Shown: in pieces, positions 1-64,000 of the stretch
How positions within the stretch are numbered: the stretch's first letter is position 1
How the letters are laid out: each line of letters begins with the position of its first letter
IMG/VR virus record: IMGVR_UViG_3300012983_000003
Coordinates: 1-64,000 of that record
Source: a virus
Lineage: Duplodnaviria; Heunggongvirae; Uroviricota; Caudoviricetes
DNA length: 64,000 nucleotides
Reading direction: 5' to 3' (one strand)
Made by a program: the position numbers and the translations under genes
Notes under the pieces: model-generated
Told to the model about the DNA's origin: nothing
The model's input: the letters and a program-made list of their open reading frames with translations, nothing else
Databases searched by the model: none

Positions 1-120
1 ACCGCCACACCGCACCGCAAACAAGGGCTTGTGAGTACCTTTGCGGTTAAGGGTGTAAGGCAACCGCCACACCGCACCGCAAACAAGGGCTTGTGAGTAC
101 CTTTGCGGTTAAGGGTGTAA
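1..120. repeat. Two perfect tandem copies of a 60-bp unit, each containing a 7-bp stem hairpin (ccgcaaa...tttgcgg)
   Basis: Positions 1-60 and 61-120 are identical by direct reading; each unit holds an internal inverted repeat. Confidence 0.9.
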
Positions 121-540
121 GGCGGTTAAACCGCTTTACCGAGCCACTACTGAGGCAATATCAGTATGAGTACATCTGCTATCAGATGCGTCGCTAAGTG
201 CATAGGAATTAAGCCTATGGTTCGGATAGTGAAAACCCTTAGAGTTAAACCGAGTTTGATGTGAAATAAGGTCGCATCGGTCTGAGTGCGTCAACATTTA
301 GACTAAACACGAAAGGTTTACTAAACCTGAAACGGTCGTGGTATCTCCGCCCGAGGGCGTATAATCCAAGGATTTGAGTTATCACATAGTATCGTTAAAG
401 GTGCGGTTTTCTGAGTAATGCGAATACAACTAAATATTAAAGCTATATCGTTCGGTCTGTGGTTATGAGACACACACCGAAACGATTAGTTTATCATTGA
501 TAGAGCAACCGAGCATCTGAGTATGGGTGTTCGGTTGTTT
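121..540. promoter_or_regulatory. Non-coding leader with repeated GAGTR and CGGTT motifs (iteron-like); candidate ori or pac region
   Basis: No ORF; motifs tgagtac, tgagtgc, ctgagtaatg, ctgagtatgg recur. Confidence 0.35.
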
Positions 541-596
541 CATTGAGTGATAAACTTTATCGCCCAAAAAAATCCAACCCAAAGGAGTGCGTCAAA

Positions 597-1421
597 ATGA
601 CAAGAGAAGAGAAAATCGCCGTATTAGCAGAATTGCGTGCAAAGGCAGAAACACTCGTTATGTCCTTAAATGACGGAGTTCAGAACGGCAACCCTAATCC
701 CACAATGGAGAAACCCGAAATCGTAGATGGTGCGGAAACCGGTAAGACTATCACCGTATTCATCGCAACCGAGCTCGAGCAGGTGGTTAATCAGTATACC
801 GCTATGGCTCGTGAAATCTGTTTCGATGACTGCAAAGCCGCCGATGACCCTATGCTTGAAGCGGTTAAGCGTCTAACCTTTGCCACTATCGGCGTAAAGG
901 AAACCAAAAAGGGAGAAGAAAAAATCCCCGTATCTGAAATCGTGGATAAGGAAAAGGATATCGACCTTTTGAAACTCCACAAATCCGTTGATGGCGGTAT
1001 CGGCAAAGACCCGAAATGGAACGGGCTTGTTGAGAAGTTCAACTTCCATATGACTATCCGTCAGGCAAAGCGTATCACTAAGGGCAAGGAAAACCTCACC
1101 CGAGTGTTGAAAGAAATCAACGACAGTTACGCTATGTGCAAAATCGCTCAGGAAATCGAGATGGGTAAAGACCCGACATCGAACACCAAACTGCTCGGCA
1201 CCTTGCAGGATATCATCACTGCAATGATTGGCGAGGAATATAAGGCAACATCGCACGATGTGAACTACCTTGTAGACCTCTATGCCCAAAAGGGTAAAGG
1301 CAAGTTAAAGGTGAACTGTGCTAATCACAGATATTTCCGCAGCTATATTGCCGCTATCTGCCACGGTATCGTAACCGGCACGGATTACGAAGTTTGCTTT
1401 AAGAAAGTAAACGCAAAATAA
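597..1421 (+). CDS. Hypothetical protein (ORF-track start 543 is TTG; ATG at 597 has an AAAGGAG RBS)
   Basis: Long ORF with RBS; no recognisable domain. Confidence 0.5.
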   Translation: MTREEKIAVLAELRAKAETLVMSLNDGVQNGNPNPTMEKPEIVDGAETGKTITVFIATELEQVVNQYTAMAREICFDDCKAADDPMLEAVKRLTFATIGVKETKKGEEKIPVSEIVDKEKDIDLLKLHKSVDGGIGKDPKWNGLVEKFNFHMTIRQAKRITKGKENLTRVLKEINDSYAMCKIAQEIEMGKDPTSNTKLLGTLQDIITAMIGEEYKATSHDVNYLVDLYAQKGKGKLKVNCANHRYFRSYIAAICHGIVTGTDYEVCFKKVNAK

Positions 1422-1437
1422 TCAGGGTTGAGTATCG

Positions 1438-1470
1438 GAGCAGGGTTTATCGCCCTGCTCTTCTTCCCAA
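1438..1470 (+). terminator. Candidate rho-independent terminator (gagcaggg...ccctgctc then T/C-rich tail)
   Basis: 7-8 bp GC stem followed by cttcttccc. Confidence 0.4.
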
Positions 1471-1578
1471 AACTTCCATACTGATGAGTCGTCTTGCTAT
1501 CGGATGAAGCGACGAAAACCGCCTAAACGGCGGTTCTATGGGTATCCGATAAATCTATTATAAAGCGAGGTTTTACTT

Positions 1579-1779
1579 ATGAGCTACGAGGCTTTTATGG
1601 CGATGGTAAATGCTCTGATAAGTCGCAAACGATTAAACATCAAACCGCGATTTTATCACGATACTGACAAGGGTAAATATTATGCCCATTGTGATGGTGT
1701 TAAAATCATAGGAACTCCAACGAGCAAAAAGGTAACGGTTAAATGGGGTTCTGGTCATACCGCTATGGCTGCGATTTGA
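1579..1779 (+). CDS. Hypothetical small protein
   Basis: ORF with GAGG RBS. Confidence 0.4.
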   Translation: MSYEAFMAMVNALISRKRLNIKPRFYHDTDKGKYYAHCDGVKIIGTPTSKKVTVKWGSGHTAMAAI

Positions 1780-1979
1780 GCGAGGTGTGTATGATGGGAA
1801 ATTTAATATTTGATTTATTGTATGTAACCGTCTTTGTAGGCGGTTTTTGTTTACTCCTTGCCTTTGGCGAGGTTCTGTTCAATTTCGCTTATAAGCATAT
1901 CCCGTGGGTTCGTCATAAATGGGACGCTTTTTGCGAAACATTACCCGATTGGGATGAAGACGAAGGAGAGATAGTATGA
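1743..1979 (+). CDS. Hypothetical small membrane protein
   Basis: Hydrophobic stretch in ORF; overlaps the previous ORF. Confidence 0.3.
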   Translation: MGFWSYRYGCDLSEVCMMGNLIFDLLYVTVFVGGFCLLLAFGEVLFNFAYKHIPWVRHKWDAFCETLPDWDEDEGEIV

Positions 1980-2350
1980 GGAAAAGCGTGAAGATTATCT
2001 GCGTGATATTGGCGGTTTTGGTAATCGCTCTGGGTTTCGTGGTTTATGCTCAGGCATCTCAACTGAGTCAGGTTAAAAAGGCAACCGCCGAGCGTGATAG
2101 GTATTTGGCGGTTCTCGTGAATAATCACGATTATCCCAAGGAATTTATCGGGGAAATTGCAAATGTCAACGGCTTTGATGGATATGATGATATGGTTTCT
2201 TATCTCGTATCCAAAGGCGAGCTTTATCATATTCCCGCCTTTACCTATAAGGGTGCGGATTATGAACACGAGTATCAGGAAACATACGCTATCAAGGGTG
2301 TTGTGGTTTACTGCGATGCCGTTGAGATGGGCGTAATTCCTGCCGATTAA
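1976..2350 (+). CDS. Hypothetical membrane-anchored protein
   Basis: N-terminal transmembrane segment; GGAGAG RBS. Confidence 0.45.
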   Translation: MRKSVKIICVILAVLVIALGFVVYAQASQLSQVKKATAERDRYLAVLVNNHDYPKEFIGEIANVNGFDGYDDMVSYLVSKGELYHIPAFTYKGADYEHEYQETYAIKGVVVYCDAVEMGVIPAD

Positions 2351-2361
2351 GGAGTGGTTTT

Positions 2362-2550
2362 ATGGCAAGAGTGGCAACGGTTTATGACGGTCAGCCTGAG
2401 CCGTATTACTACAATGTCAGGTTTATCATAAATGCAACGGGCGTGAGGCTCACTAAAAGTTTTGAGTCGCCATATAACGCTCGTCAGTTCGTTAATAAAC
2501 TAAAACACAGCAAACGCTGTACTTTGGTTTCGTATCCGTTATTCAAATAA
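2362..2550 (+). CDS. Hypothetical small protein
   Basis: ORF with AAGGAG RBS. Confidence 0.4.
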   Translation: MARVATVYDGQPEPYYYNVRFIINATGVRLTKSFESPYNARQFVNKLKHSKRCTLVSYPLFK

Positions 2551-2574
2551 ACAATGTAAAGGGGAGTTTTTGAA

Positions 2575-2787
2575 ATGAATATTGTTTGGATTATTCTGGG
2601 GATTTTCGCAGTTCTTGTGTGGGCTGCAATTAACATCTTTACCATTAAGATGATGTCGGCAAAACAAATGCGTGATGAGTTTATCGAGGGTCAGTGCCTT
2701 GTCGGTAAGATTTGTGCAAACATCTTCTATGCACCCGCGTGGTTCTTCAAAGGGCTTCGTTTCGTGGTTCTCGTTGCGATTAAGTGA
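2575..2787 (+). CDS. Hypothetical small membrane protein
   Basis: Two hydrophobic helices; RBS. Confidence 0.4.
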   Translation: MNIVWIILGIFAVLVWAAINIFTIKMMSAKQMRDEFIEGQCLVGKICANIFYAPAWFFKGLRFVVLVAIK

Positions 2788-2796
2788 GGTGCCGGT

Positions 2797-3300
2797 ATGA
2801 AAAAGCTTTTATCCATAGTCTTGGTTGTTTTCATAGTGTTGCTCGGGGCTGCTGGGTGTGCATCACCCAGAGCTTCCGAGCCCTCCTCTTCCCAAGTTCC
2901 TACGGTTTTCGGTAATCTACCCTATGTGGTTGATGACTACACGGAAATTGAGGAGCTTTTTATTATGGAACTCACCGAAAAAGGTTTGGGTTCCTATCAG
3001 ATGTATGATGCGTCAGAATTGACCGCTGAAATTTTGGAAAACAGAAACGGTATTACGATTATTGAGCGTTGTGTCGGGTTTGTTGAAGACAGCGTTCAGG
3101 GTGATGGCGTTATCCTAAATGCTTATAACCCACAATATAACTACATCAGTTATCGCAGTTGCGGGCAAGAGGTTCGTGATGGCACAATTCTGGTGTCTTA
3201 TATGGTTTACAATCCCGACACGACATATATCGACGACATTGTAGAACGCCACGATTTCGTAATCTGTCGTGATTATGAATACGGGGTGTCTGCGGTATGA
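2797..3300 (+). CDS. Putative lipoprotein (signal peptide with lipobox AAGC)
   Basis: N-terminus MKKLLSIVLVVFIVLLGAAGC. Confidence 0.5.
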   Translation: MKKLLSIVLVVFIVLLGAAGCASPRASEPSSSQVPTVFGNLPYVVDDYTEIEELFIMELTEKGLGSYQMYDASELTAEILENRNGITIIERCVGFVEDSVQGDGVILNAYNPQYNYISYRSCGQEVRDGTILVSYMVYNPDTTYIDDIVERHDFVICRDYEYGVSAV

Positions 3301-3623
3301 TGTACTTATGGGCAATACTTATCATTATCGGACTATTTACATTTCTTGGAGTCATCTTCTGGTATTACGATAAGCAAATCTTCACACCGTATGGCAAAAT
3401 TTTTGAAATTAAAAATTTCAATAAAACGGGCAAGATTATTCTATCCATCATCGTCACTCCGTTCACTATTGCTCCAACGATTGTAACGCTAATAATCGAG
3501 GGTTTGCTATTCGCTGCCGCATATATGGTATATGGTATTCGCTGGTTATTTGCCGAAGACCGTGAACAGTTACATAAAGACTGGTTTGTGGACGACAAAA
3601 GCCATCACGACTTAGAGTGGTGA
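3297..3623 (+). CDS. Hypothetical membrane protein
   Basis: Multiple transmembrane segments. Confidence 0.4.
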   Translation: MMYLWAILIIIGLFTFLGVIFWYYDKQIFTPYGKIFEIKNFNKTGKIILSIIVTPFTIAPTIVTLIIEGLLFAAAYMVYGIRWLFAEDREQLHKDWFVDDKSHHDLEW

Positions 3624-3624
3624 G

Positions 3625-3915
3625 GTGTCGAATATGAAATATAAAATCCATTTATCAATGGAAGACTGCGACATACCATTGGAAACGGTGTGTTTACAAA
3701 TTGAAGCAGATATCACATTGAAAAATCTAACCGAGAAAATCAAAGAGGATTTCTCAAAATATGATACCGCAGATGGTGTCGCGGCAAAATATCGAGAAGA
3801 TTATGGCTGGGGTGCAGAGGGATTTCTTATGTATTTAAGTTCTCAGCACAGCGATTGGAAGATTACCACATATAATTTTCCTTTTGACGCCAGTCTTAAA
3901 CTTGTCGGGCATTAA
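3625..3915 (+). CDS. Hypothetical protein
   Basis: ORF with RBS. Confidence 0.4.
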   Translation: MSNMKYKIHLSMEDCDIPLETVCLQIEADITLKNLTEKIKEDFSKYDTADGVAAKYREDYGWGAEGFLMYLSSQHSDWKITTYNFPFDASLKLVGH

Positions 3916-3941
3916 ATTAAGTATTACGGGGAGTTGTTAAT

Positions 3942-4292
3942 ATGACAAGATTTGAAAGGTTTTCAGAGTTCATCTGTGAAAACATTATTTACCCACTTGT
4001 TGTGGCTTTTATCTTTACACTTATCCCTCTCGGTGCCTTGTTCATTTGGCATACCGAGTTAATGTGGGCGGTAATAACCGCATTTATCATATACGCAATT
4101 CTTGGCGTATGGTTGATAATGTTGGTGATTTGTTTGACCGCTAATAAAATCATCGACTTCCGTGAAAACAGGTTTTATAAAAAGTGTCAGACCTGCGACC
4201 ACTACGACGATGATACAAACAGTTGTTTAACCTGCACTAAATGCAGTAATTATCAGAAAATTCTAATCGAAAAAGACGAAAGCGAGGAATAA
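3942..4292 (+). CDS. Hypothetical membrane protein with C-terminal Cys cluster
   Basis: Transmembrane helices plus CxxC/CxxC motifs. Confidence 0.4.
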   Translation: MTRFERFSEFICENIIYPLVVAFIFTLIPLGALFIWHTELMWAVITAFIIYAILGVWLIMLVICLTANKIIDFRENRFYKKCQTCDHYDDDTNSCLTCTKCSNYQKILIEKDESEE

Positions 4293-4295
4293 CCG

Positions 4296-4583
4296 ATGAC
4301 AAGAGAAAACATCGTAAGTGCAATTTGCAGAAAGACTTTCATCTCACGAGGTGCGGTCAACAACATTCTTGACATCACTCTCGAAACCATCGGCGATGCT
4401 CTGGCACGCGGTGAGAAAGTCCAGTTCACAGGGTTTGGCACCTTTGAACCGAAGAAAAGAAACGCCAGAGTCGGCAGAAATCCGCACACCAAAGAGGCTG
4501 TGCCTATCCCTGCCCGTATCATTCCGAGCTTTAAGCCCGGTAAAGACCTAACCGATAAAGTATATCGTGAAATCAAGGAATAA
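4296..4583 (+). CDS. hup: HU/IHF-family histone-like DNA-binding protein
   Basis: GFGTFEPKKRNARVGRNPHTKEAVPIPA matches the HU beta-arm signature. Confidence 0.8.
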   Translation: MTRENIVSAICRKTFISRGAVNNILDITLETIGDALARGEKVQFTGFGTFEPKKRNARVGRNPHTKEAVPIPARIIPSFKPGKDLTDKVYREIKE

Positions 4584-4597
4584 GGGGGAAATTTTCG

Positions 4598-4825
4598 ATG
4601 AAAAAGGTAAGAACTTTGAATTCTCTTGCAGAATTGGGTAAGGCTTGGGGTATCGCACCCAAGCAGGCTAAGGAACCGAAGCCGCGTAAGTGCTTCAGAT
4701 GTGGCGGCGAAATGCGTCATATCGAGGGTACTAATGTGTTCGTATGTACCGGCACGGTCAAGGGTAAAGATGGTAAGGAAAAGCAGTGTCCTAACCGCCT
4801 TATCGTTGGTGCGAAAGGAGCATAA
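4598..4825 (+). CDS. Small zinc-ribbon protein (CxxC...C..C)
   Basis: CFRCGG...CTG...CPN cysteines. Confidence 0.4.
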   Translation: MKKVRTLNSLAELGKAWGIAPKQAKEPKPRKCFRCGGEMRHIEGTNVFVCTGTVKGKDGKEKQCPNRLIVGAKGA

Positions 4826-4828
4826 GGT

Positions 4829-5275
4829 ATGAGAGCGACGGGTATCGTGAGGCGAATTGATGACTTGGGAAGAGTTGTAATCCCAAAGGAAATCCGCCGC
4901 ACTTTAAGACTTAGAGAGGGCGACCCTCTGGAATTATTCACTACGCCTGAAGGCGGTGTGGTTTTCCAAAAGTATAACGCGTATGACGAGTCCGAGTGGA
5001 GCAAACTGAAGTCTATGCTTCGCAAAATTATGCCCAATACCTCGTTTGCTATTTTGGACGGCTACGGTGAAAACAAAGCATTTACCAATAGAGAAATTGG
5101 TAATATGAATTTGGAAAAGCTTGAGATTGATAGCCGCCAGTATTCATATTATCCGGTTTATAATCACGGCGATACCGTGGCGTATCTCGTTGTCGGCAAC
5201 GCTGGGTGTGAAACCGACCGAGTAAACATTGCGATGGGTGTAATGCAGGAGTTTCTCGATGTGTCGGAGTGGTAA
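4829..5275 (+). CDS. AbrB/SpoVT/MazE-family swapped-hairpin DNA-binding protein with C-terminal extension
   Basis: N-terminus GIVRRIDDLGRVVIPKEIRRTLRLREGDPLELF closely resembles the AbrB N-domain. Confidence 0.7.
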   Translation: MRATGIVRRIDDLGRVVIPKEIRRTLRLREGDPLELFTTPEGGVVFQKYNAYDESEWSKLKSMLRKIMPNTSFAILDGYGENKAFTNREIGNMNLEKLEIDSRQYSYYPVYNHGDTVAYLVVGNAGCETDRVNIAMGVMQEFLDVSEW

Positions 5276-5276
5276 T

Positions 5277-5564
5277 ATGAAACCGTCTGATATAAACTTA
5301 ATCAAAACTTGTGACGCCTGCCCCGAACAATATGATGCCTATAACGCAATAACTAATGAAAAGATTGGTTATTTAAGGCTAAGGGGCGGGTGTTTTACTG
5401 TCCAGAACGCAAACGAGGAAATTATCATCTCCGCTTATCCCTTGGGAGATGGAATGTTCACCTCTGATGAGCGTGAGGGCTATCTGAATATGGCGAAAGA
5501 ATATTTAGCCATTGATTATGAAAACTCTCAGCACAAACCTGTTGGAGAGTTTAGCGAAGAATAA
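5277..5564 (+). CDS. Hypothetical protein
   Basis: ORF; GGAGTGG RBS before ATG at 5277. Confidence 0.4.
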   Translation: MKPSDINLIKTCDACPEQYDAYNAITNEKIGYLRLRGGCFTVQNANEEIIISAYPLGDGMFTSDEREGYLNMAKEYLAIDYENSQHKPVGEFSEE

Positions 5565-5582
5565 AACGGGAGTTTGATATAA

Positions 5583-5999
5583 ATGTATAAGTTTTTGTAT
5601 AACAAAACCTGTGATTTAATCGAAAGGATTATATTCTGGGTTCAGCTCATAGTTTCCATCACATTGCTTGCCGGACTTGTGGTTGTGCTTTGTTTCGGCG
5701 GAGCACTCAAGTGGTTATGGATTACCGTAGCGGTATTATGGTGGGTCGTGCAATTTGCCGAGGGTGTTTTCTACTTCTATAAGGCTAAAATTGTGTCTCT
5801 GCCTGCGATTGAGTGGTCTTTCAAGACCGAAACCGAAAACCTTAAAGAAGAGTCTATCAAAGAAGTTGTATGCGAAGCTGTTGATAGTATTCATAGGTTG
5901 AAAAACACAGCGATTGATGCCAGAAAAGACCAGTTAATTTATATGGGTCTAACCAAAACAGTATTTGCAGCACTTATGATTGTGTGTCTGCTAATCTAA
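5583..5999 (+). CDS. Hypothetical membrane protein
   Basis: Transmembrane helices. Confidence 0.4.
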   Translation: MYKFLYNKTCDLIERIIFWVQLIVSITLLAGLVVVLCFGGALKWLWITVAVLWWVVQFAEGVFYFYKAKIVSLPAIEWSFKTETENLKEESIKEVVCEAVDSIHRLKNTAIDARKDQLIYMGLTKTVFAALMIVCLLI

Positions 6000-6025
6000 A
6001 TCAAATAATAGTGGGGTGATAACCA

Positions 6026-6781
6026 ATGTATAGTGCAAACGCAAATATCATAACCGAAGCAAAAGATATTTGGGGTCTTTTTCAAAACAGTCGTGCAGAG
6101 TTACTACACGATATGGTAACAGTGGCAGAAAATGATGATTTTGATGTTATCATTTACCTCACTAACAATGATGGTAAACCCTGCTTAATGATTGAGTCAA
6201 GCAATGTTCAGAGTACCGAGTTTATCATCGAGGACGAAGCGAGTTGTGAGGCAACAGTATCAGAGGTATATGATACATACCTTACCGACAAAATCATAGA
6301 GGTCATCGCAGAGGAAGAAATGGAACTGGATTTAGAGCCAGAAGTTGTGATGGAAGAGCGAGAAGATGATATCACGAGTTTCTTTGTGAGATTGATTGAG
6401 GATTTATTCCCTGATGAGCCAATCATTTACAGTGAACTAATGGACGATTTGGTTGAAGACTGTAAAGAACATCTGCTTGAATGGTTCTATCGTAAACACG
6501 GTCTAAGCGTCTATCGTCCAATGGAATTGGAAGATGACGAGGGCGTGTTTGTTGAAGATTATCCGTATGAATGTATGGAATTTGAACCCAACCCAATGTA
6601 TGACGATTTTGAAGTCACGGACTTAGCCATTAACGGCAAAGATGTTATGGCTCTTGGTGTTCCGCAAGGCAAAGAAGTCGGAGATACTTTGGAGATGGTT
6701 CGCAAGTTTGTTGTCGGCGGTATTTTCCCGAACGACCACGACATCTTGATTGAAAGATTAAAGTCAATCAAGAAGAAATAA
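6026..6781 (+). CDS. Highly acidic protein (D/E-rich); possible DNA mimic
   Basis: Long runs of E/D in the translated ORF. Confidence 0.45.
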   Translation: MYSANANIITEAKDIWGLFQNSRAELLHDMVTVAENDDFDVIIYLTNNDGKPCLMIESSNVQSTEFIIEDEASCEATVSEVYDTYLTDKIIEVIAEEEMELDLEPEVVMEEREDDITSFFVRLIEDLFPDEPIIYSELMDDLVEDCKEHLLEWFYRKHGLSVYRPMELEDDEGVFVEDYPYECMEFEPNPMYDDFEVTDLAINGKDVMALGVPQGKEVGDTLEMVRKFVVGGIFPNDHDILIERLKSIKKK

Positions 6782-6792
6782 CCTCCCCGTAA

Positions 6793-6848
6793 GCGGATAC
6801 ATTCCGCGTTTAATATAAACCGCAGAAGAACATTCCCCGCTTCTGCGG
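6793..6848 (+). terminator. Two consecutive stem-loops after the acidic-protein gene
   Basis: gcgga..tccgc followed by a T-rich run, then a 9-bp stem ccgcagaag..cttctgcgg. Confidence 0.4.
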
Positions 6849-6932
6849 TTACGCTCACCTTGGCTCAACCTCCTCGTGGTGTGAGTGGACTTTGACTAAT
6901 GGAGTACATTGAATAAAAGGAGCGCATACACA

Positions 6933-7337
6933 ATGGCAAAACTTTCTATCTTAGGCAACGCAGTCGTAATCACTTCTGCAATCAAGTTCGAGGACATCCG
7001 TACTATCGAAAAGTACAAGAAGGATGCTCTTGTTCTTAAGGAAGATGTTGAGGGCAAGAAGGTTCCCGTGTTCGGTATCGCCACCGGTTCTAAGGGCGAA
7101 ATCAACCAGAACGGTGCAACTTTCGCGAACGCAACCCGCGATGACGACAAGTTTGCTCAGATTACCCTTTGCACCTGCCTTGATGGTATCACTGGCGATG
7201 TAAAGGAATGGGCTGCTGACAAGTTCGGTGTGGCAATCACTCGCCTCAACCAGCTCGAAGCAACTATCCCCGCCGTTCTCGACGGTATTGCTGCTGACAA
7301 GGCGGCTGTTATGTCTAACATTACTGTTGTTCAGTAA
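6933..7337 (+). CDS. Hypothetical protein bracketed by terminators; likely an abundant monocistronic product
   Basis: AAAAGGAG RBS; stem-loops upstream and downstream. Confidence 0.5.
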   Translation: MAKLSILGNAVVITSAIKFEDIRTIEKYKKDALVLKEDVEGKKVPVFGIATGSKGEINQNGATFANATRDDDKFAQITLCTCLDGITGDVKEWAADKFGVAITRLNQLEATIPAVLDGIAADKAAVMSNITVVQ

Positions 7338-7354
7338 GTTAGCAATCGACCGAT

Positions 7355-7380
7355 AGGGGCGGGTCAAACCGCCCCTTAAT
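7355..7380 (+). terminator. Rho-independent terminator (ggggcggg..ccgcccc + TT)
   Basis: GC-rich perfect stem. Confidence 0.6.
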
Positions 7381-7446
7381 TCAGCCAAGCACTCGTAGAG
7401 TGTGTCAACAATCCAAAAATCTAATTGATGTAAAGGAGACTTTATA

Positions 7447-7677
7447 ATGGTACAGGTAATCGTAGGTAATAATGTTAAGCGTGAGACAGTTGTAGTTTCT
7501 CCTGAGACTACTCTCCGTACAGTTCTCGAAGAGAATAACATCGACTACGCCCGTGGCGTTATGCACCTCGACGGTGCTTCTTTGAACCCCGGCGACCTTG
7601 ATAAGAGCTTTGCCACTCTCGGCATCACCGAGAAGTGCTACTTGCTCAATGTTGTAAAGGCTGATAACGCAGCGTAA
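7447..7677 (+). CDS. Small beta-grasp (ThiS/MoaD/ubiquitin-like) candidate, 76 aa, without C-terminal Gly-Gly
   Basis: Size and hydrophobic pattern resemble ThiS/MoaD; ends ...KADNAA. Confidence 0.4.
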   Translation: MVQVIVGNNVKRETVVVSPETTLRTVLEENNIDYARGVMHLDGASLNPGDLDKSFATLGITEKCYLLNVVKADNAA

Positions 7678-7695
7678 GCGTAAAGCCGGAATAAA

Positions 7696-7770
7696 GCGGG
7701 GTTGTATCCTCCATTCCAGCCCCGCAAAATAATAATAAATCCCGCTACCTCGGTGGTAGCGGGATTTTCT
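7696..7770 (+). terminator. Tandem terminators (gcgggg...ccccgc then an 11-bp stem atcccgctacc..ggtagcgggat + TTTT)
   Basis: Perfect stems followed by A/T runs. Confidence 0.7.
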
Positions 7771-7772
7771 AT

Positions 7773-7858
7773 GGGGGATTGGTGGAATTGGCAGACACAA
7801 GGGACTTAAAATCCCTCGGTGCTAAACCGTACCAGTTCAAGTCTGGTATCCCCCACCA
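7773..7858 (+). tRNA. tRNA-Leu (anticodon TAA), type II with long variable arm
   Basis: Cloverleaf with anticodon loop cttaaaa, T-loop ttcaagt, long variable arm. Confidence 0.8.
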
Positions 7859-7894
7859 CAAAATAATAAATCAACAACAAAGGAGAGGTGCCCA

Positions 7895-9391
7895 GTGTTT
7901 AGACAGGCAATCAATCAGACGGCATTGACATCTGATGCCGCTAACAGTTATTTTGAGCACATTCGAGGCGATAGTTATAACGGAGATGTTACCTTCCTCT
8001 CTACTTTGAGAGCACTTATTGCACCTCGTATGGCTGACGGCGAGTCGTTGTTTTTACGATTTGACCAATCTAATCTCAACGAAAGTACAGTTCGTGAAAC
8101 TCAACCAAAAAGACTTATCACGCACTTACTTCGCAATGTTGACATCAATCAGCCCGGCGTGTGCTATATCCATAGCGTTCAGAGTGGACGGCAGGAAGAT
8201 AATACTGCGTGTTTGGATGTTATTAAGTCAAACTTTGCAAGAGTTTACAACGGGTGGCATAGACTGCCTCGCGTATCCGATTTGTTTAGAAGCCAGTTTT
8301 ATACTTTGTGCTTCGTAAATCCAGAACTGAAATCGGTGGCGGTGTTTGTTGACAGTCTAAGCCAAAGCAAGATGCACTACTTACAGTGTGCAATTCTTGG
8401 TTTCTTCCCGTGGTATTTTAGTCCAGAAAAAGGCGTTACTCAGGACGAAATGGACTTAATTAACACATTAAGAGCCAAGGAACCCAATGACTACTCCGCT
8501 TGTATCGCAAAACTTTCGGAAAGATATGATTTCAGAACCGCAAGACTTAAGCAACAGCTTGCTGGATTTGAAACGATGTATGAAAGACAGCAGTGTGATA
8601 ATGTTCGACATAATATTACGGACTGTGATAATAAAATCGAAAGATATAACCAAAGCATAAGCGAACAACTTACGTATCGTAGAGACCTTGAAATTCAACT
8701 GCTCGGTCTCGAAGCGAAGATTGCCGCCGGTGGAGAGAATTCCGAAATTATGGATTATTTCATCCATAATAAGAGACTTGACTTGGATTATGTTAATAAT
8801 TCCGAGATGGTATTCACCATTAAGGATTACTTGTCGTATTTTGATGAAGACGCGGCAAAGCGCATTATTGATAACAGAAACAGTGTTATATATATGCCTG
8901 AAGGAAGAACTTGCAACAACTACATTAACGCGGGTAAGGTCAAGGAATTGATGTATGCCATCTTTATTGACCAGACCATACGCATCAGAGTATGTGCTGC
9001 ATATAAGTTCTCACTGACAGGAAACGTACACGGAATATCTGACTATCGATTTGGAGCCGAATTTGCAGGATATATGCCTAATCCGCACATTCAAGGTTAT
9101 AGCTGTATGGGTAATTACAGCAGACCAATTAACGAGTCTTTGCAGAAACACGATTATATCTCTGCGCTTGAGCAAACTATTGCATCAGCTAAGAGTCTAA
9201 ACTTTACAGACGGTACGGTAATGTCGTACTTTATGAAGAGAGTTTATGGCTTAGGCGACGGAGAAAATACTCGTGCAAGACGCAAGTGGTTTGAGTTACC
9301 CGATGGCACTTGTGTGACATCGGCTCAGGCGGCTGACTGGGTATGGTCTCAGAACCATCCTGATGGACAGGGGGAAACGACGAATGAGTAA
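7895..9391 (+). CDS. Large hypothetical protein (498 aa, GTG start); C-terminal region has an HPN-like E2/UBC active-site-like motif
   Basis: MPNPHIQGYSCMG aligns with the spacing of UBC HPNxxxxGxICL; rest unrecognised. Confidence 0.45.
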   Translation: MFRQAINQTALTSDAANSYFEHIRGDSYNGDVTFLSTLRALIAPRMADGESLFLRFDQSNLNESTVRETQPKRLITHLLRNVDINQPGVCYIHSVQSGRQEDNTACLDVIKSNFARVYNGWHRLPRVSDLFRSQFYTLCFVNPELKSVAVFVDSLSQSKMHYLQCAILGFFPWYFSPEKGVTQDEMDLINTLRAKEPNDYSACIAKLSERYDFRTARLKQQLAGFETMYERQQCDNVRHNITDCDNKIERYNQSISEQLTYRRDLEIQLLGLEAKIAAGGENSEIMDYFIHNKRLDLDYVNNSEMVFTIKDYLSYFDEDAAKRIIDNRNSVIYMPEGRTCNNYINAGKVKELMYAIFIDQTIRIRVCAAYKFSLTGNVHGISDYRFGAEFAGYMPNPHIQGYSCMGNYSRPINESLQKHDYISALEQTIASAKSLNFTDGTVMSYFMKRVYGLGDGENTRARRKWFELPDGTCVTSAQAADWVWSQNHPDGQGETTNE

Positions 9392-10379
9392 GGTTATTAA
9401 ACTCACAACTGAACAGTTACAGGAGTGCCGTAGAGATTTCGATACGGCACTTTCTACTATGAAGCTTACTGACGGTAAGATTTCTTTTATCAAGACCATT
9501 ACTTCTCCAAACGAAAAAGCAACTCTTTACTTCGACCCGCTTGCGTGGCGAAAAATGCAGACTCTTATAAAAGAATTTGATAAAGAGGTTGCTTGGCACG
9601 GCGTTGCATATCGCGGCGAGGATGAAACCAAAAATGAGTATTTCATCACTGATATTTTGGTTTATCCCCAGAAAGTTACCGGTGCTACCGTAAACACTGA
9701 CCAAGAGAAGTACGAGATGTGGTTAATGCAACACGAGGACGAAGTGTTCAATAATATTCGTATGCAGGGACATTCCCACGTGAATATGGCAACTTCTCCC
9801 TCTGGTGTTGATGAAACACATCAGGCAAAAATCCTTGAACAGCTCGAAGATGATATGTTCTATATCTTCTTGATTTGGAACAAATCCAACTCTAAGTTCA
9901 TCAAGATTTATGACCTCAAAAAGAACATCTTATTTGAGACCATTGATGTAACCGTGGAAATTCTTGATGATGGCTCGGGTATCGACGAGTTCTTGGCTGA
10001 TGCTAAGAAGTTAGTCGAAGATAAGCCGACTACATACTACAACGGCGGCAGTTATTATAGTGGTAACAACGGTTATCGCGGTTCTTATTATAACGGTCAG
10101 GGTGGCTACAGTGGTAGCACGGGTCAGACAGAAGCTAAAAAGGAAGAACCTAAGTCAGACGACAAGACTGGCGGTAAGGTTTTATCCTTTGATGATGTTA
10201 ACAAACAAATAAAAAATGGTTCTCAGTACGGTAAGAACGGCAAACGCAAGGGTAAGCGTAAAAAAAAAGAAAACATCGTTAACCCTAATAATGCTTCATC
10301 CGGCACTACTCAATTAACACTCTTTGATAGTGTGGACGAAGACCCATTTGGCAATAACGATAATTTTTTCCCAACGTGA
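9384..10379 (+). CDS. JAB/MPN (JAMM) metalloprotease-domain protein with G/Y/S-rich and basic C-terminal tail
   Basis: HSHVNMATSPSGVD fits HxHx7Sx2D, with an upstream Glu in EVAWHG. Confidence 0.7.
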   Translation: MSKVIKLTTEQLQECRRDFDTALSTMKLTDGKISFIKTITSPNEKATLYFDPLAWRKMQTLIKEFDKEVAWHGVAYRGEDETKNEYFITDILVYPQKVTGATVNTDQEKYEMWLMQHEDEVFNNIRMQGHSHVNMATSPSGVDETHQAKILEQLEDDMFYIFLIWNKSNSKFIKIYDLKKNILFETIDVTVEILDDGSGIDEFLADAKKLVEDKPTTYYNGGSYYSGNNGYRGSYYNGQGGYSGSTGQTEAKKEEPKSDDKTGGKVLSFDDVNKQIKNGSQYGKNGKRKGKRKKKENIVNPNNASSGTTQLTLFDSVDEDPFGNNDNFFPT

Positions 10380-10389
10380 GGTGAGCTAA

Positions 10390-10917
10390 TTGACAAGGCA
10401 AGAGTTTCTTGATGAGATTACCACTTGGTATGATTTGATTGAATGGTGCAATAACCATATGTGTTCTTATTGCGATGATATCTATAGCGATGAAGCACGA
10501 GATGAATACATTGACGAAGACCTTGTAGATATGGCTCGTAATAATAACTGGTATGAGTTAAGGGATATTCTCAGTAATCTCGCAACGGGACACGATTATT
10601 GGCGCAGAGATGAATACGGCGATTGGCACGGCGTTGATGACGAATTCGACGAATATTTCAACGATGTGCTTGAATGGGCTGATGAGAATGGCGAGTTCGA
10701 TGAAGAGGAAGAAGAACCCCTCTTTGTAGATGAAGATGACTACGAAGACGAAGCTGATGAATTTACCGTAGATACATCGGTAGCATTGGGTGATTTCTTC
10801 GCCTCGTCTGCCGACAACCTAACCAAAATCACATCAGAAGTAAAGGCTAACGAAGCCAAAGCAAATGCAGATTTCGATAAATTTACCCAACGAGTAACAA
10901 CCGTTGGAGATTATTAA
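10390..10917 (+). CDS. Highly acidic protein (TTG start); DNA-mimic candidate
   Basis: D/E-rich; runs of EEEEE. Confidence 0.45.
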   Translation: MTRQEFLDEITTWYDLIEWCNNHMCSYCDDIYSDEARDEYIDEDLVDMARNNNWYELRDILSNLATGHDYWRRDEYGDWHGVDDEFDEYFNDVLEWADENGEFDEEEEEPLFVDEDDYEDEADEFTVDTSVALGDFFASSADNLTKITSEVKANEAKANADFDKFTQRVTTVGDY

Positions 10918-10934
10918 GAAGGGAGATAATGCCA

Positions 10935-11609
10935 ATGATGGATTTAAGTAAATCCTACGAGTTTTTCCAGCCTGAAAAGTATGACGGCAGAATTCACATC
11001 ATCGGATGTGGTTCGGTAGGCTCGACATTAGCAGAAAACCTCGCTCGTTGTGGGGTTACAAAAATGACACTTTGGGATTTCGATACAGTCGAAAGCCACA
11101 ACATTGTAAATCAGATGTTCTCTCAACAGCACATCGGTAAGTCCAAGGTTGAAGCACTTGCAGATATCTTGGTTGACATTAACCCCTACATCAAGGACGA
11201 GCTTGAGCTTCAGCCGAAAGGTTGGCAGGGCAAACTGCTTTCCGGCTATATCTTCCTTTGTGTTGATAGCATTGAACTTCGCAGAGCGTTTGTCGAAAAG
11301 CATATGGACAGTCCGTATGTAAAAGCGGTATTTGATTTCCGAACTCTCCTCGAAAGTGCTCAGCACTACGCAGCGGATTGGTCGGACTACAAGATGAAGC
11401 AGACGCTTCTCAACTCAATGCAGTTCTCCCACGAGGAAGCCGCAGAAGAAACTCCCGTTTCTGCTTGTGGTATCACTCTTGGTGTAGCAACTACCGTTCG
11501 CCTTGTGTGTGCACTTGGCGTAAACAACTTCATCAACTTTGTAAAAGGCAACGGGATAAAGAAATTCGTTATGATTGACGGGTTCCGCTTTATCTTGGAT
11601 GCGTTCTAA
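10935..11609 (+). CDS. Minimal E1-like ThiF/MoeB/HesA-family adenylyltransferase
   Basis: [20 protein letters not shown]...[14 protein letters not shown] is the Rossmann/E1 signature; no rhodanese domain or CxxC. Confidence 0.7.
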
Positions 11610-12157
11610 TGAAGACTCGTTATAATCTGCTTGGTCAAACTTTTGATAGGTTAAAAGTAATTGAAGAAGTTGAGCCCTATATAGAACCATCCGGTAAGAA
11701 ACGATACCGATGGAAATGTTTGTGCGAGTGTGGCAATGAAACCATTGTTACAACTTGCAACTTACGAACTGGGCACACCCGAAGTTGTGGATGTCTGGAA
11801 GAGGAAGCTATATCAAGGATTTCTCACGACCCAAACATTCGCAGCAAAATTGCAAAGGCAAAAGTGAGACACGGACAATCTCATAGCAGATTATACGGGG
11901 TTTGGAACGCAATGAAACAACGGTGTCAAAACCCTAATAACGAAAAATATGCTTTGTATGGTGGTCGAGGGATAACCGTTTGTGAAGAATGGTTATCTTT
12001 CGACAATTTTTATGAATGGGCTATGCAAAGCGGATACGATGCTAACGCCCAGTATAGTGATTGCACTATCGATAGAATAGACCCGAACGGAAATTACGAA
12101 CCGTCAAACTGTCGATGGGCTAACGCTAAAACCCAAGCAAACAACAGACGAAACTAA
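11609..12157 (+). CDS. Putative HNH-family homing endonuclease (phage HNH with [11 protein letters not shown]...[12 protein letters not shown] module)
   Basis: Motif typical of phage HNH/AP2-type homing endonucleases; N-terminal Cys cluster. Confidence 0.6.
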
Positions 12158-12167
12158 TTTTAATTTA

Positions 12168-12481
12168 ATTTAACTGTAATGTTATCTGTTTCTTCCCCGA
12201 AGAAATGGCTTCTTACTGTTAGTGGAAGTAACAACTTGAGCAGAGCACGATACAGACAACCAGCAAAAACAGAGAAAGAAGACAGCGTTCCGATAAGCTT
12301 TTGTTTAATCATAAACCCATCTATTTGTCAAGTGTTTTCTACATTTATTTCTACGAAAGCATTGCGTTGCAACTCTTTCCCTAATTATTTTGCCAAGAAT
12401 TTGACCTGTTTTTCGAGTCTCAAGACACTTGTTTTAACGCGTTTAAAACAATCGTATTTCTATATTAGATTACAGTTAAAT
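12168..12481 (+). ncRNA. Candidate retron-like non-coding RNA (msr/msd-like) bounded by 13-nt inverted repeats
   Basis: atttaactgtaat (12168-12180) and attacagttaaat (12469-12481) form a perfect inverted repeat ending 22 nt before the RT start; internal hairpins; the 12179-12499 ORF is not credible. Confidence 0.5.
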
Positions 12482-12503
12482 CAATACGAACGGAGGTAAA
12501 TGA

Positions 12504-13874
12504 ATGTATTACATCACTGTTATGCAATCACCGATGTATCATCAGATGACTTTGGAAGAATTTTTGTTTGAAACAGAAAGTCGTCCGCAACTCATTAACC
12601 CCAATATGACCAACACTCGTACATACGAGGTTGAGAGTATCAGCGATAAGTTCTTGGAGCGTATTGATGTTGCAAAGTTAATCACGGCATTGGTGCAGTT
12701 CAATGAGGCTTTTGAGTCAGTACACAATCAGCCTCGCGAAAGCCTTTACAACACTTTCTATACCGAAAAGAAAGGTAAAGGTATGCCTTATGTATTCAAG
12801 AAAATGTTTGAAATTCAGAAGTCTTATGTCGAGTGCGACAGCTCTGCGGTTTGCAAAGAGGTTGGCACTACTTTAAGACAGATGTTAAGTCAGCACTCTA
12901 CCGATACCGATGCGGCTATTACCAAAACCGCAGTTGACCATTGTGTTAAGTATCTCACCGAGAACGGCTTTACTATCACATCTGAACAGCTTACTTCTAT
13001 CGTCAAGGAAGCATATCGTAGAATTGATGCTCCCAAGGACGAGTTATCCAACGCATTAAGACAGCTCAAGACTATCTTTGAGGAAAGATTTAATGCGTTA
13101 TATCACACCTCGGCTTTCGCCTATGTCAAGCGCCGTAGCACTTTGGATGCGGTTAAGCGTCATCAGGCAAACGAAAGCAAGTGGTTTGGTAAGTATGACT
13201 TATCGAACTTCTTTGGAAGCACAACCGTTGAATTCGTTATGAAGATGTTTTCAATGGTCTTCCCGTTCTCTGAGGTTGTGAAAGAACCCGTCGGTAAGAA
13301 CGCGCTCGAAACTGCAATTTCCCTTTGTATGTTAAACGGCGGTCTTCCGCAGGGTACTCCCATTTCCCCGCTGATTACTAACATTATGATGATACCTGTT
13401 GACTTTAAGTTAGCCAACGGTCTCAGAGATTTTAATAATCAGCGTTACATTTACACCAGATACGCGGATGACTTCCTCGTTTCTTCTAAATATGACTTTA
13501 AGTTCAGAGAAATCGAACAGTTCATCGTTGATACTTTGGCAAGTTTCGATGCTCCGTTCACCATTAAAGCCGAGAAGACTCGATACGGTTCTTCCGCTGG
13601 TTCTAATTGGAACCTCGGTGTAATGCTCAACAAGGATAATAACATCACTGTTGGGTATGAAAAGAAACGCAAGTTCCAAGCGATGCTCGCATCCTATGTG
13701 AAAGACCGTCAGAACGGTAATCCTTGGGATTTATCCGACATTCGCATTATGGAAGGTTATCGCAACTACTACAGAATGGTCGAGGGTGAAACCATCGACA
13801 AGTTAGTAGCGCACGTCGGCAATAAACTCGGCGTGGATATTGTTGAGCTTATCAAGGAAGACTTGAGAGCATAA
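12504..13874 (+). CDS. Reverse transcriptase, retron/Abi-like (not DGR type), with ~200-aa N-terminal extension
   Basis: RT motifs FAYVKRRSTLDAVKRH, KYDLSNFFGST, GLPQGTPISPLITNIMM, RYADDFLVSS. Confidence 0.85.
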   Translation: MYYITVMQSPMYHQMTLEEFLFETESRPQLINPNMTNTRTYEVESISDKFLERIDVAKLITALVQFNEAFESVHNQPRESLYNTFYTEKKGKGMPYVFKKMFEIQKSYVECDSSAVCKEVGTTLRQMLSQHSTDTDAAITKTAVDHCVKYLTENGFTITSEQLTSIVKEAYRRIDAPKDELSNALRQLKTIFEERFNALYHTSAFAYVKRRSTLDAVKRHQANESKWFGKYDLSNFFGSTTVEFVMKMFSMVFPFSEVVKEPVGKNALETAISLCMLNGGLPQGTPISPLITNIMMIPVDFKLANGLRDFNNQRYIYTRYADDFLVSSKYDFKFREIEQFIVDTLASFDAPFTIKAEKTRYGSSAGSNWNLGVMLNKDNNITVGYEKKRKFQAMLASYVKDRQNGNPWDLSDIRIMEGYRNYYRMVEGETIDKLVAHVGNKLGVDIVELIKEDLRA

Positions 13875-14517
13875 AGTTTCCAGTAATGTTATGACCAAGA
13901 TTTTATATTTTGGAGCTTCTCACTTTTAGTGGAAGTAACACGATGGCAAGAGGAAAACCAGAGATGACCCAGATGCAGACGGCTGCCTCTTCGTCTAATT
14001 TAGACGCCGGCATCCACTGTTCACATTCCGCCATCAGCAAAACCGTTGCATTGCAACGGTAAGGTAATCAGAAACCTTGCTGGTTTCCGGATACTTAGTA
14101 CCGCGGGCTCTCCTCCAGTAACGGTATTTCTGTAATAGATTACGGAAACGAAATTAAATCCATTAAGAACCCTGTTTGTGATGTATTGTATTCCTTTGAA
14201 TACACTTCTCGCTCTTAGCAGAAGTTTCATCTTGACGAGAACAGGACGGTGAGGAACTGGGAGTAAGACGACTGAAGTCGGAACCCTCCACGGGTTAATT
14301 TTCAGAGATTTCGTCATCAGTTGACATAATAACTGTCGGGAAATGGTTGCGTTGCAACCCAGCCCAATCCGAATTCCAAATCCGAACTGCTGTTTAACCA
14401 TCAAGTTAGCTTCCATCTCAGACATCTTTCAGGATTAGCGCTGCGGCTATTCTAATGTGGATTACATTCAGAGTTCTTATTGGATAAACCAAACTTAGAT
14501 TTTATTAACGAAAGCAG
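13875..14517 (+). ncRNA. Structured non-coding island downstream of the RT (hairpin-element copies, GTTGC-N3-GCAAC hairpins)
   Basis: 643 nt without credible ORF; several perfect stems (14043-14059, 14345-14359, 14204-14224). Confidence 0.4.
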
Positions 14518-14754
14518 GTGTATATTATGACCGTTTTTGATAGGTTTATGGAATTAACAAAAGAATTCACAGATATACACGATGCTTTCAAAGAATTATA
14601 TAACGAAATATGTAGGTTAAACCCAGACGATTTTGATAAAGCGTTATCCGATTTCGTAGACCTATATCACTCTGGTGATATATCCACACAACCTATCGTT
14701 GAAGAAAGTAGTCAAGAATTAAATCAGTTTCTTGCTGGATTTGAGGTGTCATAA
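14518..14754 (+). CDS. Hypothetical small protein
   Basis: ORF with RBS. Confidence 0.4.
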   Translation: MYIMTVFDRFMELTKEFTDIHDAFKELYNEICRLNPDDFDKALSDFVDLYHSGDISTQPIVEESSQELNQFLAGFEVS

Positions 14755-14984
14755 TGAATTGCTACACTTTCGATGAATTTATTGAGCAGGTGTATAAACC
14801 TCGTGATTATTGCAAGAGATTTGCAGTGATAGACCTTTACGAAACGCTAATGCAATACAATCGCGGAGTAATACTTTCTATTGATGGTGAGGAATTTAAG
14901 GTTGTTCCGCATAGTCAAGAGGTTGTTAAGGAATGTAGTCCAGAAATGAATGACTTTATAAATTGTTTTGCACAGGTGGTGTGA
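14754..14984 (+). CDS. Hypothetical small protein
   Basis: ORF, translationally coupled. Confidence 0.4.
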   Translation: MNCYTFDEFIEQVYKPRDYCKRFAVIDLYETLMQYNRGVILSIDGEEFKVVPHSQEVVKECSPEMNDFINCFAQVV

Positions 14985-14987
14985 TGA

Positions 14988-15248
14988 ATGAATATCGCTA
15001 AATTATGTGAGTTGCTTAACTTTATCAAAGTTAATAATTCGTGGGGTACTGATATGTATTACATCAACCACGAAAGAAATCGCAAATCAATTAAGTATGT
15101 GGATTTCTGCTTCGATAGTAGAGACGGTAGTATATGGTACATCAAATGCCGTGCTGTTACTGGAGAACCAGATAAGGAATTTCGCATAGAAAACCAAAAG
15201 GATTTGGATAAGTTTTACGAGTGGCTTAATGAGCCTTTGAATAAATAA
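14988..15248 (+). CDS. Hypothetical small protein
   Basis: ORF. Confidence 0.4.
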   Translation: MNIAKLCELLNFIKVNNSWGTDMYYINHERNRKSIKYVDFCFDSRDGSIWYIKCRAVTGEPDKEFRIENQKDLDKFYEWLNEPLNK

Positions 15249-15288
15249 ATTCAGGATGGTTTTTGTCTTTTAAGGACTATCCAATTAG

Positions 15289-15318
15289 CCGTTGTGTTGC
15301 AACGGGTTTTAAAAAATT
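15289..15318 (+). terminator. Stem-loop ccgttg..caacgg followed by ttttaaaaaa
   Basis: Hairpin plus T-run. Confidence 0.5.
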
Positions 15319-15353
15319 CTACAACCTAAGTGGTTGTAAAACGGAAAGGAGTG

Positions 15354-16172
15354 GTTGTTTTGACGAACAGAGAAGTTGCGAATAAGTTGTTCGACTATAT
15401 TCGTAAGAATTCTAAATTTGACCCGTATGATATTGAGTACGGAGATACATATTTCGTCTTTACCGGCGACCCAGATAGTGTAATTCACTTTCGAGTAAAA
15501 GGTGTCAGTAAACAATGGAAGTTTGGTATGTGGGTACACGCTGAATTCCTTGGCGACAGCGAACACTCCGAAGACCCCGTTATTCAGTTCTTCGCCCAGT
15601 GGGAAAAGGATATTGATAAGTTCAAGCCATCACGAAGCGATATTTGTGTAAAAATAACCGCACAACAGTTTGCCGAAGATGTCGATAACGATGGTTGGAT
15701 GTATTACGATATTATGCACGCACTTGATATGATGAGAAATCACCCTATTCTCTGTTATTGCGGAATTTGTGGAGAAGATGGTTATGGATATACAAGCATC
15801 AAGAGCTTCACTTGGTATTTTATCAAGGGCGAATTTTATCATTTCAAAAAGGCAGTCTCGAAAGCATTGATGACTGCAATTTTCCTGCCGATTTGCAAAT
15901 TCAAGGTATGGAGAGCAAATCGCCACAAGTGTGTAGAACTATGCGAGATATATAATTTCGAGAAACGGAACCCCGGATGGTCTACATCACACGATTACTG
16001 TATCGAGTGTAATTTTAAAGAGTCGGCTACCGATGAAGAAATGTATAAGGTGGCTCGCATCTTTAAGAGACAAAGATATGGTAAGTATGGTTGTTTCCAG
16101 AGAGTCGCAGAGATTGACTGCTATACTCAAACAGGTAGAGACGGTTGTTTTGGATTTTCGTTTGATGATTGA
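15354..16172 (+). CDS. Hypothetical Cys-rich protein (start uncertain, TTG or GTG)
   Basis: ORF with AAAGGAG RBS; multiple CxxC motifs. Confidence 0.45.
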   Translation, partial: VVLTNREVANKLFDYIRKNSKFDPYDIEYGDTYFVFTGDPDSVIHFRVKGVSKQWKFGMWVHAEFLGDSEHSEDPVIQFFAQWEKDIDKFKPSRSDICVKITAQQFAEDVDNDGWMYYDIMHALDMMRNHPILCYCGICGEDGYGYTSIKSFTWYFIKGEFYHFKKAVSKALMTAIFLPICKFKVWRANRHKCVELCEIYNFEKRNPGWSTSHDYCIECNFKESATDEEMYKVARIFKRQRYGKYGCFQRVAEIDCYTQTGRDGCFGFSFDD

Positions 16173-16183
16173 GGTGAATAATT

Positions 16184-16483
16184 TTGAGATTTCATATAGA
16201 ACAGTATCCCGGCAAGTATGTTATGCACTGTAAAACCGAAGAAGAAGCACAAATCTTCTTAGAGTTTTTATCAAGCATCGGTAGGACTTGGTGTGATGGT
16301 AAGAGTTATCTTGAAAACCTTAATTATAATTACGAAGGTCAGACAGCTTATGCTTTTAACGAAGGTAGATATGGAAGAACCGACAGACAACCCGAACTTG
16401 GTTTCAAGGTCATAAACTTTGATGATTTCGACTGGGACGACGATATCACCCCCCTCGAGCCGCGACCTTCAGCGTCTCGATAA
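16184..16483 (+). CDS. Hypothetical protein
   Basis: ORF. Confidence 0.4.
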   Translation: MRFHIEQYPGKYVMHCKTEEEAQIFLEFLSSIGRTWCDGKSYLENLNYNYEGQTAYAFNEGRYGRTDRQPELGFKVINFDDFDWDDDITPLEPRPSASR

Positions 16484-16673
16484 TTTCTTTGCACAGTTTG
16501 CTGTTAATAAGCTATAAACGCTCTAATACCAGAGCTTTATAAAACCTCCCGAAAGTGCGCCGGCATACTACAAATCGGTATTGAGTTGTAGGTAAGAAAC
16601 GACAGGTAATGAGCCGACCTATCTGGAGCGCAGCCAGACAACGAAAGTTGGTCGAAACCGCGGGAGTATATAT

Positions 16674-16758
16674 GCGGATATGCTGGAATTGGCAGACAGG
16701 CACGTTTGAGGGGCGTGTGCTGAATAGCGTGTGGGTTCAAGTCCCACTATCCGCACCA
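16674..16758 (+). tRNA. tRNA-like gene, type II (long variable arm), with apparent 9-nt anticodon loop tttgagggg (TGA core; Ser-like?)
   Basis: Acceptor gcggata/tatccgc, T-arm gtggg-ttcaagt-cccac, encoded CCA; anticodon arm non-canonical. Confidence 0.5.
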
Positions 16759-17229
16759 CTTAATTAGTCAGAAATGGCTAATTAACCACTTAGAAATCGG
16801 TTAATATGTCAAGTTTGACTAATTAACCAAATCTCCTCATTTTGATATTGGTGCTACGAAGCGCTCACTGATTATGTGATTTGAAAGTCAGTAGTTGAAA
16901 CAGACTGTAAGCGGCAGAACGCAGTAGTAAATGGAGTTTGATGAACAGCCAATGTCTATAACGCATAAGGGTCTGCGGATGTCATAGACTTATGCGGCAA
17001 CGAAAGTTGTAACAGACCGTTTAATAAACGCCATTGACATCAAAACGGGAGCAAATTCCAACCTTTAGTATTTTTGAGGTTAAGATGTGCGGCTGACTGA
17101 CCTAAGAGCTCATAGTTTTATTGCCGAGGTTTGTTGTTTTCCCTCGGCATCTCCTTTCTTTAACGAGCCCATCGTGGTTGTTTTATGGTGGGCTCGTTTT
17201 CTAAAAATCTAATCAGGAGGTAAACGGCA

Positions 17230-17955
17230 ATGTCAGTAATTTGTCCTCATTGCAATAGTAGTTTTGAGTTGATGCCTATGGAAGAAATCATCAACCCTAC
17301 ATTAACAATTTCTCGCAAAATCAAAGAGCGTAGTTCTTGGGAAGAAATTGCTGATGTTATCAATCGCGGTGAAGCACGCAGATTGTTTGACATTGGTGAC
17401 TCTATCTCCTGTACGCTTAAAAATGGTAAAGATGTGAACTTCATCATTACCGCAATCAACCCATACCAACCTAATCAGGTGGCTTTTGAGTTTGCAGACC
17501 TGCTCCCTGATACAAAGGTTATGAACAATCGTAACACTAACCGTGGCGGTTGGGCAATGTCAGCGATGAAAGAGTATATGAAAGAAGTATTTGCTCTACT
17601 TCCTGACGATTTACAGAAAGTAATTGTTCCCAGAAAGATTACCCAGAAGTTAAGCGACGGTTCACAGAATTCTTCTGAAGATAACTATTTGTGGCTTCGT
17701 TCAATGACTGAGAGTGGTCGAAAGTATGAGGCTGATATTGACGACGTACCTTTCCCTTTCTTTACTGGAGAGAAAAGTCGAGTTAAAGAACTTGAGGGTA
17801 ATGGAACATATTACTATTGGTTGCGTTCGCCTTATATTGGTAGCACCACTTACTTCTGGTATGTTTACGACAGTGGTAACGTCAGCCACTACAACGCCAA
17901 CACCTCGGGTGGCGTTTGCCCCTGCTTCTTTATCGGTGGGGAGCCTAACGCATAG
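17230..17955 (+). CDS. Hypothetical protein with N-terminal zinc ribbon
   Basis: CPHCNSSF...; AGGAGG RBS. Confidence 0.45.
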   Translation: MSVICPHCNSSFELMPMEEIINPTLTISRKIKERSSWEEIADVINRGEARRLFDIGDSISCTLKNGKDVNFIITAINPYQPNQVAFEFADLLPDTKVMNNRNTNRGGWAMSAMKEYMKEVFALLPDDLQKVIVPRKITQKLSDGSQNSSEDNYLWLRSMTESGRKYEADIDDVPFPFFTGEKSRVKELEGNGTYYYWLRSPYIGSTTYFWYVYDSGNVSHYNANTSGGVCPCFFIGGEPNA

Positions 17956-18012
17956 TTTCGCGTAGCCATAATAATTATCTGGCGGCTTGCCCGCCAAGAG
18001 CTTAGGAGAATA

Positions 18013-18378
18013 ATGATGAAGAAAATAATTGCAACAATCATCTTAGTGCTTATGCTTGTGTTATGCCTTAGCGGTTGCGGTAAAGAAACTAAAGATGTAG
18101 TAACAACATACGACATTGTGATGGGAAAATACACATCTTTTGTTGATGGTGTTTTTGATAAAGAGTTAGAAGAAACTCTTGAGATTACCTATATCGATAA
18201 AGACGGTAAGTATGTTACCGATAGTATCGACCCGTCATTCCGACTTGATTTCGGCGACGAAAACAAAGTGCTGTTTACTAACGAAGACAGTTTTTGGGGA
18301 TATAAAGATTATGTCCTAACCAAAGAAGCATATAACAAAATCGTTTCTTCTTCGCCGATGGTTGTAGATATCGAATAA
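18013..18378 (+). CDS. Putative lipoprotein (lipobox LSGC)
   Basis: MMKKIIATIILVLMLVLCLSGCGKE. Confidence 0.5.
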   Translation: MMKKIIATIILVLMLVLCLSGCGKETKDVVTTYDIVMGKYTSFVDGVFDKELEETLEITYIDKDGKYVTDSIDPSFRLDFGDENKVLFTNEDSFWGYKDYVLTKEAYNKIVSSSPMVVDIE

Positions 18379-18379
18379 T

Positions 18380-19100
18380 AAATGTTTAAAACGGTGCGGT
18401 TTTTATGAAACTGTCAAATGTCCATCAAAGAGGAAAGCAGCCGTCAGCGTCCCCGTATGTAGATTGATTGAATGATACTTTTACACTTTTGTTATACATA
18501 AATCAGCCAATCACTTCTTGCTGTCAGCAGAAGTTCCAATTTGTAAGTTACGCTCTATTCGTTAGAAATAATTAGCCTTCCGTGCGATGCTTCGACATCG
18601 CACTTCCGCTATTTATTTCTAACCACCGACTGAAAATAGCCTACTTTTAAAAGTTGCGCAGGGCGCTCCTTTTAAAAGCATCAATTTTCAGCGGTGCCGA
18701 GCGACGCTACGGCATTTGCTTGGGCTACCTCAAGCTTGACGCCCATAGCAAACGGATACGGGGACAAAATCTGATATTTCAGCGCGACTATATAAGTATT
18801 CTCTGCAATATGAGATAACTTTGAACCGCGCTTTAATATACCCACAATGTAGATTGATTATCTTTCTTTTGAATTTTATTCGTTATACATAAACGATAAT
18901 CGCTTCTTACTGACAGTAGAAGTTGCGAAATGTTAGAGGTTCCTCGCGTGTCTCATCAACGAGATGTCACACGAGGCTTATTGCGCACGAGGCGCAAACA
19001 GCCACGAGTAACATCCCTATGATGAGACTACTAATCTCGCTCTCGCTCGTGCATAGATTTAACTCTTCACCGAAGAGTAAATCTACAGGATTGTGGGTAA
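18380..19100 (+). other. Structured non-coding island: two copies of the tgtagattgatt / gttatacataaa / hairpin module, nested inverted repeats
   Basis: No credible ORF; IR gttagaaataa/ttatttctaac around the gtgcgatg..catcgcac stem; palindromic cttttaaaag x2. Confidence 0.4.
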
Positions 19101-19108
19101 TAATATAT

Positions 19109-19184
19109 GCCTATGTAGCTCAGATGGATATGAGCAGCCACGCACAGAGTGGTATGCCGTGGGTTCGAGTCCCACTATAGGCGA
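19109..19184 (+). tRNA. tRNA-like gene with unusual anticodon loop gcacaga (anticodon ACA?; C at position 33)
   Basis: Acceptor, D, T (gtggg-ttcgagt-cccac) arms fold; anticodon stem gccac/gtggt. Confidence 0.5.
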
Positions 19185-19244
19185 TAACGCTTAAGGCGGA
19201 AGTACAACGACCTAAGCTGACACTCGGGAAAGACCGGGGTGCAC

Positions 19245-19320
19245 GCTGGTGTAGCTCAGTTGGTAGAGCACGTGATTTGTAATCTCGGGGTCGCAGGTTC
19301 GAGTCCTGTCTCCAGCTCCA
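19245..19320 (+). tRNA. tRNA-Thr (anticodon TGT), CCA encoded
   Basis: gtagctcagttggtagagc D-arm, loop tttgtaa, T-arm gcagg-ttcgagt-cctgt. Confidence 0.7.
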
Positions 19321-19345
19321 AAATAAACAATAAGTGGGTGAAACA

Positions 19346-19813
19346 ATGATTAAACACATTAAGGGCGATATTTTTCAGAGCAACGCAGATGTAATTCTCC
19401 ACCAAGTAAATTGCCAAGGCGTAATGGGTAGCGGAGTTGCAAAGCAGGTACGCGAGAAATATCCGTGGGTTTTCGGTTACTACAAACATCTTTGCGATGA
19501 CGCAAAGAAACTTCCAAACGGGACAAAATCCTTGCTCGGTGTCTCGCAGTTCATATTCATTGACGAAACGAGACAAATCGGTAATCTGTTTGCCCAAGAC
19601 CGTTTTGGATACGATGGTAAGTGCTACTCTGACTATGAAGCATTAAAGAAATGCTTGACATATGTCAAGTTGAAGTTTGATGGCAAAAAGATTGCCATTC
19701 CGTATTTAATGGCTTGTCACAGAGGCGGCGGAGATTGGAATACGGTTTATAAAATCATTGAAGAAACACTCGCTGGTTGCGATGTTACTTTATACGAATA
19801 CAACGGAGGTTGA
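19346..19813 (+). CDS. Macro-domain protein (ADP-ribose binding/processing)
   Basis: GDIFQSNADVILHQVNCQGVMGSGVA is the macro-domain signature. Confidence 0.75.
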   Translation: MIKHIKGDIFQSNADVILHQVNCQGVMGSGVAKQVREKYPWVFGYYKHLCDDAKKLPNGTKSLLGVSQFIFIDETRQIGNLFAQDRFGYDGKCYSDYEALKKCLTYVKLKFDGKKIAIPYLMACHRGGGDWNTVYKIIEETLAGCDVTLYEYNGG

Positions 19814-19815
19814 GT

Positions 19816-20349
19816 ATGAAAACGCTGATTGTTATTGATATGCAGAATGACTTTGTTACCGGTGCTCTCGGTTCCAAAGAAGCAGTTGCAATTCTGCCCA
19901 ATGTAAAGAAGAAAATTGAAGAGTATGTTGCCGCAGGTGACGAGGTAATTTTCACTCGTGATACTCACGGCGAACAGTATCTCGAAACTAATGAGGGTAA
20001 ACATCTCCCTGTTCCTCACTGTATTAAGAATACAGAGGGTTGGAATGTTGTTCCCGAGATTGATATTCCCGACCGCGAACATATTGATAAGCCCACATTC
20101 GGTTATACAGGCTGGACTTTCTTGCGTGACGGCGACAGAGTGATGGGAATGAGAAACCTCACCGATGTAGAAATCATTGGTGTTTGCACAGATATTTGTG
20201 TGGTTTCCAACGCTCTTATCCTTAAGGCTTTCTATCCTGAAATCAACATTACGGTTGATGCAAGTTGCTGTGCCGGTGTAACACCCGAGTCACATCAGGC
20301 AGCATTAGCGACTATGAAGTCTTGCCAAATCAATGTAATCGGAGAGTGA
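19816..20349 (+). CDS. pncA: Isochorismatase-family nicotinamidase (PncA-like)
   Basis: LIVIDMQNDF start; isochorismatase-fold pattern. Confidence 0.65.
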   Translation: MKTLIVIDMQNDFVTGALGSKEAVAILPNVKKKIEEYVAAGDEVIFTRDTHGEQYLETNEGKHLPVPHCIKNTEGWNVVPEIDIPDREHIDKPTFGYTGWTFLRDGDRVMGMRNLTDVEIIGVCTDICVVSNALILKAFYPEINITVDASCCAGVTPESHQAALATMKSCQINVIGE

Positions 20350-20353
20350 TTAA

Positions 20354-21151
20354 ATGATTAAACTCAATGGTACACCCGTTGAAATTAACAAATTTCCCGA
20401 CGGCACACTTTTAATGAAGCAGGAATACAGTGAAGCACAGCTCGATGTAATCGACTGGAGATTTCAGAACAACGAAGAGCTTGTCGCGTTGTATTTCTTA
20501 ACTAATCATCTTCGTGATAGTGGTGCAAAAAATATCGAGTTAAGAATGTGGTATATCCCTAACGCAAGACAGGACAGGGTTAAAAAGTCTGAAGATATTT
20601 TCACCCTGAAATACTTTGCAAAGTTTATCAACTCATTAAAATTCAACAAAGTTCGTGTGTTAGACCCTCACTCCTCTGTATCGGGAGCGCTGTTTGATAA
20701 TCTTCACGAGGGTAAGCCCGAGTTCCTCATTGCCGAGGTTTATGACAGAGTTTCCGAAATTGTGGGTAGCGAAGAGACAATTATGTTCTATCCAGACGAG
20801 GGCGCTATGAAGCGTTACTCTGGTATGATTTCTAAGCCGTATGCGTTTGGTATCAAGGAACGCGACTGGTCTTCGGGTCAAATTAGAGGTCTCTCTGTCT
20901 TTGGAGAAGATATTGTTAAGGGTCGCAACATTTTGATTGTTGATGATATTAGCAGTAGAGGTGGTACATTCTACCATAGCGCCAAGAAGCTTAAAGAACT
21001 TGGAGCAGAAAGAATTTTCCTCTTTGTAAGCCATTGCGAAAACACAATCCTTGAGGGTGAGGTTTTGTCCAGTGGTTTGATTGAAAGAGTTTATACAACC
21101 GACAGTCTGTTTACAGCAGAACACGAGAAAATTGAGGTGATTGAAATATGA
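20354..21151 (+). CDS. Ribose-phosphate pyrophosphokinase (Prs)-family enzyme; possibly an ADP-ribose pyrophosphokinase of an NAD-reconstitution pathway
   Basis: YIPNARQDR, VRVLDPHSS and ILIVDDISSRGGT align with Prs motifs. Confidence 0.65.
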   Translation: MIKLNGTPVEINKFPDGTLLMKQEYSEAQLDVIDWRFQNNEELVALYFLTNHLRDSGAKNIELRMWYIPNARQDRVKKSEDIFTLKYFAKFINSLKFNKVRVLDPHSSVSGALFDNLHEGKPEFLIAEVYDRVSEIVGSEETIMFYPDEGAMKRYSGMISKPYAFGIKERDWSSGQIRGLSVFGEDIVKGRNILIVDDISSRGGTFYHSAKKLKELGAERIFLFVSHCENTILEGEVLSSGLIERVYTTDSLFTAEHEKIEVIEI

Positions 21152-22629
21152 GAACAAATCCTATGCTTTTGATTGACTTCTATAAAGCAGTTCACGCTGA
21201 AATGCTCCCAAAGGGCATCACGAAGTCTGTATCTTATTACACCCCTCGAATGAGTCGTGTTAAACGCTGGGATAAGGTTGTTATGTTCGGTTTACAGGGC
21301 TTTATTAAGACTTATCTCATTGATTATTTCAATGAGTATTTCTTCAAGAGACCGTTTGCCGATGTGATGTTTGAGTACAAAAGAGTTATGGATGCTTCGC
21401 TTGGCGAGGACACCTATAATATCGGTAAGATTATCAATCTTCATAAACTTGGATATCTTCCTATCGAAATCGTGGCTCTTCCCGAGGGTACAAGAGTGCC
21501 TATCCACTGCCCGATGTTCGGTATTACCAATACTCACCCCGATTTTGCTTGGCTCCCACAGGCTCTTGAGAGTTTAATCTCCGCTGAGACTTGGCATCCC
21601 CAACTCGCCGCAACAGTCGGTTACACCTACCGCGAAATCGTAAATCATTATTATGATTTAACTTGTGACGACAATATTCCGAGAGCAAGAGCTCTTGGTG
21701 CTTTTGACTTCCGCGGTGAAGAGTGTCTTGAGTCTGCTGTTAAGGCTGGTGCTGGTTGGTGTTTATCTTTCTTAAATACCGCCACCGTGCCTGTAATTCC
21801 TTACCTTGAACAGAACTACAACTGTGATTGCACTAAGGAACCCGTGGCTTTCGGTAGTCCGAGCACAGAGCACTCTGTTATGTGCAGTAACTATGCGGTT
21901 GACGGTGATGAAATCACCCTGTTAAGACGCTTACTTACTGAGATTTATCCCAACACAAACTTTTCCGCCGTTCTTGACTCTTATGACTACTGGAACATCA
22001 TTGACAATGTTCTTCCGCAGTTAAAGAAAGAGATTATGGAACACAACGGTTGTATGCTTATGCGTGGCGACTCTGGAGATTGCGTTGAGGTTGTTACCAA
22101 GACTGTTTTCAAGCTTTGGGAACACTTCGGCGGCACTATCAACAGTAAGGGTTATAAGGTTCTTGACCCGCACGTCAAGGCTATTTACGGCGATAGCATT
22201 ACCGTTCAGAGATGCGAAGAAATCTATAAGATTTTAATGGAGAACGGCTTTGCTTGTTCCAATGTTGCTCTCGGTGTTGGTTCGTTCTCGTTCCAGTGTA
22301 TCGAGGAAGACGGCGAACTCAAGCCTTTTACAAGAGATACATTCAGTTCTTGTATTAAGGCAACTTACTGCGAGATTGACGGTAAGCCTACCCCGATTTT
22401 CAAGAACCCCAAAGACGGCGGTTTCAAGAAGTCGCAGAAAGGTTGCTGTGTTGTGGTAGCACGAGGCGATAGTTTTGATTTCGTTGACGGAAGAACTTGG
22501 GACGAAGCCCACGGCTCTGGAAAGAGTGCTGATGTTAACGCACTTAAAACAGTGTTTAAGGACGGCAAGATTGTTAAGGAACAGTCTTTGGCAGAAATCA
22601 GAAAAGTATTACACGGAGGCGAGTTTTAA
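21148..22629 (+). CDS. nadV: Nicotinamide phosphoribosyltransferase (NAMPT/NadV) family enzyme
   Basis: LLIDFYKAVH, LPIEIVALPEG, FDFRGEE, MRGDSGD, KGYKVLDPHVKAIYGDSI match NAMPT. Confidence 0.8.
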   Translation: MRTNPMLLIDFYKAVHAEMLPKGITKSVSYYTPRMSRVKRWDKVVMFGLQGFIKTYLIDYFNEYFFKRPFADVMFEYKRVMDASLGEDTYNIGKIINLHKLGYLPIEIVALPEGTRVPIHCPMFGITNTHPDFAWLPQALESLISAETWHPQLAATVGYTYREIVNHYYDLTCDDNIPRARALGAFDFRGEECLESAVKAGAGWCLSFLNTATVPVIPYLEQNYNCDCTKEPVAFGSPSTEHSVMCSNYAVDGDEITLLRRLLTEIYPNTNFSAVLDSYDYWNIIDNVLPQLKKEIMEHNGCMLMRGDSGDCVEVVTKTVFKLWEHFGGTINSKGYKVLDPHVKAIYGDSITVQRCEEIYKILMENGFACSNVALGVGSFSFQCIEEDGELKPFTRDTFSSCIKATYCEIDGKPTPIFKNPKDGGFKKSQKGCCVVVARGDSFDFVDGRTWDEAHGSGKSADVNALKTVFKDGKIVKEQSLAEIRKVLHGGEF

Positions 22630-22631
22630 TA

Positions 22632-23021
22632 ATGAAAGTATTTTTAGGTGGAACTTGCAGCGGATACAAGTGGCGTGATGATTTAGAGCCAATGCTTAAC
22701 TGTGATTATTATAATCCAATAGTTAAAAATTGGTCTGAAGCCGATAGGCTTAGAGAGGTTCACGAGAGAGAAACTGCGGATTATGTTCTGTATGTTATCA
22801 CATCTGGTATGAAAGGTGTATATTCTATTGCTGAAATCATTGACGACTCAAATAAGCGCCCCGAGAAAACTATCGTTTGTGTTTTATACGATGGTATTGA
22901 CGAGCAGATGTCAAAAAGCCTTAAAGCTACTTTAAATCTTGCTCAGTCAAACGGTGCTACCGTTTTGAACTCATTAAACGATATAGCTGAATTCTTAAAT
23001 AGGATGTGCAGTAATGTTTAA
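22632..23021 (+). CDS. Nucleoside 2-deoxyribosyltransferase-like protein
   Basis: KVFLGGTCSG... resembles the N-deoxyribosyltransferase fold start; weak. Confidence 0.4.
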   Translation: MKVFLGGTCSGYKWRDDLEPMLNCDYYNPIVKNWSEADRLREVHERETADYVLYVITSGMKGVYSIAEIIDDSNKRPEKTIVCVLYDGIDEQMSKSLKATLNLAQSNGATVLNSLNDIAEFLNRMCSNV

Positions 23022-23745
23022 TGCAAAGAAAGTAACTCAGGACTGTATTCAGTGGATAAGAGACTGGTTTGAGGTTAATGGTCAAGGTTGTAACGCTGTC
23101 ATCGGCATCTCGGGTGGTAAGGACAGTTCGGTCGTAGCCGCACTGTGTGTCGAAGCACTTGGTAAAGATAGAGTTTTCGGCGTGTTAATGCCAAACGGCG
23201 AGCAGGCTGATATTGACAGTGCTTATGCCTTGGTAAATTACTTAGAAATTAACAGCACAGTCGTGAATATTCAGGACGCTTATTACGGTGTTATCAACAA
23301 CATTGATTTGCCTCTTATTTCCAACCAGACCAAGATTAACTTACCTTGCAGACTCCGTATGTCAGTTCTTTATGCGGTGTCTCAAAGCATTAACGGTAGA
23401 GTTGCCAACACTTGCAACCTCTCGGAAGACTGGATTGGTTACTCCACTCGCTACGGAGACTCCGTTGGTGACTTCAGTCCATTAAGTGACTTAACAGTTA
23501 CCGAGGTTCGAGCAATCGGACACGCTCTTGGTTTACCCGCCGAGCTTGTTGATAAGGTTCCTACGGATGGTTTGTGTGGTGCTACAGACGAAGACCACTT
23601 CGGCTTTACATACGAGGTCTTGGATAAATATATTAGAACTCGTGAGATTGACGATGAAGACACTCAAAATCGCATAGATGAACTTCATCGCAAAAACTTG
23701 TTTAAATTACAACCTATGCCCAAGTTTCATTATAAAGGGTGGTGA
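23014..23745 (+). CDS. nadE: NH3-dependent NAD+ synthetase (NadE), PP-loop ATPase
   Basis: GISGGKDSSVVAALC PP-loop. Confidence 0.75.
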   Translation: MFNAKKVTQDCIQWIRDWFEVNGQGCNAVIGISGGKDSSVVAALCVEALGKDRVFGVLMPNGEQADIDSAYALVNYLEINSTVVNIQDAYYGVINNIDLPLISNQTKINLPCRLRMSVLYAVSQSINGRVANTCNLSEDWIGYSTRYGDSVGDFSPLSDLTVTEVRAIGHALGLPAELVDKVPTDGLCGATDEDHFGFTYEVLDKYIRTREIDDEDTQNRIDELHRKNLFKLQPMPKFHYKGW

Positions 23746-23750
23746 GAACG

Positions 23751-24065
23751 ATGTTTGAAATTAAAAAGGTTAAGAACTACCGACAGTTCGCAGAGCTTCT
23801 CGAAAAAGAAACTGGCTGTAGTATTCTCGTGCGTCCTATGACCAAAGACGGCGAACACACTCATTATCAGATGAATGACAGGTTTGGTATGAGCCTTGGC
23901 GTCCTATGTGTTGACGATGGGTATGCTTCTTTTGCTCCATTTGAAACCTTAGAGTCTGCTGAAAACAATCAATATATTAACATCAACCATTTAACACAGA
24001 CCGAAGACTTTATCAAGGTAATGTCTGTGCTTGGTAAGATTTTTGTAACAGATAATAACGAATAA
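23751..24065 (+). CDS. Hypothetical protein
   Basis: ORF. Confidence 0.4.
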   Translation: MFEIKKVKNYRQFAELLEKETGCSILVRPMTKDGEHTHYQMNDRFGMSLGVLCVDDGYASFAPFETLESAENNQYININHLTQTEDFIKVMSVLGKIFVTDNNE

Positions 24066-24079
24066 GGAGAGTGATAAAT

Positions 24080-25360
24080 ATGGGATATACAGATATTTTA
24101 GTTCTGCAAGCCATTACCGGTGCAAATGATAAGCAAAAGTTTATCAAAGACCACGCTGGTGATGAAAACTTCAGGAACTTCCTGTATTACGCTCTTAATC
24201 CTTTGCTCTCATACAATCTTTCCGAAGCAACTTTGCGAAAGGAAGATACTTCGGTTCCGAATACAGGATACCGTCCCTTTAAAGACATCTTCGAGTGTTG
24301 CGAATACCTCTCCAGATTGCGTGGGTTGGATGATGCAACTGTAAGGCAGATAAAGATGTTCTTATATGCAACACCCGAGGATGCTCGGGAGTTATACATA
24401 AAACTCCTTTCTAAAACCTTGCGTCTTGGTGTAACAGCCAAGACGGTTAATAAGGTTATTCCAAACTTAATTCCTGAGTGGGAAATTCAGCAGGCTTACC
24501 CGATTGAAAAGTACCCGATTAAGAAAGGCACTTACTTCTGGTTGAGTCAAAAACTCAACGGTACAAGAGCGACATATTACAACGGTAAGTTAGTTGCTCG
24601 TAGCGGTAGTGCTTATACAGGTCTCGACCATATCACTGAAGAGTTGAAATGGACAGAGGGACGAGGAATTGTTTTGGATGGCGAACTCACTTTGAAAGAT
24701 GAGTTCCGCGAGGGTCTCTCAGACAACGAAGCTTTCCGTAAAGCAACAGGTATTATTAACAGCGATGAAAGTGTGAATAAAACGATGATTTGCTTCACAG
24801 TTTTTGATGTAATTCCTGTTTCTGATTTCGAGAGCCCAAAACCCTCAGTCAACTACTCAGCCCGTAGGGGACTGTTAGACAATCTCTCAGAGCTTCTCCC
24901 GAAAGACGGCTCTGTTAAAATATTGCCCACGCTTTATCACGGAACTGACTTATCCAAAATAGATGAGTTGCTTAACCAGATGGTTGCCGAAGATAAAGAA
25001 GGGCTGATGGCTAATCTCGATGTTCCGTATAGACGAACCCGTCATAACGGCATCTTAAAAATCAAGAGGTTCTATACAATGGACTTGCCTATTATTCGTG
25101 TGGAAGCAGGAACTGGCAGACTTGATGGGACTCTTGGTGCTTTTGTACTCCAATACGAAAACAATGAGGTAAAGGTTGGTTCTGGTTTTACAGACGGACA
25201 ACGAGCTGAATACTGGGCTAACCGCGACGCTCTCGTCGGTACATTGTGTGAGGTTAAGTACAAAGAAGTTTCCAGTGATAAGAAAACTGGATTAAAGAGT
25301 TTGCAATTCCCTGTGTTTGTTCGTTTAAGAGACGATAAAACAGAGGTTAGTTACGGTTAA
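24080..25360 (+). CDS. ATP-dependent DNA (or RNA) ligase, nucleotidyltransferase superfamily
   Basis: Motif I variant KLNGTR; C-terminal OB motif VI FPVFVRLRDDK. Confidence 0.65.
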   Translation: MGYTDILVLQAITGANDKQKFIKDHAGDENFRNFLYYALNPLLSYNLSEATLRKEDTSVPNTGYRPFKDIFECCEYLSRLRGLDDATVRQIKMFLYATPEDARELYIKLLSKTLRLGVTAKTVNKVIPNLIPEWEIQQAYPIEKYPIKKGTYFWLSQKLNGTRATYYNGKLVARSGSAYTGLDHITEELKWTEGRGIVLDGELTLKDEFREGLSDNEAFRKATGIINSDESVNKTMICFTVFDVIPVSDFESPKPSVNYSARRGLLDNLSELLPKDGSVKILPTLYHGTDLSKIDELLNQMVAEDKEGLMANLDVPYRRTRHNGILKIKRFYTMDLPIIRVEAGTGRLDGTLGAFVLQYENNEVKVGSGFTDGQRAEYWANRDALVGTLCEVKYKEVSSDKKTGLKSLQFPVFVRLRDDKTEVSYG

Positions 25361-25379
25361 CGGTAAGGAGATGATTTAT

Positions 25380-25766
25380 ATGTCGGATAAACCACAGTTT
25401 TCGGTTTGCCTAAGTAATTTTCTAAATCTAATTACGGAAGCACAGAGAGATTACCAGTGGAATTACGACGAAGTAAATCGTCTCGACCGCTTAACTCAGG
25501 ATTATTTACACCAACTCGAACTCGATGGTCTTGATTACAGAGGCAGAGCGAAAGTTGCTACGCAAATTAAAGATTGTCGTCAACTTCGCAGGGCTTCAAA
25601 AGATACAGTTGAGGTCTTAGAGCCACTGATGGAATTTATCAATAGCGATAAGGGTAAAAACTTATTAAACCTATTGAGAGAAACCCTTGGCAAGACCAGA
25701 CGAGCCGAGCAATATATGGAAACCCGCAGTTATAGACGCAGGGTTCTCCAAGACGACGAAACATAA
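25380..25766 (+). CDS. Hypothetical protein
   Basis: ORF with AAGGAG RBS. Confidence 0.4.
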   Translation: MSDKPQFSVCLSNFLNLITEAQRDYQWNYDEVNRLDRLTQDYLHQLELDGLDYRGRAKVATQIKDCRQLRRASKDTVEVLEPLMEFINSDKGKNLLNLLRETLGKTRRAEQYMETRSYRRRVLQDDET

Positions 25767-25789
25767 ATTCCTGTAATGAAAATCGTCAT

Positions 25790-26090
25790 TTCTGGCTGAA
25801 AAAGCAATTTAAGGAAATGAAGCTTCTTGCTGATAGCAGAAGTAACTCTTTGTCAAGAGGAAGAATGTGCAGCAGGCGATGAGCGAGCCCTGCAATGCAG
25901 GTGATTGCCGGGTAGTTACAGGGGAAACTTCGACGGTAGCACGGAGGAAGCGTTGCATTGCAACATCTCATCCTCCATTGCCCACCCCTGTCTCCTGAGC
26001 TGTCCACTCCTGCGTCAGGAAAGATGAAGGCGAACCTTCACCTCCTTCCTATATGAGATTACAGGTAATAACTTTTAGGTGGTGATACAT
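25790..26090 (+). other. Structured non-coding island (hairpin-element copy at 25822-25842, GTTGCATTGCAAC at 25942-25954, ctgcaatgcag palindrome)
   Basis: No credible ORF; shared motifs. Confidence 0.4.
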
Positions 26091-26092
26091 AA

Positions 26093-26452
26093 ATGGCAAA
26101 ACAAATCACAGATATGGAAACTTGGTTATTGGATAACGAAGGTAGAATATTTCGTTATGTGATATACCGAAGAATGTTCACTCCATACGAGCAAGAACGC
26201 GCTTTTTCAGACGAGTCACAATACGAAGATTATCACTTCACTTTTGGATTTATTGAAGAAGCAATCGACCTTGGCGGTGGTGAATGGTTACTTGGGTTCC
26301 GCAAAATTATCGACGGAGAAACATCTGATGAGATTGAATATTGTAGATTGAGCGAAATCCGACTGTCGTGTTTTGATTGCGACCAAGATATGTTCACCGA
26401 AAAGGATGATGAGGAGGGTGATTACGAATGGCTGACGCAGACAGATGCGTAA
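26093..26452 (+). CDS. Hypothetical protein
   Basis: ORF with RBS. Confidence 0.4.
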   Translation: MAKQITDMETWLLDNEGRIFRYVIYRRMFTPYEQERAFSDESQYEDYHFTFGFIEEAIDLGGGEWLLGFRKIIDGETSDEIEYCRLSEIRLSCFDCDQDMFTEKDDEEGDYEWLTQTDA

Positions 26453-26676
26453 TGTGTGGAGAAATAATCACCGAGGGATATGGTCACACTTGCTACAAAT
26501 GCAATAATAAGCCGTTCCCAACCAAAACCAACCTGTATGATACCATTTGTGGTAAATTAACGGATTTTGAACACTGCAATGATAAAGAAACTACGGATGC
26601 CGATTGGCTACAGGAGTTCTATCATTTGCTTATTCGTATTCAAAACGCATTTGAGTGCGGAGAAATTACAATTTAA
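26428..26676 (+). CDS. Hypothetical Cys-rich small protein
   Basis: CVMCGE...CYKC. Confidence 0.35.
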   Translation: MADADRCVMCGEIITEGYGHTCYKCNNKPFPTKTNLYDTICGKLTDFEHCNDKETTDADWLQEFYHLLIRIQNAFECGEITI

Positions 26677-27102
26677 TATCTTGCCCGGTTGAGAAAACAT
26701 ACCACGGCTTTAGCGGCGGTCGGGCTCCAAGGCGTCAACGCCTTCCTCCTTTGTGCGTTGATGGGCGTTAAAGAAAAAGAGTAAGGTCGTGTCATAACGA
26801 CTGAAATGACATTTCGAGTTCTTTAACTTAATATTCGGGTTTGTTAAGTTAATGGTGTCTCTCAAACAGAGATATACCTGTGTGTTTCTGCGGAACACCT
26901 GTGTCAATGTCGAGGGATGTTTTTGACTCCTACATCCGAAGTCCTTGGTACAACGAGATGGGAAACACTTATCCCCCTGCTCTATTAAAACAGATGAAAT
27001 AGAATTCCGGTGTAAAGGCATAGGAGTGAGTCTGAGAGTGGAGTCGCTATTATGACAAAATAGGCAAACAAAATAATTTGAAGTCTAAGGAGATATGATT
27101 TA

Positions 27103-27951
27103 ATGGCATTAGGAATTTTAGCTGCTATCATTATTATCATTCTTGGCATCGTGGGTGCAGTCATTGCAAGTGTCGTAGACAACGGTGCCGTAAAGGTTGT
27201 CGGCGTTCTTTTATGTATCGCTATGGTTTTCGCATTTATTTGCGTACCTTTCAGTTTCCACACCGTTGACACTGGTGAGGTTGCGGTAGTTAAGCACTTA
27301 GGTAAAGCTAAGGAAGTTAAGACCGCAGGTACACACTACGATTTCTGGATGACAAATAAGTACCAGAAATATGACGGTAAGGTTCAGAACATTGATATTG
27401 AAACTGCCGCATATTCGAGCGATGCACAGACAATGACGGTGCAGATGACCCTACAGTATCAGGTTCTCACAGACAAAGTAATGGATATTGCTGCACAGTA
27501 TGGTACTCTTGACGCTCTTACTACACGAATTAACGCTATTGCGACAGAGAAAACCAAGTCTGTGTTATCCAGCCATAAGGCTATGGATATTATTGCTAAC
27601 CGTCAGGAGATGTCCCCTGCGGTAGAAGAGGCAATCCGTCAGGCTGTTGGTGAGGAATACTTTGTTAATGTAGTTGCTGTTGTTCTTACTAATATTGACT
27701 TCTCCGATGCGTTTGAAACCGCTGTTGAGGAGAAGATGATTGCTGAACAGAAGCAACTTAAGGCTGAATACGATGCTGCCGCCAAGGTTACTGCTGCCGA
27801 AGCAGAGGCTAAGGCAAATCAGCTCCTCGAGAAGTCCCTTACTGATAAGATTTTGGAAGAAATGTTTATCGACAAGTGGGATGGTAAGCTTCCCGAGGTT
27901 ATGGCTGGAGAAGACGGTCTCTCCATTTTATTACCCACAGACTCTGAATAA
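27103..27951 (+). CDS. SPFH/band-7 (prohibitin/HflKC-like) membrane protein
   Basis: N-terminal TM then SPFH-like core and A/E-rich coiled coil. Confidence 0.65.
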   Translation: MALGILAAIIIIILGIVGAVIASVVDNGAVKVVGVLLCIAMVFAFICVPFSFHTVDTGEVAVVKHLGKAKEVKTAGTHYDFWMTNKYQKYDGKVQNIDIETAAYSSDAQTMTVQMTLQYQVLTDKVMDIAAQYGTLDALTTRINAIATEKTKSVLSSHKAMDIIANRQEMSPAVEEAIRQAVGEEYFVNVVAVVLTNIDFSDAFETAVEEKMIAEQKQLKAEYDAAAKVTAAEAEAKANQLLEKSLTDKILEEMFIDKWDGKLPEVMAGEDGLSILLPTDSE

Positions 27952-27957
27952 TACATA

Positions 27958-27985
27958 GGGGTGGCACCGCAGAGCCACCCCGAAT
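27958..27985 (+). terminator. Stem-loop ggggtggc..gccacccc
   Basis: 8-bp GC stem. Confidence 0.4.
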
Positions 27986-28007
27986 ACAGAATAAACGAGG
28001 TTAAATT

Positions 28008-29210
28008 ATGATTGAATTACGAGGAAAGTATGGCGAAGCAAAGGTTTACACCGATGTAGTTGACAACGAGTCAATTTCTCAGGTTATTAACCTTTTGAAC
28101 CAACCCTATGTTGAGGGTAGCCGAGTGCGTATAATGCCCGATATTCACGCTGGTGCCGGTTGTACTATCGGTACTACAATGACCATCCAAGATAAGATTT
28201 GTCCTAATCTTGTTGGAGTTGACATCGGTTGCGGTATGGAAACAATCCGTATCAAAGAGAAACATATCGAACTTCAGAGTCTCGATAAGTTAATTCGCAA
28301 TGAAATCCCGTCTGGTTTTGCAATTCGTAATAAACCTCACAGATACAACGAGCAAATTGATTTAGACAGTTTATACTGTGCTAAACATATTAAGCTCGAC
28401 AGAGCAAGACTGAGTGTAGGCACTCTCGGTGGTGGAAATCATTTCATCGAAGCCAATAAGGACGATGATGGTAATATCTACATTGTCGTACACTCAGGAA
28501 GCAGACACCTTGGTTTAGAAATCGCAAATTACTACCAAGAGGCAGGTTACAAAGCCCTTACTTCATTTAATAAAGCTGAGATTGACGCAGTAATAGCGCA
28601 ACTCAAATCTGACGGAAGACAATCCGAAATTCAAAAGGTGCTCAAGGGTATGAAGAAACATACCTCAATTCCTAAACCTCTCGCGTATGTTGAGGGCGAG
28701 CTTTTAGACCAATATCTGCACGATATGAAGATTGCGCAAGAATTTGCAATGTATAACCGTAAGGCTATGATTGATGTAATAGTCAAAGGTCTCGGACTTC
28801 ATATCACAGAGCAATTCACAACTATCCATAACTATATTGATATTGAGAATAAGATACTTCGTAAAGGTGCGGTTTCTGCACAAGACGGAGAGGTTCTGCT
28901 CATTCCAATCAATATGAGAGACGGAAGTTTGGTCTGCGTTGGTAAAGGCAACGAGGACTGGAATTACTCTGCTCCGCACGGTGCGGGTCGGTTAATGAGC
29001 CGAAGCGCCGCAAAAGAGACATTTACCGTGTCGGAATTTAAAAAGCAAATGGAAGGCATATATACCACCTCGGTCGGTCATAGTACGCTTGACGAATGTC
29101 CTATGGCGTATAAGCGCATCGAAGACATCGTGGATAATATATCGCCTACCGTTGATATAAAGGCGATTATTAAGCCAATCTATAACTTTAAGGCTGGTGA
29201 AGAGAGTTAA
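28008..29210 (+). CDS. rtcB: RtcB-family RNA 3'-phosphate ligase
   Basis: MPDIHAGAGCTIG, GGNHFIE, NYSAPHGAGR. Confidence 0.85.
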   Translation: MIELRGKYGEAKVYTDVVDNESISQVINLLNQPYVEGSRVRIMPDIHAGAGCTIGTTMTIQDKICPNLVGVDIGCGMETIRIKEKHIELQSLDKLIRNEIPSGFAIRNKPHRYNEQIDLDSLYCAKHIKLDRARLSVGTLGGGNHFIEANKDDDGNIYIVVHSGSRHLGLEIANYYQEAGYKALTSFNKAEIDAVIAQLKSDGRQSEIQKVLKGMKKHTSIPKPLAYVEGELLDQYLHDMKIAQEFAMYNRKAMIDVIVKGLGLHITEQFTTIHNYIDIENKILRKGAVSAQDGEVLLIPINMRDGSLVCVGKGNEDWNYSAPHGAGRLMSRSAAKETFTVSEFKKQMEGIYTTSVGHSTLDECPMAYKRIEDIVDNISPTVDIKAIIKPIYNFKAGEES

Positions 29211-29373
29211 TGAGTAAGATAGTAGATTTTGCAAATCCTCCCGAGCCAGAATTGTCTGGGCAAGACACCATACTTCTTGCTTGGCTTCAGGATACCCCGG
29301 AAGAAGAGTTGTCAACTGAGATGCTTAAGGCGATGGACGAAGTTGATAAAGATTTATTTAAGGGGTGTTTCTG
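29211..29373 (+). CDS. Hypothetical small protein (53 aa)
   Basis: Short ORF, not in the track. Confidence 0.25.
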
Positions 29374-29374
29374 A

Positions 29375-29527
29375 TGACAGAGTTAAAGAAATCCATTTGT
29401 GACAAGGCTTATGACCTCATTTTCTTGTTGGATAGCGTTACCGACGACGAAGAATTCGTTGATACGGTAATTGGGTGTTTGTCTTGTAATGACACCGAAA
29501 CGCTACAAGAATTGAGAGAAGAGCTTT
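29375..29527 (+). CDS. Hypothetical small protein (50 aa)
   Basis: Short ORF. Confidence 0.25.
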
Positions 29528-29563
29528 AAAAAAAATACACTATTACATCATTCGGAGGTAGTT

Positions 29564-30202
29564 ATGAATTTAAAAGAGTCTTTCCGTTATCAAAACTTTT
29601 TAGATGACAAGTTAAACGAAGCTCGTTATAGCATCGGCGACCGTAACCACGCACTAAAGGTTACTAAGTTACATCTCAAGAAAAAGGCAAACCCTGATGC
29701 AGAAGACATCACAGAGGTTGTCGAAGTTGAGGACTTTATCCCTAACGACGATGTAGTCGCATTTATGTGTTGGCTTGTCGAAGAGCGCCAGAAGCTCACA
29801 GAGGCTATTTTCAAGGCGAAAGCTTCTCTTGGTTTTTGCCTCGACGCTGCTTTGGAAACCAATAAATTCCGTCAGCACGCAAGCTCCGCGGTCAAGGGTA
29901 TGTTAAGATTTACCCCCAGCAAGAAGACTGAGCAGGGTCGTGATTATAAATTCAATGTTGAAGGTAATCAGACTCCTTACTATTACGAGATTGAAACTTC
30001 TCTCGAAGAGAATTTCGACCGTGATACTGCGAAGAAGGTTGTTCGTGATATGATTACGAAAGCCGACAAAACTTCTGCTGATATTGACTCCGCTATGATT
30101 AACACCGTTGTTGATTATGAGCCTGTGTTCGATGTCAATGACTCCTTCGAGGATGTTATGGCAGAGTTTACCGCTAAGGTTTTACCCACTCTCGCAAACT
30201 AA
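29564..30202 (+). CDS. Hypothetical protein
   Basis: ORF with GGAGG RBS. Confidence 0.45.
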   Translation: MNLKESFRYQNFLDDKLNEARYSIGDRNHALKVTKLHLKKKANPDAEDITEVVEVEDFIPNDDVVAFMCWLVEERQKLTEAIFKAKASLGFCLDAALETNKFRQHASSAVKGMLRFTPSKKTEQGRDYKFNVEGNQTPYYYEIETSLEENFDRDTAKKVVRDMITKADKTSADIDSAMINTVVDYEPVFDVNDSFEDVMAEFTAKVLPTLAN

Positions 30203-30207
30203 AAAAC

Positions 30208-30236
30208 AAGAGCCGATTTTCGGCTCTCTGTTTTGG
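30208..30236 (+). terminator. Rho-independent terminator agagccg-atttt-cggctct + ctgtttt
   Basis: Perfect 7-bp stem plus T-run. Confidence 0.7.
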
Positions 30237-30239
30237 GTA

Positions 30240-30764
30240 GAAATTAAGGATAAGATTTGAGTTTAGCGTTTGACAGTACGCAACTGTTAGTTATTAGCGA
30301 TAATAACTTTTATCTAAATTTTAGCAGGTCTCGCGCTAAGGTCTTAGACCCCGTACACGAACTTGATAATATATTAGAAAATCAATGCCTTCGGGCTTTG
30401 GGAGTGCTTAATGCAAGTGTTTCCACCGTAAAAGAAGATGCACGAACCGTATCACGAACCGTAAGTTCGATATTCATTATTCTTTCTTGCGTTACAACAT
30501 CATCCACTGGTGAGTCAATATACCGCTACTCCGCAATTCAGCATTTGCTCACCGCTATGTTGTTAGGCGATGACATTACTATTGCCTCCATTCTTTGAAT
30601 ACTAAAAATTCAAATTAACAGAAATTTTAATGAACAAGATAGTTGAATTAACTATTGTACTTAATTGTTTGTAATACACAAACATCTCTTTTCTAAACCC
30701 AAAGAATTGAATTGGTTTCTACTCAAAACAGAGAGTCGAACAAGAATACTACAGGAGGTTATGC
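30240..30764 (+). other. Non-coding island with palindromes (agttatta-gcga-taataact; ggtcttagacc), direct repeat cacgaaccgta x2, UUCG-type hairpin
   Basis: The 30257-30598 ORF is unlikely to be coding. Confidence 0.35.
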
Positions 30765-31222
30765 CGGTGAAATATGTCGCAGTTAAACATCAACCCGACA
30801 ATGATATTTCGTATTGGTTTGAAGTACCGTGCAACTTAGAAGACGCTGTTGCTGTCGGTAAAGATGTGCTTTGTAATACAAGACGCGGTGATATGACTGG
30901 ATACATCGTCTCAATAATGGACGGAGTTCCAGAAGATGTAGCCGTTAGGATTATTGGAAATAGATTTCCGTTAAAGAACATTCTTGCTGTTTCGGCAGAG
31001 TTCAAGGTTCCCGATATTTTTGTACCGTGGGAACTCACACAGGAAATGCCCGAACCCGATGAAATTGCACAGCGTATCAATGAGTTTTACGAATACGGTA
31101 GTTTTAGAATACCAGTTTCATTTACAGATACGGGTACATTACTCGACGGATATTCGGCATACCTTGTAGCTAAAATGTTTGGACACGAAACCCTAAAGGG
31201 TTATTGTGTATCATCACAATGA
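30765..31222 (+). CDS. Hypothetical protein
   Basis: ORF; AGGAGG RBS before ATG at 30765. Confidence 0.45.
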
Positions 31223-31242
31223 TATAGAAAGGAGTGTTTTCA

Positions 31243-32007
31243 ATGCTCTATTTTACTGGAGATTGTCACGCTGAGTGGGCGCAGAAGTTTTCTACCGATG
31301 CTTTCCCCGAGCAGAAAGAAATGACAAGAGACGATTTCGTAATTGTGTGCGGAGACTTCGGTATTTGGCACGACACAAAAAGTGAGAAATGGTGGTTAAA
31401 TTGGCTTGAAGACAAGCCTTTTACCCTGTGCTTTGTTGACGGAAACCACGAGAACTTTGACCGTCTTTACAGCGATGAGTTCGAGGTGGTTGATTTCCAC
31501 GGTGGTAAAGCACATAAAATCCGTGAGAATGTCTACCACTTAATGCGCGGTTATATCTTTGATATTTGTGGCAAAAAGATTTTCGCTTTCGGCGGTGCAA
31601 GTAGTCACGATATTCAAGACGGTATCATTGACCGTGAGGATTTTGATAGTGACAAGGAATTTAATGATACCATTAACGACTGGTATTTAAAAGATAAATG
31701 GTTCAGAATTAACCATATTTCTTGGTGGGCACAAGAGATGCCGAGCCAAGAGGAAATGGATTTTGGGCTTAAAACACTTGCCGATAACGGCAACAAAGTA
31801 GATTACATTGTAAGCCACTGTTGCCCGCAGGAAGTCGCTTCGATTTTCTCTCACGGTTCCTACAAACCCGACCAGCTCACACAGTATTTCAACGATGTGA
31901 AGAATACGGTTGAGTTTGATAAGTGGTTCTTCGGACATTACCACGATAACCAGCAGATACTTGGTAACTTCTACTTGTTATATGAGCAGATTGTGAGGGT
32001 TGTATAA
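31243..32007 (+). CDS. Calcineurin-like metallophosphoesterase
   Basis: LYFTGDCH, VCGDFG, GNHEN. Confidence 0.65.
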   Translation: MLYFTGDCHAEWAQKFSTDAFPEQKEMTRDDFVIVCGDFGIWHDTKSEKWWLNWLEDKPFTLCFVDGNHENFDRLYSDEFEVVDFHGGKAHKIRENVYHLMRGYIFDICGKKIFAFGGASSHDIQDGIIDREDFDSDKEFNDTINDWYLKDKWFRINHISWWAQEMPSQEEMDFGLKTLADNGNKVDYIVSHCCPQEVASIFSHGSYKPDQLTQYFNDVKNTVEFDKWFFGHYHDNQQILGNFYLLYEQIVRVV

Positions 32008-32213
32008 TGGACGACATCACATTAGAAAAGGTTAATACATACAGACAACACAATAAACGATGTAGGACTTGCAGATTTGCTCACGCAAGCACATACTTCT
32101 GGTCTTGCGAAGCAAAACAGCAATTATTCCATAGTAAATTACAAGAAACCCGTTTCCGTGGTATGTTTTGTAATTTATATGAAGCAAGAAAGTATGGTGA
32201 GAGAGTATTTTGA
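32007..32213 (+). CDS. Hypothetical small Cys-rich protein
   Basis: ORF. Confidence 0.3.
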   Translation: MDDITLEKVNTYRQHNKRCRTCRFAHASTYFWSCEAKQQLFHSKLQETRFRGMFCNLYEARKYGERVF

Positions 32214-32569
32214 ACAGAGAACAAAGACGCAAGATGATTAAAATTGCAACGAAGAACGGCGTAAGTAAAGAACACGCTAAGGCTTACGCTGTGATTTCTC
32301 AAGGCACAGGTACTCATACCGAAGCCAAACATTTTGAGGAAGACGACAAGTTAATGCTGGATATTACCGCGATTAAAAATCGTAAGAATTATCCCGTAAT
32401 GAACCAGAAATACAAAGACTTTGTGGAGTCCAGCGAGGGCAAAATCTTTACGGCTCATAAAGAAAATACTAATATGATTAGCCTTAAAGAAGAACCGCAG
32501 TGGTTGTTCTGGAGTGGAGACTTAATCAAGGTTGAGGAGGTTTCGGAGGATGCACGAGAGGTTCAATAA
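32210..32569 (+). CDS. Hypothetical protein
   Basis: ORF. Confidence 0.4.
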   Translation: MNREQRRKMIKIATKNGVSKEHAKAYAVISQGTGTHTEAKHFEEDDKLMLDITAIKNRKNYPVMNQKYKDFVESSEGKIFTAHKENTNMISLKEEPQWLFWSGDLIKVEEVSEDAREVQ

Positions 32570-32852
32570 GAAATACCGTGCAGTATCTGTGAAGTCTACA
32601 GATAATCGTGAGGTGCACGATAATATTCGGGGTAAAATTTGTTACCCTGCGTATTTTAAAGTCGGTGAGCGTGGCTGGTTTTTATGTGAAATGTCCGATA
32701 TTTTATTCCCAACTCCCGTTCACAGAATGAATACTTCTACCGTGAGGAAGGTTGAATATTACGATAACGGGTTTACTGTTTTCACCGAAAACACAACCTA
32801 TGAGTTCGAGGAAGTTGATGACGAAGAAGTTGATGTAGATGCCGAGTCTTAA
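32532..32852 (+). CDS. Hypothetical protein
   Basis: ORF. Confidence 0.4.
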   Translation: MRRFRRMHERFNKKYRAVSVKSTDNREVHDNIRGKICYPAYFKVGERGWFLCEMSDILFPTPVHRMNTSTVRKVEYYDNGFTVFTENTTYEFEEVDDEEVDVDAES

Positions 32853-33114
32853 AGATTTTGGTATTGAACTTCAGAGTTTTGCACCGATACCAAATAGTAT
32901 TATTGTAGGTACTTTTGATTTCGATAAAATAGATTTAGCAACCTTACAACAAATCGGCAAAAATATTCAAGCTGCATTTGATGAACAGGGCGCGAATTAC
33001 AGGTTGGTTTTTATACCCAATAATGTATCGTTGCAGAGGTTAGAAGCACGTGGGTTGTATGAAATTCGTAAAACGATTGATGAAATAATAAAGGGGTGTA
33101 AAATCAATGTATAA
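32839..33114 (+). CDS. Hypothetical protein
   Basis: ORF. Confidence 0.4.
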   Translation: MPSLKDFGIELQSFAPIPNSIIVGTFDFDKIDLATLQQIGKNIQAAFDEQGANYRLVFIPNNVSLQRLEARGLYEIRKTIDEIIKGCKINV

Positions 33115-33484
33115 AAAGTGTGAAGTCTGTGGTTCAGATAAGCGCGTTTACCAGAAGCGTTACATTGATGGTAATGATGTATGGGTATGTGATGATTGCA
33201 AAACAAGGTTTGACCACGACGAAATTGAAAAACGCCTTGGCTCTGTCGAGAAGGCTTGTGACTTCAAAGACTGGAAATCTTCAGATATGTCTGAGGCTTT
33301 CTGGATACACCTTGGTAAATACCAGAAACGCCCTAATAGATACAGCCTTACAATTATGCTTCGTGCGTTCACTTGGGCTTGTCACGCCGACCACGGATTA
33401 AGTAATAGCTTTAGCAATGCTATGAAATGGTGTGGCATTGATTGGGTTAAAGAAAAGAACCGCAAAGATTTACCGGAGGTATAA
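33107..33484 (+). CDS. Hypothetical protein with N-terminal zinc ribbon
   Basis: CEVCGS...CDDC. Confidence 0.4.
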   Translation: MYKKCEVCGSDKRVYQKRYIDGNDVWVCDDCKTRFDHDEIEKRLGSVEKACDFKDWKSSDMSEAFWIHLGKYQKRPNRYSLTIMLRAFTWACHADHGLSNSFSNAMKWCGIDWVKEKNRKDLPEV

Positions 33485-33485
33485 A

Positions 33486-34019
33486 ATGACCGACGATAGA
33501 GATATTTTAGGGGTAGTTTGTAAGGACTATTCAGCAAACGAGCATACACCAAGGGATTTTAAGATTAACCTGTGTTCTCAGTGTGGAAAACCTATCAATA
33601 AAGTATATCCAGACAATACCTGTCAAGGTTGCTACAATTACTTCCGCAAAGGCGGTACAATAAATCCGACCCCGAAGCACGGCGAGATTACTCGTGATGC
33701 TCGGGGTTTTGTTATATGTCATATTTGTGGCAGGGCTTTCAAGAGACTCGGCTCTCATATTAAAGAGAGCCACGGTCTTACGATTGCTCAATATAAAGAA
33801 ATGTTCGGGCTTTGTAACAACGCAAAGACTACCGAACACACCTACTCTCAACATATGAGAGATTTGGCATACCGTTATGATATGCCTCAGAGATTGCAGG
33901 AAACTGGTCGAGAGACGCGAATTAAGAAGGGCGATAAAACACTTAGGCTCGGTAAGAAATCGCGTTTACAGGAGTGTCTCGACCGTTCTAAGCGGTATTT
34001 AGAGGTGAAATCAAATTGA
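33486..34019 (+). CDS. Ros/MucR-family zinc-finger DNA-binding protein
   Basis: CHICGRAFKRLGSHIKESHGLTIAQYKEMFGL matches the Ros/MucR C2H2 domain. Confidence 0.6.
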   Translation: MTDDRDILGVVCKDYSANEHTPRDFKINLCSQCGKPINKVYPDNTCQGCYNYFRKGGTINPTPKHGEITRDARGFVICHICGRAFKRLGSHIKESHGLTIAQYKEMFGLCNNAKTTEHTYSQHMRDLAYRYDMPQRLQETGRETRIKKGDKTLRLGKKSRLQECLDRSKRYLEVKSN

Positions 34020-34166
34020 TAAGATTTGAAAAGATTAAAGCTATGAGCTTAGAAGAATTAGGATACTTTCTTTCAGATATCCAGTGGGATAGCAATGAAC
34101 CAACCGGGCAAGAAATGATTGCTTGGTTATTAGAAGAATGGAAAGACGAAGACGAGGAGTGAGTAT

Positions 34167-34385
34167 ATGAAAGACCATATAGAGTGGAATAAACATATCA
34201 CTCTACTTTTACGTATCGCCTCCGAAAAGAAAGTTCCAGAGTGGAGATTTGGTCAGTTGATTGAAAATCTCAAACGATATATGGGTTCTGATGACCTGTT
34301 TTATGTTGAGGATTGGATGTTAGCCGAGGCAATTATCAACTTCTTTGATTTAGACGAGGAATTTAGAAAGGATGTGGAGAAATGA
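34167..34385 (+). CDS. Hypothetical small protein
   Basis: ORF. Confidence 0.4.
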   Translation: MKDHIEWNKHITLLLRIASEKKVPEWRFGQLIENLKRYMGSDDLFYVEDWMLAEAIINFFDLDEEFRKDVEK

Positions 34386-34777
34386 ACGAAAGGCGTGTTC
34401 CTTTAACAGACGAAGAGCCAAAGCATAAGAAGAAATCTACCGCTAAGGGCTTACCAAGGTCGAAGCATAAACATCAATACGAAACGGTTTTGCTTTCTCA
34501 TTTCTACCATCACCCAGATATACATACTGGCAAAGAGAAAACGATGGAAATTCGTATTCCAACTAAGGTATGTATGATTTGCGGTCGTGTTGAACACACA
34601 GATAGAGACCCGTCTTATTATATCGAAATACCAAGCTCTCACCCGTGGCTTGGTTCCTCGAAAAAGCTTAGCGAAAAGGCTTTGAATTTGCCAAAGTGGT
34701 ATGTTGATGATTACTTTGATAAATTCGCTAAAGAAGGAATTTCGGAGGCGTCTGCTTATGCCAAACAAACCGATTAA
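34382..34777 (+). CDS. Hypothetical protein
   Basis: ORF. Confidence 0.4.
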   Translation: MNERRVPLTDEEPKHKKKSTAKGLPRSKHKHQYETVLLSHFYHHPDIHTGKEKTMEIRIPTKVCMICGRVEHTDRDPSYYIEIPSSHPWLGSSKKLSEKALNLPKWYVDDYFDKFAKEGISEASAYAKQTD

Positions 34778-35078
34778 AATAATTAAAAATTGTCACTTCT
34801 GTGCGAACCGTCACGGTTGCAGATATGATTTTGACAAGATGTTTGAAGTGCGCCACGGGTATATGTTTAAATCCGAATGTAAGCACTGGCGTATTGGAGG
34901 GTGTTTGTTCTGCAAACACCTCACAGATACCGAAGAAAACTGGTTCCACAGAGGGTGCGAGACTTGGTGTTTCGGCGGATGTAAGAAATTTAAACGAAAC
35001 TGGAAGCGCACATTCAGGTGGTTAATTCACAAAGAGTTTGTTTTGGATGACAGACTCTATAAGATAATAAAAGATTAG
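34758..35078 (+). CDS. Hypothetical Cys/His-rich protein
   Basis: CHFC...CKH...CLFC.. Confidence 0.4.
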   Translation: MPNKPIKIIKNCHFCANRHGCRYDFDKMFEVRHGYMFKSECKHWRIGGCLFCKHLTDTEENWFHRGCETWCFGGCKKFKRNWKRTFRWLIHKEFVLDDRLYKIIKD

Positions 35079-35119
35079 TTTGGTGGTTATTAGGTTATGT
35101 ATGAGTCTGAAAGGAGAAA

Positions 35120-35455
35120 ATGATGACTTGCAAATATTTTGATAAAAAACTCGAAGTAATGCAGGCTTATATCAGATGTTTATATTCGTTAGATGGTTGT
35201 GCAACTGGCGGTATGTTACATATTCTCCTTGACGACGACAACTATGATGACGAATGTATTGCGTTTTGTCTTAGTGAGTGTTTAAAACATCCGTTAAAAC
35301 CCGAGGCGCGAATTGGTAAATTGATTTGTGAGGAATACCTCACCCTGCCTTTAGAGCAAAGGAGATTACTCCGTAGCGAGTATATCGGTCACTGGAGTTG
35401 CATTTCTGGAGATTGCTCTCGCTGTTTAATACAGATAGGAGATGAATTTGAATGA
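35120..35455 (+). CDS. Hypothetical Cys-rich protein
   Basis: ORF. Confidence 0.4.
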   Translation: MMTCKYFDKKLEVMQAYIRCLYSLDGCATGGMLHILLDDDNYDDECIAFCLSECLKHPLKPEARIGKLICEEYLTLPLEQRRLLRSEYIGHWSCISGDCSRCLIQIGDEFE

Positions 35456-35874
35456 TTTACACAAGCTATTTTGCAAAATTGAAAAGTTTGCCAAGTAATG
35501 TCATTCCTATATCAATTTGCGGCAAAGCGCCTGTTTGGTACACGGGTATTCAATATCGTAAGCTTGCTCCTAAATACGATTTCTTTATGAAATGGAAGGA
35601 AACTCACGATAACGATTATTATATCGAACACTTCCAAAAAGAAGTGTTAGATAGTCTCGAAATTATAAGAGTATTGCACGAGTTACACGGTTTACTTCCA
35701 GAAGAAGTGAAAATTCAAATTCAATCTTCTGTGTGGAGCAACACCGATTGGCACATTGCGTTGATTTGTTATGAAAAACCAAGTGATTTTTGCCATAGAC
35801 ATCTCGTTGCTAACTGGTTAAATAAACACGGTATTAAAGTTGAAGAATTCGGAGGTGATTTAGTTGGATATTAA
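35452..35874 (+). CDS. DUF488-family protein
   Basis: MIYTSYFAKL... and SDFCHRHLVANWL resemble DUF488. Confidence 0.5.
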   Translation: MIYTSYFAKLKSLPSNVIPISICGKAPVWYTGIQYRKLAPKYDFFMKWKETHDNDYYIEHFQKEVLDSLEIIRVLHELHGLLPEEVKIQIQSSVWSNTDWHIALICYEKPSDFCHRHLVANWLNKHGIKVEEFGGDLVGY

Positions 35875-36172
35875 ATTTTATATGCCTAAACACGAAACAA
35901 TCCCAACTCAATTAAGGGTTAAGGTCGATGATAAATACGATGTGTATTATGATAAATCTCCCGAGGGATTTGCGTATGACTTTCGTTTCTTTAATGACGC
36001 CAAAGAACATTATGAGGCAATATTAGACGCTATTGTTTCAAGAATGTGTAGCCAGAGTTACGACCACGGTGCTTCGTGGCGAGAAACAAAGCGAGAAATC
36101 ATTAAACCCACCGAAGAATGGTGGGATGACCTTGTTGTCAGGGTGTATTTCAGAGTGAGGGATGCTGGATGA
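35864..36172 (+). CDS. Hypothetical protein
   Basis: ORF. Confidence 0.4.
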   Translation: MDIKFYMPKHETIPTQLRVKVDDKYDVYYDKSPEGFAYDFRFFNDAKEHYEAILDAIVSRMCSQSYDHGASWRETKREIIKPTEEWWDDLVVRVYFRVRDAG

Positions 36173-36519
36173 CACAATATTATTATAACGATAGCAGGTT
36201 TCGTACTTATGAGACGACTACATACACCGGCACAACTACTTGGACAATATCTCCGTGTCCTCCTCGTAAAAGTAAGAAACCTAATGATGATTTTCCTGAA
36301 GAAAATGCAAAACTTGATAGTTTTTTAAAAACATTTGCAAAGGAGTAGTCGGTATGCCGTGTGATAAACAACAAGCTAAATATAATCCTGTAGCAAAAGC
36401 TTATGATATTTTGTATAAGGTTTTCTCGAATGAAAACGCAGGCTGGGATGAAGCTTCGATAGCGATAGAAGAAGCCATTGGTTTCTTGGGTGAAGCGTTA
36501 GCGGAATAGAGGTGTTGGT

Positions 36520-36948
36520 ATGAAAGACGAAAACTTAGATTACTGTAAACATATTCGTAGTGAACTTGAAAAGTATTACAACGGCGAGGTTTACAGATGC
36601 CCAGAGTGTGATGAACTCATACATATACCTGATGTGGACGAACTCGAAGAAACCGATGAGGGTTTCGTGCTTCCCTGCGGATGCAAGATTGATGACCCTG
36701 ATGATTTAGAGCAGATGTCTCTATACGATTACTTCGATGAAGTCTTTGATACTATCTACTATATAGGTAGTGATAAGGAAATTCGTGGCGTAAGATTGAT
36801 GGTCGCCTGTGGGGGACCGAATGTATATATCGACACATTCCGAAAGACCGTCGAACTGTATTGGTGGACAGAACACGCAACGGTTGATTTGCATAACGAC
36901 TTATGCGAGGAAATCACCGAACAATTTGCACAAATTTATGCGTGTTAG
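36520..36948 (+). CDS. Hypothetical protein with zinc ribbon
   Basis: CPECDE...CGC. Confidence 0.4.
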   Translation: MKDENLDYCKHIRSELEKYYNGEVYRCPECDELIHIPDVDELEETDEGFVLPCGCKIDDPDDLEQMSLYDYFDEVFDTIYYIGSDKEIRGVRLMVACGGPNVYIDTFRKTVELYWWTEHATVDLHNDLCEEITEQFAQIYAC

Positions 36949-36996
36949 CCGGTGTAGAGATTTGAGGCTTTTTACTTTATAGATTTGAGGTGCAAT

Positions 36997-37308
36997 ATGG
37001 ACGGATTTATTGGAAAATTCAAAGGTATCCCAGTGGTCGCCGCGAATGACGATGATTTTGGGTGTGTCTTGAATTGTGCTGTGCGATATTCGCTCGGTAG
37101 ACAAACTTATATGCCACATACGGTAATGAGTTACATCAAACCGTTACTACCTCATCTTACCAAACGAACTCTGGTTTGTATGGAACGCGACATTCGTGAG
37201 GCTGAGAGTTTCGGCGTAGGATACGGTAGCGAAACCATTGACAAACCAGCGTGGTTAAACTTCCTACAGGAAGTACAAAATGAACTGTCACGAAGGGAGA
37301 ATACATAA
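36997..37308 (+). CDS. Hypothetical protein
   Basis: ORF; GAGGTG RBS. Confidence 0.4.
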   Translation: MDGFIGKFKGIPVVAANDDDFGCVLNCAVRYSLGRQTYMPHTVMSYIKPLLPHLTKRTLVCMERDIREAESFGVGYGSETIDKPAWLNFLQEVQNELSRRENT

Positions 37309-37559
37309 TGCCTATTGAATATCAGAATTTAGTTTACGCAATTTTTCAGAGAGCTTTCGATGATTACAACCACTTACGAAAACTCGGTGTAACAAGGAAC
37401 TGGATTAAAGATGAGGGTAAATACTCTATCAAAGAAATCCGCGATTTTCTCCGTAGTGATTGGTGTAAAGCTCTTCTCAAAGGTATCGGAGCAGATATGA
37501 CCGGAGAGGAACTAATTACACAGTTAAAAATTAAAAATGGCGAGTGGGTTGCGTCGTGA
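37308..37559 (+). CDS. Hypothetical protein
   Basis: ORF. Confidence 0.4.
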   Translation: MPIEYQNLVYAIFQRAFDDYNHLRKLGVTRNWIKDEGKYSIKEIRDFLRSDWCKALLKGIGADMTGEELITQLKIKNGEWVAS

Positions 37560-38113
37560 GTGAAACTATCCAAAAGAATAAGGCACTGATAGAACGCTAC
37601 CCGTTTCTCCTACCTCGTAATCGATGGACTGGCGAGGTCTCCAAAGATTACGATTATCATTATACAGAACTCGATGCTATGCCAGAGGGCTGGCGTATTG
37701 CGTTCGGTGAACAAATGTGTGAGGAAATCCGCGAAGAGTTAATCAGAGTGGATTATCTCGATAAATACAGAATTTCACAGATTAAAGAGAAGTACGGTTC
37801 TTTATGTTGGTACGATTTCGGAGCAACAGAAAAAATACTTAGAGAGATTATTCCTAAGTATTCCAAACTCTCAGCTCATACCTGTATTAAATGCGGCAAA
37901 CCTGCAACGAAGATTTCTTTGGGTTGGATTTCTCCTTGGTGCGATGAATGTGCTGATAACATTAAACAACACGAGCATTTTGAGAGTGTGGAAACCTACT
38001 TCAAAACCTGTGAAGACTGTGCTTACTACGACACCGATGAGGATGATATACCTTGTTGTGGTTGTGTAGATAAGATTAACTTTGAACCAATGGAGGTACA
38101 AAATGATGAGTAG
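37557..38113 (+). CDS. Hypothetical Cys-rich (zinc-binding) protein
   Basis: CIKCGK...CDEC...CEDC..CCGC. Confidence 0.4.
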
Positions 38114-38369
38114 CAGTGTGAGTTTAATTAACGGTCATATTGACACTCACCATATTGACTTATGGGTTGAGGGTTATCAATGCACAGGTAATTCAAGTAC
38201 GGCATCTTATTTAGGAACATACGAAGCTGGTAATCTGCGCGAGGCTGTTCAACAATGGGTTGCCGAAAATCCAAAAGAGCGAGAACAGTATGTAGATATC
38301 TTGCGATTAACATATTGGGGCTGTAAATTCTACGACAACGAATATGATGCAAGACGAAGCTTCGGATAG
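38103..38369 (+). CDS. Hypothetical protein
   Basis: ORF; GGAGGT RBS. Confidence 0.4.
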   Translation: MMSSSVSLINGHIDTHHIDLWVEGYQCTGNSSTASYLGTYEAGNLREAVQQWVAENPKEREQYVDILRLTYWGCKFYDNEYDARRSFG

Positions 38370-38381
38370 AGAGGTGGTTTA

Positions 38382-38687
38382 ATGAGTAGGTTCTCTGGTA
38401 AATGCGATTTCTGTGACGAAATAGAAATCTTTGGGTTGGATAAAGTTTTAAAGAGCGAGGTTTATGTGGGAGATAGTGACGAACCTCTTAAACTTACTTG
38501 TTTGGCTGACTGTGTTCCATATTATCCTTATGTCGTTGTGACATCTGCTACCTCAGGAGACCGAGCAACTATTCGCCTGACATCAAAATCGTGGGTGGAT
38601 ATCGAGGAAGACCGATACGGTCATTTCGCATCTCACGATTATTACCGCAAAATACTACAAGAAGAAATACAAAACTGTTCTTGTTGA
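38382..38687 (+). CDS. Hypothetical protein
   Basis: ORF. Confidence 0.4.
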   Translation: MSRFSGKCDFCDEIEIFGLDKVLKSEVYVGDSDEPLKLTCLADCVPYYPYVVVTSATSGDRATIRLTSKSWVDIEEDRYGHFASHDYYRKILQEEIQNCSC

Positions 38688-38783
38688 AAAAATAGGTGCC
38701 GATTTTCCTTTGTGTCACAACGGTTAATCGGGTACTTGATGAAATACTATAGTGATAGTATCTTTCGCGAAGGAGTGAAGCAA

Positions 38784-39968
38784 ATGATTTATCTCGATAA
38801 TGCTGCGACTACACAAATCGCACCCGAGGTTCTTGAGGCGATGATGCCTTACCTTACAGACGAGTTCGGAAATGCGGGTTCTTTGTACGCTCTCGGAAGA
38901 CGAGCAGCAGAAGCAGTTGCGACTGCGAGAAAGCAAGTTGCTGATTGTATCGGCGCACAGCCCGAACAAATCATCTTTACTTCTGGAGGGACTGAGGCAA
39001 ATAATCTTGTGTTCAAAGGTTTGGCTCCTTACTTAAAAGCGAACAACAAAACGCACTTAATTACTTCTAAAGTTGAACACGACTCCGTGTTGAATACGGT
39101 TCAAGAAATGAATATAAAACACGAATTTGATGTATCGTATTTAGAAGTAGCATCCGATGGTAGTGTTCCATTTGGTTTAGCAGAAACATTAAGCCAAACT
39201 ATTAACGAGAACACAGGACTTGTATCTTTGATGTATGTGAATAACGAACTCGGCTCCACAACTCATATTGATAAGGTTGCTGAGATATGTCATAGGTACG
39301 GCGTGTTATTACACACCGATTGTGTTCAAGCACTCGGCACAGTTAAAATTGATGTCGAAGAACTTGGGTGTGATTTCCTGTCAATTTCATCTCATAAAAT
39401 ACACGGTGCCAAAGGCGTAGGTGCTTTATATGTGAGAGATAGTTCTCTGCTTAATTCGCTGATTACCGGTGGCGCTGAACAAGAATTTGGTTTGCGCGGT
39501 GGTACAGCAAATGTGGCAGGAATTGTTGGGTTCGGGAAAGCTTGTGAGTTAATCCAAAACAATCAGAAAGAAATTCACGATAAAGTTTCTTATCTCAGGA
39601 CTTTATTTTACTATGTACTGTTGGGGACACTTAGCACAGAATACGGTTTAACGGACGCGATTTCTCCCAATGTTTCTCATTACGACCGTACAGGTAAGAT
39701 TTTAAGTTTACGAGTAAATGGAGTCGATGCACAAACTCTTGTGTTATATCTTGACACAAAAGGGGTTTGTGTCTCTGCCGGTTCTGCGTGTAGAAGTCAC
39801 GAGTCCGAACCAAGCAGAACGCTTCTTGCTATTGGCTTAAGTCCAGAAGCAGCTCGAAGTACCATACGGGTTTCTTTCTCACATTATCTAACAGACGAAC
39901 AGATTTTTGATGCTGCAAAGATTATGGCATCAGCGATTAAGGTGTTAAGTGGTGAGCAAAATGAGTAA
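38784..39968 (+). CDS. Cysteine desulfurase (NifS/IscS-like, class V aminotransferase)
   Basis: MIYLDNAATT..., SSHKIHGAKGVGALY (PLP Lys), SAGSAC active-site Cys region. Confidence 0.8.
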   Translation: MIYLDNAATTQIAPEVLEAMMPYLTDEFGNAGSLYALGRRAAEAVATARKQVADCIGAQPEQIIFTSGGTEANNLVFKGLAPYLKANNKTHLITSKVEHDSVLNTVQEMNIKHEFDVSYLEVASDGSVPFGLAETLSQTINENTGLVSLMYVNNELGSTTHIDKVAEICHRYGVLLHTDCVQALGTVKIDVEELGCDFLSISSHKIHGAKGVGALYVRDSSLLNSLITGGAEQEFGLRGGTANVAGIVGFGKACELIQNNQKEIHDKVSYLRTLFYYVLLGTLSTEYGLTDAISPNVSHYDRTGKILSLRVNGVDAQTLVLYLDTKGVCVSAGSACRSHESEPSRTLLAIGLSPEAARSTIRVSFSHYLTDEQIFDAAKIMASAIKVLSGEQNE

Positions 39969-40176
39969 ACCAAAGTATCCACGAGGTGAAACTGTTTGGA
40001 CGAGTTATTATACATCTTCTGGTGAGTTGATGTTTATTTTAACCGCCAAACCCCAACGAGACGCTTACTATCTTTACGAACTTAGAGACGGTGAGTTTCA
40101 AAAGTTGGGTCGCTCAAAATCTCCTCTCGAACTTGAGGAGAAGTTTGATGTTCATACAAAACTAAAACAAAAATAA
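39961..40176 (+). CDS. Hypothetical small protein
   Basis: ORF. Confidence 0.35.
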   Translation: MSKPKYPRGETVWTSYYTSSGELMFILTAKPQRDAYYLYELRDGEFQKLGRSKSPLELEEKFDVHTKLKQK

Positions 40177-40245
40177 TAACCACTCCTTGTAAAGAAGCGG
40201 TTTTTATGATATAATACATTATTAACGAAAGGCTTGGGTGAATAA

Positions 40246-40641
40246 ATGTCTAAAGAGTTTAATTTTGACGAAGAGTTTACTACCGACGAAGAAGTAGAAG
40301 CAATGCTTGACACCGTTGTAACTACTGTGGGTAACGAAGCGGTCATCGAGGATAATCGCACCGCAGTTATCAATCCTTATAAAATCCAGCAGGTGTTATA
40401 TACTTACAAGGTTTTGAAGTATTTAACCAAAGGAACAGATGCAAAGGTTTCTTATGAGTTACATAGCCCGTTCAAGAGTATGGGTAGCGTAACTATCACC
40501 GGCAAGAACTTAATTTTCAGAAAGACCGAATGGTTTATGAAAGCAGTTGAGCTTTCCGCAAACTTTGAGGTTTATCCCAAGACTAACGGCACCGTAGAAA
40601 TGAACTTTACATTCCACGGTTTAACAAAACCTATTGATTAA
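40246..40641 (+). CDS. Hypothetical protein
   Basis: ORF. Confidence 0.4.
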   Translation: MSKEFNFDEEFTTDEEVEAMLDTVVTTVGNEAVIEDNRTAVINPYKIQQVLYTYKVLKYLTKGTDAKVSYELHSPFKSMGSVTITGKNLIFRKTEWFMKAVELSANFEVYPKTNGTVEMNFTFHGLTKPID

Positions 40642-40655
40642 GAGGAGTGATAACT

Positions 40656-41009
40656 ATGAGTAGTTTTGTAAAATGCTTCGATGCAGTATCTATGGTTGTT
40701 GAAGAAGCAACCAACCAGTTCTCTCCGCTTTGGAAACTCGATAAAGAGAAGTATCGTATCCTTGAACAGTATTGTCAGGTAATCGACGGTTTATCCGACG
40801 AGTTCGACGGTATTTCTTACGATGTTGAGGTTGATGATATCGCAATGACAATCGCAGTAACACTGGAATGTCAGGATATCAATATCCAGCAGCAGTCTCA
40901 TAAGTATTATGCGTTAGCGCAGAGAGCCATCACATTTGGTTTCTCTACTTCTGAAGACGGTAATCTCAATGTGAAGTTCGTGTTCCCGAGTGTGTGGAAC
41001 AAAGTGTAA
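40656..41009 (+). CDS. Hypothetical protein
   Basis: ORF; AGAGGAG RBS. Confidence 0.4.
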   Translation: MSSFVKCFDAVSMVVEEATNQFSPLWKLDKEKYRILEQYCQVIDGLSDEFDGISYDVEVDDIAMTIAVTLECQDINIQQQSHKYYALAQRAITFGFSTSEDGNLNVKFVFPSVWNKV

Positions 41010-41022
41010 GAGGTGTTTCTGA

Positions 41023-41253
41023 GTGAATAATCAGAAGCGCGAGAAACTGAAGTTAGCACGAGGTTTTTTAAGTAAGGCTTCCGATATCGTTTCGAGTGTT
41101 CTCGATGACGAACAGGACTGTCTTGATAATATGCCTGATAACTTACAGTATAGTGATAGGTATGAAAGGATGGAAGCGGCAATTAGCAAACTCGAGGATG
41201 GCTTAAATAATATTGAAGCCGCCGAGGAGTGCTTAGAAGAAGCCGCGGAGTAA
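41023..41253 (+). CDS. Hypothetical small protein (GTG start)
   Basis: ORF. Confidence 0.35.
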   Translation: MNNQKREKLKLARGFLSKASDIVSSVLDDEQDCLDNMPDNLQYSDRYERMEAAISKLEDGLNNIEAAEECLEEAAE

Positions 41254-41256
41254 TCT

Positions 41257-41928
41257 ATGTTTGAATTTTTTATAGCCTTGTTTGGTGGCTTGTTCTGGGG
41301 TGGAAAATTATCTAACGAAAAATCTGCCGCTAAAAAAGCAGACCAAGACCATCAGCATAGAATGGATACCTACTTTTCTCGCAAAAACAATTTTGAGAGA
41401 AAGGTTTTAGACAGAGAGCTCGAGGCTGATTTAGAAGACCTTATTTATGATACTTCTAATTATGATAAGGTTTGGGCTGAGGTTTCTAAGGCGTTCGATG
41501 AAATGCCGTGGAAGCCAGAAGACGAGAAGTTCATTTGTATTTGTCCAGAAGCAGTGGATGCTGTGTTCGGAAAAGGTACTTACACTAAGAAACAAAAGGA
41601 ACAAATCGCAGCCAACTATCGCAAAGAAGCTCTTAGAATAATGATGGCTAATCGTGGTAAACTCACTCATAATGATGTGTGTGTTGGTTTTTACTCAATC
41701 GGTCAAGGTGCACCGACCGTTAGAATGGGTGAAAAATGGAACGCCGAGTCCGCAAACTTTGTGTTATGGATAAACTCAAAGCTCAAAGAACACGGCGTCG
41801 ATGAAAATGTTTACATTTGCACATCACATAATGAATACTGGGCTATCAACGAAAGAACCAAAAGTTATTCTGGTAAATATGTTTGGTTTCCAGAGATATT
41901 GCCAAGCGGGGCTACAATTCATTCATAA
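41257..41928 (+). CDS. Hypothetical protein
   Basis: ORF. Confidence 0.4.
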   Translation: MFEFFIALFGGLFWGGKLSNEKSAAKKADQDHQHRMDTYFSRKNNFERKVLDRELEADLEDLIYDTSNYDKVWAEVSKAFDEMPWKPEDEKFICICPEAVDAVFGKGTYTKKQKEQIAANYRKEALRIMMANRGKLTHNDVCVGFYSIGQGAPTVRMGEKWNAESANFVLWINSKLKEHGVDENVYICTSHNEYWAINERTKSYSGKYVWFPEILPSGATIHS

Positions 41929-42713
41929 ATATAACTCGGTAAATCAATTTTGCAATCCAACAATACTTTACCATAACACCTTACCGATGCCTCGCTGTCT
42001 GCTCCAATAAAGACATTGGTATTTCTAAGTCTTGGGTTTGCAGACACGAGGATGAGGTTTCTGTCCTCATCAACGAAATATTGCTTACAATACATAGCGC
42101 CATCAACACAGAATATACCGACATCTCCTATGGATAGTTCGCAATCTTTCTTTACATACACGGTATCTCCGTCTTTAATGTACGGATACATACTATTACC
42201 TTGAATACCAACCGCAAAATCCGCATCGGTTGGAACATTATCATCAACCAGTATCATCTCAAAGTCATCTCCGTCAAGCGGTACAGAGTAACCGGCAGCG
42301 GACGGAGTGGTATATCTCGGTATATATCTGCTGGGTTTTGTCTCGAACGAAATAATCTCTGCTTTCGGTTTAGGTTTCCTTTCCGCCTCAACACGAGATT
42401 TTTCAAGCACACATAGAGTATCTACCGCCTTTCGACCGTATTTATCTAACACTCTATAGTTTGACAGCAAGGTTATTTCTTGCTGATTTAATAAGAGATT
42501 ATCCTTTTCGGGTTCGATACTTACTCCAAGCAAATAATCGGTGGTTACATTAAAGACCTTAGCCATTGATACAATGGCGAGCATTGAGGGGTTTTTAATT
42601 CCTGTTTCCCAGTTTCTAATACTTACTTCCGAGACCTTGAGATAAGTACCAAGTTCTTTCTGTGTCATAGAGTTTTTCATTCTCAGTGACTTAATTCTAT
42701 CGCAGAGTTCCAT
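41919..42713 (-). CDS. CI/LexA-like repressor: N-terminal XRE-type HTH plus C-terminal S24 peptidase domain (probable start at internal Met, GGAGGG RBS)
   Basis: MTQKELGTYLKVSEVSIRNWETG HTH; S24-like GDVGIFCVDGAMYCKQ...; only minus-strand gene. Confidence 0.75.
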   Translation of the reverse strand: MELCDRIKSLRMKNSMTQKELGTYLKVSEVSIRNWETGIKNPSMLAIVSMAKVFNVTTDYLLGVSIEPEKDNLLLNQQEITLLSNYRVLDKYGRKAVDTLCVLEKSRVEAERKPKPKAEIISFETKPSRYIPRYTTPSAAGYSVPLDGDDFEMILVDDNVPTDADFAVGIQGNSMYPYIKDGDTVYVKKDCELSIGDVGIFCVDGAMYCKQYFVDEDRNLILVSANPRLRNTNVFIGADSEASVRCYGKVLLDCKIDLPSYIYE

Positions 42714-42744
42714 AATTGCCCTCCATAAAAATTTCTCTTTGGGT

Positions 42745-42780
42745 GTTGACATCTGAGGAGTTTTATGTTACCATTAGACC
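42745..42780 (+). promoter_or_regulatory. Candidate rightward promoter (TTGACA - 17 - TACCAT)
   Basis: -35 match at 42745-42750. Confidence 0.35.
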
Positions 42781-42795
42781 ACAACAAAAGTTTCT

Positions 42796-42841
42796 ATTCG
42801 TATTATAACCGATACAAAAGTATTTGTCAAGCGATACGAAT
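42796..42841 (-). promoter_or_regulatory. Consensus sigma-A-type promoter for the repressor (TTGACA - 17 nt - TATAAT on minus strand) flanked by inverted repeat ttcgtat/atacgaa (operator candidate)
   Basis: RC of 42802-42830 reads ttgacaaatacttttgtatcggttataat. Confidence 0.55.
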
Positions 42842-43053
42842 AAAAAAGACGACCCACCCAACCACAGATGAGTCGTCCGCCCACAGAACAACCACTCTGT
42901 GAGCTAATTGAAAGCCTGTATATCCAACCTCTAATGACACACGGATTGGATACACAACACTACAAACGGAGCCGACGGTACAACCACGAACCATCAACCC
43001 CGCTTGTAGTATATCACAAAGATTTCAAAAAATCAATGGAGGATACTACAAAA

Positions 43054-43371
43054 ATGAAGTTTTTATCTGTCGGTGAGTTTAAAGGTTTATGTAATAAACT
43101 TTCTCCCAATGAATTTGTTATCACATCCGATAACCAAATGGATGTTTCAGAGTGTGGAATGAAGTACAGTATTGTGTTTAATTCCATAGCAATTCACACA
43201 AATCCGAGTTCTATCTTTTTGAAAAGCCAAAATGGTTCATACATAAAACTTGACCGAGTTAAGCACATTAAAAAGTGCGAAGACTCGTTGTTAGGCAAGG
43301 TATTTGATATAATTTGTGGTGGTTTTACTGACTTAGATAAGGAATTTTCATACACAATGATTGTTCGCTAA
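43054..43371 (+). CDS. Hypothetical protein (first rightward gene of the switch region; upstream extension to 42868 unlikely)
   Basis: ORF; no HTH recognised. Confidence 0.4.
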   Translation: MKFLSVGEFKGLCNKLSPNEFVITSDNQMDVSECGMKYSIVFNSIAIHTNPSSIFLKSQNGSYIKLDRVKHIKKCEDSLLGKVFDIICGGFTDLDKEFSYTMIVR

Positions 43372-43406
43372 ATGTAAATTTTTTGTGAACAGATTATATA
43401 ATTACC

Positions 43407-43436
43407 TTGACAAACGCATATAGTGTGTGTTATACT
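43407..43436 (+). promoter_or_regulatory. Strong promoter TTGACA - 18 nt - TATACT immediately upstream of the MazF-like gene
   Basis: cttgacaaacgcatatagtgtgtgttatact. Confidence 0.55.
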
Positions 43437-43481
43437 GTCGTCGTAAGATAAATTACGGCGAAAGGAAATTTAATACACTTA

Positions 43482-43910
43482 ATGCTTTGTAAAGACGAAA
43501 GAACACCTAAAATCGGTGATGTTTATTTGATGAATTTTGGTGGCTGCGGTAACGAACAGCACGGTTGGAGACCCGGATTGGTATTTCAGAACAATCTGGG
43601 AAATCGTCATAGCCCTAATATTATAGCCCTACCTCTCACCAGTTCTTTGAAGAAATGTAATCAGCCTACTCACGTGGTTTTACCCGCAGACGATACAGGT
43701 CTCGCCAGAGATAGTATGGTTTTGTGCGAAAATCCCGAGAGAATGTCTAAGGAAAGAATGGGTAATTACCTTACTTCTATTCCAGAAGAATATATGGCTA
43801 AGATTGCAGTTGCAAATCTCCTCGCTACCTCTGCGATTTCTTTCGTAGAGCCTGATTTACTTATGTCTATATGGTTGGAAGCCACCTCATTAAATGCGGC
43901 TATTGCCTGA
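43482..43910 (+). CDS. MazF/PemK-family mRNA interferase-like toxin
   Basis: GDVYLMNFGG...GWRPGLVFQNN...RHSPNIIALPLTS matches the PemK/MazF fold signature. Confidence 0.7.
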   Translation: MLCKDERTPKIGDVYLMNFGGCGNEQHGWRPGLVFQNNLGNRHSPNIIALPLTSSLKKCNQPTHVVLPADDTGLARDSMVLCENPERMSKERMGNYLTSIPEEYMAKIAVANLLATSAISFVEPDLLMSIWLEATSLNAAIA

Positions 43911-43932
43911 TACATAACAAGGAGGTTTTCTT

Positions 43933-44892
43933 ATGTATAACGAGGAACTTAAAACTAAATTTACAAGAAGCTATACACAGAGTCCGAGTATGGCTAAGCT
44001 TTGTGCGACCATTTTTAATAAGGTCGGACAGTATGAGGAGAAATGGGGCGCGGATGTTTGCACCAGAACCGCAGAAGAACTGCAACCTATGATTGATAGT
44101 ATTGTCGGGTTTAGGTCGCGCAGTAAATGGTCTACTTTAATTATCTTGAAAGACTATGTTAAGTGGTGTCTTGGCACCAGTGTACCTAATGCTTGTGACG
44201 GTATGCTTAAAATCAACACAGTCGGTCTGGATAATGTCAGGACGCAGATGGTTTCTATTCCAAAACATCTGCAAAAATATCTTGATGAGATTTATGACCC
44301 CGAAAGTGACCAATCTACAGATAATATTTACAGGTGTTTCTTCTGGTTGGCGTATAGCGGTATGAAAGAAGAGGAAATTTTAGAAGTTAAGTGTGATGAG
44401 GTTGATTTAACCACACTAACAATTTCGCATAATGGTAACGATTATGAAATTCATCGTGAGGCTATTCCCGCCTTTAGAAATTGCGTTGAATTAAGTAGTT
44501 TCGTATTTAACCACCCACTCTACTCCGCCAGCCACACGGTTTGGAAGCCAAGAGCTGATGGCGACACGCTTGTTAGAGGTATTCGTTCGGTTTCTTCCCT
44601 CAAAGCTATGCGAATGACTCTATCCAGAAAAGCAAAGGAAGCAATCGACGATGGTAAAACCACTCAGAGATTGAGCTATTACAGGGTTTATCTCTCTGGA
44701 TTGTTTTATAGAATGTACGAACGAGAAAAGAGTGGCGAACCAGTTGATTTTTCAGACGATGCCTTAAAATTTATGGAAGGTCGCGAATATCAATTCGAGA
44801 AAGGCTGTAAAAACGAGGCTATCAAACGGCGTGAAATCGCTAAGGACTACTTAGAGGATTATCAACGCTGGAAACTTGCATTTTTCTTATAA
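43933..44892 (+). CDS. Tyrosine-recombinase-like (integrase-like) protein with SAM-like N-domain; catalytic Arg/His/Tyr not clearly conserved
   Basis: N-terminal integrase SAM-like pattern; box-I-like RCFFWLAYSGMKEEEILEVKCDEVDL with K in place of R. Confidence 0.45.
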   Translation: MYNEELKTKFTRSYTQSPSMAKLCATIFNKVGQYEEKWGADVCTRTAEELQPMIDSIVGFRSRSKWSTLIILKDYVKWCLGTSVPNACDGMLKINTVGLDNVRTQMVSIPKHLQKYLDEIYDPESDQSTDNIYRCFFWLAYSGMKEEEILEVKCDEVDLTTLTISHNGNDYEIHREAIPAFRNCVELSSFVFNHPLYSASHTVWKPRADGDTLVRGIRSVSSLKAMRMTLSRKAKEAIDDGKTTQRLSYYRVYLSGLFYRMYEREKSGEPVDFSDDALKFMEGREYQFEKGCKNEAIKRREIAKDYLEDYQRWKLAFFL

Positions 44893-44904
44893 AAATAAGA
44901 GATT

Positions 44905-44928
44905 GCCTGCCGGAGCAGGCTTCTCATT
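44905..44928 (+). terminator. Terminator gcctgc-cgga-gcaggc + ttctcatt
   Basis: Perfect stem plus T-rich tail. Confidence 0.55.
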
Positions 44929-44967
44929 ACATAAGTCAAGATAATTATATAATCTGTTTTAATATAT

Positions 44968-45042
44968 TGAGGTGTAGCCAAGTGGTAAGGCACGGGACTT
45001 TGACTCCCGCATCCGCTGGTTCGAGTCCAGCCGCCTCAGCCA
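44968..45042 (+). tRNA. tRNA-Gln (anticodon TTG), CCA encoded
   Basis: Anticodon arm cggga-ctttgac-tcccg, T-arm gctgg-ttcgagt-ccagc. Confidence 0.75.
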
Positions 45043-45081
45043 AGGCGAAAGCCTATTCAAATCTTGCGAAAGGAGGAAAAT

Positions 45082-45639
45082 ATGGAGAATAAGGAGCGTT
45101 TCATTTCCCTGTTAACCAGTGTAAAGCGCGACGGTATCGAAGACTTGCTTAAATGGCTTGAAGAAAGTGATTTTTATGAAGCACCTGCAAGTACAAGGTT
45201 CCACGGCAGTTACAAAGGTGGGCTTTTACAACACTCGCTCAATGTCTATGACGAATTAAAGAGACTGTTATCTGTGTACCCCGAAATTCAGGTTTCAGAG
45301 GAAAGTATTATCATCTCTGCTCTGTTACACGATTTATGTAAGGCTAATTTATATGCCATTGAGAAGAAAAATCGTAAGGTAGATGGTAAATGGGAGACTT
45401 ATGACGGATATATCACTAAAGAGAAGTTCTGCTTTGGTGGTCACGGAAGTAAGTCGGTTTTCCTTGCACAGCATTTTATAAAGCTGACGCCCGATGAGGC
45501 AGTTGCGATTAACTCCCATATGAGTTCGTGGGAAGATGGTGCCGCAAGATATGTAGGCAGTGCCTTTGAGCAGTGCCCGTTTGCTTGGGCAATTCACGTG
45601 GCTGATGAAGCCGTAACATACATACAAGAAAAGGAGTAA
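45082..45639 (+). CDS. HD-domain phosphohydrolase
   Basis: RFHGSYKGGLLQHSLNV... ALLHDLCKA HD motif. Confidence 0.65.
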   Translation: MENKERFISLLTSVKRDGIEDLLKWLEESDFYEAPASTRFHGSYKGGLLQHSLNVYDELKRLLSVYPEIQVSEESIIISALLHDLCKANLYAIEKKNRKVDGKWETYDGYITKEKFCFGGHGSKSVFLAQHFIKLTPDEAVAINSHMSSWEDGAARYVGSAFEQCPFAWAIHVADEAVTYIQEKE

Positions 45640-45646
45640 AAGGTCG

Positions 45647-45910
45647 ATGGCTAAGACAAAAGATGTTCTTCAGCAGAAACAAAAGGAACTTGCCGATTGC
45701 CAAAAGCAGTTCGGCGCAGCGATTTCCATTGTGACTTCTACGGTACAGAATTTGACTCACATCAACGAGGAAATTCAGACCAAGGTTCAGGAAATCGAAG
45801 AGTATCAGAGTCAGCTCAATGCAACAAAGACTGGCTTAAAAGACACACAAAAGAAGAATGAGCGTATCATTAAGAACTTTAATGCTTTGCTCGATGTGGG
45901 TGATGAATAA
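45647..45910 (+). CDS. Hypothetical coiled-coil protein
   Basis: ORF with AAGGAG RBS. Confidence 0.4.
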   Translation: MAKTKDVLQQKQKELADCQKQFGAAISIVTSTVQNLTHINEEIQTKVQEIEEYQSQLNATKTGLKDTQKKNERIIKNFNALLDVGDE

Positions 45911-46623
45911 TGGCGAACGAGATGAATATTTATCAGAAGCTCGCCAAAATCCGTAAAAACGCTGAGGTTATCCAAAAGAACAAGGCTGGTTATGGTTATA
46001 AATATGTAACCGATGACGAGCTTCTTGCAAAAATCACAGGTTTTATGGATAAGTACGGTGTGTCTTTAATTCCGAGCGTAACCTCGGGCACTATGAGTGT
46101 GGAACCTTATACATACAAGAAAACAAAGCAGTCCAAAGATAAGGACGGCAACCCCGTTTGGTACGAGGAAAATGTCAATGAAATTATGGTTCACGGCGAT
46201 ATGCAGTACACTTGGGTTAATAACGATAACCCCGAAGAAAGAATTGTGGTTGACTGGCATCTCGTTGGACACCAGAGCGACGGTTCTCAGAGCTTTGGTT
46301 CGGCACTCACTTATTCTATGAGATACTTCTTGCTTAAGTATTTCAGCATTGCAACACCTGATGATGACCCTGATAAGTGGCGTAGTAAGCAGAAAGCAGC
46401 AGAGGCTGCCGAAGATAAGGCTATTGCCCAGCAGTTCATTGAACAGGTTAACTCTCTTGTAACAGAGTATTTGGCAACTAATCCGAAGCAAAAGGAAACT
46501 GTAAAGGAATTCATCTGTCAGTACATTAAGTCTGGAGATTACTTCAAGATTACAGAGCCTAAGCTCGCCGCGAAGTTACTTGAGGATTTCAAAGCAAAAT
46601 TCATTGATGTTAAAGGAGCGTAA
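45910..46623 (+). CDS. ERF-family single-strand annealing recombinase
   Basis: N-terminus MNIYQKLAKIRKNAEVIQKN...YKYVTDDELL is typical of ERF. Confidence 0.7.
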   Translation: MANEMNIYQKLAKIRKNAEVIQKNKAGYGYKYVTDDELLAKITGFMDKYGVSLIPSVTSGTMSVEPYTYKKTKQSKDKDGNPVWYEENVNEIMVHGDMQYTWVNNDNPEERIVVDWHLVGHQSDGSQSFGSALTYSMRYFLLKYFSIATPDDDPDKWRSKQKAAEAAEDKAIAQQFIEQVNSLVTEYLATNPKQKETVKEFICQYIKSGDYFKITEPKLAAKLLEDFKAKFIDVKGA

Positions 46624-46626
46624 GAT

Positions 46627-47004
46627 ATGGGATTTCGCACAGGAGCATACGCAACCGTTTGGGAAGTAAAACCCGTGTTTGATACTAATACCAAGTGTCG
46701 TATTTCTATCAGCCGTAAGAAGAAAGACTCTTCTGAATACGAGGAAGACTTCTCTGGTTATGTAGCGTTTGTCGGTACTGCCGCCGCTAAAAAGGCAGCC
46801 TGCCTCAAAGAAGGCGCTCGTATTAAGCTTGGTGATGTAGATGCTACAACCAAGTATGACAAGGAAAAGAAAACTACATATTACAACTTCAAGTGTTTCT
46901 CCTTTGAAGATGCTAATGCAAGTAATTCTTCTTCCGATACAGCTACCGACGCCACACAGCCTGTCGTAGATGACGGCGAGGTTGACGACAGATTACCGTT
47001 CTAA
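46627..47004 (+). CDS. ssb: Single-stranded DNA-binding protein (OB fold) with acidic C-terminal tail
   Basis: OB-like core and terminal DDGEVDDRLPF. Confidence 0.6.
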   Translation: MGFRTGAYATVWEVKPVFDTNTKCRISISRKKKDSSEYEEDFSGYVAFVGTAAAKKAACLKEGARIKLGDVDATTKYDKEKKTTYYNFKCFSFEDANASNSSSDTATDATQPVVDDGEVDDRLPF

Positions 47005-47019
47005 AGGCGGTAGTCTGTT

Positions 47020-47820
47020 ATGGGAGAAATTAGTTATAAGCCACTTATAGAAGATATGGTGTGGAGTTTCTCTCGTCTTGACTCATACGGTGATTGTCCG
47101 TATCGTTGGTTTTTGAGATATATCAAACGCTATAAAGAGACGGATAAATTCTACGCCAGTTATGGTTCATTTATACACCGTATACTTGAGCGTTACTACA
47201 AAGGTGAACTCACAAAAGACGGTATGTTGTCAGAATTTTTACTTAAGTTTTCTGACGAAGTTAAAGGCATCCGTCCGAAAGAAACTACTGTTCAAAAATA
47301 TATAGAGCAAGGTTCTGAATATCTACGAAACTTCCAACCCCTACCCTTTAAGATGATTTCTGTTGAGAATAAGGTTGAGTTTGAAATAGACGGAATTCCG
47401 TTTATCGGGTTTATAGATTTTCTTGGAGAGGAAGACGGTGAATATATCATTGTCGATAATAAATCCAGAGACTTAAAACCTCGTAGCAAACGAGCCAAGC
47501 CTACGGTTAAAGACCGAGAGCTTGATGAAATGCTCAAGCAGTTATACATCTATTCCGCTGCGGTTTATCAAAAATATGGTAAATATCCAAAAGAATTATG
47601 TTTCAACTGTTTCAGAACAGGAACTCTAATTAGAGAACCGTTTAATATAGAAGCCTATAACAGTGCAATACAATGGGCTAAAGACAGGATTGAGGAAATT
47701 TCAAATGATGCGGATTTCTTGCCTAATCAAGATTTCTTTGCCTGTCGATACATATGTGGAGTCAGTGATGACTGTATATACGATATTGAAGCTTACGAAG
47801 AAAGGGTGTGGAATAGATGA
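47020..47820 (+). CDS. PD-(D/E)xK Cas4/RecB-like exonuclease with C-terminal Cys cluster
   Basis: IDFLGEEDGEYIIVDNKSR nuclease motif; C..C...C..C near C-terminus. Confidence 0.6.
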   Translation: MGEISYKPLIEDMVWSFSRLDSYGDCPYRWFLRYIKRYKETDKFYASYGSFIHRILERYYKGELTKDGMLSEFLLKFSDEVKGIRPKETTVQKYIEQGSEYLRNFQPLPFKMISVENKVEFEIDGIPFIGFIDFLGEEDGEYIIVDNKSRDLKPRSKRAKPTVKDRELDEMLKQLYIYSAAVYQKYGKYPKELCFNCFRTGTLIREPFNIEAYNSAIQWAKDRIEEISNDADFLPNQDFFACRYICGVSDDCIYDIEAYEERVWNR

Positions 47821-49148
47821 TGAGAGCTGACGATATCACAAGCCTTGACAGTGAGTCTGGTATTATTGCTTCGTTAATTCACCACCCAGAATGGACTTTC
47901 TACTCTGAACGCTTATTACCTAATCATTTCACAAAGAAAGATAACAGGTGCGTTTATGTGGCAATTTGTGAGATTGCCAAGAAAGAGATTACTACGGTTG
48001 ACCCGTATAACATCATAGAGGTTCTGAATTCTTCGGAAGCGACACGCAGATACGCAGAAGAGTTATCCGTTGATAAACTCCAAGAACTTATGGATATGAG
48101 CGATACGCTTGTGAGACATTCCGTTGAGGAATATAAGGTCTTGGTAAATAATGTGATGGATGCTGCGTTTAGGCGTGATACTTTCAAGAGATTACAAGAC
48201 TGTCAGGCATTATGTTATAACCGTTCCGAAGCCAATATTGAACAAAAGATTTACAACACGATTGATGATGTAATGACAGAGTTCGCGACAACCGAGGATA
48301 TCCCACAGTATAAAGATGTAATCGATAAATGTTGGGCGGAAATCCAGTCGAGGCAAGGAAATGGATACGCTGGTATTCCATTTAAGTTTCCAACCTTAAA
48401 TGAATTTGCCACAATCGAGCCGGGCGAACTTTTCATCTTCGCCGCCGAAGCAAAACAAGGTAAGTCGATGATGTTACTTAACTGTGCGATTGACTTACTT
48501 AAGCGAGACCTCTCGGTTTTGTATTTGGATAGTGAGTTAAATACAAGATTATTCACTGCTCGTGTTCTTTCTCATATATCTGGTGTTGAGTACAAGCGAT
48601 TAACCGCAGGTACTTACACAGAGGAAGAAGCAAGGCGTATCGCAGAAGCTCGTGAATGGATGAAGACAAGAAAATTCACTCACATTTATATCCCAATGTT
48701 CGACCAACAGAGTATTTACACTGCTGTTAAGAAAGTTAAGCATACACAGGGTTTAGATGTGTTAATCGTGGACTATTTCAAGGGTTCTTCAGACGGCGAC
48801 GCTTTTGATAGTTACCAAGAACTTGGTCGATTTGTAGATTTGGTTAAAAACCAGATTTGTGGTGATATGGGTATTTGCGGAATAGGTGCTGCACAGGCTA
48901 CCATTAACGGTAAAGTTGCAGACTCCGCGAAAATCGGTAGAAACGCAAGTACAATCGCTCTTATTTCTGATAAAACACCAGAGGAAATCGAAGCCGACGG
49001 TGCTGAGTGTGGAAATAAGAAACTGAGGGTTATTTTGAACCGAAACGGTGCACAAATGGCTCAAGGAGAATACATAGACCTTAGTTTTAACGGAAACCTG
49101 ATTTCTTATGAGGAAGCCAAGCAACATATTCCTCAATCTCCGTTTTAA
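47817..49148 (+). CDS. dnaB: DnaB-family replicative helicase
   Basis: DnaB N-domain; Walker A-like GELFIFAAEAKQGKS; RecA-like fold. Confidence 0.7.
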   Translation: MMRADDITSLDSESGIIASLIHHPEWTFYSERLLPNHFTKKDNRCVYVAICEIAKKEITTVDPYNIIEVLNSSEATRRYAEELSVDKLQELMDMSDTLVRHSVEEYKVLVNNVMDAAFRRDTFKRLQDCQALCYNRSEANIEQKIYNTIDDVMTEFATTEDIPQYKDVIDKCWAEIQSRQGNGYAGIPFKFPTLNEFATIEPGELFIFAAEAKQGKSMMLLNCAIDLLKRDLSVLYLDSELNTRLFTARVLSHISGVEYKRLTAGTYTEEEARRIAEAREWMKTRKFTHIYIPMFDQQSIYTAVKKVKHTQGLDVLIVDYFKGSSDGDAFDSYQELGRFVDLVKNQICGDMGICGIGAAQATINGKVADSAKIGRNASTIALISDKTPEEIEADGAECGNKKLRVILNRNGAQMAQGEYIDLSFNGNLISYEEAKQHIPQSPF

Positions 49149-49188
49149 CATATCAAGATAATAATATAATCTGAAAGGAGTTGACGGC

Positions 49189-50172
49189 GTGGAGCTCGAA
49201 GATTTAATCCAGTCTATTGATATAGTCGAATATATCTCTCAATTCGTTGATTTGGAAGAGAAAAATAACGAGTGGTGGGGCTTGAGTTGTTTCAAAGAGG
49301 AAAACACGCCGTCTTTCTCCGTTCGAGAAGACCCACCGGTATTCTACGACTATAGTTCTGGCATCGGTGGTAATGTTTTTACCTTTGTAAAACACTATAA
49401 CAACTGTTCAGCGCGAGAAGCCATTGATATTTTAAAGAAATTCGCTGGTTTTGATGGTGAAATGCAGGCTCCAAGACAGAAAATGTCGGCAACGATGACT
49501 TGTAAGAAGTTTGCGACACCCAAACGACGCCAAAAACAGTCCACCACGACTGTTTTAAGCGAGGATTATATGGAACGATATGAAAATCGCCCAGATAAAC
49601 TTGCTGTTTGGGAACAAGAAGGTATTTCCAAAGCATCTTTGGAGAGATTTCGGGTTTACTACGACGGTTTTTCAGACAGATTGGTTTATCCAATACGAAA
49701 TATCGACGGTGAAATCGTAAATATAGGTGGCAGAACGCTCGACCCTAAATGGAAAGAGAAAAAACTGCGAAAATACACCTATTTTCACCCTTGGGGTAGT
49801 ATGAATATAGTTTATGGACTCTTTGAAAATATGCAGTATATTCTTGACAAGAAAGAAGTGATACTGTTTGAGGGTTGTAAATCAGTTTTATTAGCAGATA
49901 GTTGGGGTATCAAAAACACGGGTGCCTTGCTTACAAGTCATTTATCGCCAAATCAATTAAAAATTCTTGCAAAACTTGGTTGTAGAGTGGTTTTTGCTCT
50001 CGATAAAGATGTGAGGATTAGAGATGACCATAATATCAAAATTCTCAAGAATTACATAGATGTTGATTATCTATGGGATAAAGCAGATTTACTTGATGAC
50101 AAAGATGCTCCTGTAGATAAGGGATTGGAGGTTTTTAAGCAATTATATGCCGAACGATTACGATACAAATAA
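49189..50172 (+). CDS. dnaG: DnaG-like primase (zinc-binding plus TOPRIM), GTG start
   Basis: WWGLSCFKEENTPSFSV zinc region; TOPRIM-like EGCKSVLLADSWG...ALDKD. Confidence 0.6.
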   Translation: MELEDLIQSIDIVEYISQFVDLEEKNNEWWGLSCFKEENTPSFSVREDPPVFYDYSSGIGGNVFTFVKHYNNCSAREAIDILKKFAGFDGEMQAPRQKMSATMTCKKFATPKRRQKQSTTTVLSEDYMERYENRPDKLAVWEQEGISKASLERFRVYYDGFSDRLVYPIRNIDGEIVNIGGRTLDPKWKEKKLRKYTYFHPWGSMNIVYGLFENMQYILDKKEVILFEGCKSVLLADSWGIKNTGALLTSHLSPNQLKILAKLGCRVVFALDKDVRIRDDHNIKILKNYIDVDYLWDKADLLDDKDAPVDKGLEVFKQLYAERLRYK

Positions 50173-50449
50173 TATCACATTAGATGATTTAAAACACGCC
50201 ACTTTGATTTTGGAGTGTGATGACAAATTTGTTTTATTACCGATGAGAAATATTCGGCAAATTACTCGTTCAGTTGATTATGCTGAATATACCTCAAATT
50301 ACAATATCGAATGTGATGGATGGGGTGAAAATATCAAGGTTCTTCAGAAAGGCATTGATATACCTCGGGATGCTCACACGGATTTTGAAAGCTCGGAAGA
50401 GCTCGAAGATTTCTTATCACAGTTTCAAAGGAGTGAATTAAATGCCTGA
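50147..50449 (+). CDS. Hypothetical protein
   Basis: ORF. Confidence 0.4.
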   Translation: MPNDYDTNNITLDDLKHATLILECDDKFVLLPMRNIRQITRSVDYAEYTSNYNIECDGWGENIKVLQKGIDIPRDAHTDFESSEELEDFLSQFQRSELNA

Positions 50450-50990
50450 TAGAGACAGAAATACGGTAACGCAGCGCGTGACACTTGGAGACGGTCAAAT
50501 CAATCTTAATGGCACAGTGCTTGATGTGAATGGTATCACTTTTACACAAGATGGTGTTGAAGTAGCTCGCTTTGATGGCGAACCATTCGTGAGACTTGAC
50601 AACGACGCGGAAATCACAGCCACCGCGACCATAGATGACTTTGGTGAAGCTGAGGCGGCAATGCGTCACCTTATGGATAACACCAGAGCAGCGACAACTG
50701 CCACAACTTATAACCCGTATTTCACACACGAGGATTTACAAAGGTTAATCGACCAAGTTACAGCAACACCCCATACCTACGCTGTTCCGGCACAAGATAT
50801 ACAGTTAGGTGTTGATTTAGCTCGTCATAGAGACGGTCTCGATGCTCGGGCATATATGTTTGATAACGATTGGGTTACATACAACCCATATATCTATTCA
50901 ATAGTCACGGAAGACGAAGAGCCAGAGCTGGATGAGAAAAATGATAAGTTAGATGGCTTCTTGGGAGAGTTTATCAAGGAGGCGGTGTAA
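50442..50990 (+). CDS. Hypothetical protein
   Basis: ORF. Confidence 0.4.
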   Translation: MPDRDRNTVTQRVTLGDGQINLNGTVLDVNGITFTQDGVEVARFDGEPFVRLDNDAEITATATIDDFGEAEAAMRHLMDNTRAATTATTYNPYFTHEDLQRLIDQVTATPHTYAVPAQDIQLGVDLARHRDGLDARAYMFDNDWVTYNPYIYSIVTEDEEPELDEKNDKLDGFLGEFIKEAV

Positions 50991-51032
50991 ATAGGTAGTT
51001 ATGTCTTATATCACTGCCATTCCGACTACAGT

Positions 51033-54000
51033 TTGTTGGATAGTTGCACAAAGTATCAAGATTATGTAGAACTGTCAGTTCAAAATGGGGCTAAAGCCCT
51101 TTCAATCTCTGAACACGGAAAGCCACTGAATTGGACTGAGAAATGGGACGCTTGTAAGAAAGCAGGTCTCAGATATATTCACTCTGTAGAGATTTATCTC
51201 ACAGAAAGTCTTGATGAAAAAGTCCGTGATAACTACCACACTGTATTGATGGCAAGGAATTTAGATGGTATTCGAGAATTAAATGCTTTAGTAAGTAAAT
51301 CGTGTGATGAAGAGCATTTCTATTACACAAACAGAATTTCGTTTGATGAATTCTTGAATATGTCTAACAACATTATTTCAACAAGTGCTTGTCTTGCTTC
51401 TCCGTTAAATAAATTGCCAGACTCCCACCCGAGATATATGGAGTTGGCTCAAAAATATGACTTCCTTGAAGTTCAAGCACATAACCACCCCGAACAAATT
51501 GAGTTCAATAAGCGACTTTTGGCTTTATCCAAGAAGATTGGAACGCCTTTGATTGCGGGTACTGATACTCACAGTTCGACACCATATAAAGCCGAGTGTA
51601 GAGCCGTTTTATTATCGGCAAAACACAAGTCTTATGGTGACGAAGACGCTTTTGACCTTACATACAAAACATACGACGAGTTAGTCGAAATGTTTAGAGT
51701 TCAGGGGGCTTTAAGTGAAGAAGATTATATGTCGGCAATCGACAATACAAATCTTCTTTACGATATGACAGAAGAAATCGAGCTTGATACCTCGATTAAG
51801 TATCCTATCTTGTACGGTTCTCGAGAAGCTGACTCGCAGAAGTTTACAGAAACTGTTGAGAGAAAGTTCAAAGAGAAGCTCGAACAAGGTATTATCCCTG
51901 AGTACCAGAGGGACGCCTTCCGTAAGGCTATTGACGAAGAAATGAGAGTTTATAAGAAGTTGGAAATGGACGGATTTATGCTCTCAATGTCCGAACTCAT
52001 TAGTTGGTGTAAAGAACAAGGAATGGCAATCGGTACAGCCAGAGGTTCTGTTGGTGGTTCAAGAATTGCGTACATAGCAGATATTATTGACCTCAACCCA
52101 GAGACTTGGCACACGGTGTTCTCTCGTTTCTGTAACGAAGATAGACAGGAAATCGGCGATATTGATATTGACTGTGTTGACTCCGACAGACCTGCAATTT
52201 TCAAACACATCACAGGACGATTTGGAAAAGAGAAAACCGCACGAGTTGCTTCGTTTGGAACAATCCAAGACAAAGGCGTAGCCGACGAAGTTGGTAGACA
52301 CTTATCGTTACAGTGGGCAAAGGCACACCCTAACGAGAAGAACAATCCTTGGTCTATCGAAGCAATCAAAAAGATTAAAAAGGAATTCGCGGCAGACCCC
52401 GAGAAGACAAAGGCTAAATATCCTGAAATCTTCTACTACTACGACGGTTTGCTTGACACTAAAATCTCACAGTCTGTTCACCCAGCAGGTATGGTTATCG
52501 CACCTATCACTTTAGCCGATAACTTCGGTACTTTTGATAAAGACGATGATGTCTGCTTGATGTTGGATATGGAGAATGTGCACGACTTTACCGGTCTTGC
52601 AAAGTACGACTTCCTTGTTTTAAAAACTGTGCAAGTAATTAGGGACGCTTGTAGATACCTCAATAAACCTTATCCAAAAACCCACGAAATTGATTGGTTT
52701 GATACAGAGGTTTGGTCAAGTATGATAAGCAACCCTATGGGCGTGTTCCAATTTGAAGGAGCCTTTGCTTTTGACAGTTTAAAGAAGTTCAATCCACAAA
52801 GTATTTTCGATATGTCAATCGTTACTGCGTGTATTCGACCTTCGGGTGCTTCATACAGAGATGTATTGTTAGCACGACAAATACATAAGAACCCGTCTGA
52901 AATTATCGACGAGTTACTTAAAGATAATCTCGGTTATCTGATTTACCAAGAAGATACGATTAAGTTCTTGCAGGAAATCTGCGGTCTGTCCGGTAGTGAA
53001 GCTGATAATATCCGACGAGCAATCGGTCGTAAGCAAAAAGACAGACTTGATAAGGCAATGCCTGATATTTTGAACGGTTACTGTAACAAATCTCCGAAAA
53101 CACGAGCCGAGGCTGAAGAAGAAGCCAAAGAGTTCTTGCAGATTATCGAAGATAGTGCATCATACCAGTTTGGATACAACCACAGTATTGCCTACTGCTT
53201 ACTTGGATATTTATGTGCGTATCTACGCCATTATCATCCGTTACAATTCATCACATCTTTTTTAAACAACGCGGCGAACGATGAAGATATCCGTAATGGC
53301 ACGGCTTATGCGAACCGCATTGGTGTAAAGATTACGATGCCTAAATGGGGATTATCCAAGAGCGAATATTTCTTCGATACTGAACGAAACATCATCGCTA
53401 AAGGACTTACTTCTATCAAATACATTAGCGCAGGATGTGCCGAAGAGTTATACGAACTATCTCACAAGAAGAAATATACGAGATTTATGGATGTACTTTT
53501 GGATATAGAAAAACACACTTCTTTAGACTCTCGACAACTTGATATTCTTATCAAAATAGATTTCTTCTCTGAGTTCGGTAATCAACGCGAACTGTTTAGA
53601 ATAGCAGAGTTATTCGACAAGATGTTTAAGAGTGGCGAGGCTAAGAAAATCAGTAAGGAAAAAGTTGACGGTACACCACTTGAACCAATCATCAAGAAAT
53701 ACTCCGTTGGTGTCACTAAATCTGGTGGCGAAGCTAAGAGTTACACGCTTCTTGATATTGAGTCAATCTTGCGCGAGGTGGAAGATGCGGTTAAAGCCGC
53801 CAATCTCCCCGACCTTAGCCTAATTCTCAAGGTTAAAAACTTTGAAGATGCAATGGGTTATATCGGTTATGTGTCTGGTAATGAGGAAGACCGAAGAAAA
53901 CTGTATGTGTCCGACATTTATGAGTTACATAGGAAAAAGGACGGCAAACAGTTTGGATATTCAATTATCACCAAGTCAATCGGTAGCGGAAAGGATGCTC

Positions 54001-54125
54001 GTTTTACGGTCTTTAACCCAGTATTTAATAAAGAACCTATCCAAAAGGGTGACATTATCTACTGTAAGGCATTTGAACGAGACGGACAATACTTCCGTAT
54101 GACTGCTTATGACAAGGTTTATTAA
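51033..54125 (+). CDS. dnaE: DNA polymerase III alpha subunit (DnaE-type, PHP domain plus polymerase core), TTG start
   Basis: PHP motifs SEHG, AGTDTHS; 1030 aa with pol III alpha palm/fingers pattern. Confidence 0.8.
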   Translation: MLDSCTKYQDYVELSVQNGAKALSISEHGKPLNWTEKWDACKKAGLRYIHSVEIYLTESLDEKVRDNYHTVLMARNLDGIRELNALVSKSCDEEHFYYTNRISFDEFLNMSNNIISTSACLASPLNKLPDSHPRYMELAQKYDFLEVQAHNHPEQIEFNKRLLALSKKIGTPLIAGTDTHSSTPYKAECRAVLLSAKHKSYGDEDAFDLTYKTYDELVEMFRVQGALSEEDYMSAIDNTNLLYDMTEEIELDTSIKYPILYGSREADSQKFTETVERKFKEKLEQGIIPEYQRDAFRKAIDEEMRVYKKLEMDGFMLSMSELISWCKEQGMAIGTARGSVGGSRIAYIADIIDLNPETWHTVFSRFCNEDRQEIGDIDIDCVDSDRPAIFKHITGRFGKEKTARVASFGTIQDKGVADEVGRHLSLQWAKAHPNEKNNPWSIEAIKKIKKEFAADPEKTKAKYPEIFYYYDGLLDTKISQSVHPAGMVIAPITLADNFGTFDKDDDVCLMLDMENVHDFTGLAKYDFLVLKTVQVIRDACRYLNKPYPKTHEIDWFDTEVWSSMISNPMGVFQFEGAFAFDSLKKFNPQSIFDMSIVTACIRPSGASYRDVLLARQIHKNPSEIIDELLKDNLGYLIYQEDTIKFLQEICGLSGSEADNIRRAIGRKQKDRLDKAMPDILNGYCNKSPKTRAEAEEEAKEFLQIIEDSASYQFGYNHSIAYCLLGYLCAYLRHYHPLQFITSFLNNAANDEDIRNGTAYANRIGVKITMPKWGLSKSEYFFDTERNIIAKGLTSIKYISAGCAEELYELSHKKKYTRFMDVLLDIEKHTSLDSRQLDILIKIDFFSEFGNQRELFRIAELFDKMFKSGEAKKISKEKVDGTPLEPIIKKYSVGVTKSGGEAKSYTLLDIESILREVEDAVKAANLPDLSLILKVKNFEDAMGYIGYVSGNEEDRRKLYVSDIYELHRKKDGKQFGYSIITKSIGSGKDARFTVFNPVFNKEPIQKGDIIYCKAFERDGQYFRMTAYDKVY

Positions 54126-54143
54126 GAACAGAGGTGAGAAATT

Positions 54144-54365
54144 TTGCACAAACATAAAATTGAACTCATCACTACGGCTGATATTCGAGAGTTCGTGAAA
54201 ATAGCCGAAAGTGCCGAGGGCGAAGTCAAACTTATTGACGGTAATGGCTTCTGTGTAAACGGTAAAAGTTTACTCGGTGCAATGGCGGCTGTTGAATGGA
54301 ATTCTCTGTACTGTGTAACAGAGAATGATATTTACTCTCAAATTCAAAAATACTGCGTTGAGTGA
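54144..54365 (+). CDS. Hypothetical small protein
   Basis: ORF, AGAGGTGAG RBS. Confidence 0.4.
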   Translation: MHKHKIELITTADIREFVKIAESAEGEVKLIDGNGFCVNGKSLLGAMAAVEWNSLYCVTENDIYSQIQKYCVE

Positions 54366-54372
54366 GGTGTAG

Positions 54373-54957
54373 TTGATGGATTTGCTTAACGAACAGTCTT
54401 TTGCCCAAATGCTTACTCATTGTTATGAGAATGAAGAATATCAGGGCGTTGTAATGCTCGATAACGAGGGTCAAAAAGCTGATTTCATAGAGGAACTATT
54501 GCGTAATCATAACGAGAGTCCAATTACGGGAGTCAGAAGAATTATATCCCGACCACCTCATAATTATATTGAATTTGAGAATGATAGCGAAATCGAAATT
54601 ATAACCCCACGAGACCTACATAGAATGAGAGGTCATCGGTTTAACGAGGCTTTGCTTGATGCGGATGTTCTTGATTTCGACGCAATCGACGCTCTTGGGC
54701 GACTTGTTACCACATATAACGAGGCTATCGCTCAAGAAAGAATACGCAGGCGGAGACGCAGAACATTTGCCGATATGGTTATGGGCAGAGGTTATACTGA
54801 CGAGTCCACTAATGGATTTGATACATACGCTATGGGCAAATGGGGCGCTCCCGAAAATCCCGATACAGAGATTAAAGTAGACAAGAAGAGCAAAGAGGTC
54901 GTTGATGACTTTCTGGACTCGTTTAAGATACATAACTCACTTGAATTCGGTTCATAA
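54373..54957 (+). CDS. Hypothetical protein
   Basis: ORF. Confidence 0.4.
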   Translation: MMDLLNEQSFAQMLTHCYENEEYQGVVMLDNEGQKADFIEELLRNHNESPITGVRRIISRPPHNYIEFENDSEIEIITPRDLHRMRGHRFNEALLDADVLDFDAIDALGRLVTTYNEAIAQERIRRRRRRTFADMVMGRGYTDESTNGFDTYAMGKWGAPENPDTEIKVDKKSKEVVDDFLDSFKIHNSLEFGS

Positions 54958-55011
54958 AAACGAATATAAAACCAGCATTTCATAAACACAAATAAAGGTG
55001 GTGAGTTTGAG

Positions 55012-55209
55012 TTGAAGAATTACATCTGCAACAGGTGTGGTAAGGAATTCGATATTTGGGATAACCAACACCGTTTCCATATCCATAGAGAAATGGGATA
55101 CGGAACCAAGTTCGACGGTGATGAATTAGAACTTGATTTGTGTTGTTCCTGTATGGAAGAAATTATCGACAGTTGTACTATATCTCCAATCAAAGAAAAG
55201 AATACATAA
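55012..55209 (+). CDS. Hypothetical small Cys-rich protein
   Basis: CNRCGK...CCSC. Confidence 0.35.
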   Translation: MKNYICNRCGKEFDIWDNQHRFHIHREMGYGTKFDGDELELDLCCSCMEEIIDSCTISPIKEKNT

Positions 55210-55253
55210 TTTTTAACTAACGAAACAATTAACCAAAGGAGGTGCTTTGAAGA

Positions 55254-55964
55254 ATGAATTTACATCATAAGAGAGCATTTACTGCAATTATCGCTCTCAT
55301 CATTCTATGCACTATTCAAATCACCTGTGTCGCACTTACTCTTACTGCAAGTGGCACAAGTGAGGAAAGTAGTTCCGAAGCCAAAGCGTCGGTTATGAAA
55401 GTTGAACCGGCAACCACTGAAACTACTGATGAAACCAAAACTAACGAGTCTTCCAAAGTGGAGACTTCTGTCGAGGAGAAGACAGTAGCGCCTGAGACGG
55501 TGCCCGCTAAAACAGAGAAGCCTGCCGAGGTCAAGAAAGCTGAAAACAAAGATGTAACTACCGAGCCTGTTACAACAGAAACCACGGAACTCTCAAAGTC
55601 ATCCTACACCGAGGACGATTTGTTTTACTTAGCAGCCGCTGTATGCCGAGAGGCAGGCGGTTCTTCAGAAGAGATACAGTTACTTGTCGCAAATGTAGTA
55701 ATTAACCGAGTTAACTCATCTCGTTACCCTAATACTATATACGGTGTTTTAACACAGCGTATGCAGTATGGCACTATGTGGAAATATGGTATTTCATTTC
55801 CTAAATGGGCAGACCAAAAGGTCAAAGACCAATGCTATAGTGTGGCTCGACGAATATTAGAGGGCGAACGTGTTTGTCCTGCTAATGTAGTTTTCCAAGC
55901 GGAATTCAAGCAAGGTTCTGGTGTCTATAAAGAATTTGATGGCTTTTATTTCTGCTATTGCTAA
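55254..55964 (+). CDS. SleB/CwlJ-family cell-wall hydrolase with N-terminal signal anchor and T/E-rich linker
   Basis: DLFYLAAAVCREAGGSS...VANVVINRV...YGVLTQRMQYG is the Hydrolase_2 signature. Confidence 0.7.
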   Translation: MNLHHKRAFTAIIALIILCTIQITCVALTLTASGTSEESSSEAKASVMKVEPATTETTDETKTNESSKVETSVEEKTVAPETVPAKTEKPAEVKKAENKDVTTEPVTTETTELSKSSYTEDDLFYLAAAVCREAGGSSEEIQLLVANVVINRVNSSRYPNTIYGVLTQRMQYGTMWKYGISFPKWADQKVKDQCYSVARRILEGERVCPANVVFQAEFKQGSGVYKEFDGFYFCYC

Positions 55965-55976
55965 TTAGATAAACGG

Positions 55977-56498
55977 ATGTATAGTCAACACGGTGTAATT
56001 AAGATACTCAATGATTACGGTATCCTTTATCTTGATAATGTTGAGTTTTATTTCGATATAGAAGACCTGCCTCTTATCAAAAGTAGGAGTTGGTATAGGG
56101 ACAAAGACGGTTATCTTGTCAGTTGTTACTATTATGCAGGTCGGCGTAGGTTCGTTAGGTTTCATCGGATTGTGATGAACGCACAAGAAGATGAGATAGT
56201 TGACCATATCAATCACAAACGAGCCGATAATCGCAAACGCAATCTTAGGGTGTGTAAGCGTGCAGAAAACGACCGTAATCGTGGTCTGTACGCTACGAAC
56301 ACCTCTGGTATATCAGGTGTTCACTTCGATAGAAAGCGAAACAAATGGATTGCGAGTATTACATACAACCACCGAAGAATTTTCATCGGTAGGTTTTCAC
56401 ATAAAGACGAAGCCGTAAGAGCACGACTCTTAAAAGAGGCTGAGTTATTTAAAGATTTTGCTCCACAGAGAGCACTATTGGAGGGATTAAATGGATAG
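55977..56498 (+). CDS. HNH homing endonuclease with AP2-like DNA-binding domain
   Basis: VDHINHKRADNRKRNLRVC HNH; GISGVHFDRKRNKWIASI AP2-like. Confidence 0.7.
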   Translation: MYSQHGVIKILNDYGILYLDNVEFYFDIEDLPLIKSRSWYRDKDGYLVSCYYYAGRRRFVRFHRIVMNAQEDEIVDHINHKRADNRKRNLRVCKRAENDRNRGLYATNTSGISGVHFDRKRNKWIASITYNHRRIFIGRFSHKDEAVRARLLKEAELFKDFAPQRALLEGLNG

Positions 56499-56982
56499 AG
56501 TTCCTATCAAAGATTATGAGAATTATTATATCGATAGGTGTGGTAATGTATATAACTCATACGGTCTAAGACTTAAACAATATCTATCCAACAATGGATA
56601 TTTGCGAGTTTCTCTATGTAAACACCAAAAACATAAGAAGTTTTTAGTACATAGACTGGTTGCTCAACACTTTATCGATAATCCCGATAATTTACCGCAG
56701 GTCAACCACAAAGATTATAACAAACAGAATAACAATGTGGAAAATCTTGAGTGGTGTACCTGTTTAGAAAATCTAAATTACAGCAATGTAATTGATAAAG
56801 CATCTATAGCCAAACACGAAGAAGTAATATGTATTGATACCAATGAGGTGTTTGAAAACATTAAATCTGCGTGTGAGAAATACGGCTTACATCATTCAAA
56901 TATAGTTGCTTGTTGCAATGGCAGACGAGCAACTTGCGGAGGATATAAATGGAAGTACAAAACGTCAAAGTTTACGGCATAG
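56491..56982 (+). CDS. NUMOD4/HNH homing endonuclease
   Basis: IKDYENYYIDRCGNVYN NUMOD4-like; VHRLVAQHF...NHKDYNKQNNNVENLEW HNH. Confidence 0.65.
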   Translation: MDRVPIKDYENYYIDRCGNVYNSYGLRLKQYLSNNGYLRVSLCKHQKHKKFLVHRLVAQHFIDNPDNLPQVNHKDYNKQNNNVENLEWCTCLENLNYSNVIDKASIAKHEEVICIDTNEVFENIKSACEKYGLHHSNIVACCNGRRATCGGYKWKYKTSKFTA

Positions 56983-57566
56983 AAGATAGTTTCCGTGCAA
57001 GTAAATTCCCTATGTTATCTAATATTGATAACGCAACTACCGACTATACTGAGCGAATTAAGTCATTAGGTACTTGTAAACACGGTACTGGACACGATAA
57101 TTTTTTGAACGGTATTATTACGCAGTTTGATTTGACGCTTAGTAATAAATGCTGGGTAGAAATGCAGAGGTATCATTTCATTGATTTTGTCAGTAGTCAG
57201 TCCACTATGCATAGGATAACAAGTTTTGATTTAAACACATCATATAACGAATTTGTAGACCAACGAATTGTGGATATTATGGCTGAGAAAGTCAGCCAAT
57301 ATAACGAACTCAAGAAACAATTAGCCGAAGATGACTCATTATCTGACGAGCTGGAAAGACGATATCTTGAAATCTTATACTCTAATCCCGCAGGATTTCA
57401 GTTAACTGCGCGAATGACAACTAATTACAGGCAGTTAAAGACGATTTATCTGCAAAGAAAACATCACCGATTGCCTGAATGGAAAGAGTTTTGTAAATTC
57501 ATTGAAACCCTCCCATACAGTGAGTTAATCACAGGGAGCGTTAATAATGGAAAGCAGGATAAATAA
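56949..57566 (+). CDS. Hypothetical protein
   Basis: ORF with GGAGG RBS. Confidence 0.4.
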   Translation: MEVQNVKVYGIEDSFRASKFPMLSNIDNATTDYTERIKSLGTCKHGTGHDNFLNGIITQFDLTLSNKCWVEMQRYHFIDFVSSQSTMHRITSFDLNTSYNEFVDQRIVDIMAEKVSQYNELKKQLAEDDSLSDELERRYLEILYSNPAGFQLTARMTTNYRQLKTIYLQRKHHRLPEWKEFCKFIETLPYSELITGSVNNGKQDK

Positions 57567-57975
57567 CCCACAGAGAATGAAGCAACTCATAGATTTCCAA
57601 GGACTTGCAGTTGATGAATACATTTATCCTACGGATATAGACGGACTGATTGAGTATAAAGACTCTGAATACATAATCTTTGAGGTCAAATATGGTGATG
57701 CAGAAGTGCCTTTCGGACAGAAACTTGCGCTACAGCGAATGGTAGATGACTTTACAAAGACCGGTAAACAGGCGGTTGTGCTTGTTTGCGAACATACAGT
57801 ACGAAACCCAGAAAAGCCCGTTGTGGCTGCTTGGTGCAAAGTACGAGAAATCTATTACGGCGGCGAAAAACAATGGCGGAAACCAATTAAGGAAATCACC
57901 GTTAGAGAAGCGGTTGATGACTTCCAAAAGTATTCCAGACTTGCCATTGAAAAGTCGCACATTTCGGAGGAATGA
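57547..57975 (+). CDS. Hypothetical protein
   Basis: ORF. Confidence 0.4.
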   Translation: MESRINNPQRMKQLIDFQGLAVDEYIYPTDIDGLIEYKDSEYIIFEVKYGDAEVPFGQKLALQRMVDDFTKTGKQAVVLVCEHTVRNPEKPVVAAWCKVREIYYGGEKQWRKPIKEITVREAVDDFQKYSRLAIEKSHISEE

Positions 57976-57976
57976 A

Positions 57977-58513
57977 ATGAAAATTCTTGCTATTTCAGGT
58001 CACGCACAGAATGGCAAAGACACAGTAGCTGGTTTGCTCAGAGACGCTCTGAAAGCCGACGGCAATCGTGTTCTCGTAGCACATTATGCTGACTTGCTTA
58101 AATATATGTGCCGTACTTTCTTTGATTGGGACGGCAACAAGGACGAAAAAGGCAGACATATCTTACAGTATGTCGGAACAGATGTTATTCGTAAACAGGC
58201 ACCTGATTTCTGGGTTGACTTTATTGCATCTGTGTTGACCTATTTTAACGAAAACTGGGACTGGGTACTTATTCCTGACTCAAGATTTCCGAACGAAATC
58301 GATAAGTTGGTATCCAACGGTTTTGATGTGACCCACATTAGAGTTGTTCGTCCTAATTTCAAGAGTCCTCTCACAGAGGAACAACAGAAGCATCCGTCTG
58401 AAACTGCACTCGATAATGTAGAGCCGAACTTCTACATCTATAACGAGGGCTCTATGGAAGACTTGGAAGCAAAAATCAAAGTATGGATTAAGGAGAATTT
58501 ATATGGGAACTAA
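57977..58513 (+). CDS. Deoxynucleoside monophosphate kinase (P-loop)
   Basis: MKILAISGHAQNGKDTVAG P-loop; GGAGG RBS; upstream part of ORF 57746-58513 is not the start. Confidence 0.65.
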   Translation: MKILAISGHAQNGKDTVAGLLRDALKADGNRVLVAHYADLLKYMCRTFFDWDGNKDEKGRHILQYVGTDVIRKQAPDFWVDFIASVLTYFNENWDWVLIPDSRFPNEIDKLVSNGFDVTHIRVVRPNFKSPLTEEQQKHPSETALDNVEPNFYIYNEGSMEDLEAKIKVWIKENLYGN

Positions 58514-59141
58514 GCGCGGGTATTATGACATCGAAGTTGCATTTGAAGATGCAATGGTTGAAAACGGTATGATTGATGGTCTGTTTTATCTCCGAGATTT
58601 AAAGCAACGCAAGTTGTTTCTTAACGAGGATGTGTCGTCTTTCTCCGTAGCTGAAATTGTTAAGCACATTATGCAGTTCAATGCAGAGGATAGACTTATT
58701 CCCGTTGCAGAACGCACTCCCATTCTCCTATATGTAACCTCTAACGGTGGAGAAGTTGACTCTGGGTTTGAGCTTATCGATGTCATTCAAAGCAGTAAGA
58801 CTCCCGTATATACAATCAATCTTGGATATCAATATAGTATGGGCTTCTTAATCGGACTTGCAGGTCATAAGAGATTTGCAATGCCTACTGCGAAGTATTT
58901 AATGCACGACGGCTCTAACTTCGTATTCAACTCTGGTGCTAAAGCACAAGACCAAATGAGGTTCCAGCAAAGAGTCGAGGGTCGTATTAAGCAATATGTA
59001 CTCTCCAGAAGTAATGTGACAAGCGAAGAGTATGATAGCAACCTCCGTGTTGAGTGGTACTTATTCGCGGACGAAGCCAAAGAAAAGGGCTTCGTGGACT
59101 GTATTATCGGTATTGATTGCGAACTTGACGAGATTATTTAA
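58503..59141 (+). CDS. ClpP-family serine protease-like protein
   Basis: LLYVTSNGGEVDSGFELIDVI...INLGYQYSMGFLIGLAG...MHDGS resembles the ClpP fold and catalytic Ser/His region. Confidence 0.6.
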   Translation: MGTKRGYYDIEVAFEDAMVENGMIDGLFYLRDLKQRKLFLNEDVSSFSVAEIVKHIMQFNAEDRLIPVAERTPILLYVTSNGGEVDSGFELIDVIQSSKTPVYTINLGYQYSMGFLIGLAGHKRFAMPTAKYLMHDGSNFVFNSGAKAQDQMRFQQRVEGRIKQYVLSRSNVTSEEYDSNLRVEWYLFADEAKEKGFVDCIIGIDCELDEII

Positions 59142-59152
59142 GGGGTGTTTGA

Positions 59153-59863
59153 ATGGCTGCTAAAAAGAGACCCACAGTAGAGACATTCGATAATCCGCCT
59201 AAAAATTTCGATGACGGTATGTTCTATAGTATCCAATTAGATGAGGAACAGATTGCGTTTGCCAATGCTATTTGGAACCCAGATTACGATATTATCTTCG
59301 CTAACGCAAAGGCGGGTACAGGTAAAACCACAATCGCAACAGGTGTGGCAAATCTACTCATTCTATATGGAATGTATAAGAACTTGATTTACATTATGTC
59401 GCCATACGGTGAGCGTAAACAAGGTTGGCTCCCCGGAACGATTACAGAAAAGAGTTCCGTATATTTCGAGGCGTTTTACCAAGCCCTTGTAAATTGTAAT
59501 GTGAACCCACATACCGCAATCAATGACGAAAGTTTAGTCAACCAAAAGAATGGAACTGGATACATCACCTGTATCACAGACACATTCTTACGAGGCACTA
59601 ACCTTGATGATGCCGTAATCATTATTGATGAAGCACAGAACTACACGGTGTCTCAGTTAAAGAAGACTCTTACGAGAGTCGGTAAAAAGGCAAAGGTTAT
59701 TGTAATCGGTCACGAGCTCCAGTGTGATTTGGAACGCCCTGCCGAAAGCGGTTTTATGAAATACATAGAACACTTCAAAGACAAGGACAGAGCGACCGTT
59801 TGCAACCTCACTACTAATCACCGTAGTTGGATTAGTCAGTGTGCCGATGAAGTAAAGGAGTGA
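59153..59863 (+). CDS. phoH: PhoH-like ATPase
   Basis: ANAKAGTGKTTIATG Walker A; IIIDEAQN Walker B. Confidence 0.7.
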   Translation: MAAKKRPTVETFDNPPKNFDDGMFYSIQLDEEQIAFANAIWNPDYDIIFANAKAGTGKTTIATGVANLLILYGMYKNLIYIMSPYGERKQGWLPGTITEKSSVYFEAFYQALVNCNVNPHTAINDESLVNQKNGTGYITCITDTFLRGTNLDDAVIIIDEAQNYTVSQLKKTLTRVGKKAKVIVIGHELQCDLERPAESGFMKYIEHFKDKDRATVCNLTTNHRSWISQCADEVKE

Positions 59864-60447
59864 GCAATGCTTTGAAACACCTAACAGTTCTTGTTGATAT
59901 GGATGATACTTTAGAAAATCTTTGTGAGGCTTGGGTATCATTTCTCAACGAGCAATATGGTTTAACTGTTACCACGAATGATATTACGGATTGGGATATA
60001 ACCAAGGCATTTCCCACCTTAACAAAAGAACAGGTATTTGCACCTCTCGATGATGCAAATATGTGGGAGAGAGTAAAACCTCTCCCTAAAGCCTGCGAAA
60101 CAATCCGTAAACTTAGAGAGGAAGGTCATACGGTTTATGTCGTAACCGCATCAAACCCTAAGTCAGTACCTATCAAACTTGAAAAGGTATTGTTTAAATA
60201 CTTCCCGTTCTTTACATATCACGATGTAATTATTACTTCTCGTAAACAACTCATTCGTGGCGATGTTTTAGTTGATGATGCGCCTCATAATTTAGACGGC
60301 GGTGCATATAAGCGTATCTTAATGAGCGCACCTCACAATCGTTATTTTAACGAAAAGGATATACAGGCAGTCAGAGCGTTTAACTGGGATGCCGTATATG
60401 TACTTATTAAATTACTCGCACACGGAAAGGAGTGGCGATATGAGTAA
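59860..60447 (+). CDS. HAD-family 5'(3')-deoxyribonucleotidase
   Basis: VLVDMDDTL motif I. Confidence 0.6.
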   Translation: MSNALKHLTVLVDMDDTLENLCEAWVSFLNEQYGLTVTTNDITDWDITKAFPTLTKEQVFAPLDDANMWERVKPLPKACETIRKLREEGHTVYVVTASNPKSVPIKLEKVLFKYFPFFTYHDVIITSRKQLIRGDVLVDDAPHNLDGGAYKRILMSAPHNRYFNEKDIQAVRAFNWDAVYVLIKLLAHGKEWRYE

Positions 60448-60664
60448 AACAATACTTTTGTATTCAAATGGGTGTGTCTCTTGTAAAAATCTCAAACTTA
60501 TGCTTCAAAAAGCAGGGATTGAGTACACAGAGAATAACAATACCGAAGAAATGTTAGCACTCGGCATTTCACAAATCCCTGTTCTGAGCGTTGACGGAGA
60601 ACTAATGTCTTATGAAGACGCTAAGAAATGGGTTCAATCAAATAATAAAGGAGAAAGCAGATGA
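60440..60664 (+). CDS. nrdH: Glutaredoxin/NrdH-like redoxin (CxxC)
   Basis: LLYSNGCVSCKNLK. Confidence 0.6.
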   Translation: MSKTILLYSNGCVSCKNLKLMLQKAGIEYTENNNTEEMLALGISQIPVLSVDGELMSYEDAKKWVQSNNKGESR

Positions 60665-62412
60665 AAAGTAGCAAGAATATCATCGAGTCGTATTTAAAGA
60701 AAGACGACTGGAGAGTTAACGAAAACTCTAATGCACCATTCAGCTTCGGTGCAATGAATAAATACATTACCGCAGAGGTAAGTAAGGATTATTGGCTGAG
60801 AGAGGTTTATCCAGAGCATATTGCTCAGGCTTATGTTGACGGTTATGTTCATCTGCACGACCTTGGCGGTTTAACATTATACTGCACAGGTTACTCCTTG
60901 AAAGAAATCATTATGAAAGGCGTGCGTGGAGTTCCTAATATCCCTACATCTGCTCCCGCAAAGCACTTCGACTCTATCTTAAATCAGTGTGCTAATCTCG
61001 TAACTGTATACCAGAATGAGATTATGGGCGCGGTTGCTTTTAACGGCTTCGACACCTTACTTGCTCCGTTTGTCAAGCAGGATAAGTTAGGTTACACCGA
61101 AGTTAAGCAGTCAATGCAGAACTTTATTTTCAGCGTTAACAGTAACAGTCGTGCCGGTGCGGAACCTGCGTTCTTTAACCTCACATTTGATTTAACACCT
61201 CCCGAGGATATGCTTGACGACTACTGTATTATCGGTGGCGACCTCGTGAGCTTTACATACCGCGATTGCCAACAGGAAATCGACTTAATTAACAGAGTCT
61301 TCTTTGAGATTATGCTTGAGGGCGATGCCGAAGGCAAACTCTTCGCTTATCCTATTCCCACATATAACATTCACTCTCGCTTTGATTGGGATAACCCCAA
61401 CAACAAGCTTCTCTGGGAGATGGCTGGTAAGTATGGTACTCCGTACTTCGCCAACTTCATCAATAGTGAGTTGGATATCAGCGATGTTCGTTCTATGTGT
61501 TGCAGACTCAGACTTGATTTGAGCGAACTTCGTCATAGAAACGGCGGTTTATTCGGCGCTGGTGACTCTACTGGTTCAATCGGCGTCGTAACACTTAACC
61601 TCCCGCGTCTCGGCTATGAGGCACAGGGTTCAAAGGAGACATTCTATGCGTTATTGGATAAATACCTTAACATTGCTAAGGAGAGTCTCGAGATTAAACG
61701 TGCGTGGCTCCAAGAAAACATCATATCTACACGACTTATTCCTGCTTATATGGAGTATGTCGGAACGATAGATAATCATTTCAGCACCATCGGTATCGTT
61801 GGTATGAATGAAATGTGCGAGAACTTTATGGGTGTAAATATCCTCAATGATGATGCTCATAAGTTCTGCATCGAAGTCGGAGACCATATCCGCGAGAAGC
61901 TCTTAGAGTTCCAAGCAGAAACTGGACACCTCTACAATTATGAGGCAACTCCTGCGGAGTCCACTTGTTACAGGCTTGCTCTGTTAGACAAGAAGAAATA
62001 TCCCGAAATCATCACACAGGGCTCTGGTAAAGATGTATATTACACAAACAGTTGCCATATCCCAGTAAGTCTTATCGAGGACATTAACTCCACATTCAAG
62101 CATCAGGACGATTTACAGAGTCAGTTCACCGGCGGTACAGTAATCCACTGTTACCTCAAGGGAGCAATCTCTGGCGAACACGCCAAACAAATTGTTAAGT
62201 CGATGTTTGAAACATACAAGGTTCCTTATATGAGTTTATCCCCGATTTCAAGATATTGTGAGGAACACGGATATATCGCTGAGGTTGTTGATAAGTGCCC
62301 AATCTGTAAAAAGAGATTAAAGTTATTCCAAAGAATTACTGGCTATCTCCGCTGTGTTGACAACTTCAACAAAGGTAAAAAGGCTGAGTTTAAGGATAGG
62401 AAACAGTTATGA
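60661..62412 (+). CDS. nrdD: Anaerobic ribonucleoside-triphosphate reductase (class III, NrdD)
   Basis: C-terminal zinc CPICKK plus glycyl-radical RITGYLR; NrdD-like core. Confidence 0.8.
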   Translation: MKSSKNIIESYLKKDDWRVNENSNAPFSFGAMNKYITAEVSKDYWLREVYPEHIAQAYVDGYVHLHDLGGLTLYCTGYSLKEIIMKGVRGVPNIPTSAPAKHFDSILNQCANLVTVYQNEIMGAVAFNGFDTLLAPFVKQDKLGYTEVKQSMQNFIFSVNSNSRAGAEPAFFNLTFDLTPPEDMLDDYCIIGGDLVSFTYRDCQQEIDLINRVFFEIMLEGDAEGKLFAYPIPTYNIHSRFDWDNPNNKLLWEMAGKYGTPYFANFINSELDISDVRSMCCRLRLDLSELRHRNGGLFGAGDSTGSIGVVTLNLPRLGYEAQGSKETFYALLDKYLNIAKESLEIKRAWLQENIISTRLIPAYMEYVGTIDNHFSTIGIVGMNEMCENFMGVNILNDDAHKFCIEVGDHIREKLLEFQAETGHLYNYEATPAESTCYRLALLDKKKYPEIITQGSGKDVYYTNSCHIPVSLIEDINSTFKHQDDLQSQFTGGTVIHCYLKGAISGEHAKQIVKSMFETYKVPYMSLSPISRYCEEHGYIAEVVDKCPICKKRLKLFQRITGYLRCVDNFNKGKKAEFKDRKQL

Positions 62413-62888
62413 TAGTTAAGGCAGTAAAAACCGAGTGGTTTCAGGACTATAAAACACCCTCGTTATACATTGCCTTTCCGAACTGTTCTTTCAAATGCGA
62501 AAAAGAGTGTGGCAAGAAGATGTGCCAAAACAGTCATCTTGCCTCGCTCCCCGAGAAAGACATCGGAATTGATGTAATTATGAGGAAGTACCTGAGTAAC
62601 CCAGTTACACAGGCTATTGTCTGTGGCGGTCTTGAACCGTTTGATGATTTTCACGAAGTGATTTCGTTTGTATCTGCCGTAAGAAGTTGGTACGACTGTA
62701 ATGATACAATCGTTATCTATACTGGATATAATCCAGAGGAAATCGAAACCGAAATTAACCTACTAAAACAGTACGAAAACATCATCGTAAAGTTTGGCAG
62801 ATACATACCTAATCACACTCCTCATTATGACGAGGTTCTTGGCGTCAAACTTGCGAGTGATAATCAGTTCGCTGTTAAGATTTCATAA
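62409..62888 (+). CDS. nrdG: Anaerobic RNR activating protein-like (NrdG, radical SAM)
   Basis: Position after nrdD; Cys cluster FPNCSFKCEKECGKKMC. Confidence 0.55.
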   Translation: MIVKAVKTEWFQDYKTPSLYIAFPNCSFKCEKECGKKMCQNSHLASLPEKDIGIDVIMRKYLSNPVTQAIVCGGLEPFDDFHEVISFVSAVRSWYDCNDTIVIYTGYNPEEIETEINLLKQYENIIVKFGRYIPNHTPHYDEVLGVKLASDNQFAVKIS

Positions 62889-63057
62889 GGAGAAATAATA
62901 ATGATTAGTGCTTGGCATTTACTTTGGATTATTCCGTTATCTAATCTTATCTCTATGTTTGCTGTTGGTATATGTGGCTTCGGCTCAAAATCTGAAAGTA
63001 TGAGCGAGGCTTATAGCATCGGCTTTAGAGACGGTAGAGCCTATAAGGAGACCGAAG

Positions 63058-63243
63058 ATGGCGATAAGACTTAATCCAGACACAGAGACAGTAAATGAAA
63101 TCCGTAAGAGATTAAAAGATAATAACGGATACTGTCCGTGTAATCTTATTAAAAATCCAGACACAAAATGTATGTGTAAGGATTTCCGCGAACAAGAAAG
63201 TGGAATGTGTCATTGTGGGCTTTATATAAAGGAACCCGATTAA
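63058..63243 (+). CDS. Small Cys-rich protein with CPC...CMC...CHC motif resembling the ferredoxin-thioredoxin reductase catalytic domain
   Basis: GYCPCNLIKNPDTKCMCKDFREQESGMCHCG. Confidence 0.4.
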   Translation: MAIRLNPDTETVNEIRKRLKDNNGYCPCNLIKNPDTKCMCKDFREQESGMCHCGLYIKEPD

Positions 63244-63337
63244 AATGGACATCAATATATACATATTCGGCTTATTTCTTATCTTAATGTCGATGATGTT
63301 TTTCTATAATAACAATAATATGAGACCGAGGTTTTAA

Positions 63338-63766
63338 ATGAGACGATTATTTATTATGCGTAAAGACCTGAATATGTCGGCGGGGAAACTCGCCGCACAG
63401 GTCGGACATTGTGCGGAAGCATATTGGACTATGCTTTTGCGAAAAGGAATTGATACTAAAGACGATTTTTACTATGTTGTAAAAACATTTATAGAAAACG
63501 AAATCTATGATGAGTATATCAATGGGTCTTTCGTAAAAACAATATGTGAGGCTCGTAACAAAAACCATCTCCTTAAAGCAAAAACTATAGCTGAAGATAT
63601 GGGATTGATAAACACATTGGATTTTGGTTTGATATATGATGCTTGTTACACAGAGCTTAATCCCGAAGAAGAGGATGGAACCACACTGACTGGTATCTGG
63701 TTCAAACCCTTACCGGACGAAAAAGCTCATAAAATCAGTAAGAAGTATCAATTATATAAAGGTTAA
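63338..63766 (+). CDS. Peptidyl-tRNA hydrolase, PTH2 family
   Basis: IMRKDLNMSAGKLAAQVGHCAEAYW matches the PTH2 N-terminal signature. Confidence 0.65.
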   Translation: MRRLFIMRKDLNMSAGKLAAQVGHCAEAYWTMLLRKGIDTKDDFYYVVKTFIENEIYDEYINGSFVKTICEARNKNHLLKAKTIAEDMGLINTLDFGLIYDACYTELNPEEEDGTTLTGIWFKPLPDEKAHKISKKYQLYKG

Positions 63767-63794
63767 TACTATCAACGCCAAAAGGAGTGATAGA

Positions 63795-64000
63795 ATGATA
63801 AGGTTAGAAAATCACTACGGTGCAGATGTATGGACGGACACAGAAACTGACCCAATTAGAAAGCAACATTGTTTATGTTGGAAATGTGAGAAACTCACCT
63901 GTGTTAAAGAAACCAACTGCCCGATTGCACAAAAGTTATTTGAAATAGCGCAAAATGATAGTTGTGCTATGATGATGACAAGGTGTAAACACTTCGTTCT
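63795..64000 (+). CDS. Hypothetical Cys-rich protein (3' end outside window)
   Basis: ORF with AAAGGAG RBS; runs off the window end. Confidence 0.3.
   Translation, partial: MIRLENHYGADVWTDTETDPIRKQHCLCWKCEKLTCVKETNCPIAQKLFEIAQNDSCAMMMTRCKHFV

What the first reader, a model, noticed from the sequence alone, without database searches (positions are those of the whole stretch)
7447..11609. Phage-borne ubiquitin-like conjugation cassette candidate: beta-grasp protein, E2-like motif, JAB/JAMM protease, minimal E1
Within 4.2 kb on one strand sit a 76-aa ThiS/MoaD-like beta-grasp candidate, a 498-aa protein with an HPN-like E2 motif, a JAMM metalloprotease (HxHx7Sx2D), a strongly acidic protein and a minimal ThiF/MoeB/E1-like adenylyltransferase with no rhodanese domain. 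E1 plus JAB plus Ubl operons are established in bacteria as Ubl-conjugation modules (Iyer/Aravind classes; Bil/Bub antiphage systems; CBASS Cap2/Cap3). Finding one inside a phage, interrupted by a tRNA-Leu and tandem terminators, raises the possibility of a phage counter-defence or virion-protein modification system. This is the strongest candidate in the window for an undescribed system.
Basis: partly seen in the sequence, partly recalled or inferred. Interest (0 to 1): 0.85.

Follow-up and report, generated by a model that had tools for sequence, protein, structure and literature searches.

The report
Phage ubiquitin-like cassette joined to retron
A large family of gut phage-like genomes carries a compact ubiquitin-like tagging kit (tag, E2-like carrier, JAB protease, minimal E1) that sits directly in front of a retron, a pairing I could not find described, so it may be a new way of wiring protein tagging to a reverse-transcriptase system.

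Summary

The gene order Ubl-E2-JAB-E1 matches bacterial BilABCD defence operons. It is not a sequence-level Bil member. The E1 is minimal, the Ubl ends in ...ADNA rather than Gly, and the E2-like protein is three times larger.

In two deeply diverged clades (about 120 loci) the block runs: a 134-aa protein, Ubl, E2-like, JAB, E1, then a structured RNA and a retron-type reverse transcriptase. The RNA starts 8-40 nt after the E1 stop codon and its structure is supported by covariation. The acidic protein is movable. The element looks temperate.

Most likely this is a working Ubl-conjugation cascade. It is possibly the effector arm of a phage-borne retron. Targets and role are unknown.

The parts
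6933..7337 (+). U1: a conserved 134-aa protein of unknown fold that always lies directly upstream of the Ubl gene. The ORF as listed starts at TTG 6909; homologues support the ATG at 6933.
   Evidence: Present upstream of the Ubl gene wherever the locus reaches that far, in both clades (30-61% identity). It has no Pfam or PDB match. It is one of only six genes shared as a block between the two clades.
7352..7380 (+). GC-rich hairpin after U1 (GGGGCGG..CCGCCCC).
   Evidence: Read directly from the sequence. Function not tested.
7447..7677 (+). Ubiquitin-like beta-grasp protein of 76 aa with a flexible C-terminal tail ...VVKADNA(A).
7697..7766 (+). Two hairpins after the Ubl gene (7697-7726 and 7739-7766). 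The second is followed by TTTTCTAT.
   Evidence: I14. Terminator function is inferred only.
7773..7858 (+). tRNA-Leu (anticodon UAA), 36 nt upstream of the 498-aa gene.
   Evidence: ARAGORN and Rfam at 54.8 bits. It is at the same position in 11 of 16 loci checked; one locus has tRNA-Met there.
7895..9391 (+). B: a 498-aa protein with three parts. These are an N-terminal alpha/beta domain (1-222, unknown), a long helix (225-278) and a C-terminal UBC/RWD-like domain (about 284-450) with the candidate catalytic Cys404.
9363..10379 (+). C: a JAB/JAMM metalloprotease (domain about residues 50-200) with a low-complexity tail of about 130 aa, rich in Gly/Tyr/Ser and then Lys. The probable start is ATG 9384, which overlaps the stop of B by 8 nt.
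   Evidence: E75, H137, H139, S147 and D150 are conserved. The best PDB profile match is Rpn11, aligned on the motif, at E 0.19. PADLOC JAB scores E 0.012.
10390..10917 (+). D: an acidic 175-aa protein with a conserved N-terminal region carrying Cys residues. It is a movable, non-constant neighbour.
   Evidence: pI 4.05. It is a real family (alignment). It lies between JAB and E1 in about half of clade-1 loci, sits 3-5 kb downstream or is absent in the rest, and is absent from clade 2.
10929..11609 (+). E: a minimal E1-like adenylation domain of 226 aa with GCGSVG, D50/D52, K73, D113 and R118. C180 is invariant and is a candidate thioester Cys. Asn61 replaces the usual Arg of the NxxRQ motif.
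   Evidence: Pfam ThiF 3e-21. PADLOC Cap2 E1-E2 scores 9e-18. PDB matches are UBA1, UBA5, MoeB, TcdA, MccB and Cap2 at 1e-15 to 1e-8.
11609..12157 (+). HNH homing-endonuclease-like gene inserted between the E1 gene and the retron RNA in this genome only.
   Evidence: PHROG 374 at 1e-64. It is absent at this position in all other loci; one locus has a homologue between the Ubl gene and B.
12172..12477 (+). Retron-like ncRNA unit 1. It comprises a1 AACTGTAAT (12172-12180), an invariant G at 12181, two covarying stem-loops, a variable core and a2 ATTACAGTT (12469-12477), ending 26 nt before the RT start codon.
   Evidence: Alignment A6. On 21 pairs, 93% of cells are paired and 16 pairs show compensatory change; 0 of 500 shuffles reach this and slid controls give about 40%. 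The covariance model R1 scores 73 bits. Clade 2 has the same design with a compensated a1/a2.
12504..13874 (+). Retron-type reverse transcriptase of 456 aa. It has YADD and carries a 77-aa insertion relative to most homologues.
   Evidence: Pfam RVT_1 3.6e-17. NCBIfam retron St85 scores 6.7e-43, at 147 bits below the cutoff of 235. PADLOC retron RT_II-A scores 1.8e-37. The start codon was fixed by alignment.
13881..14466 (+). Two further retron-like ncRNA units directly after the RT gene, at 13881-14145 and 14177-14466.
   Evidence: R1 hits at 41 and 44 bits. The a1/a2 arms were read from the sequence.

Best explanation
This is a genuine ubiquitin-like protein-conjugation cassette with the gene order of bacterial BilABCD systems (Ubl, E2-like, JAB, E1). 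It is carried by a temperate-type, SPbeta/Clostridioides-phage-like element and forms the upstream part of a conserved block that ends in a retron.

Proposed mechanism:
1. The minimal E1, presumably a homodimer like MoeB and ThiF, adenylates the C-terminal carboxylate of the 76-aa Ubl. That C-terminus is ...Lys-Ala-Asp-Asn-Ala.
2. The JAB protease first trims the 0-3 extra residues that some variants carry. It can later reverse conjugates.
3. The Ubl passes as a thioester to E1 Cys180 and/or directly to Cys404 of the UBC-like domain of the 498-aa protein.
4. The fast-evolving N-terminal domain and coiled coil of that protein choose the target, and the Ubl is attached to a target lysine. No E3 is involved.

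The retron RNA starts 8-40 nt after the E1 stop codon in both clades. I therefore infer one transcription unit, with the retron (RT plus msDNA) acting as sensor or regulator and the Ubl cascade as effector. On this reading the block is a defence or superinfection-exclusion module of the lysogen.

What is shown: the folds, motifs, conservation, gene order and RNA structure. What is inferred: adenylation of a non-Gly C-terminus, the thioester relay, the target, the coupling to the retron and the biological role.

For: E1: Pfam ThiF 3e-21 and PDB E1 enzymes down to 1e-15. The nucleotide-binding and Mg-binding residues and C180 are invariant in 71 sequences.

JAB: the full JAMM residue set is invariant in 94 sequences, and the Rpn11 alignment falls on the motif.

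Gene order: identical to Bil, Ubl-E2-DUB-E1 (10.1101/2023.09.26.559546).

Variable overhang: 0-3 residues follow a conserved ...ADNA. This parallels the 2-9-residue overhangs after the conserved Gly in BilA, which the JAB removes.

Packing: the genes overlap or are separated by 11-12 nt.

Conservation as a block: about 120 loci in two clades whose E2-like proteins share only 22-24% identity. Within the 13.4-kb clade-2 loci, these six genes are the ones that match the window as a contiguous block.

Retron: the RT is retron-type. The ncRNA has a covarying a1/a2 helix and an invariant G. In at least eight loci the ncRNA begins no more than 40 nt after the E1 stop codon.

Temperate-type context: a CI/LexA-like repressor and a recombinase. 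Studied retrons are mostly prophage-associated (PMC7736814).
Against: No known conjugated or sulfur-carrying Ubl ends in Asn-Ala. BilA needs its C-terminal Gly, and there is no Gly in the last 15 residues here.

The E1 has Asn in place of the conserved Arg of the NxxRQ motif and lacks the CxxC zinc site. My placing of C180 at the crossover-loop position rests on a non-significant sub-alignment to UBA5.

Profile support for the JAB is weak (E 0.012-0.19).

hhalign of the Ubl and E1 profiles against E. aridi BilA and BilD gives only E of about 0.007.

Conserved synteny within related phages can reflect common descent rather than joint function. One locus (L060) has the cassette with no RT within 5 kb.

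Copies of the ncRNA also lie far from the cassette, at 18.5, 18.9 and 25.8 kb. This does not fit a simple one-operon retron.

No target is known and there are no expression data.
Confidence: 0.55

Rival explanations
1. The biochemistry is the same (a working Ubl-conjugation cascade), but it serves the phage's own infection cycle. It would tag host defence or other host proteins (counter-defence or takeover), or phage virion and assembly proteins. On this reading the retron is only a neighbour.
For: The cassette sits at a fixed position across two deeply diverged clades and in more than 1000 sequence variants. That looks more like a vertically inherited core function than fast-turnover defence cargo. 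It lies on the same strand as the replication and nucleotide-metabolism genes. The genome also carries an NAD-salvage pair, Prs-like plus NAMPT, which I recall as a phage counter-defence pathway. The E2-like protein is the fastest-evolving member (22-52% identity against 56-87% for E1), as expected for a part that tracks a variable target. crAss-like phages also keep a JAB-like protease next to a ThiF in their replication module.
Against: Nothing identifies a target. The retron RNA abuts the E1 stop codon in both clades, which is hard to reconcile with mere neighbourhood. Known Bil-type systems and retrons act in defence.
Confidence: 0.25
2. This is not a protein-conjugation system. The E1 activates the C-terminus of the small beta-grasp protein for sulfur transfer (as with ThiS, MoaD or TtuB) or for another C-terminal chemistry (as MccB does on a C-terminal Asn). 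The JAB would only process the carrier.
Against: There is no Gly-Gly C-terminus, which to my knowledge every characterised sulfur carrier has. There is no rhodanese domain, no PP-loop thiolase and no ThiG/MoaE-type partner in the block or beside the desulfurase-like gene. The block always includes a large protein with a UBC/RWD-like domain and an invariant Cys, which sulfur-carrier systems do not need. The desulfurase-like gene is 27 kb away.
Confidence: 0.1
3. The similarity of the 498-aa protein to E2 enzymes is coincidental. It would be an unrelated structural or regulatory protein, and only Ubl, JAB and E1 work together, in an E2-independent system like archaeal SAMP/UbaA/JAMM1.
Confidence: 0.1

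Closest known systems
BilABCD (Bil, 'ISG15-like') antiphage ubiquitination systems, types I and II (10.1101/2023.09.04.556158; 10.1101/2023.09.26.559546)
   Different: The E1 here is a 226-aa single adenylation domain, whereas BilD has about 535 aa with inactive and active adenylation domains plus a CYS domain. The Ubl ends in ...ADNA, not Gly. The E2-like protein is 498 aa with an extra N-terminal domain and a coiled coil. There is no significant sequence similarity. The carrier is a phage-like element, and the cassette is followed by a retron.
Type II CBASS Cap2 (E1-E2 fusion) and Cap3 (JAB)
   Same: The E1 domain gives its best PADLOC hits to Cap2 (9e-18). It is a MoeB/ThiF-like adenylation domain that works with an E2 Cys and a JAB antagonist.
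   Different: There is no CD-NTase and no CBASS effector in the block. E1 and E2 are separate genes. A true beta-grasp Ubl is present, whereas CBASS conjugates the C-terminus of the CD-NTase itself.
Retrons (msr-msd ncRNA plus RT plus effector; 13 types in PMC7736814)
   Same: The RT gives its best hits to retron models. The ncRNA lies directly upstream of the RT gene, is closed by an a1/a2 helix and has an invariant G after a1. Accessory genes lie on the same strand. The carrier is a temperate-phage-like element.
   Different: No retron type with ThiF, JAB or ubiquitin-like partners is listed (literature searches). The RT scores below the curated cutoff and has DAVKRH and LGV where retrons have NAxxH and VTG. 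At least five ncRNA units are present per genome instead of one.
Archaeal SAMP / UbaA / HvJAMM1 and bacterial TtuB/TtuC
   Same: These also combine a minimal MoeB-like E1, a small beta-grasp modifier and a JAMM protease.
   Different: They have no E2. Their modifiers end in Gly-Gly and double as sulfur carriers.
JAB-like metalloprotease plus ThiF pair in crAss-like phages (for example cr111_1 gp_23287/gp_23286, MT774387.1)
   Same: This is also a phage-borne, adjacent pair of a JAMM-motif protease and a small ThiF. hhalign of the JAB profile against gp_23287 gives 83% probability, with the motif HSHNNMQTFFSGTD.
   Different: I detected no homologue of the E2-like protein there, and no Ubl or RT is annotated in the ±5-kb region shown. 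The annotation reads only 'thiamine biosynthesis protein' and 'metalloprotease domain'.
Lambda/T1 tail-assembly Ubl (TAPI) with JAB-NlpC/P60 (TAPK) (PMC1779556)
   Same: This is the previously described phage-encoded pairing of a Ubl with a JAB.
   Different: That pair sits in the tail gene cluster, has no E1 or E2, has its JAB fused to NlpC/P60, and has a Ubl with a conserved C-terminal Gly.

Membership tests
BilABCD | Gene order Ubl - E2 - JAB DUB - E1 in one operon | tested here: met
   ORF order and spacing. The same order is seen in about 120 loci. The Bil order is given.
BilABCD | Ubl with a fully conserved C-terminal Gly as the conjugation site | tested here: not met
   The beta-grasp fold is present. 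The tail is ...KADNA plus 0-3 residues, with no Gly in the last 15 residues. BilA's Gly is essential.
BilABCD | E1 with an inactive adenylation domain, an active adenylation domain and an inserted CYS domain | tested here: not met
   The protein has 226 aa and one ThiF domain. BilD has about 535 aa.
BilABCD | Detectable sequence homology to BilA, BilB and BilD | tested here: not met
   hhalign against the E. aridi sequences gives: BilB probability below 1%; BilA E 0.008 and probability 5%; BilD E 0.0065 and probability 6%, over the Rossmann part only. The single-sequence templates make this a weak test.
BilABCD | JAB/JAMM deubiquitinase with catalytic Glu, His-x-His, Ser and Asp | tested here: met
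   E75, H137, H139, S147 and D150 are at least 97% conserved.
UBC/E2 superfamily | UBC fold: alpha1, a four-stranded meander, a loop carrying the catalytic Cys, then C-terminal helices | tested here: inconclusive
UBC/E2 superfamily | HPN motif about 8 residues before the catalytic Cys; a match to Pfam UQ_con or the Prok-E2 models | tested here: inconclusive
   P395 and N396 lie 9 and 8 residues before the invariant C404. The His of HPN is missing, and N396 is Gln in clade 2. There is no Pfam hit at E up to 0.1.
Type II CBASS (Cap2/Cap3) | CD-NTase and effector genes in the operon; E1 and E2 fused in one protein | tested here: not met
   No such domains are found in the block. E1 and the E2-like protein are separate genes.
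ThiS/MoaD-ThiF/MoeB sulfur-carrier systems | Carrier ending in Gly-Gly; E1 with a CxxC zinc site and/or rhodanese domain; sulfur-acceptor enzymes adjacent | tested here: not met
   The tail is ADNA. The only conserved Cys residues in the E1 are C27 and C180. No rhodanese, ThiG, MoaE or PP-loop enzyme is in the block. A class-V aminotransferase lies 27 kb away with no thiolase beside it.
Retron | ncRNA directly upstream of the RT gene, closed by inverted repeats a1/a2, with a conserved branching G after a1 | tested here: met
   A6 and its pair counts: 93% paired, 16 of 21 pairs with compensatory change, 0 of 500 shuffles. The G is invariant. Clade 2 has a compensated a1/a2.
Retron | RT of the retron clade with region X (NAxxH) and region Y (VTG) | tested here: inconclusive
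   The best hits are retron models, but below cutoff (147 against 235 bits). The motifs read DAVKRH and LGV: the His and the Gly are kept, the rest differs.
Retron | Production of msDNA; an effector held in check by RT-msDNA | not testable with these tools
   This needs expression of the ncRNA and RT with detection of msDNA, plus genetics.
Lambda-type tail assembly Ubl/JAB (TAPI/TAPK) | Location in the tail gene cluster; JAB fused to NlpC/P60 | tested here: not met
   The neighbours are replication and nucleotide-metabolism genes. There is no NlpC/P60 domain. The family is described.

The most novel reading that the evidence does not exclude
The whole block would be one system and a new retron type. 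It comprises the 134-aa protein, the Ubl, the E2-like protein, the JAB, the E1, the ncRNA and the RT. Its effector arm would be a ubiquitin-like conjugation cascade, carried by temperate phages of gut Firmicutes and served by several ncRNA templates spread over the phage genome. The RT-msDNA complex would sense a trigger and switch Ubl conjugation on or off. Alternatively, the complex or the 134-aa protein would itself be the conjugation substrate. The modifier would use a non-glycine (Asn-Ala) C-terminus.
Probability: 0.3. Interest if true: 0.9.

Novelty: new variant of a known kind. Interest (0 to 1): 0.8.

Why it matters
Bacterial ubiquitin-like conjugation (Bil, Bub, CBASS Cap2/3) has so far been described as host immunity against phages. 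Here a complete Ubl-E2-JAB-E1 set is a long-conserved part of phage-like genomes that are abundant in gut and rumen metagenomes.

It is built differently from the known systems. Its E1 is the smallest of the Ubl-conjugation E1s I compared it with. Its modifier lacks the supposedly obligatory C-terminal glycine. Its large E2-like protein could combine the E2 and substrate-selection roles.

If it is active, it widens the chemical rules for E1 and Ubl recognition. It also gives a compact three-protein tagging system for study.

Its direct junction with a retron is absent from the retron classification I checked (PMC7736814) and from my literature searches. That junction suggests a link between reverse-transcribed DNA sensing and protein tagging, and it can be tested with a few co-expression and mutant experiments.

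Tried and rejected
Searches that found nothing:
- Near-identical DNA in 50,697 GenBank phages: only the tRNA matched.
- Pfam, NCBIfam, PHROG and PADLOC for the Ubl, B and D: no hit apart from a weak Cobl Ubl-domain match for the Ubl (E 0.012, below cutoff).
- PDB profile searches for the Ubl, B and U1: nothing meaningful.
- Foldseek against the PDB with the B model: nothing below E 0.1.
- Local hhalign of the C- and N-terminal domains of B against UBE2D2, UBC9, UBE2N and BilB: probability about 1% or less.
- Rfam on 5000-16000: only the tRNA. The ncRNA is therefore not a curated family.

Hypotheses considered and dropped:
- Diversity-generating retroelement: no template/variable repeat pair around the RT. 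The repeats there are the ncRNA units.
- The acidic protein as a core member: rejected by synteny.
- A sulfur relay, suggested by the desulfurase-like gene: no thiolation partner found.
- The protein upstream of JAB in crAss-like phages and the 892-aa protein upstream of ThiF in Xanthomonas jumbo phages as homologues of B: no similarity.

Limits of the tools:
It was repeated with database homologues.

Full report
**1. What is in the sequence**

The region holds five tightly packed + strand ORFs at the coordinates given. Between the first and second lies a tRNA-Leu(UAA) at 7773-7858. Two hairpins sit between the 76-aa gene and the tRNA.

Nearly all large ORFs in the window lie on the + strand. 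They include:
- a DnaE-type DNA polymerase, primase, helicase, ligase, RtcB, NrdD and NAMPT;
- a CI/LexA-like repressor, which is the one large minus-strand gene;
- an MrpR-type recombinase and an ERF recombinase.

The nearest cultured relatives by polymerase are Clostridioides phages LIBA6276 and LIBA2945 (39%) and large Bacillus phages (34-37%). A relative also encodes a YonO-like RNA polymerase. The element is therefore phage-like and of temperate type. MAG bins that contain relatives are mostly Clostridia, though not consistently.

**2. The five proteins**

*(e) The 226-aa protein.* This is a ThiF/E1 adenylation domain (Pfam 3e-21). PDB matches to UBA1, UBA5, MoeB, TcdA, MccB and Cap2 run from 1e-15 to 1e-8, and PADLOC Cap2 models score 9e-18. 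GCGSVG, D50, D52, K73, D113, R118 and C180 are invariant. Two departures stand out:
- Asn61 sits where E1 enzymes have the Arg of NxxRQ (alignment to UBA5).
- There is no CxxC zinc site.

*(c) The 338-aa protein.* It carries E75, H137-x-H139, S147 and D150, which is the full JAMM set, conserved in 94 sequences. A profile search of the PDB puts Rpn11 first, aligned on the motif, but only at E 0.19. Its last 130 or so residues are low-complexity: Gly/Tyr/Ser-rich, then Lys-rich, then acidic and aromatic. Homologues start at the Met encoded at 9384, which overlaps the stop of the preceding gene by 8 nt.

*(b) The 498-aa protein.* It has no family match anywhere. It belongs nonetheless to a very large family: 2239 representatives at 50% identity, 946 of them at E up to 1e-30. 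The model is confident (pLDDT 86.7). It shows an alpha/beta domain (1-222), a 54-residue helix, and a second alpha/beta domain from residue 284.

- Spc24/25
- RWDD3
- the E2 1yrv

Foldseek and hhalign do not confirm this.

Across 107 sequences from both clades the only near-invariant cysteine is C404. It lies in the motif P395-(N/Q)-x-H398-I399-x4-C404. The Pro/Asn-to-Cys spacing of 9 and 8 residues is that of P76/N77/C85 in UbcH5. That comparison rests on my own knowledge and was not tested here. I therefore call the C-terminal domain E2-like with moderate confidence.

*(d) The acidic protein.* It is a real conserved family with an N-terminal Cys-containing region. Its position varies and it is missing from clade 2. 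It is not a core part.

**3. Conservation and the true extent of the unit**

Sixty IMG/VR loci, two ENA loci and fifteen MAG contigs carry the window-like form on contigs of 60-360 kb. One GenBank record (MT835544.1) and 46 IMG/VR contigs of about 140-150 kb carry a second clade.

| Protein | Identity, clade 2 vs window | Identity, within clade 1 |
|---|---|---|
| B (E2-like) | 22-24% | 31-52% |
| E1 | 56-60% | 67-87% |
| Ubl | 51-55% | 51-81% |
| JAB | 38-45% | 46-73% |

In both clades the order is U1 (about 134-143 aa), Ubl, B, JAB, E1, RT.

I compared the ORFs of three clade-2 loci (13.4 kb each) with the whole 64-kb window. These six genes are the only ones that match as a contiguous block. 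One or two of the loci also have an ORF that matches a gene about 15 kb away in the window. So the block, not the surrounding genome, is what is conserved. Fast-evolving small flanking genes could escape detection.

B is the fastest-evolving member.

**4. The retron**

The RT (12504-13874) gives its best hits to retron models: NCBIfam St85 at 6.7e-43 and PADLOC RT_II-A at 1.8e-37. It scores below the curated cutoff.

The 290-370 nt in front of it are noncoding in every locus that has no insertion. An alignment of 14 loci shows four features:
- a 5' arm, AACTGTAAT;
- an invariant G;
- two stem-loops;
- a 3' arm, ATTACAGTT, about 25 nt before the RT start codon.

Counting the 21 proposed pairs gives 93% paired cells and 16 pairs with changes on both sides. 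None of 500 shuffles reaches these values, and slid controls give about 40%. Clade 2 has the same layout with both arms changed in step, to AATCGTGAT and ATCACGATT. This is the architecture of a retron msr-msd RNA as described in PMC7736814.

A covariance model of the 5' part finds more units, all on the + strand in gene gaps. Two lie just after the RT gene. Others lie at 18486, 18866 and 25771, and I could read matching arms for two of those three. Other clade-1 loci have one unit before the RT gene and one to three after it.

In loci without insertions the RNA begins 8-40 nt after the E1 stop codon. That leaves no room for a terminator plus a promoter. In the window itself an HNH endonuclease gene has been inserted there.

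Against obligatory coupling, one locus (L060) lacks an RT within 5 kb of the E1 gene.

**5. How it most likely works**

[quoted passage not shown] The evidence that bears on each part is as follows.

- *Cascade and order.* The folds, the invariant catalytic residues and the Bil-type gene order point to a working cascade.
- *Ubl C-terminus.* The ...ADNA tail followed by 0-3 variable residues mirrors the overhangs that BilC removes from BilA.
- *Hairpins and tRNA.* These would allow more Ubl than enzyme to be made. This is inference only.
- *Retron.* It abuts the E1 gene, characterised retrons act in defence with borrowed effector modules, and they are mostly prophage-borne. I therefore favour a retron-linked defence or exclusion role in the lysogen.

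An infection-cycle role (counter-defence or virion modification) is not excluded. The deep, position-stable conservation of the block favours that reading.

**6. What does not fit**

- The Ubl has no C-terminal Gly, which Bil needs.
- The E1 has Asn in place of the motif Arg.
- The E2 assignment is structural and of moderate strength.
- Copies of the ncRNA are scattered across the genome.
- Nothing identifies a target.
- A class-V aminotransferase at 38712-39968 keeps a sulfur-relay idea alive. However, no thiolation enzyme or Gly-Gly carrier is present.

**7. Comparison with known systems and novelty**

The closest system in how it works is BilABCD. Membership fails on three counts: the E1 architecture, the Ubl C-terminus and sequence homology.

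The other comparisons are:
- CBASS Cap2/Cap3 shares the E1 type but not the operon content.
- Archaeal SAMP systems share the minimal E1 but have no E2.
- Lambda-type TAPI/TAPK is the older phage Ubl/JAB pairing and sits in an unrelated context.
- crAss-like phages have an adjacent JAB-like protease and ThiF. Phage-borne JAB-E1 pairs are therefore wider than this family, but they are annotated only as 'thiamine biosynthesis' and 'metalloprotease'.

Full-text searches for combinations of phage, Ubl, E1, JAB and retron terms found no description of this cassette or of a retron linked to such genes. The retron classification paper names none. The library is incomplete, so this is absence of evidence only.

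I rate the finding a new variant of a known kind and give it high interest.

Noticed in passing
window 12172-12477, 13881-14145, 14177-14466, 18486-18545, 18849-19088, 25770-26066: There are at least five or six copies of a roughly 240-300-nt retron-like ncRNA unit. Each has a closing a1/a2 helix, an invariant G and two covarying stem-loops. All lie on the + strand in gene gaps, and several are far from the single RT gene. Known retrons have one ncRNA. None of the three units within the Rfam-scanned stretch (5000-16000) matches an Rfam family.
   Followed up: partly
window 11609-12157: An HNH homing-endonuclease-like gene is inserted exactly between the E1 stop codon and the retron RNA in this genome only. 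A homologue sits between the Ubl gene and the E2-like gene in locus L004.
   Followed up: partly
window 7773-7858; loci L001, L003, L004, L005, L033, L045, L047, L054, L057, L058, L061: A tRNA-Leu(UAA) gene lies 25-40 nt upstream of the E2-like gene in most clade-1 relatives; L008 has tRNA-Met there. The first tRNA-Leu and a second one at 16674 are both preceded by a similar hairpin (repeat D2).
   Followed up: partly
L126 (MT774387.1, crAss-like phage cr111_1) 3637-5642: crAss-like phages keep a protein with a JAMM motif (HSHNNMQTFFSGTD) directly upstream of a small ThiF in the replication module. Xanthomonas and Erwinia jumbo phages also have a small ThiF next to an 892-aa protein of unknown function (L125).
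   Followed up: partly
window 20354-22629: A ribose-phosphate-pyrophosphokinase-like gene is followed directly by nicotinamide phosphoribosyltransferase. This is an NAD-salvage pair of the kind I recall being reported as a phage answer to NAD-depleting defences.
   Followed up: no
window 38712-39968: A class-V aminotransferase (cysteine-desulfurase-like; Pfam 2e-82) lies in a phage-like genome. No recognisable sulfur-acceptor enzyme is beside it.
   Followed up: partly
window 41919-42752 (-), 43933-44892, 45910-46623: A CI/LexA-like repressor (HTH plus S24 peptidase) is the only large minus-strand gene. It is followed by an MrpR-type recombinase and an ERF recombinase. Together they look like a lysogeny or plasmid-maintenance switch.
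   Followed up: no
window 19108-19184: ARAGORN calls a tRNA-Cys with anticodon ACA, which is unusual (GCA is the norm). It lies just after two of the retron-like RNA units.
   Followed up: no
window 6026-6781: An acidic 251-aa protein has a C-terminal 50 residues that match the tail domain of CCA-adding tRNA nucleotidyltransferase (Pfam 4e-6). The rest has no match.
   Followed up: no
window 12504-13874, residues about 100-176 of the RT: The RT of this genome and of L003 carries a 77-aa insertion between the N-terminal extension and the RT fingers. Almost all homologues lack it.
   Followed up: no
L001 20258-20557: A tmRNA gene (tag peptide ANRQMLAVA) lies in a related 206-kb contig, about 5 kb downstream of the retron.
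   Followed up: no

Follow-up and report, generated by a model that had tools for sequence, protein, structure and literature searches.

Retrons are seen as bacterial abortive-infection systems that combine one reverse transcriptase (RT), one non-coding RNA (ncRNA) and one effector. On prophages and satellites, such as the P4-like element carrying Ec73, they comprise just one ncRNA, and the effector is either fused or adjacent. Bacterial retrons have been grouped into 13 types of a tripartite system consisting of an msr-msd ncRNA, a retron RT and an effector (Mestre et al. 2020, PMC7736814). Among phages, Staphylococcus aureus jumbo phages encode a retron-like RT (MarsHill gp206), for which the 1.2-kb upstream non-coding region was only hypothesised to hold an ncRNA, none being defined (bioRxiv 10.1101/2020.12.14.422802). 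Retron arrays are known as engineered "multitrons", which are synthetic constructs (PMC10370050). Our literature search on retrons that are carried by phages or have more than one ncRNA yielded the MarsHill remark and the engineered multitrons only, and no precedent for a natural retron with several template RNAs.

Here we describe a probable array of this kind in a 64-kb stretch of viral DNA (64,000 nt, the window): one RNA lies upstream of a retron-type RT gene, two follow directly downstream and at least one further copy is dispersed. We consider it probable that the locus is a retron-derived module on a phage-like carrier, its single retron-type RT acting on a set of paralogous msr-msd-like ncRNAs. 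This carrier, a ~120-kb phage-like element of gut Clostridia, would be a large, probably temperate phage or phage-plasmid. Our comparison set comprised ~90 related loci from animal and human guts, and related RNA-RT loci are found mostly on phage or MAG contigs of gut Clostridia; locus L082 belongs to the isolate Clostridiales Family XIII bacterium PM5-7. The family is large: a search with the RT gave 4403 proteins (E < 1e-10), more distant RTs probably being among them. In GenBank phages, megablast found no match to the locus.

Affiliation of the reverse transcriptase

The RT gene (12504-13874, plus strand) encodes a protein of 456 aa; its ATG at 12504 is preceded by a ribosome binding site (GGAGG, 12492-12496). 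All 25 PADLOC matches listed were retron RT models, led by RT_II-A (1.8e-37, 127 bits) and followed by I-B (107 bits). In NCBIfam, retron_St85_RT scored best with 147 bits, which is below the cut-off of that model (235), whereas the group II model reached 77 bits, Drt2 42 bits and Drt3a 31 bits. The best sequence matches in the PDB were the RTs of Ec83, Ec78, St85, Kva2, Ec86 and Ec67, the nearest solved RTs being those of the type I-A retrons Ec78/Eco7 and Ec83, then Ec86. A Foldseek search with an AF2 model of the RT (pLDDT 82.8) likewise placed retron RTs first, with a TM of about 0.72 normalised to the target; DRT2 and DRT9 RTs were among the weaker matches and ranked well below. With these bit scores and structural ranks the RT does not fall into a DRT2/DRT9-type class. 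In profile, sequence and predicted fold it is closest to retron RTs, yet it stands outside the curated retron families, and, with scores under their cut-offs, it is not assignable to any known retron type.

In retron RTs, region X (NAxxH) sits between RT2 and RT3, its H being the most conserved residue, and region Y is a VTG triplet in RT7, of which G is most conserved (PMC7736814). The preliminary description had credited the protein with retron RT motifs. The RYADD catalytic box is real, but the other two motifs are looser than claimed: region X reads AVKRH (aa ~216-220) and aligns to NAKIH of Ec83, with the H invariant in the family and N and A replaced, while region Y reads NLG and aligns to VTG of Ec83 and Ec78, with G372 invariant and V and T replaced. 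The protein also has a thumb. Both the H and the G were aligned in the PDB sequence matches. An N-terminal extension of ~200 aa had also been proposed. What holds of it is a conserved N-terminal region (aa 1-~90); the remainder is a 77-aa insertion inside RT motif 1 (aa ~95-171).

That the RT is not of the diversity-generating retroelement (DGR) type, as had been suggested, agrees with the profile and sequence comparisons, which favour retron RTs. Phage RTs are most often DGR RTs, and the 77-bit match to the group II model is a secondary hit that could be taken to indicate an intron remnant. For a DGR, however, the RT is of the wrong type and the 64-kb window holds no template/variable repeat pair: a blastn-short search with the variable regions of the ncRNAs against the rest of the window recovered shared conserved motifs alone, hence no target or VR-like partner. 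A group II intron is opposed by the score difference (77 versus 147 bits for the retron model) and by the lack of intron RNA domains or an Rfam family in 11000-16000. We therefore regard a DGR or group II intron remnant as extremely unlikely.

ncRNA copies on both sides of the RT gene

Copy 1 of the msr-msd-like ncRNA (12165-12484, plus strand) was delineated by its inverted repeat, its fold and a covariance-model match (R1, 68.9 bits). A perfect 13-mer, ATTTAACTGTAAT, at 12168-12180 has its reverse complement at 12469-12481. This repeat, reported before as ending 22 nt ahead of the RT start, is present and lengthens to imperfect 21-nt arms (12165-12185/12464-12484). It corresponds to the a1/a2 repeat of retrons and encloses a ~315-nt non-coding RNA, the second arm stopping 22 nt before the RT ATG. 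By our own estimate, the chance expectation for a perfect 13-nt inverted repeat within ~340 nt is about 1e-3. From 5' to 3', copy 1 consists of a1 (12168-12180), the candidate branching G (12181), two hairpins, HP1 (12188-12206) and HP2 (12208-12229), a small hairpin ATTGCGTTGCAAC (12361-12373), the opposing G (12468) and a2 (12469-12481). The ATTGCGTTGCAAC motif is indeed a copy of a recurrent element, as had been proposed, with 8 matches in the window versus 0.47 expected.

In the window, a 106-codon ORF (12179-12499) crosses copy 1. We discarded a coding role, as the same ATG-initiated frame, followed across 55 elements, is 14 codons long in the median and attains 50 codons in only 6 of them; the interval between the repeats is thus non-coding, in line with the preliminary description. 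As for its folding as a retron RNA, the msr hairpins are there, but the middle is multibranched, the fold is only marginally better than those of shuffled sequences (z = -1.9), and an Rfam scan of 11000-16000 with E up to 1 matched no family.

The feature had been taken to end with the RT gene at 13874. Two more RNA copies follow, however, filling a 640-nt stretch that is not an empty spacer, and another lies at 25770-26065. Copy 2 (13876-14149, plus strand; 56.2 bits; fold z = -4.5) begins 2 nt past the RT stop codon. Its a1 (13876-13887, with one bulged A) is followed by G 13888, HP2 lies within 13915-13940 and CCGTTGCATTGCAACGG at 14043-14059, and the opposing G 14138 precedes a2 (14139-14149). 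Copy 3 (14158-14485, plus strand; 63.5 bits; fold z = -4.4) has its a1 region at 14158-14182, followed by G 14183, HP2 within 14204-14229, GGTTGCGTTGCAACC at 14345-14359, the opposing G 14460 and a2 at 14461-14485; here, a1 ends with GTGAT, which forms a G.U wobble with ATTAC. The dispersed copy 4 (25770-26065, plus strand; 41.7 bits), 12 kb downstream of the RT, shows the same order with a1 (25770-25777), G 25778, HP2 (about 25822-25846), GTTGCATTGCAAC (25952-25964), the opposing G 26057 and a2 (26058-26065).

Two degenerate relatives on the plus strand (18480-19100), one at about 18480-18860 and one at 18861-19100, scored 29.5 and 20.0 bits. Each has an HP2-like hairpin; the canonical GTAAT-G/G-ATTAC ends are missing, and the first carries an A at the branch position. 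Their membership in the ncRNA family is uncertain. At least three related ncRNAs, and probably four or more, flank the RT. A scan for sigma-70 promoters and terminators gave a number of sites not above that in shuffled sequences.

RNA architecture across related elements

The a1/a2 stem was analysed over 46 distinct elements. In these, 90.4% of the cells are paired; the corresponding figure is 68.6% for shuffles and 28-43% for slid controls. The percentage paired is inflated, as the a2 sites were picked by a script favouring complementarity. Double changes occur in 10/10 a1/a2 pairs, and the covariation score of 0.60 (versus 0.215) was reached by 0/500 shuffles. Variants of the inner core comprise GTAAT/ATTAC, GCAAT/ATTGC, ACAAT/ATTGT, GTGAT/ATCAC, GCGAT/ATCGC and GTAAC/GTTAC. 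In the 46 elements, the position following a1 is always a G, and the G preceding a2 reaches >90% conservation; "two opposing G residues" are likewise found in retron ncRNAs (PMC7736814). The covarying stem and its two flanking G residues bear out the proposal of a retron-like, a1/a2-bounded RNA upstream of a retron-type RT.

With about 300 bp, terminal inverted repeats, an intergenic location and several copies per genome, the elements resemble MITEs or other selfish DNA repeats. We consider this explanation very unlikely: the terminal repeats vary between copies yet stay complementary, which argues for selection on pairing rather than for a transposase binding site. Moreover, all covariance-model matches (131/131) are on the RT strand, positions are syntenic between relatives, and neither target-site duplications nor a transposase were seen.

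Within the 5' part, two hairpins keep their structure while their sequence changes. HP1 was found in 80/94 distinct elements with unrelated sequences (MFE -4.08 versus -0.68 in shuffles), and HP2 shows compensatory changes at 4 pairs. RNAalifold applied to the 5' module recovered HP2 and missed HP1, because the length of HP1 varies; HP1 was therefore assessed by folding each sequence on its own. The middle of the ncRNA diverges much faster than the RT gene, a behaviour shared with the msd regions of retrons. MFE folds of this part are multibranched and contain a small conserved (G/A)TTG-N5-CAA(C/T) hairpin, without a single long msd hairpin. Between relatives the middle is too divergent for covariation of any msd helix; whole-element MAFFT alignments are unreliable there, and copy 2 was misplaced in an alignment of the 5' module.

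This long, multibranched middle, which is not one msd hairpin, might point to an RT that copies these RNAs in a non-retron manner, i.e. with DRT2/DRT9-like priming and no 2'-5' branch at the G. Priming could then be protein-based, start from an RNA 3' end or involve template jumping, and the cDNAs would perhaps be concatemeric or homopolymeric. The unusual N-terminal region and the 77-aa finger insertion of the RT, its score under the retron family cut-off and the presence of DRT2 and DRT9 among the weaker structural matches would fit as well. We nevertheless find this rather unlikely, since retron models and structures are clearly best for the RT and the strongly covarying a1-G...G-a2 arrangement is the architecture of retron priming.

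The arrangement recurs in relatives: 38/63 related loci, versus 45/299 random anchors, carry an a1-G...G-a2 repeat (8 bp or longer) that ends no more than 70 nt upstream of the RT start. Such counts are informative only if anchored to the RT start, as an unanchored search for G-flanked inverted repeats in the divergent loci had a background of 206/374 windows (55%). Among the 55 related loci with full flanks, 31 have ncRNA copies on both sides of the RT (RNA-RT-RNA(-RNA)). The ncRNAs also stay with the RT in two loci (L029 and L037) from which the upstream gene module is absent, and in MT835544.1, whose RT is 42% identical, RNA and RT are arranged in the same way. The covariance model detected no RNA in the 17 loci that diverge most.

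These data also bear on whether the repeats act independently of the RT, as structured RNAs of the phage with a regulatory or processing function or as sRNAs, in which case their adjacency would reflect inherited gene order only. Copies are indeed also located 2-12 kb away from the RT, and the GTTGCnnTGCAAC hairpin occurs in a terminator-like context at 15283-15320 as well. Furthermore, all genomes compared are syntenic relatives, so the co-occurrence of RNA and RT is partly inherited. On the other hand, the RNAs adjoin the RT even in a different gene neighbourhood (L029, L037) and in a distant family, and the position just 5' of the RT start together with the paired-G geometry is what a retron RT requires. 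An RT-independent function is, in our judgement, unlikely.

Neighbouring genes, proposed mechanism and comparison with known systems

Upstream of the array lie genes on the plus strand for a JAB/MPN+-like metallopeptidase (p338, 9363-10379; motif E...HSHx7SxxD), an acidic 175-aa protein (p175, 10390-10917) and a ThiF/E1-like adenylyltransferase (10929-11609). The JAB-like gene is preceded by that of a 498-aa protein (p498, 7895-9391). No matches were obtained for p498, p338 and p175 in Pfam, PHROGs, PADLOC, NCBIfam and PDB sequences, and the JAB motif of p338 was exposed only by family alignment and fold search. The JAB-like peptidase and the ThiF/E1-like module are syntenic in about 79/94 loci, which makes the module (9363-11609) a candidate partner of the RT, linked to it only by synteny. 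This synteny suggests a possible link of reverse transcription with ubiquitin-like conjugation; to our knowledge, no such link has been reported. PADLOC detected no known retron effector among the neighbours of the RT, its sole match being the E1 domain of the ThiF-like protein. The three small ORFs at 14518-15248, put forward earlier as possible effectors, were rejected: they are present only in the closest relatives and have no Pfam or PADLOC match.

For a retron-derived module, we envisage the following scheme. Copies 1 to 3 and the RT gene share a strand and are separated by short gaps only, so they are probably co-transcribed. Each RNA would fold on its own, the a1/a2 stem bringing the G after a1 beside the G before a2, with HP1 and HP2 as the likely recognition site of the RT. 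The 2'-OH of the G next to a1 would serve the RT as primer; its template would be the variable middle, with the base ahead of the a2-proximal G as the starting point. Several distinct RT-DNA/RNA hybrids would thus be present in a cell that is infected or lysogenic. The data above establish the RT type, the RNA architecture with its covariation, and the number of copies with its conservation; co-transcription, priming and the synthesis and length of the cDNA are inferred.

Several observations weigh against a retron-derived module: the RT retains NAxxH and VTG only in part and does not reach the retron cut-off, Rfam gave no match, the middle of the RNA is multibranched, the fold of copy 1 is marginal (z = -1.9) and no known effector adjoins.

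The biological role most likely lies in phage-host or phage-phage conflict. The RT module could protect the lysogen by way of an effector that we did not recognise, for which the linked JAB/E1 module is a possibility. Alternatively, it could provide nucleic acids that counter host immunity as decoys or sponges; the products could, for instance, mimic host retron msDNA or occupy ssDNA-sensing defences. More speculatively, and with low confidence, we propose that phages or phage-plasmids of gut Clostridia form a widespread family in which one retron-derived RT and a natural template array would yield several ssDNAs with no classical toxin effector, serving as decoys or sponges, or as partners of the JAB/E1 ubiquitin-like module. 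Decoy or sponge action, or cooperation with JAB/E1, would, if true, represent a new functional class of retron. The natural, conserved array raises the question whether a single retron RT can act on more than one template in nature. It also prompts one to ask what a set of RT-DNAs would be for and if phages have adapted retron chemistry for their own ends. Many natural RNA variants sharing one RT-recognition module would also be useful for multiplexed retron engineering.

With bacterial retrons, the locus shares the fold and sequence family of the RT and an ncRNA directly upstream on the same strand. In both, this ncRNA has the a1/a2 stem with its two opposing G residues, msr-type hairpins (one to three) behind the branch-position G, and a template region that varies. 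Unlike bacterial retrons, the locus combines its RT with three to four or more ncRNA paralogues, some of them downstream or dispersed; it has no recognised effector, only partly kept NAxxH and VTG motifs, no single long msd hairpin predicted, an RT with an additional N-terminal region and, in motif 1, an insertion of 77 aa, and a ~120-kb phage-like carrier. A related Staphylococcus phage RT was matched by tblastn with 34% identity over the RT core, whereas the N-terminal parts have no similarity detectable by tblastn, and family and host differ. As in retrons borne by prophages or satellites (e.g. Ec67/Eco2), the carrier is mobile and probably temperate, and the module plausibly serves the lysogen. 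As in multitrons, one RT would act on several msd templates per cell, but the array described here is natural and conserved.

RNA copies around the reverse transcriptase gene

The non-coding interval at 12158-12503 separates an HNH endonuclease gene (11609-12157; PHROG 374, 1e-64) from the 456-aa reverse transcriptase (RT) ORF at 12504-13874. The inverted repeats reported here in the preliminary description were borne out: the 13-mer ATTTAACTGTAAT at 12168-12180 has its perfect reverse complement at 12469-12481, both lie within imperfect 21-nt arms, and the second arm is 22 nt from the RT start codon, with a GGAGG in the gap. By repeat search, alignment and nhmmer we found paralogues of this upstream RNA (copy 1, 12165-12484), two directly downstream of the RT gene (copies 2 and 3, 13876-14149 and 14158-14485) and one 12 kb beyond (copy 4, 25770-26065), all on the plus strand. 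The element first observed is confirmed, and should be extended to 12165-14485 plus 25770-26065.

All copies follow a common plan. A variable a1 arm ending in GTRAT is followed by a G, 4-5 unpaired bases, a hairpin of variable sequence (HP1) and a second hairpin (HP2) of the form CTTCTYRCT-GTN-AGYRGAAG, then GTRACA-ACTTGA. The variable middle, a candidate msd-like part of about 150-200 nt, contains a small (G/A)TTG-N5-CAA(C/T) hairpin, and the 3' end consists of ATNTAG and an a2 arm starting with ATTAC. These intervals are not coding, the frame from the ATG at the branch site having a median of 14 codons.

Pairing of the terminal arms was assessed in 46 distinct elements from an alignment of the two arm segments, 10 nt of a1 with the following G and 10 nt of a2 with the preceding G, connected by an artificial linker. 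With a2 sites picked by a script favouring complementary sites preceded by a G, 90.4% of the cells were paired, versus 68.6% in shuffles and 28-43% with the partner slid; all ten pairs showed changes on both sides, and the covariation score was 0.60, a value reached in 0 of 500 shuffles, versus 0.215. The innermost pairs never break, being G-C in 37 and A-U in 9 elements at one position, and U-A in 27 and C-G in 19 at another. In this set a G follows a1 without exception, and the G before a2 is more than 90% conserved; this is the "two opposing G" geometry known from retron msr-msd transcripts (PMC7736814). An unanchored search for G-flanked inverted repeats has a background of 55%; anchored to the RT start, a1-G...G-a2 repeats occur in 38 of 63 loci versus 45 of 299 controls. 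HP2 shows compensatory changes in four pairs. In 80 of 94 distinct elements HP1 forms from unrelated sequences, at a mean MFE of -4.08 kcal/mol versus -0.68 in shuffles. In whole-element folds the a1/a2 stem closes in every copy; the z values of copies 1, 2 and 3 are -1.9, -4.5 and -4.4.

The palindrome GTTGnnTTGCAAC, which is the same as the conserved small hairpin inside the RNAs, recurs at 15283-15320 behind the third of three small ORFs, where it forms a hairpin with a downstream T run (CCGTTGTGTTGCAACGGGTTTTAAAAAATT) and resembles the terminator for the RT transcription unit. At 18480-19100, within 700 nt of non-coding sequence directly ahead of the tRNA-Cys and tRNA-Thr genes, are two degenerate relatives of the RNA. 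Each is preceded by ATGTAGATTGATT and keeps an HP2-like hairpin, the canonical a1-G and G-a2 ends being absent; a perfect terminator-like hairpin (about 19046-19085) closes the second.

The reverse transcriptase

The RVT_1 domain occupies aa 183-363. Classification by HMM put retron models first: among the 25 PADLOC matches listed, all were retron RT models (RT_II-A 127.5 bits, I-B 106.7, I-A 103.5, III-A 97), and the best NCBIfam model was retron_St85_RT with 147 bits, below its cut-off of 235, followed by group II (77 bits), Ec67 (72) and Drt2 (42). Sequence matches in the PDB were the RTs of Ec83, Ec78, St85, Kva2, Ec86 and Ec67. An AlphaFold2 model (27-sequence alignment, pLDDT 82.8) likewise matched retron RTs best in Foldseek, the top structures 9n69_E, 9kjx_A, 9e8z_H and 9nnb_B aligning over ~292 columns with a target-normalised TM of ~0.72 and an rmsd of 3.2-3.5.

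The motifs assigned earlier to a retron-type RT stood in part. The catalytic RYADD box is intact, but in the alignment with Ec83 AVKRH stands opposite NAKIH and NLG opposite VTG, so that the NAxxH and VTG signatures are degenerate. Their most conserved residues, the H and the G (PMC7736814), are nevertheless kept and are invariant across the RT family. The supposed ~200-aa N-terminal extension comprises a conserved N-terminal region of ~90 aa and a helical 77-aa insertion inside RT motif 1 (aa ~95-171; about 12786-13016). In a large sister group of 380-aa proteins this site is IPKKSGGLRKIDAP; the window RT has TEKKGKG-[77 aa]-YRRIDAP. The family includes 456-aa forms with the insertion and 380-aa forms with the canonical IPKKSGGLRxIDAP; the multi-RNA arrangement is seen in both. 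Judged by profiles and the predicted fold, the enzyme is a retron-type RT outside the curated families.

Distribution of the RNAs, neighbouring genes and carrier

A covariance model of the RNA 5' module (R1) gave 61 matches in the window taken together with 21 IMG/VR loci, another 12 in four closer relatives and 60 in 69 GTDB loci; in these searches 131 of 131 tallied matches were on the RT strand. Another 25 matches came from additional sequence pieces of these phage genomes, and in other genomes additional copies occur 2-7 kb from the RT. Among 55 fully flanked loci, one copy upstream of the RT is accompanied by one downstream in 14, by two in 16, by three in one and by none in four; three have one or two downstream copies only. 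R1 found no copy in the remaining 17, which have the most divergent RTs and are probably beyond the reach of so narrow a model. Several of them display a family-like a1-G...G-a2 just upstream of the RT. In MT835544.1, whose RT is 42% identical, the RNA upstream of the gene shows an a1 AATTGTGAT-G together with TTTAG-ATCACGATT; its HP1 and HP2 differ in sequence.

Loci with 91% RT nucleotide identity have RNAs that are 92-100% identical. Where RT identity falls to 80%, the first 80 nt at the 5' end still share 74-82% identity and the middle is essentially unalignable, indicating constrained ends and a free or diversifying middle, as for msr versus msd of retrons. The middles have no match elsewhere within the 64-kb window. 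The RT family numbers 4403 proteins at E below 1e-10, a count that probably includes more distant RTs. Related loci stem from MAGs and from IMG/VR contigs (64-123 kb), one cultured isolate included; some relatives have contigs of 200-430 kb. The MAGs belong mostly to Oscillospiraceae, Lachnospiraceae, Acutalibacteraceae, Christensenellales and other Clostridia, and gut sources comprise human, rabbit, horse, sheep, goat, chicken and termite.

An effector role, suggested before for the three small ORFs at 14518-15248, found no support: they have no family matches and occur in the nearest relatives only. A DNA motif repeated every 227-246 nt is common to the three (78, 76 and 86 aa), which may be paralogues of one another. 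Upstream of the RNA-RT unit, a block conserved in ~79 of 94 loci, down to 37% RT identity, encodes the 498-aa protein p498, p338, in part the 175-aa p175, and a ThiF-like protein (7895-9391, 9363-10379, 10390-10917 and 10929-11609 in the window). No profile library recognised p338; its invariant E...H-S-H-x7-S-x2-D motif in the family alignment, together with model matches to CSN5, Rpn11, BRCC36 and bacterial BubCD (pLDDT 59.6 overall, about 80 in the core), identifies it as a predicted JAB/MPN+-like peptidase. Among GenBank phages, this protein was found only in the record that also carries the best RT homologue. The ThiF-like protein is predicted from profile searches to be an E1-type adenylyltransferase, and p175 is strongly acidic. 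The block has the appearance of a phage-borne module for ubiquitin-like conjugation or deconjugation, whose link to the RNA-RT unit is one of synteny. In four related loci (L029, L037, L048, L058) no such block lies within 5 kb of the RT; L029 and L037 still have the RNAs, which argues that RNA and RT form the tighter unit.

The HNH homing-endonuclease gene between the ThiF-like gene and copy 1 is absent in most relatives. Another related locus, L024, has an HNH gene (40% identical) at the same site and an extra 300-aa ORF between the RT and copy 2, which suggests repeated invasion of this junction.

For replication and recombination the window further encodes a DnaE-type polymerase, whose nearest cultured relatives are in ~132-kb Clostridioides difficile phages (39% identity), DnaB, primase, ERF and a PD-(D/E)XK nuclease, and for nucleotide metabolism NrdD. 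Among lysogeny-type genes, an HTH-peptidase S24 (CI/LexA-like) repressor, the only large minus-strand gene among those annotated, adjoins an MrpR-like recombinase (41919-44892). This gene content points to a temperate phage or phage-plasmid, rather than a strictly lytic phage, as the probable carrier. An NAD salvage cluster (19777-22629) encodes an isochorismatase-family protein, possibly a nicotinamidase, Prs and Nampt; phages use such gene sets against NAD-depleting immunity. The presence of this cluster, of enzymes for RNA and DNA repair (RtcB, 28008-29210; a CCA-adding-like enzyme, 6026-6781; a DNA ligase) and of five tRNAs places the RT in an accessory or conflict region. The tRNA-Cys (19108-19184, ARAGORN) has the anticodon ACA, with an A at the wobble position that is unusual for Cys. 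A role of the RT system in phage-host or phage-phage conflict is most likely, either in defence of the lysogen or as a counter to host defence.

Comparison with known retrons

For the retron-like RT of the Staphylococcus aureus jumbo phage MarsHill (gp206), a preprint put forward, as a hypothesis only, that the non-coding region upstream contains the ncRNA (bioRxiv 10.1101/2020.12.14.422802). In the literature searched, which left subscription journals mostly outside and where absence is no proof, we found no description of natural retrons with several RNAs; the only retron arrays were engineered "multitrons". The module departs from retrons, or matches them ambiguously, in four features: it has no known effector and no clear long msd hairpin, and its RT has degenerate NAxxH and VTG motifs and scores below family cut-offs. 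In all else that can be tested in sequence it agrees with them. As far as RT type and RNA architecture go, the retron-like element first proposed is supported; it is a phage-borne, effector-less (or JAB/E1-linked) retron-like system with multiple RNAs.

What the first reader, a model, noticed from the sequence alone, without database searches (positions are those of the whole stretch)
12209..25842. Six copies of a 21-nt hairpin element (CTTCTYRCTG-loop-CAGYRGAAGT) with compensatory base changes, all in non-coding islands on the plus strand
Copies start at 12209, 13916, 14204, 18514, 18903 and 25822. Stem positions covary: G:C to A:T between the 18514 and 18903 copies; T.G wobble at 12209 versus C:G at 13916. 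The 5-nt loop varies freely (tgtca, tgaca, tgata, tgtta, tttta, tctta). Covariation with a G.U-tolerant position argues for a conserved RNA structure. Three copies are followed by gaagtaac. The 12209 and 13916 copies flank the RT gene and share a tgtaatgttat box exactly 34 nt upstream. The 18514 and 18903 copies share tgtagattgatt and an extended -10-like tgttatacataaa box upstream. This looks like a family of promoter-plus-5'-stem-loop or RNA-processing signals, or protein/RT recognition hairpins.
Basis: seen in the sequence. Interest (0 to 1): 0.7.

Follow-up and report, generated by a model that had tools for sequence, protein, structure and literature searches.

The report
Phage retron with six template RNAs
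The repeated 21-nt hairpin is the conserved stem-loop of six different non-coding RNAs of about 260-315 nt, each built like a retron template RNA and all apparently served by one retron-type reverse transcriptase in a large gut phage; I found no earlier description of many templates with one enzyme in a virus.

Summary
The six copies are real: 7 matches against 0.11 expected by chance.

The hairpin (P2) is one module of a larger unit. Each unit has:
- an 8-18 nt 5' arm, followed by an invariant G;
- a hairpin P1 of free sequence;
- P2;
- a 166-239 nt structured body;
- a G, then a 3' arm complementary to the 5' arm.

This is the layout of a retron msr-msd RNA: complementary ends, two opposing G residues, and short msr stem-loops. 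The only RT gene (12504-13874) is retron-type by sequence and by predicted fold. Unit 1 ends 22 nt before its start codon.

In about 50 distinct copies from related 65-125 kb gut phages, the end-pairing and P1 covary. P2 pairs in 100% of cells, and the 5' module folds better on the sense strand in 42 of 43 copies. A 42%-identical RT in another phage has the same layout with a different P2 sequence and a single copy.

Best reading: P2 is the RT-recognition stem-loop of a phage retron whose template RNA has multiplied to 3-6 copies. No msDNA has been shown. The promoter and processing-site readings are not supported.

The parts
12168..12481 (+). ncRNA unit 1 (type A), directly upstream of the RT gene. 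5' arm 12168-12180 (ATTTAACTGTAAT); proposed branch G 12181; P1 12186-12195/12199-12208; P2 12209-12229; body 12230-12468; opposing G 12468; 3' arm 12469-12481 (ATTACAGTTAAAT).
   Evidence: The arms form 13 bp of perfect complementarity, reached by 0 of 200 shuffles. Unconstrained MFE folding closes the ends. The 3' arm ends 22 nt before the RT ATG at 12504.
12504..13874 (+). [quoted passage not shown]
   Evidence: Pfam RVT_1, E = 3.6e-17. The 25 listed PADLOC hits are all retron RT models (RT_II-A, 127.5 bits). The best sequence matches in the PDB are retron RTs Ec83, Ec78 and Ec86. For the AF2 model (pLDDT 82), the top seven Foldseek hits are retron RTs. It is the only RT in the window.
13876..14149 (+). 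ncRNA unit 2 (type A), starting 2 nt after the RT stop. 5' arm 13876-13887 (GTTTCCAGTAAT); G 13888; P1 13895-13901/13907-13913; P2 13916-13936; body 13937-14138; opposing G 14138; 3' arm 14139-14149 (ATTACGGAAAC).
   Evidence: The arms form 11 bp with one bulged A. MFE folding closes the ends. A copy at the same position after the RT is present in L048, L049, L050, L051, L052, L053, L055 and L056.
14165..14478 (+). ncRNA unit 3 (type A). 5' arm 14165-14182 (AAGAAC...TGTGAT); G 14183; P1 14187-14193/14198-14204; P2 14205-14225; body 14226-14460; opposing G 14460; 3' arm 14461-14478 (ATTACA...GTTCTT).
   Evidence: The closing helix has two parts, UGUGAU/AUUACA (with one G.U) and AAGAAC/GUUCUU. 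MFE folding closes the ends.
18449..18765 (+). ncRNA unit 4 (type B, long P1). 5' arm 18449-18458 (GTCCCCGTAT); G 18459; P1 18465-18470/18508-18513, enclosing a 37-nt loop that contains TTATACATAAA; P2 18514-18534; body 18535-18755; opposing G 18755; 3' arm 18756-18765 (ATACGGGGAC).
   Evidence: The arms form 10 bp of perfect complementarity. The whole unit is strongly structured, z = -9.3. Type B copies are conserved in L004, L015, L019, L026, L052, L055 and L056.
18839..19099 (+). ncRNA unit 5 (type B). 5' arm 18839-18848 (TACCCACAAT); G 18849; P1 18856-18862/18895-18901; P2 18903-18923; body 18924-19089; opposing G 19089; 3' arm 19090-19099 (ATTGTGGGTA). tRNA-Cys follows at 19108.
   Evidence: The arms form 10 bp of perfect complementarity, reached by 2 of 200 shuffles. 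Whole-unit z = -6.9.
25770..26065 (+). ncRNA unit 6 (type A with long P1). 5' arm 25770-25777 (CCTGTAAT); G 25778; P1 25786-25792/25814-25820; P2 25823-25843; body 25844-26057; opposing G 26057; 3' arm 26058-26065 (ATTACAGG).
   Evidence: The arms form 8 bp, and the 3' arm is preceded by the consensus AG. MFE folding closes the ends.
12209..12229 (+). P2 hairpin, copy 1: CTTCTTACTGTTAGTGGAAGT
13916..13936 (+). P2 hairpin, copy 2: CTTCTCACTTTTAGTGGAAGT
14205..14225 (+). P2 hairpin, copy 3: CTTCTCGCTCTTAGCAGAAGT
18514..18534 (+). P2 hairpin, copy 4: CTTCTTGCTGTCAGCAGAAGT
18903..18923 (+). P2 hairpin, copy 5: CTTCTTACTGACAGTAGAAGT
25823..25843 (+). P2 hairpin, copy 6: CTTCTTGCTGATAGCAGAAGT

Best explanation
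Each 21-nt hairpin (P2) is the sequence-conserved stem-loop of the msr-like part of a retron-type non-coding RNA. The window holds six such RNAs of 261-314 nt.

**Layout of each unit (shown).**
- A 5' arm, then an invariant G.
- 3-7 unpaired nt, then hairpin P1 (free sequence, 5-10 bp).
- P2, abutting P1 (0-2 nt between them).
- T-WWC-N3-4-TG, then a structured, fast-evolving body.
- A G, then a 3' arm that pairs with the 5' arm.

**Proposed mechanism (inferred by analogy with characterised retrons).**
1. The units are transcribed on the + strand, probably within the long rightward transcripts.
2. The end-pairing places the invariant G opposite the G that precedes the 3' arm.
3. The single phage RT (12504-13874) recognises P2, and perhaps also the helix junction.
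4. The RT primes from the 2'-OH of the invariant G and copies the body backwards from the 3' arm.
5. The result is up to six different branched RNA-DNA molecules (msDNAs).

**What is shown and what is not.** The architecture, its covariation, its strand specificity, its linkage to a retron-type RT, and its multiplication in this phage clade are shown. Reverse transcription, the branch point and any biological role are inferred. No effector gene is recognisable. The phage may use the products as decoys, regulators or exclusion factors; this is speculation.
For: **1. The RT is retron-type.**
- All 25 listed PADLOC hits are retron RT models.
- The best PDB sequence hits are retron RTs Ec83, Ec78 and Ec86.
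- The seven best Foldseek hits of the AF2 model are retron RTs.

**2. Order.** Unit 1 lies in the canonical msr-msd-RT order. Its 3' arm ends 22 nt before the RT start codon.

**3. The ends pair.**
- All six units have complementary ends.
- Unconstrained MFE folding closes all six by this helix.
- Across 45 family instances, an anchored complement of 8 or more is found in 58% of cognate pairs against 5.7% of non-cognate pairs (Mann-Whitney p = 3e-8).
- The arm sequences differ between copies: TCTATGCAAT/ATTGCATAGA, CAAACTATAAC/GTTATAGTTTG, CATGTAGT/ACTACATG, GTCCCCGTAT/ATACGGGGAC.

**4. Opposing G residues.**
- An invariant G follows the 5' arm.
- A G precedes the 3' arm in all six window units, and AG precedes it in about 30 of 42 family instances. 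This G was not used in the search.
- This matches the 'two opposing G residues' of the retron consensus (PMC7736814).

**5. The msr-like part.** It has two stem-loops within the 1-3 stem-loops of 3-10 bp described for retrons. P1 has 42 distinct sequences that all pair. P2 pairs in 100% of 450 cells, with 5 of 9 pairs changed on both sides.

**6. The structure belongs to the sense strand.** P1+P2 is more stable on the + strand than on the - strand in 42 of 43 copies (p = 1.3e-8). Pair 5-16 of P2 is U.G in 33 of 43.

**7. RT and P2 change together.**
- A 42%-identical RT (MT835544.1) has the same layout just upstream of it, with P2 = CACTC-A-GG/CC-GAGTG, also 5 bp + bulge + 2 bp.
- In L058 (RT 72% identical) both copies carry CTTTT...AAAAG.

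**8. The layout is conserved.** One copy before the RT, one after it and further copies are found in relatives.

**9. The units are structured.** Whole-unit z-scores range from -2.5 to -9.3.
Against: - No experimental evidence exists for msDNA or for a 2'-5' branch.
- The RT lacks the canonical retron signatures. VTG is NLG and NAXXH is AVKRH; only the G and the H, which the literature calls the most conserved residues, are kept.
- The body is longer (166-239 nt) and looks multi-branched, rather than a single or double long hairpin. Bodies nc1 and nc3 are not significantly structured on their own (z = -1.0 and -0.6).
- No retron-type effector is recognisable nearby.
- I found no precedent for several templates per RT. 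The extra copies might bind the RT without being copied.
- In some relatives an intrinsic terminator ends about 10 nt before the 5' arm. How those units are transcribed is unexplained.
Confidence: 0.7

Rival explanations
1. Promoter plus 5' stem-loop, or RNase III-type processing signal. The upstream box would be a -10-like element and the hairpins would stabilise or mark the 5' ends of transcripts.
For: - The copies lie in non-coding islands at the start of gene or ncRNA blocks.
- In L012, L033, L034, L037 and L042 an intrinsic terminator sits just upstream, a typical terminator-then-promoter position.
- The box GTAATGnnAT loosely resembles an extended -10 element.
Against: - There is no -35/-10 enrichment (28 sites found, 33.2 expected), and no consistent site lies upstream of the copies.
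- The box is one strand of a covarying long-range helix whose partner lies 166-239 nt downstream. A promoter does not need that.
- The box sequence itself changes, and its partner changes with it: GCAATG, GTAGTG, ATAACG, CCGTATG.
- P1+P2 is too short and too interrupted to be a classical RNase III substrate (my own assessment).
Confidence: 0.08
2. RT-independent structured RNAs. The units would be phage sRNAs, protein sponges or antitermination-type elements that share ancestry with a retron RNA. Only unit 1, or none of them, would be reverse transcribed, and P2 would bind some other phage or host protein.
For: - Units 4-6 lie 4.6-12 kb from the RT, next to tRNAs and unrelated genes.
- No multi-template retron is known.
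- The RT signature motifs are degenerate.
Against: - All six units keep every element needed for priming: the closing helix, the two G residues, P1 and P2.
- P2 changes together with the RT lineage.
- The units nearest the RT and the distant ones share the same P2.
Confidence: 0.15
3. Miniature mobile element: a MITE-like repeat with terminal inverted repeats that has spread in the phage genome.
For: Six units of ~260-315 nt are bounded by inverted repeats. Copy number varies between related phages, from 1 to at least 5 per locus.
Against: - The terminal repeats differ between copies but stay complementary within each copy. They tolerate G.U on the + strand only (unit 3). That is the behaviour of an RNA helix, not of a transposase site.
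- All copies have the same orientation.
- Interiors are unalignable between copies.
- Positions relative to the RT are conserved between phages.
Confidence: 0.04
4. DNA-level hairpin signal, such as an N4-type hairpin promoter for a virion RNA polymerase, or a replication or recombination site extruded from the duplex.
For: P2 has a 3-nt loop and a short stem, as N4 early promoters do (recalled from the literature; one search lists the relevant papers).
Against: - The structure is better on the + (non-template) strand in 42 of 43 copies, because of U.G pairs that become C.A mismatches on the other strand.
- No giant RNA polymerase gene lies in the window.
- The hairpin is embedded in a ~300-nt unit closed by a long-range helix.
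Confidence: 0.03

Closest known systems
Bacterial retrons: msr-msd ncRNA plus retron RT (e.g. Retron-Eco1/Ec86, and the type I-A/II-A consensus ncRNA of Mestre et al. 2020, PMC7736814)
   Same: - The RT belongs to the retron group by sequence and predicted fold.
- One ncRNA lies immediately upstream of the RT.
- The 5' and 3' ends of the RNA are complementary.
- A conserved G sits at the inner end of the closing helix, opposite a second G.
- There are 1-3 short msr stem-loops.
- The template region is variable and structured.
   Different: - There are six ncRNAs for one RT, spread over 14 kb, instead of one.
- The system is encoded by a large phage rather than a bacterial defence island.
- No effector gene is recognisable.
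- The RT carries a ~165-aa N-terminal domain and has NLG/AVKRH in place of VTG/NAXXH.
- The body is longer and apparently multi-branched.
- No msDNA has been demonstrated.
Stand-alone (msr-msd)-RT cassettes without an effector (RT clades 2 and 11 in PMC7736814)
   Same: A retron RT plus ncRNA with no associated effector.
   Different: Those cassettes are bacterial, and the paper describes a single (msr-msd)-RT unit. I did not place this RT in their phylogeny.
Retron-like RT gp206 of Staphylococcus aureus jumbo phage MarsHill (bioRxiv 10.1101/2020.12.14.422802)
   Same: - A phage of a Firmicute host.
[quoted passage not shown]
- A large (1.2 kb) non-coding region upstream, which the authors guessed holds the ncRNA.
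- No effector found.
   Different: That ncRNA was never defined. The record was not among the tblastn hits to this RT at E <= 1e-8, so any relationship is distant. Whether it has several units is unknown.
Engineered retron arrays (multiplexed msr-msd cassettes with one RT, e.g. PMC10370050)
   Same: One RT acts in trans on several ncRNAs that share the recognition part and differ in the template part.
   Different: Those arrays are synthetic. This would be a natural counterpart.
Diversity-generating retroelements, the usual phage RT system
   Same: A phage-encoded RT with adjacent non-coding sequence.
   Different: There is no template/variable repeat pair: no similarity exists between the units and any other part of the window. 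The RT matches retron models far better than DGR structures.

Membership tests
Retron | RT belongs to the retron/retron-like RT group | tested here: met
   All 25 listed PADLOC hits are retron RT models; the best is RT_II-A at 127.5 bits. The top PDB sequence hits are retron RTs. The top 7 Foldseek hits are retron RTs. No phylogenetic placement was done.
Retron | VTG triplet in RT7 (region Y) and NAXXH motif (region X) | tested here: inconclusive
   In the alignment to Ec83 and Ec78, VTG corresponds to NLG and NAKIH to AVKRH. Only the G and the H are kept; PMC7736814 names these as the most conserved residues. NLG (N370, L371, G372) is invariant in 30 homologues. The strict motifs are therefore absent, while the homologous positions are conserved.
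Retron | ncRNA with complementary 5' and 3' ends enclosing the msr and msd | tested here: met
   All six units have them. Cognate against non-cognate test: p = 3e-8. MFE folding closes all six.
Retron | Conserved branching G at the inner end of the closing helix, opposite a second G | tested here: met
   A G follows the 5' arm, and a G precedes the 3' arm, in all six units and in most of 42 family instances. That this G is the actual branch point cannot be tested here.
Retron | [quoted passage not shown] | tested here: met
   P1 has 5-10 bp and 42 distinct sequences. P2 has 8-9 bp with a bulge.
Retron | msd folds into a single or double long hairpin | tested here: inconclusive
   Whole units have z-scores of -2.5 to -9.3. 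The bodies look multi-branched. They are unalignable between orthologues except for an internal hairpin GTTGY-NNN-RCAAC. Bodies nc1 and nc3 alone have z = -1.0 and -0.6.
Retron | ncRNA contiguous with the RT gene in one cassette | tested here: met
   This holds for unit 1, upstream of the RT. Units 2 and 3 directly follow the RT. Units 4-6 are 4.6-12 kb away, which is not the canonical arrangement.
Retron | Production of msDNA linked by a 2'-5' bond to the msr RNA | not testable with these tools
   This needs nucleic-acid extraction, or expression of the RT with the ncRNA.
Retron | Associated effector protein or fused effector domain (present in about 75% of retrons) | tested here: not met
   No PADLOC or Pfam effector-type hit was found among ten neighbouring proteins, apart from a ThiF/E1-like protein at 10929-11609. 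The RT's N-terminal domain has no recognised family. An effector is not strictly defining, since stand-alone cassettes exist.
N4-type hairpin promoter | Hairpin formed on the template strand and read by a virion RNA polymerase | tested here: not met
   The sense strand is favoured in 42 of 43 copies. No giant RNAP ORF lies in the window.
Diversity-generating retroelement | Template repeat and variable repeat pair; DGR-clade RT | tested here: not met
   The units have no similarity to any other part of the window. The RT matches retron models and structures best.
Any Rfam family (including retron msr) | Match to a curated covariance model | tested here: not met
   Nothing overlaps the units at the gathering threshold. 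With E <= 10 over 11500-27500, the only overlapping matches are far below their gathering scores: Enterococcus-1 on the minus strand at 18931-19013 (21 bits, gathering 71.4), and minus-strand Plastid-ycf2 and YrlA hits that mainly cover the tRNAs.

The most novel reading that the evidence does not exclude
A virus-encoded retron in which one RT reverse-transcribes an array of three to six different template RNAs. The templates share a recognition hairpin but have fast-diverging template regions, so the phage would make a set of distinct msDNAs for its own purposes. These purposes might be decoys against host DNA-sensing or retron-type defences, regulators, or superinfection exclusion. This would be the first natural multi-template retron. 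It would show retron reverse transcription used on the phage side of the conflict, with no recognisable toxin effector.
Probability: 0.45. Interest if true: 0.85.

Novelty: new variant of a known kind. Interest (0 to 1): 0.76.

Why it matters
Retrons are understood as bacterial anti-phage systems made of one RT, one ncRNA and one effector. Here a widespread family of large gut phages of Clostridia carries a retron-type RT with no recognisable effector. The RT protein search returned thousands of hits at E <= 1e-10; the closest sit on contigs of 115-190 kb.

- **Biology.** These phages have multiplied the template RNA to 3-6 units, whose template parts diverge much faster than the enzyme. If the units are reverse transcribed, phages use msDNA for purposes of their own. 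That raises the question of what msDNA does when no toxin is attached.
- **Tools.** The system would be a natural example of one RT acting in trans on many templates. This is the design that retron engineers build artificially for multiplex editing, and here it comes with a defined 21-nt recognition hairpin.
- **Annotation.** It explains several 'non-coding islands' that recur in these phage genomes.

Tried and rejected
0 matches; replaced by the 21-nt pattern.
- **Known RNA families:** no Rfam match to the units, even at E <= 10.
- **Sigma-70 promoter or terminator role:** no enrichment.
- **N4-like hairpin promoter:** considered because of the 3-nt loop; rejected on strand asymmetry.
- **CRISPR or Cas12a-repeat-like solitary repeats:** considered from memory because of the UCUACU-GUU-GUAGAU-like flavour and the 'GTAGAT' box. 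Dropped because the sequence after the hairpin is conserved rather than spacer-like, and because the box turned out to be a helix arm plus G.
- **Integron attC-like cassettes:** considered because the RT is flanked by copies; dropped for the same reasons.
- **DGR:** no TR/VR pair.
- **DRT2-like 'neo' gene template:** no consistent stop-free frame in the bodies.
- **Small protein starting at the conserved ATG of GTAATG:** unit 2 stops after two codons.
- **Alignment of orthologous bodies to test the msd hairpin by covariation:** failed. The bodies are unalignable already at 82% RT identity.
- **'Body folds better as the complement (cDNA sense)':** true in 26 of 27 but shown to be compositional. 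The A/C-rich sense strand gives the same shift in shuffled sequences, so I do not count it as evidence.
- **A first duplex test with long flanks:** uninformative; replaced by the anchored test.
- **S. aureus phage record OR844994.1:** has an ordinary 338-aa RT and no comparable repeats.
- **Literature:** seven full-text searches and two targeted reads found no natural multi-ncRNA retron and no defined phage retron ncRNA.

Full report
**1. The observation**

The coordinates are nevertheless right.

The pattern CTTCTNNCNNTTAGNNGAAGT with up to 2 mismatches finds copies at 12209, 13916, 14205, 18514, 18903 and 25823, all on the + strand. It gives 7 matches against 0.11 expected from shuffles. The seventh match (39822) lies inside an aminotransferase gene, lacks every flanking feature, and is ignored by the covariance model.

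Each copy folds as 5 bp, one bulged pyrimidine, 3 bp and a 3-nt loop. The upstream boxes and the GAAGTAAC tail are also as described. A covariance model run without filters finds only these six copies in the 64 kb.

**2. The hairpin is one module of a larger unit**

Exact-pattern scans found the same hairpin in a family of 65-125 kb uncultivated gut viral contigs. It also occurs in contigs binned with Roseburia, Ruminococcus and other Clostridia. The closest cultured relatives of the window's DnaE-type polymerase are Clostridioides and Bacillus phages.

- **P1.** Directly 5' of the conserved hairpin (P2), with 0-2 nt between them, lies a second hairpin. Its sequence is different in almost every copy (42 distinct sequences) but it always pairs.
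- **The box.** The 'box' GTAATG ends in an invariant G lying 3-7 nt before P1.
- **The tail.** 3' of P2 comes T-WWC-N3-4-TG.

The 8-18 nt immediately 5' of the invariant G are complementary to a site 166-239 nt downstream of P2 in all six window copies. The arm sequences differ from copy to copy while staying complementary. Examples are TCTATGCAAT/ATTGCATAGA, CAAACTATAAC/GTTATAGTTTG, CATGTAGT/ACTACATG and GTCCCCGTAT/ATACGGGGAC.

I ran a test anchored on the G in 45 instances. A complement of 8 or more is found in 58% of cognate pairs against 5.7% of non-cognate pairs (Mann-Whitney p = 3e-8). The downstream arm is preceded by a G in all six window units. It is preceded by AG in about 30 of 42 family instances, and this feature was not used to find it. 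Unconstrained MFE folding of each of the six units closes them with this helix. Whole-unit z-scores are -2.5 to -9.3.

**3. RNA, not duplex DNA**

P1+P2 is more stable on the + strand than on its complement in 42 of 43 distinct copies (Wilcoxon p = 1.3e-8). Pair 5-16 of P2 is U.G in 33 of 43 copies.

On a model-fitted alignment of 50 distinct copies, P2 pairs in all 450 cells. Five of its nine pairs change on both sides, and no shuffle of 500 reaches this. The caveat is that the alignment was fitted to the model.

**4. Link to the reverse transcriptase**

The only RT gene in the window (12504-13874) is retron-type:

- All 25 listed PADLOC hits are retron RT models.
- The best PDB sequence matches are retron RTs Ec83, Ec78 and Ec86.
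- The top seven Foldseek hits of an AF2 model (pLDDT 82) are retron RTs.

Unit 1 sits in the canonical position. Its 3' arm ends 22 nt before the RT start codon. Unit 2 starts 2 nt after the RT stop, and unit 3 follows 15 nt later. The same 'one before, one or two after, more further on' layout recurs in relatives whose RTs are 60-91% identical.

A phage contig with a 42%-identical RT (MT835544.1) has the same layout directly upstream of its RT:

- a 13-bp closing helix, AAAAAATTGTGAT|G ... AG|ATCACGATTTTTT;
- a small P1;
- a P2 with the same shape (5 bp, bulge, 2 bp) but a different sequence (CACTC-A-GG/CC-GAGTG);
- only one copy in 15 kb.

In L058 (RT 72% identical) both copies carry the same compensatory change, CTTTT...AAAAG. 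P2 therefore tracks the RT lineage, which is what one expects of a recognition element. The many-copy state is an expansion within one clade.

**5. Comparison with retrons**

The literature describes retron ncRNAs as follows (PMC8632793; PMC7736814):

- complementary 5' and 3' ends;
- one to three msr stem-loops of 3-10 bp;
- a conserved branching G, with 'two opposing G residues' in the I-A/II-A consensus;
- an msd that forms a single or double long hairpin.

The first three are met here. The fourth is not clear. The bodies are long and apparently multi-branched. They cannot be aligned between orthologues already at 82% RT identity. The one exception is a small internal hairpin, GTTGY-NNN-RCAAC, that covaries.

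The RT has NLG where retrons have VTG, and AVKRH where they have NAXXH. Only the G and the H are retained, the residues said to be the most conserved. No effector-like neighbour is recognisable, though stand-alone cassettes are known. I therefore call this a retron-type system of a new variant, not a member of any described type.

**6. Mechanism**

What is shown: the architecture, its covariation, its strand, its linkage to the RT, and its multiplication.

What is inferred by analogy:

1. The closing helix presents the invariant G.
2. The RT docks on P2.
3. The RT primes from the 2'-OH of the G and copies the body from the 3' arm backwards.
4. This yields up to six different msDNAs.

The conserved TG 8-9 nt after P2 may mark the far end of the template. 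That is pure inference. What the phage would do with the products is unknown.

The bodies are A/C-rich on the sense strand, which is opposite to the rest of the genome. Their complements fold better in 26 of 27 cases. Shuffled sequences show the same shift, so this is a compositional oddity and not evidence of structure in the cDNA.

**7. Rivals**

- **Promoter or processing signal.** There is no promoter-like enrichment, and the 'box' is a helix arm. An intrinsic terminator lies just upstream of some copies in relatives. This leaves open how those units are transcribed.
- **MITE-like repeat.** The arms covary rather than being conserved, all copies have one orientation, and the interiors are unrelated.
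- **DNA hairpin promoter.** The favoured strand is the wrong one.
- **DGR.** There is no TR/VR pair.
- **DRT2-like gene template.** There are no open frames.
- **The serious rival.** Some or all of the extra units could be RT-independent RNAs that merely descend from the retron RNA. I give this 0.15.

**8. Novelty**

Seven full-text searches and two targeted reads found no natural retron with several ncRNAs and no defined ncRNA for a phage retron-like RT.

The nearest published hint is S. aureus jumbo phage MarsHill gp206. It is a retron-like RT with a ~200-residue N-terminal domain and 1.2 kb of upstream non-coding DNA in which an ncRNA was only hypothesised. Engineered 'retron arrays' use the same logic artificially.

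**Verdict**

The thing itself is a new variant of a known kind, of high interest, and awaiting a simple wet-lab test.

Noticed in passing
window 1-540: A 540-nt non-coding stretch at the window start. It has an exact 62-nt tandem duplication (1-123) and a clean match to the Rfam family RAGATH-16 at 173-244 (79.2 bits, gathering score 65.6). Several further hairpins followed by TGAGTA-like motifs lie downstream.
   Followed up: partly
window 12361-12373, 14045-14057, 14346-14358, 25952-25964 (also 15291-15303): A small palindromic hairpin, GTTGC-NTT-GCAAC, recurs inside the bodies of units 1, 2, 3 and 6 (7 matches counting both strands against 0.28 expected). In orthologues it covaries: GTTGT-CCC-ACAAC, GTTGC-AGG-GCAAC. 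A similar hairpin at 15291 is followed by a T-run and looks like a terminator.
   Followed up: partly
bodies of the six units (e.g. 12230-12468, 18535-18755) and 27 relatives: The template-like bodies are A/C-rich on the sense strand (C > G), which is opposite to the genome-wide G > C skew. Their complements fold better in 26 of 27 cases, but shuffled controls show this is compositional.
   Followed up: yes
window 7895-12157 and the same position in L050-L058: A conserved gene block lies upstream of the RT in all relatives examined: two proteins of ~490 and ~320 aa with no Pfam, PHROG or PADLOC match, a ~175-aa protein, and a ThiF/E1-like protein (10929-11609). In the window a 182-aa protein follows. 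Whether any of these works with the RT is unknown.
   Followed up: partly
window 19108-19320 and 28008-29210: tRNA-Cys with the unusual anticodon ACA, and tRNA-Thr, directly follow unit 5. A weak Y-RNA-like (YrlA) hit spans 19134-19297 (23.6 bits, far below gathering). The phage also encodes an RtcB RNA ligase.
   Followed up: no
window 16484-17229: A 750-nt non-coding island holds tRNA-Leu(gag) and several strong hairpins. It does not belong to the retron-type family, and nothing in Rfam beyond the tRNA reaches its gathering score there.
   Followed up: no
window 20354-25360: A cluster with NAD-salvage and DNA-repair genes. It includes a nicotinamide phosphoribosyltransferase (21148-22629) and an ATP-dependent DNA ligase (24071-25360). 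Relatives add NAD synthase, isochorismatase and ribose-phosphate pyrophosphokinase-like genes.
   Followed up: no
window 41919-42752: This 277-aa ORF is the only long minus-strand ORF that no plus-strand gene overlaps. It coincides with the only stretch of negative GC skew (42-44 kb).
   Followed up: no
L012 1808-1850, L033, L034, L037, L042: In several relatives a GC-rich hairpin plus T-run (an intrinsic terminator) ends about 10 nt before the 5' arm of the RT-upstream unit. How that unit and the RT are transcribed there is unexplained.
   Followed up: no
L055 9373-10275: In a close relative (RT 91% identical) a 300-aa gene is inserted between the RT stop and the unit that directly follows the RT in the window. 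The RT-unit junction is therefore a site of gene gain or loss.
   Followed up: no
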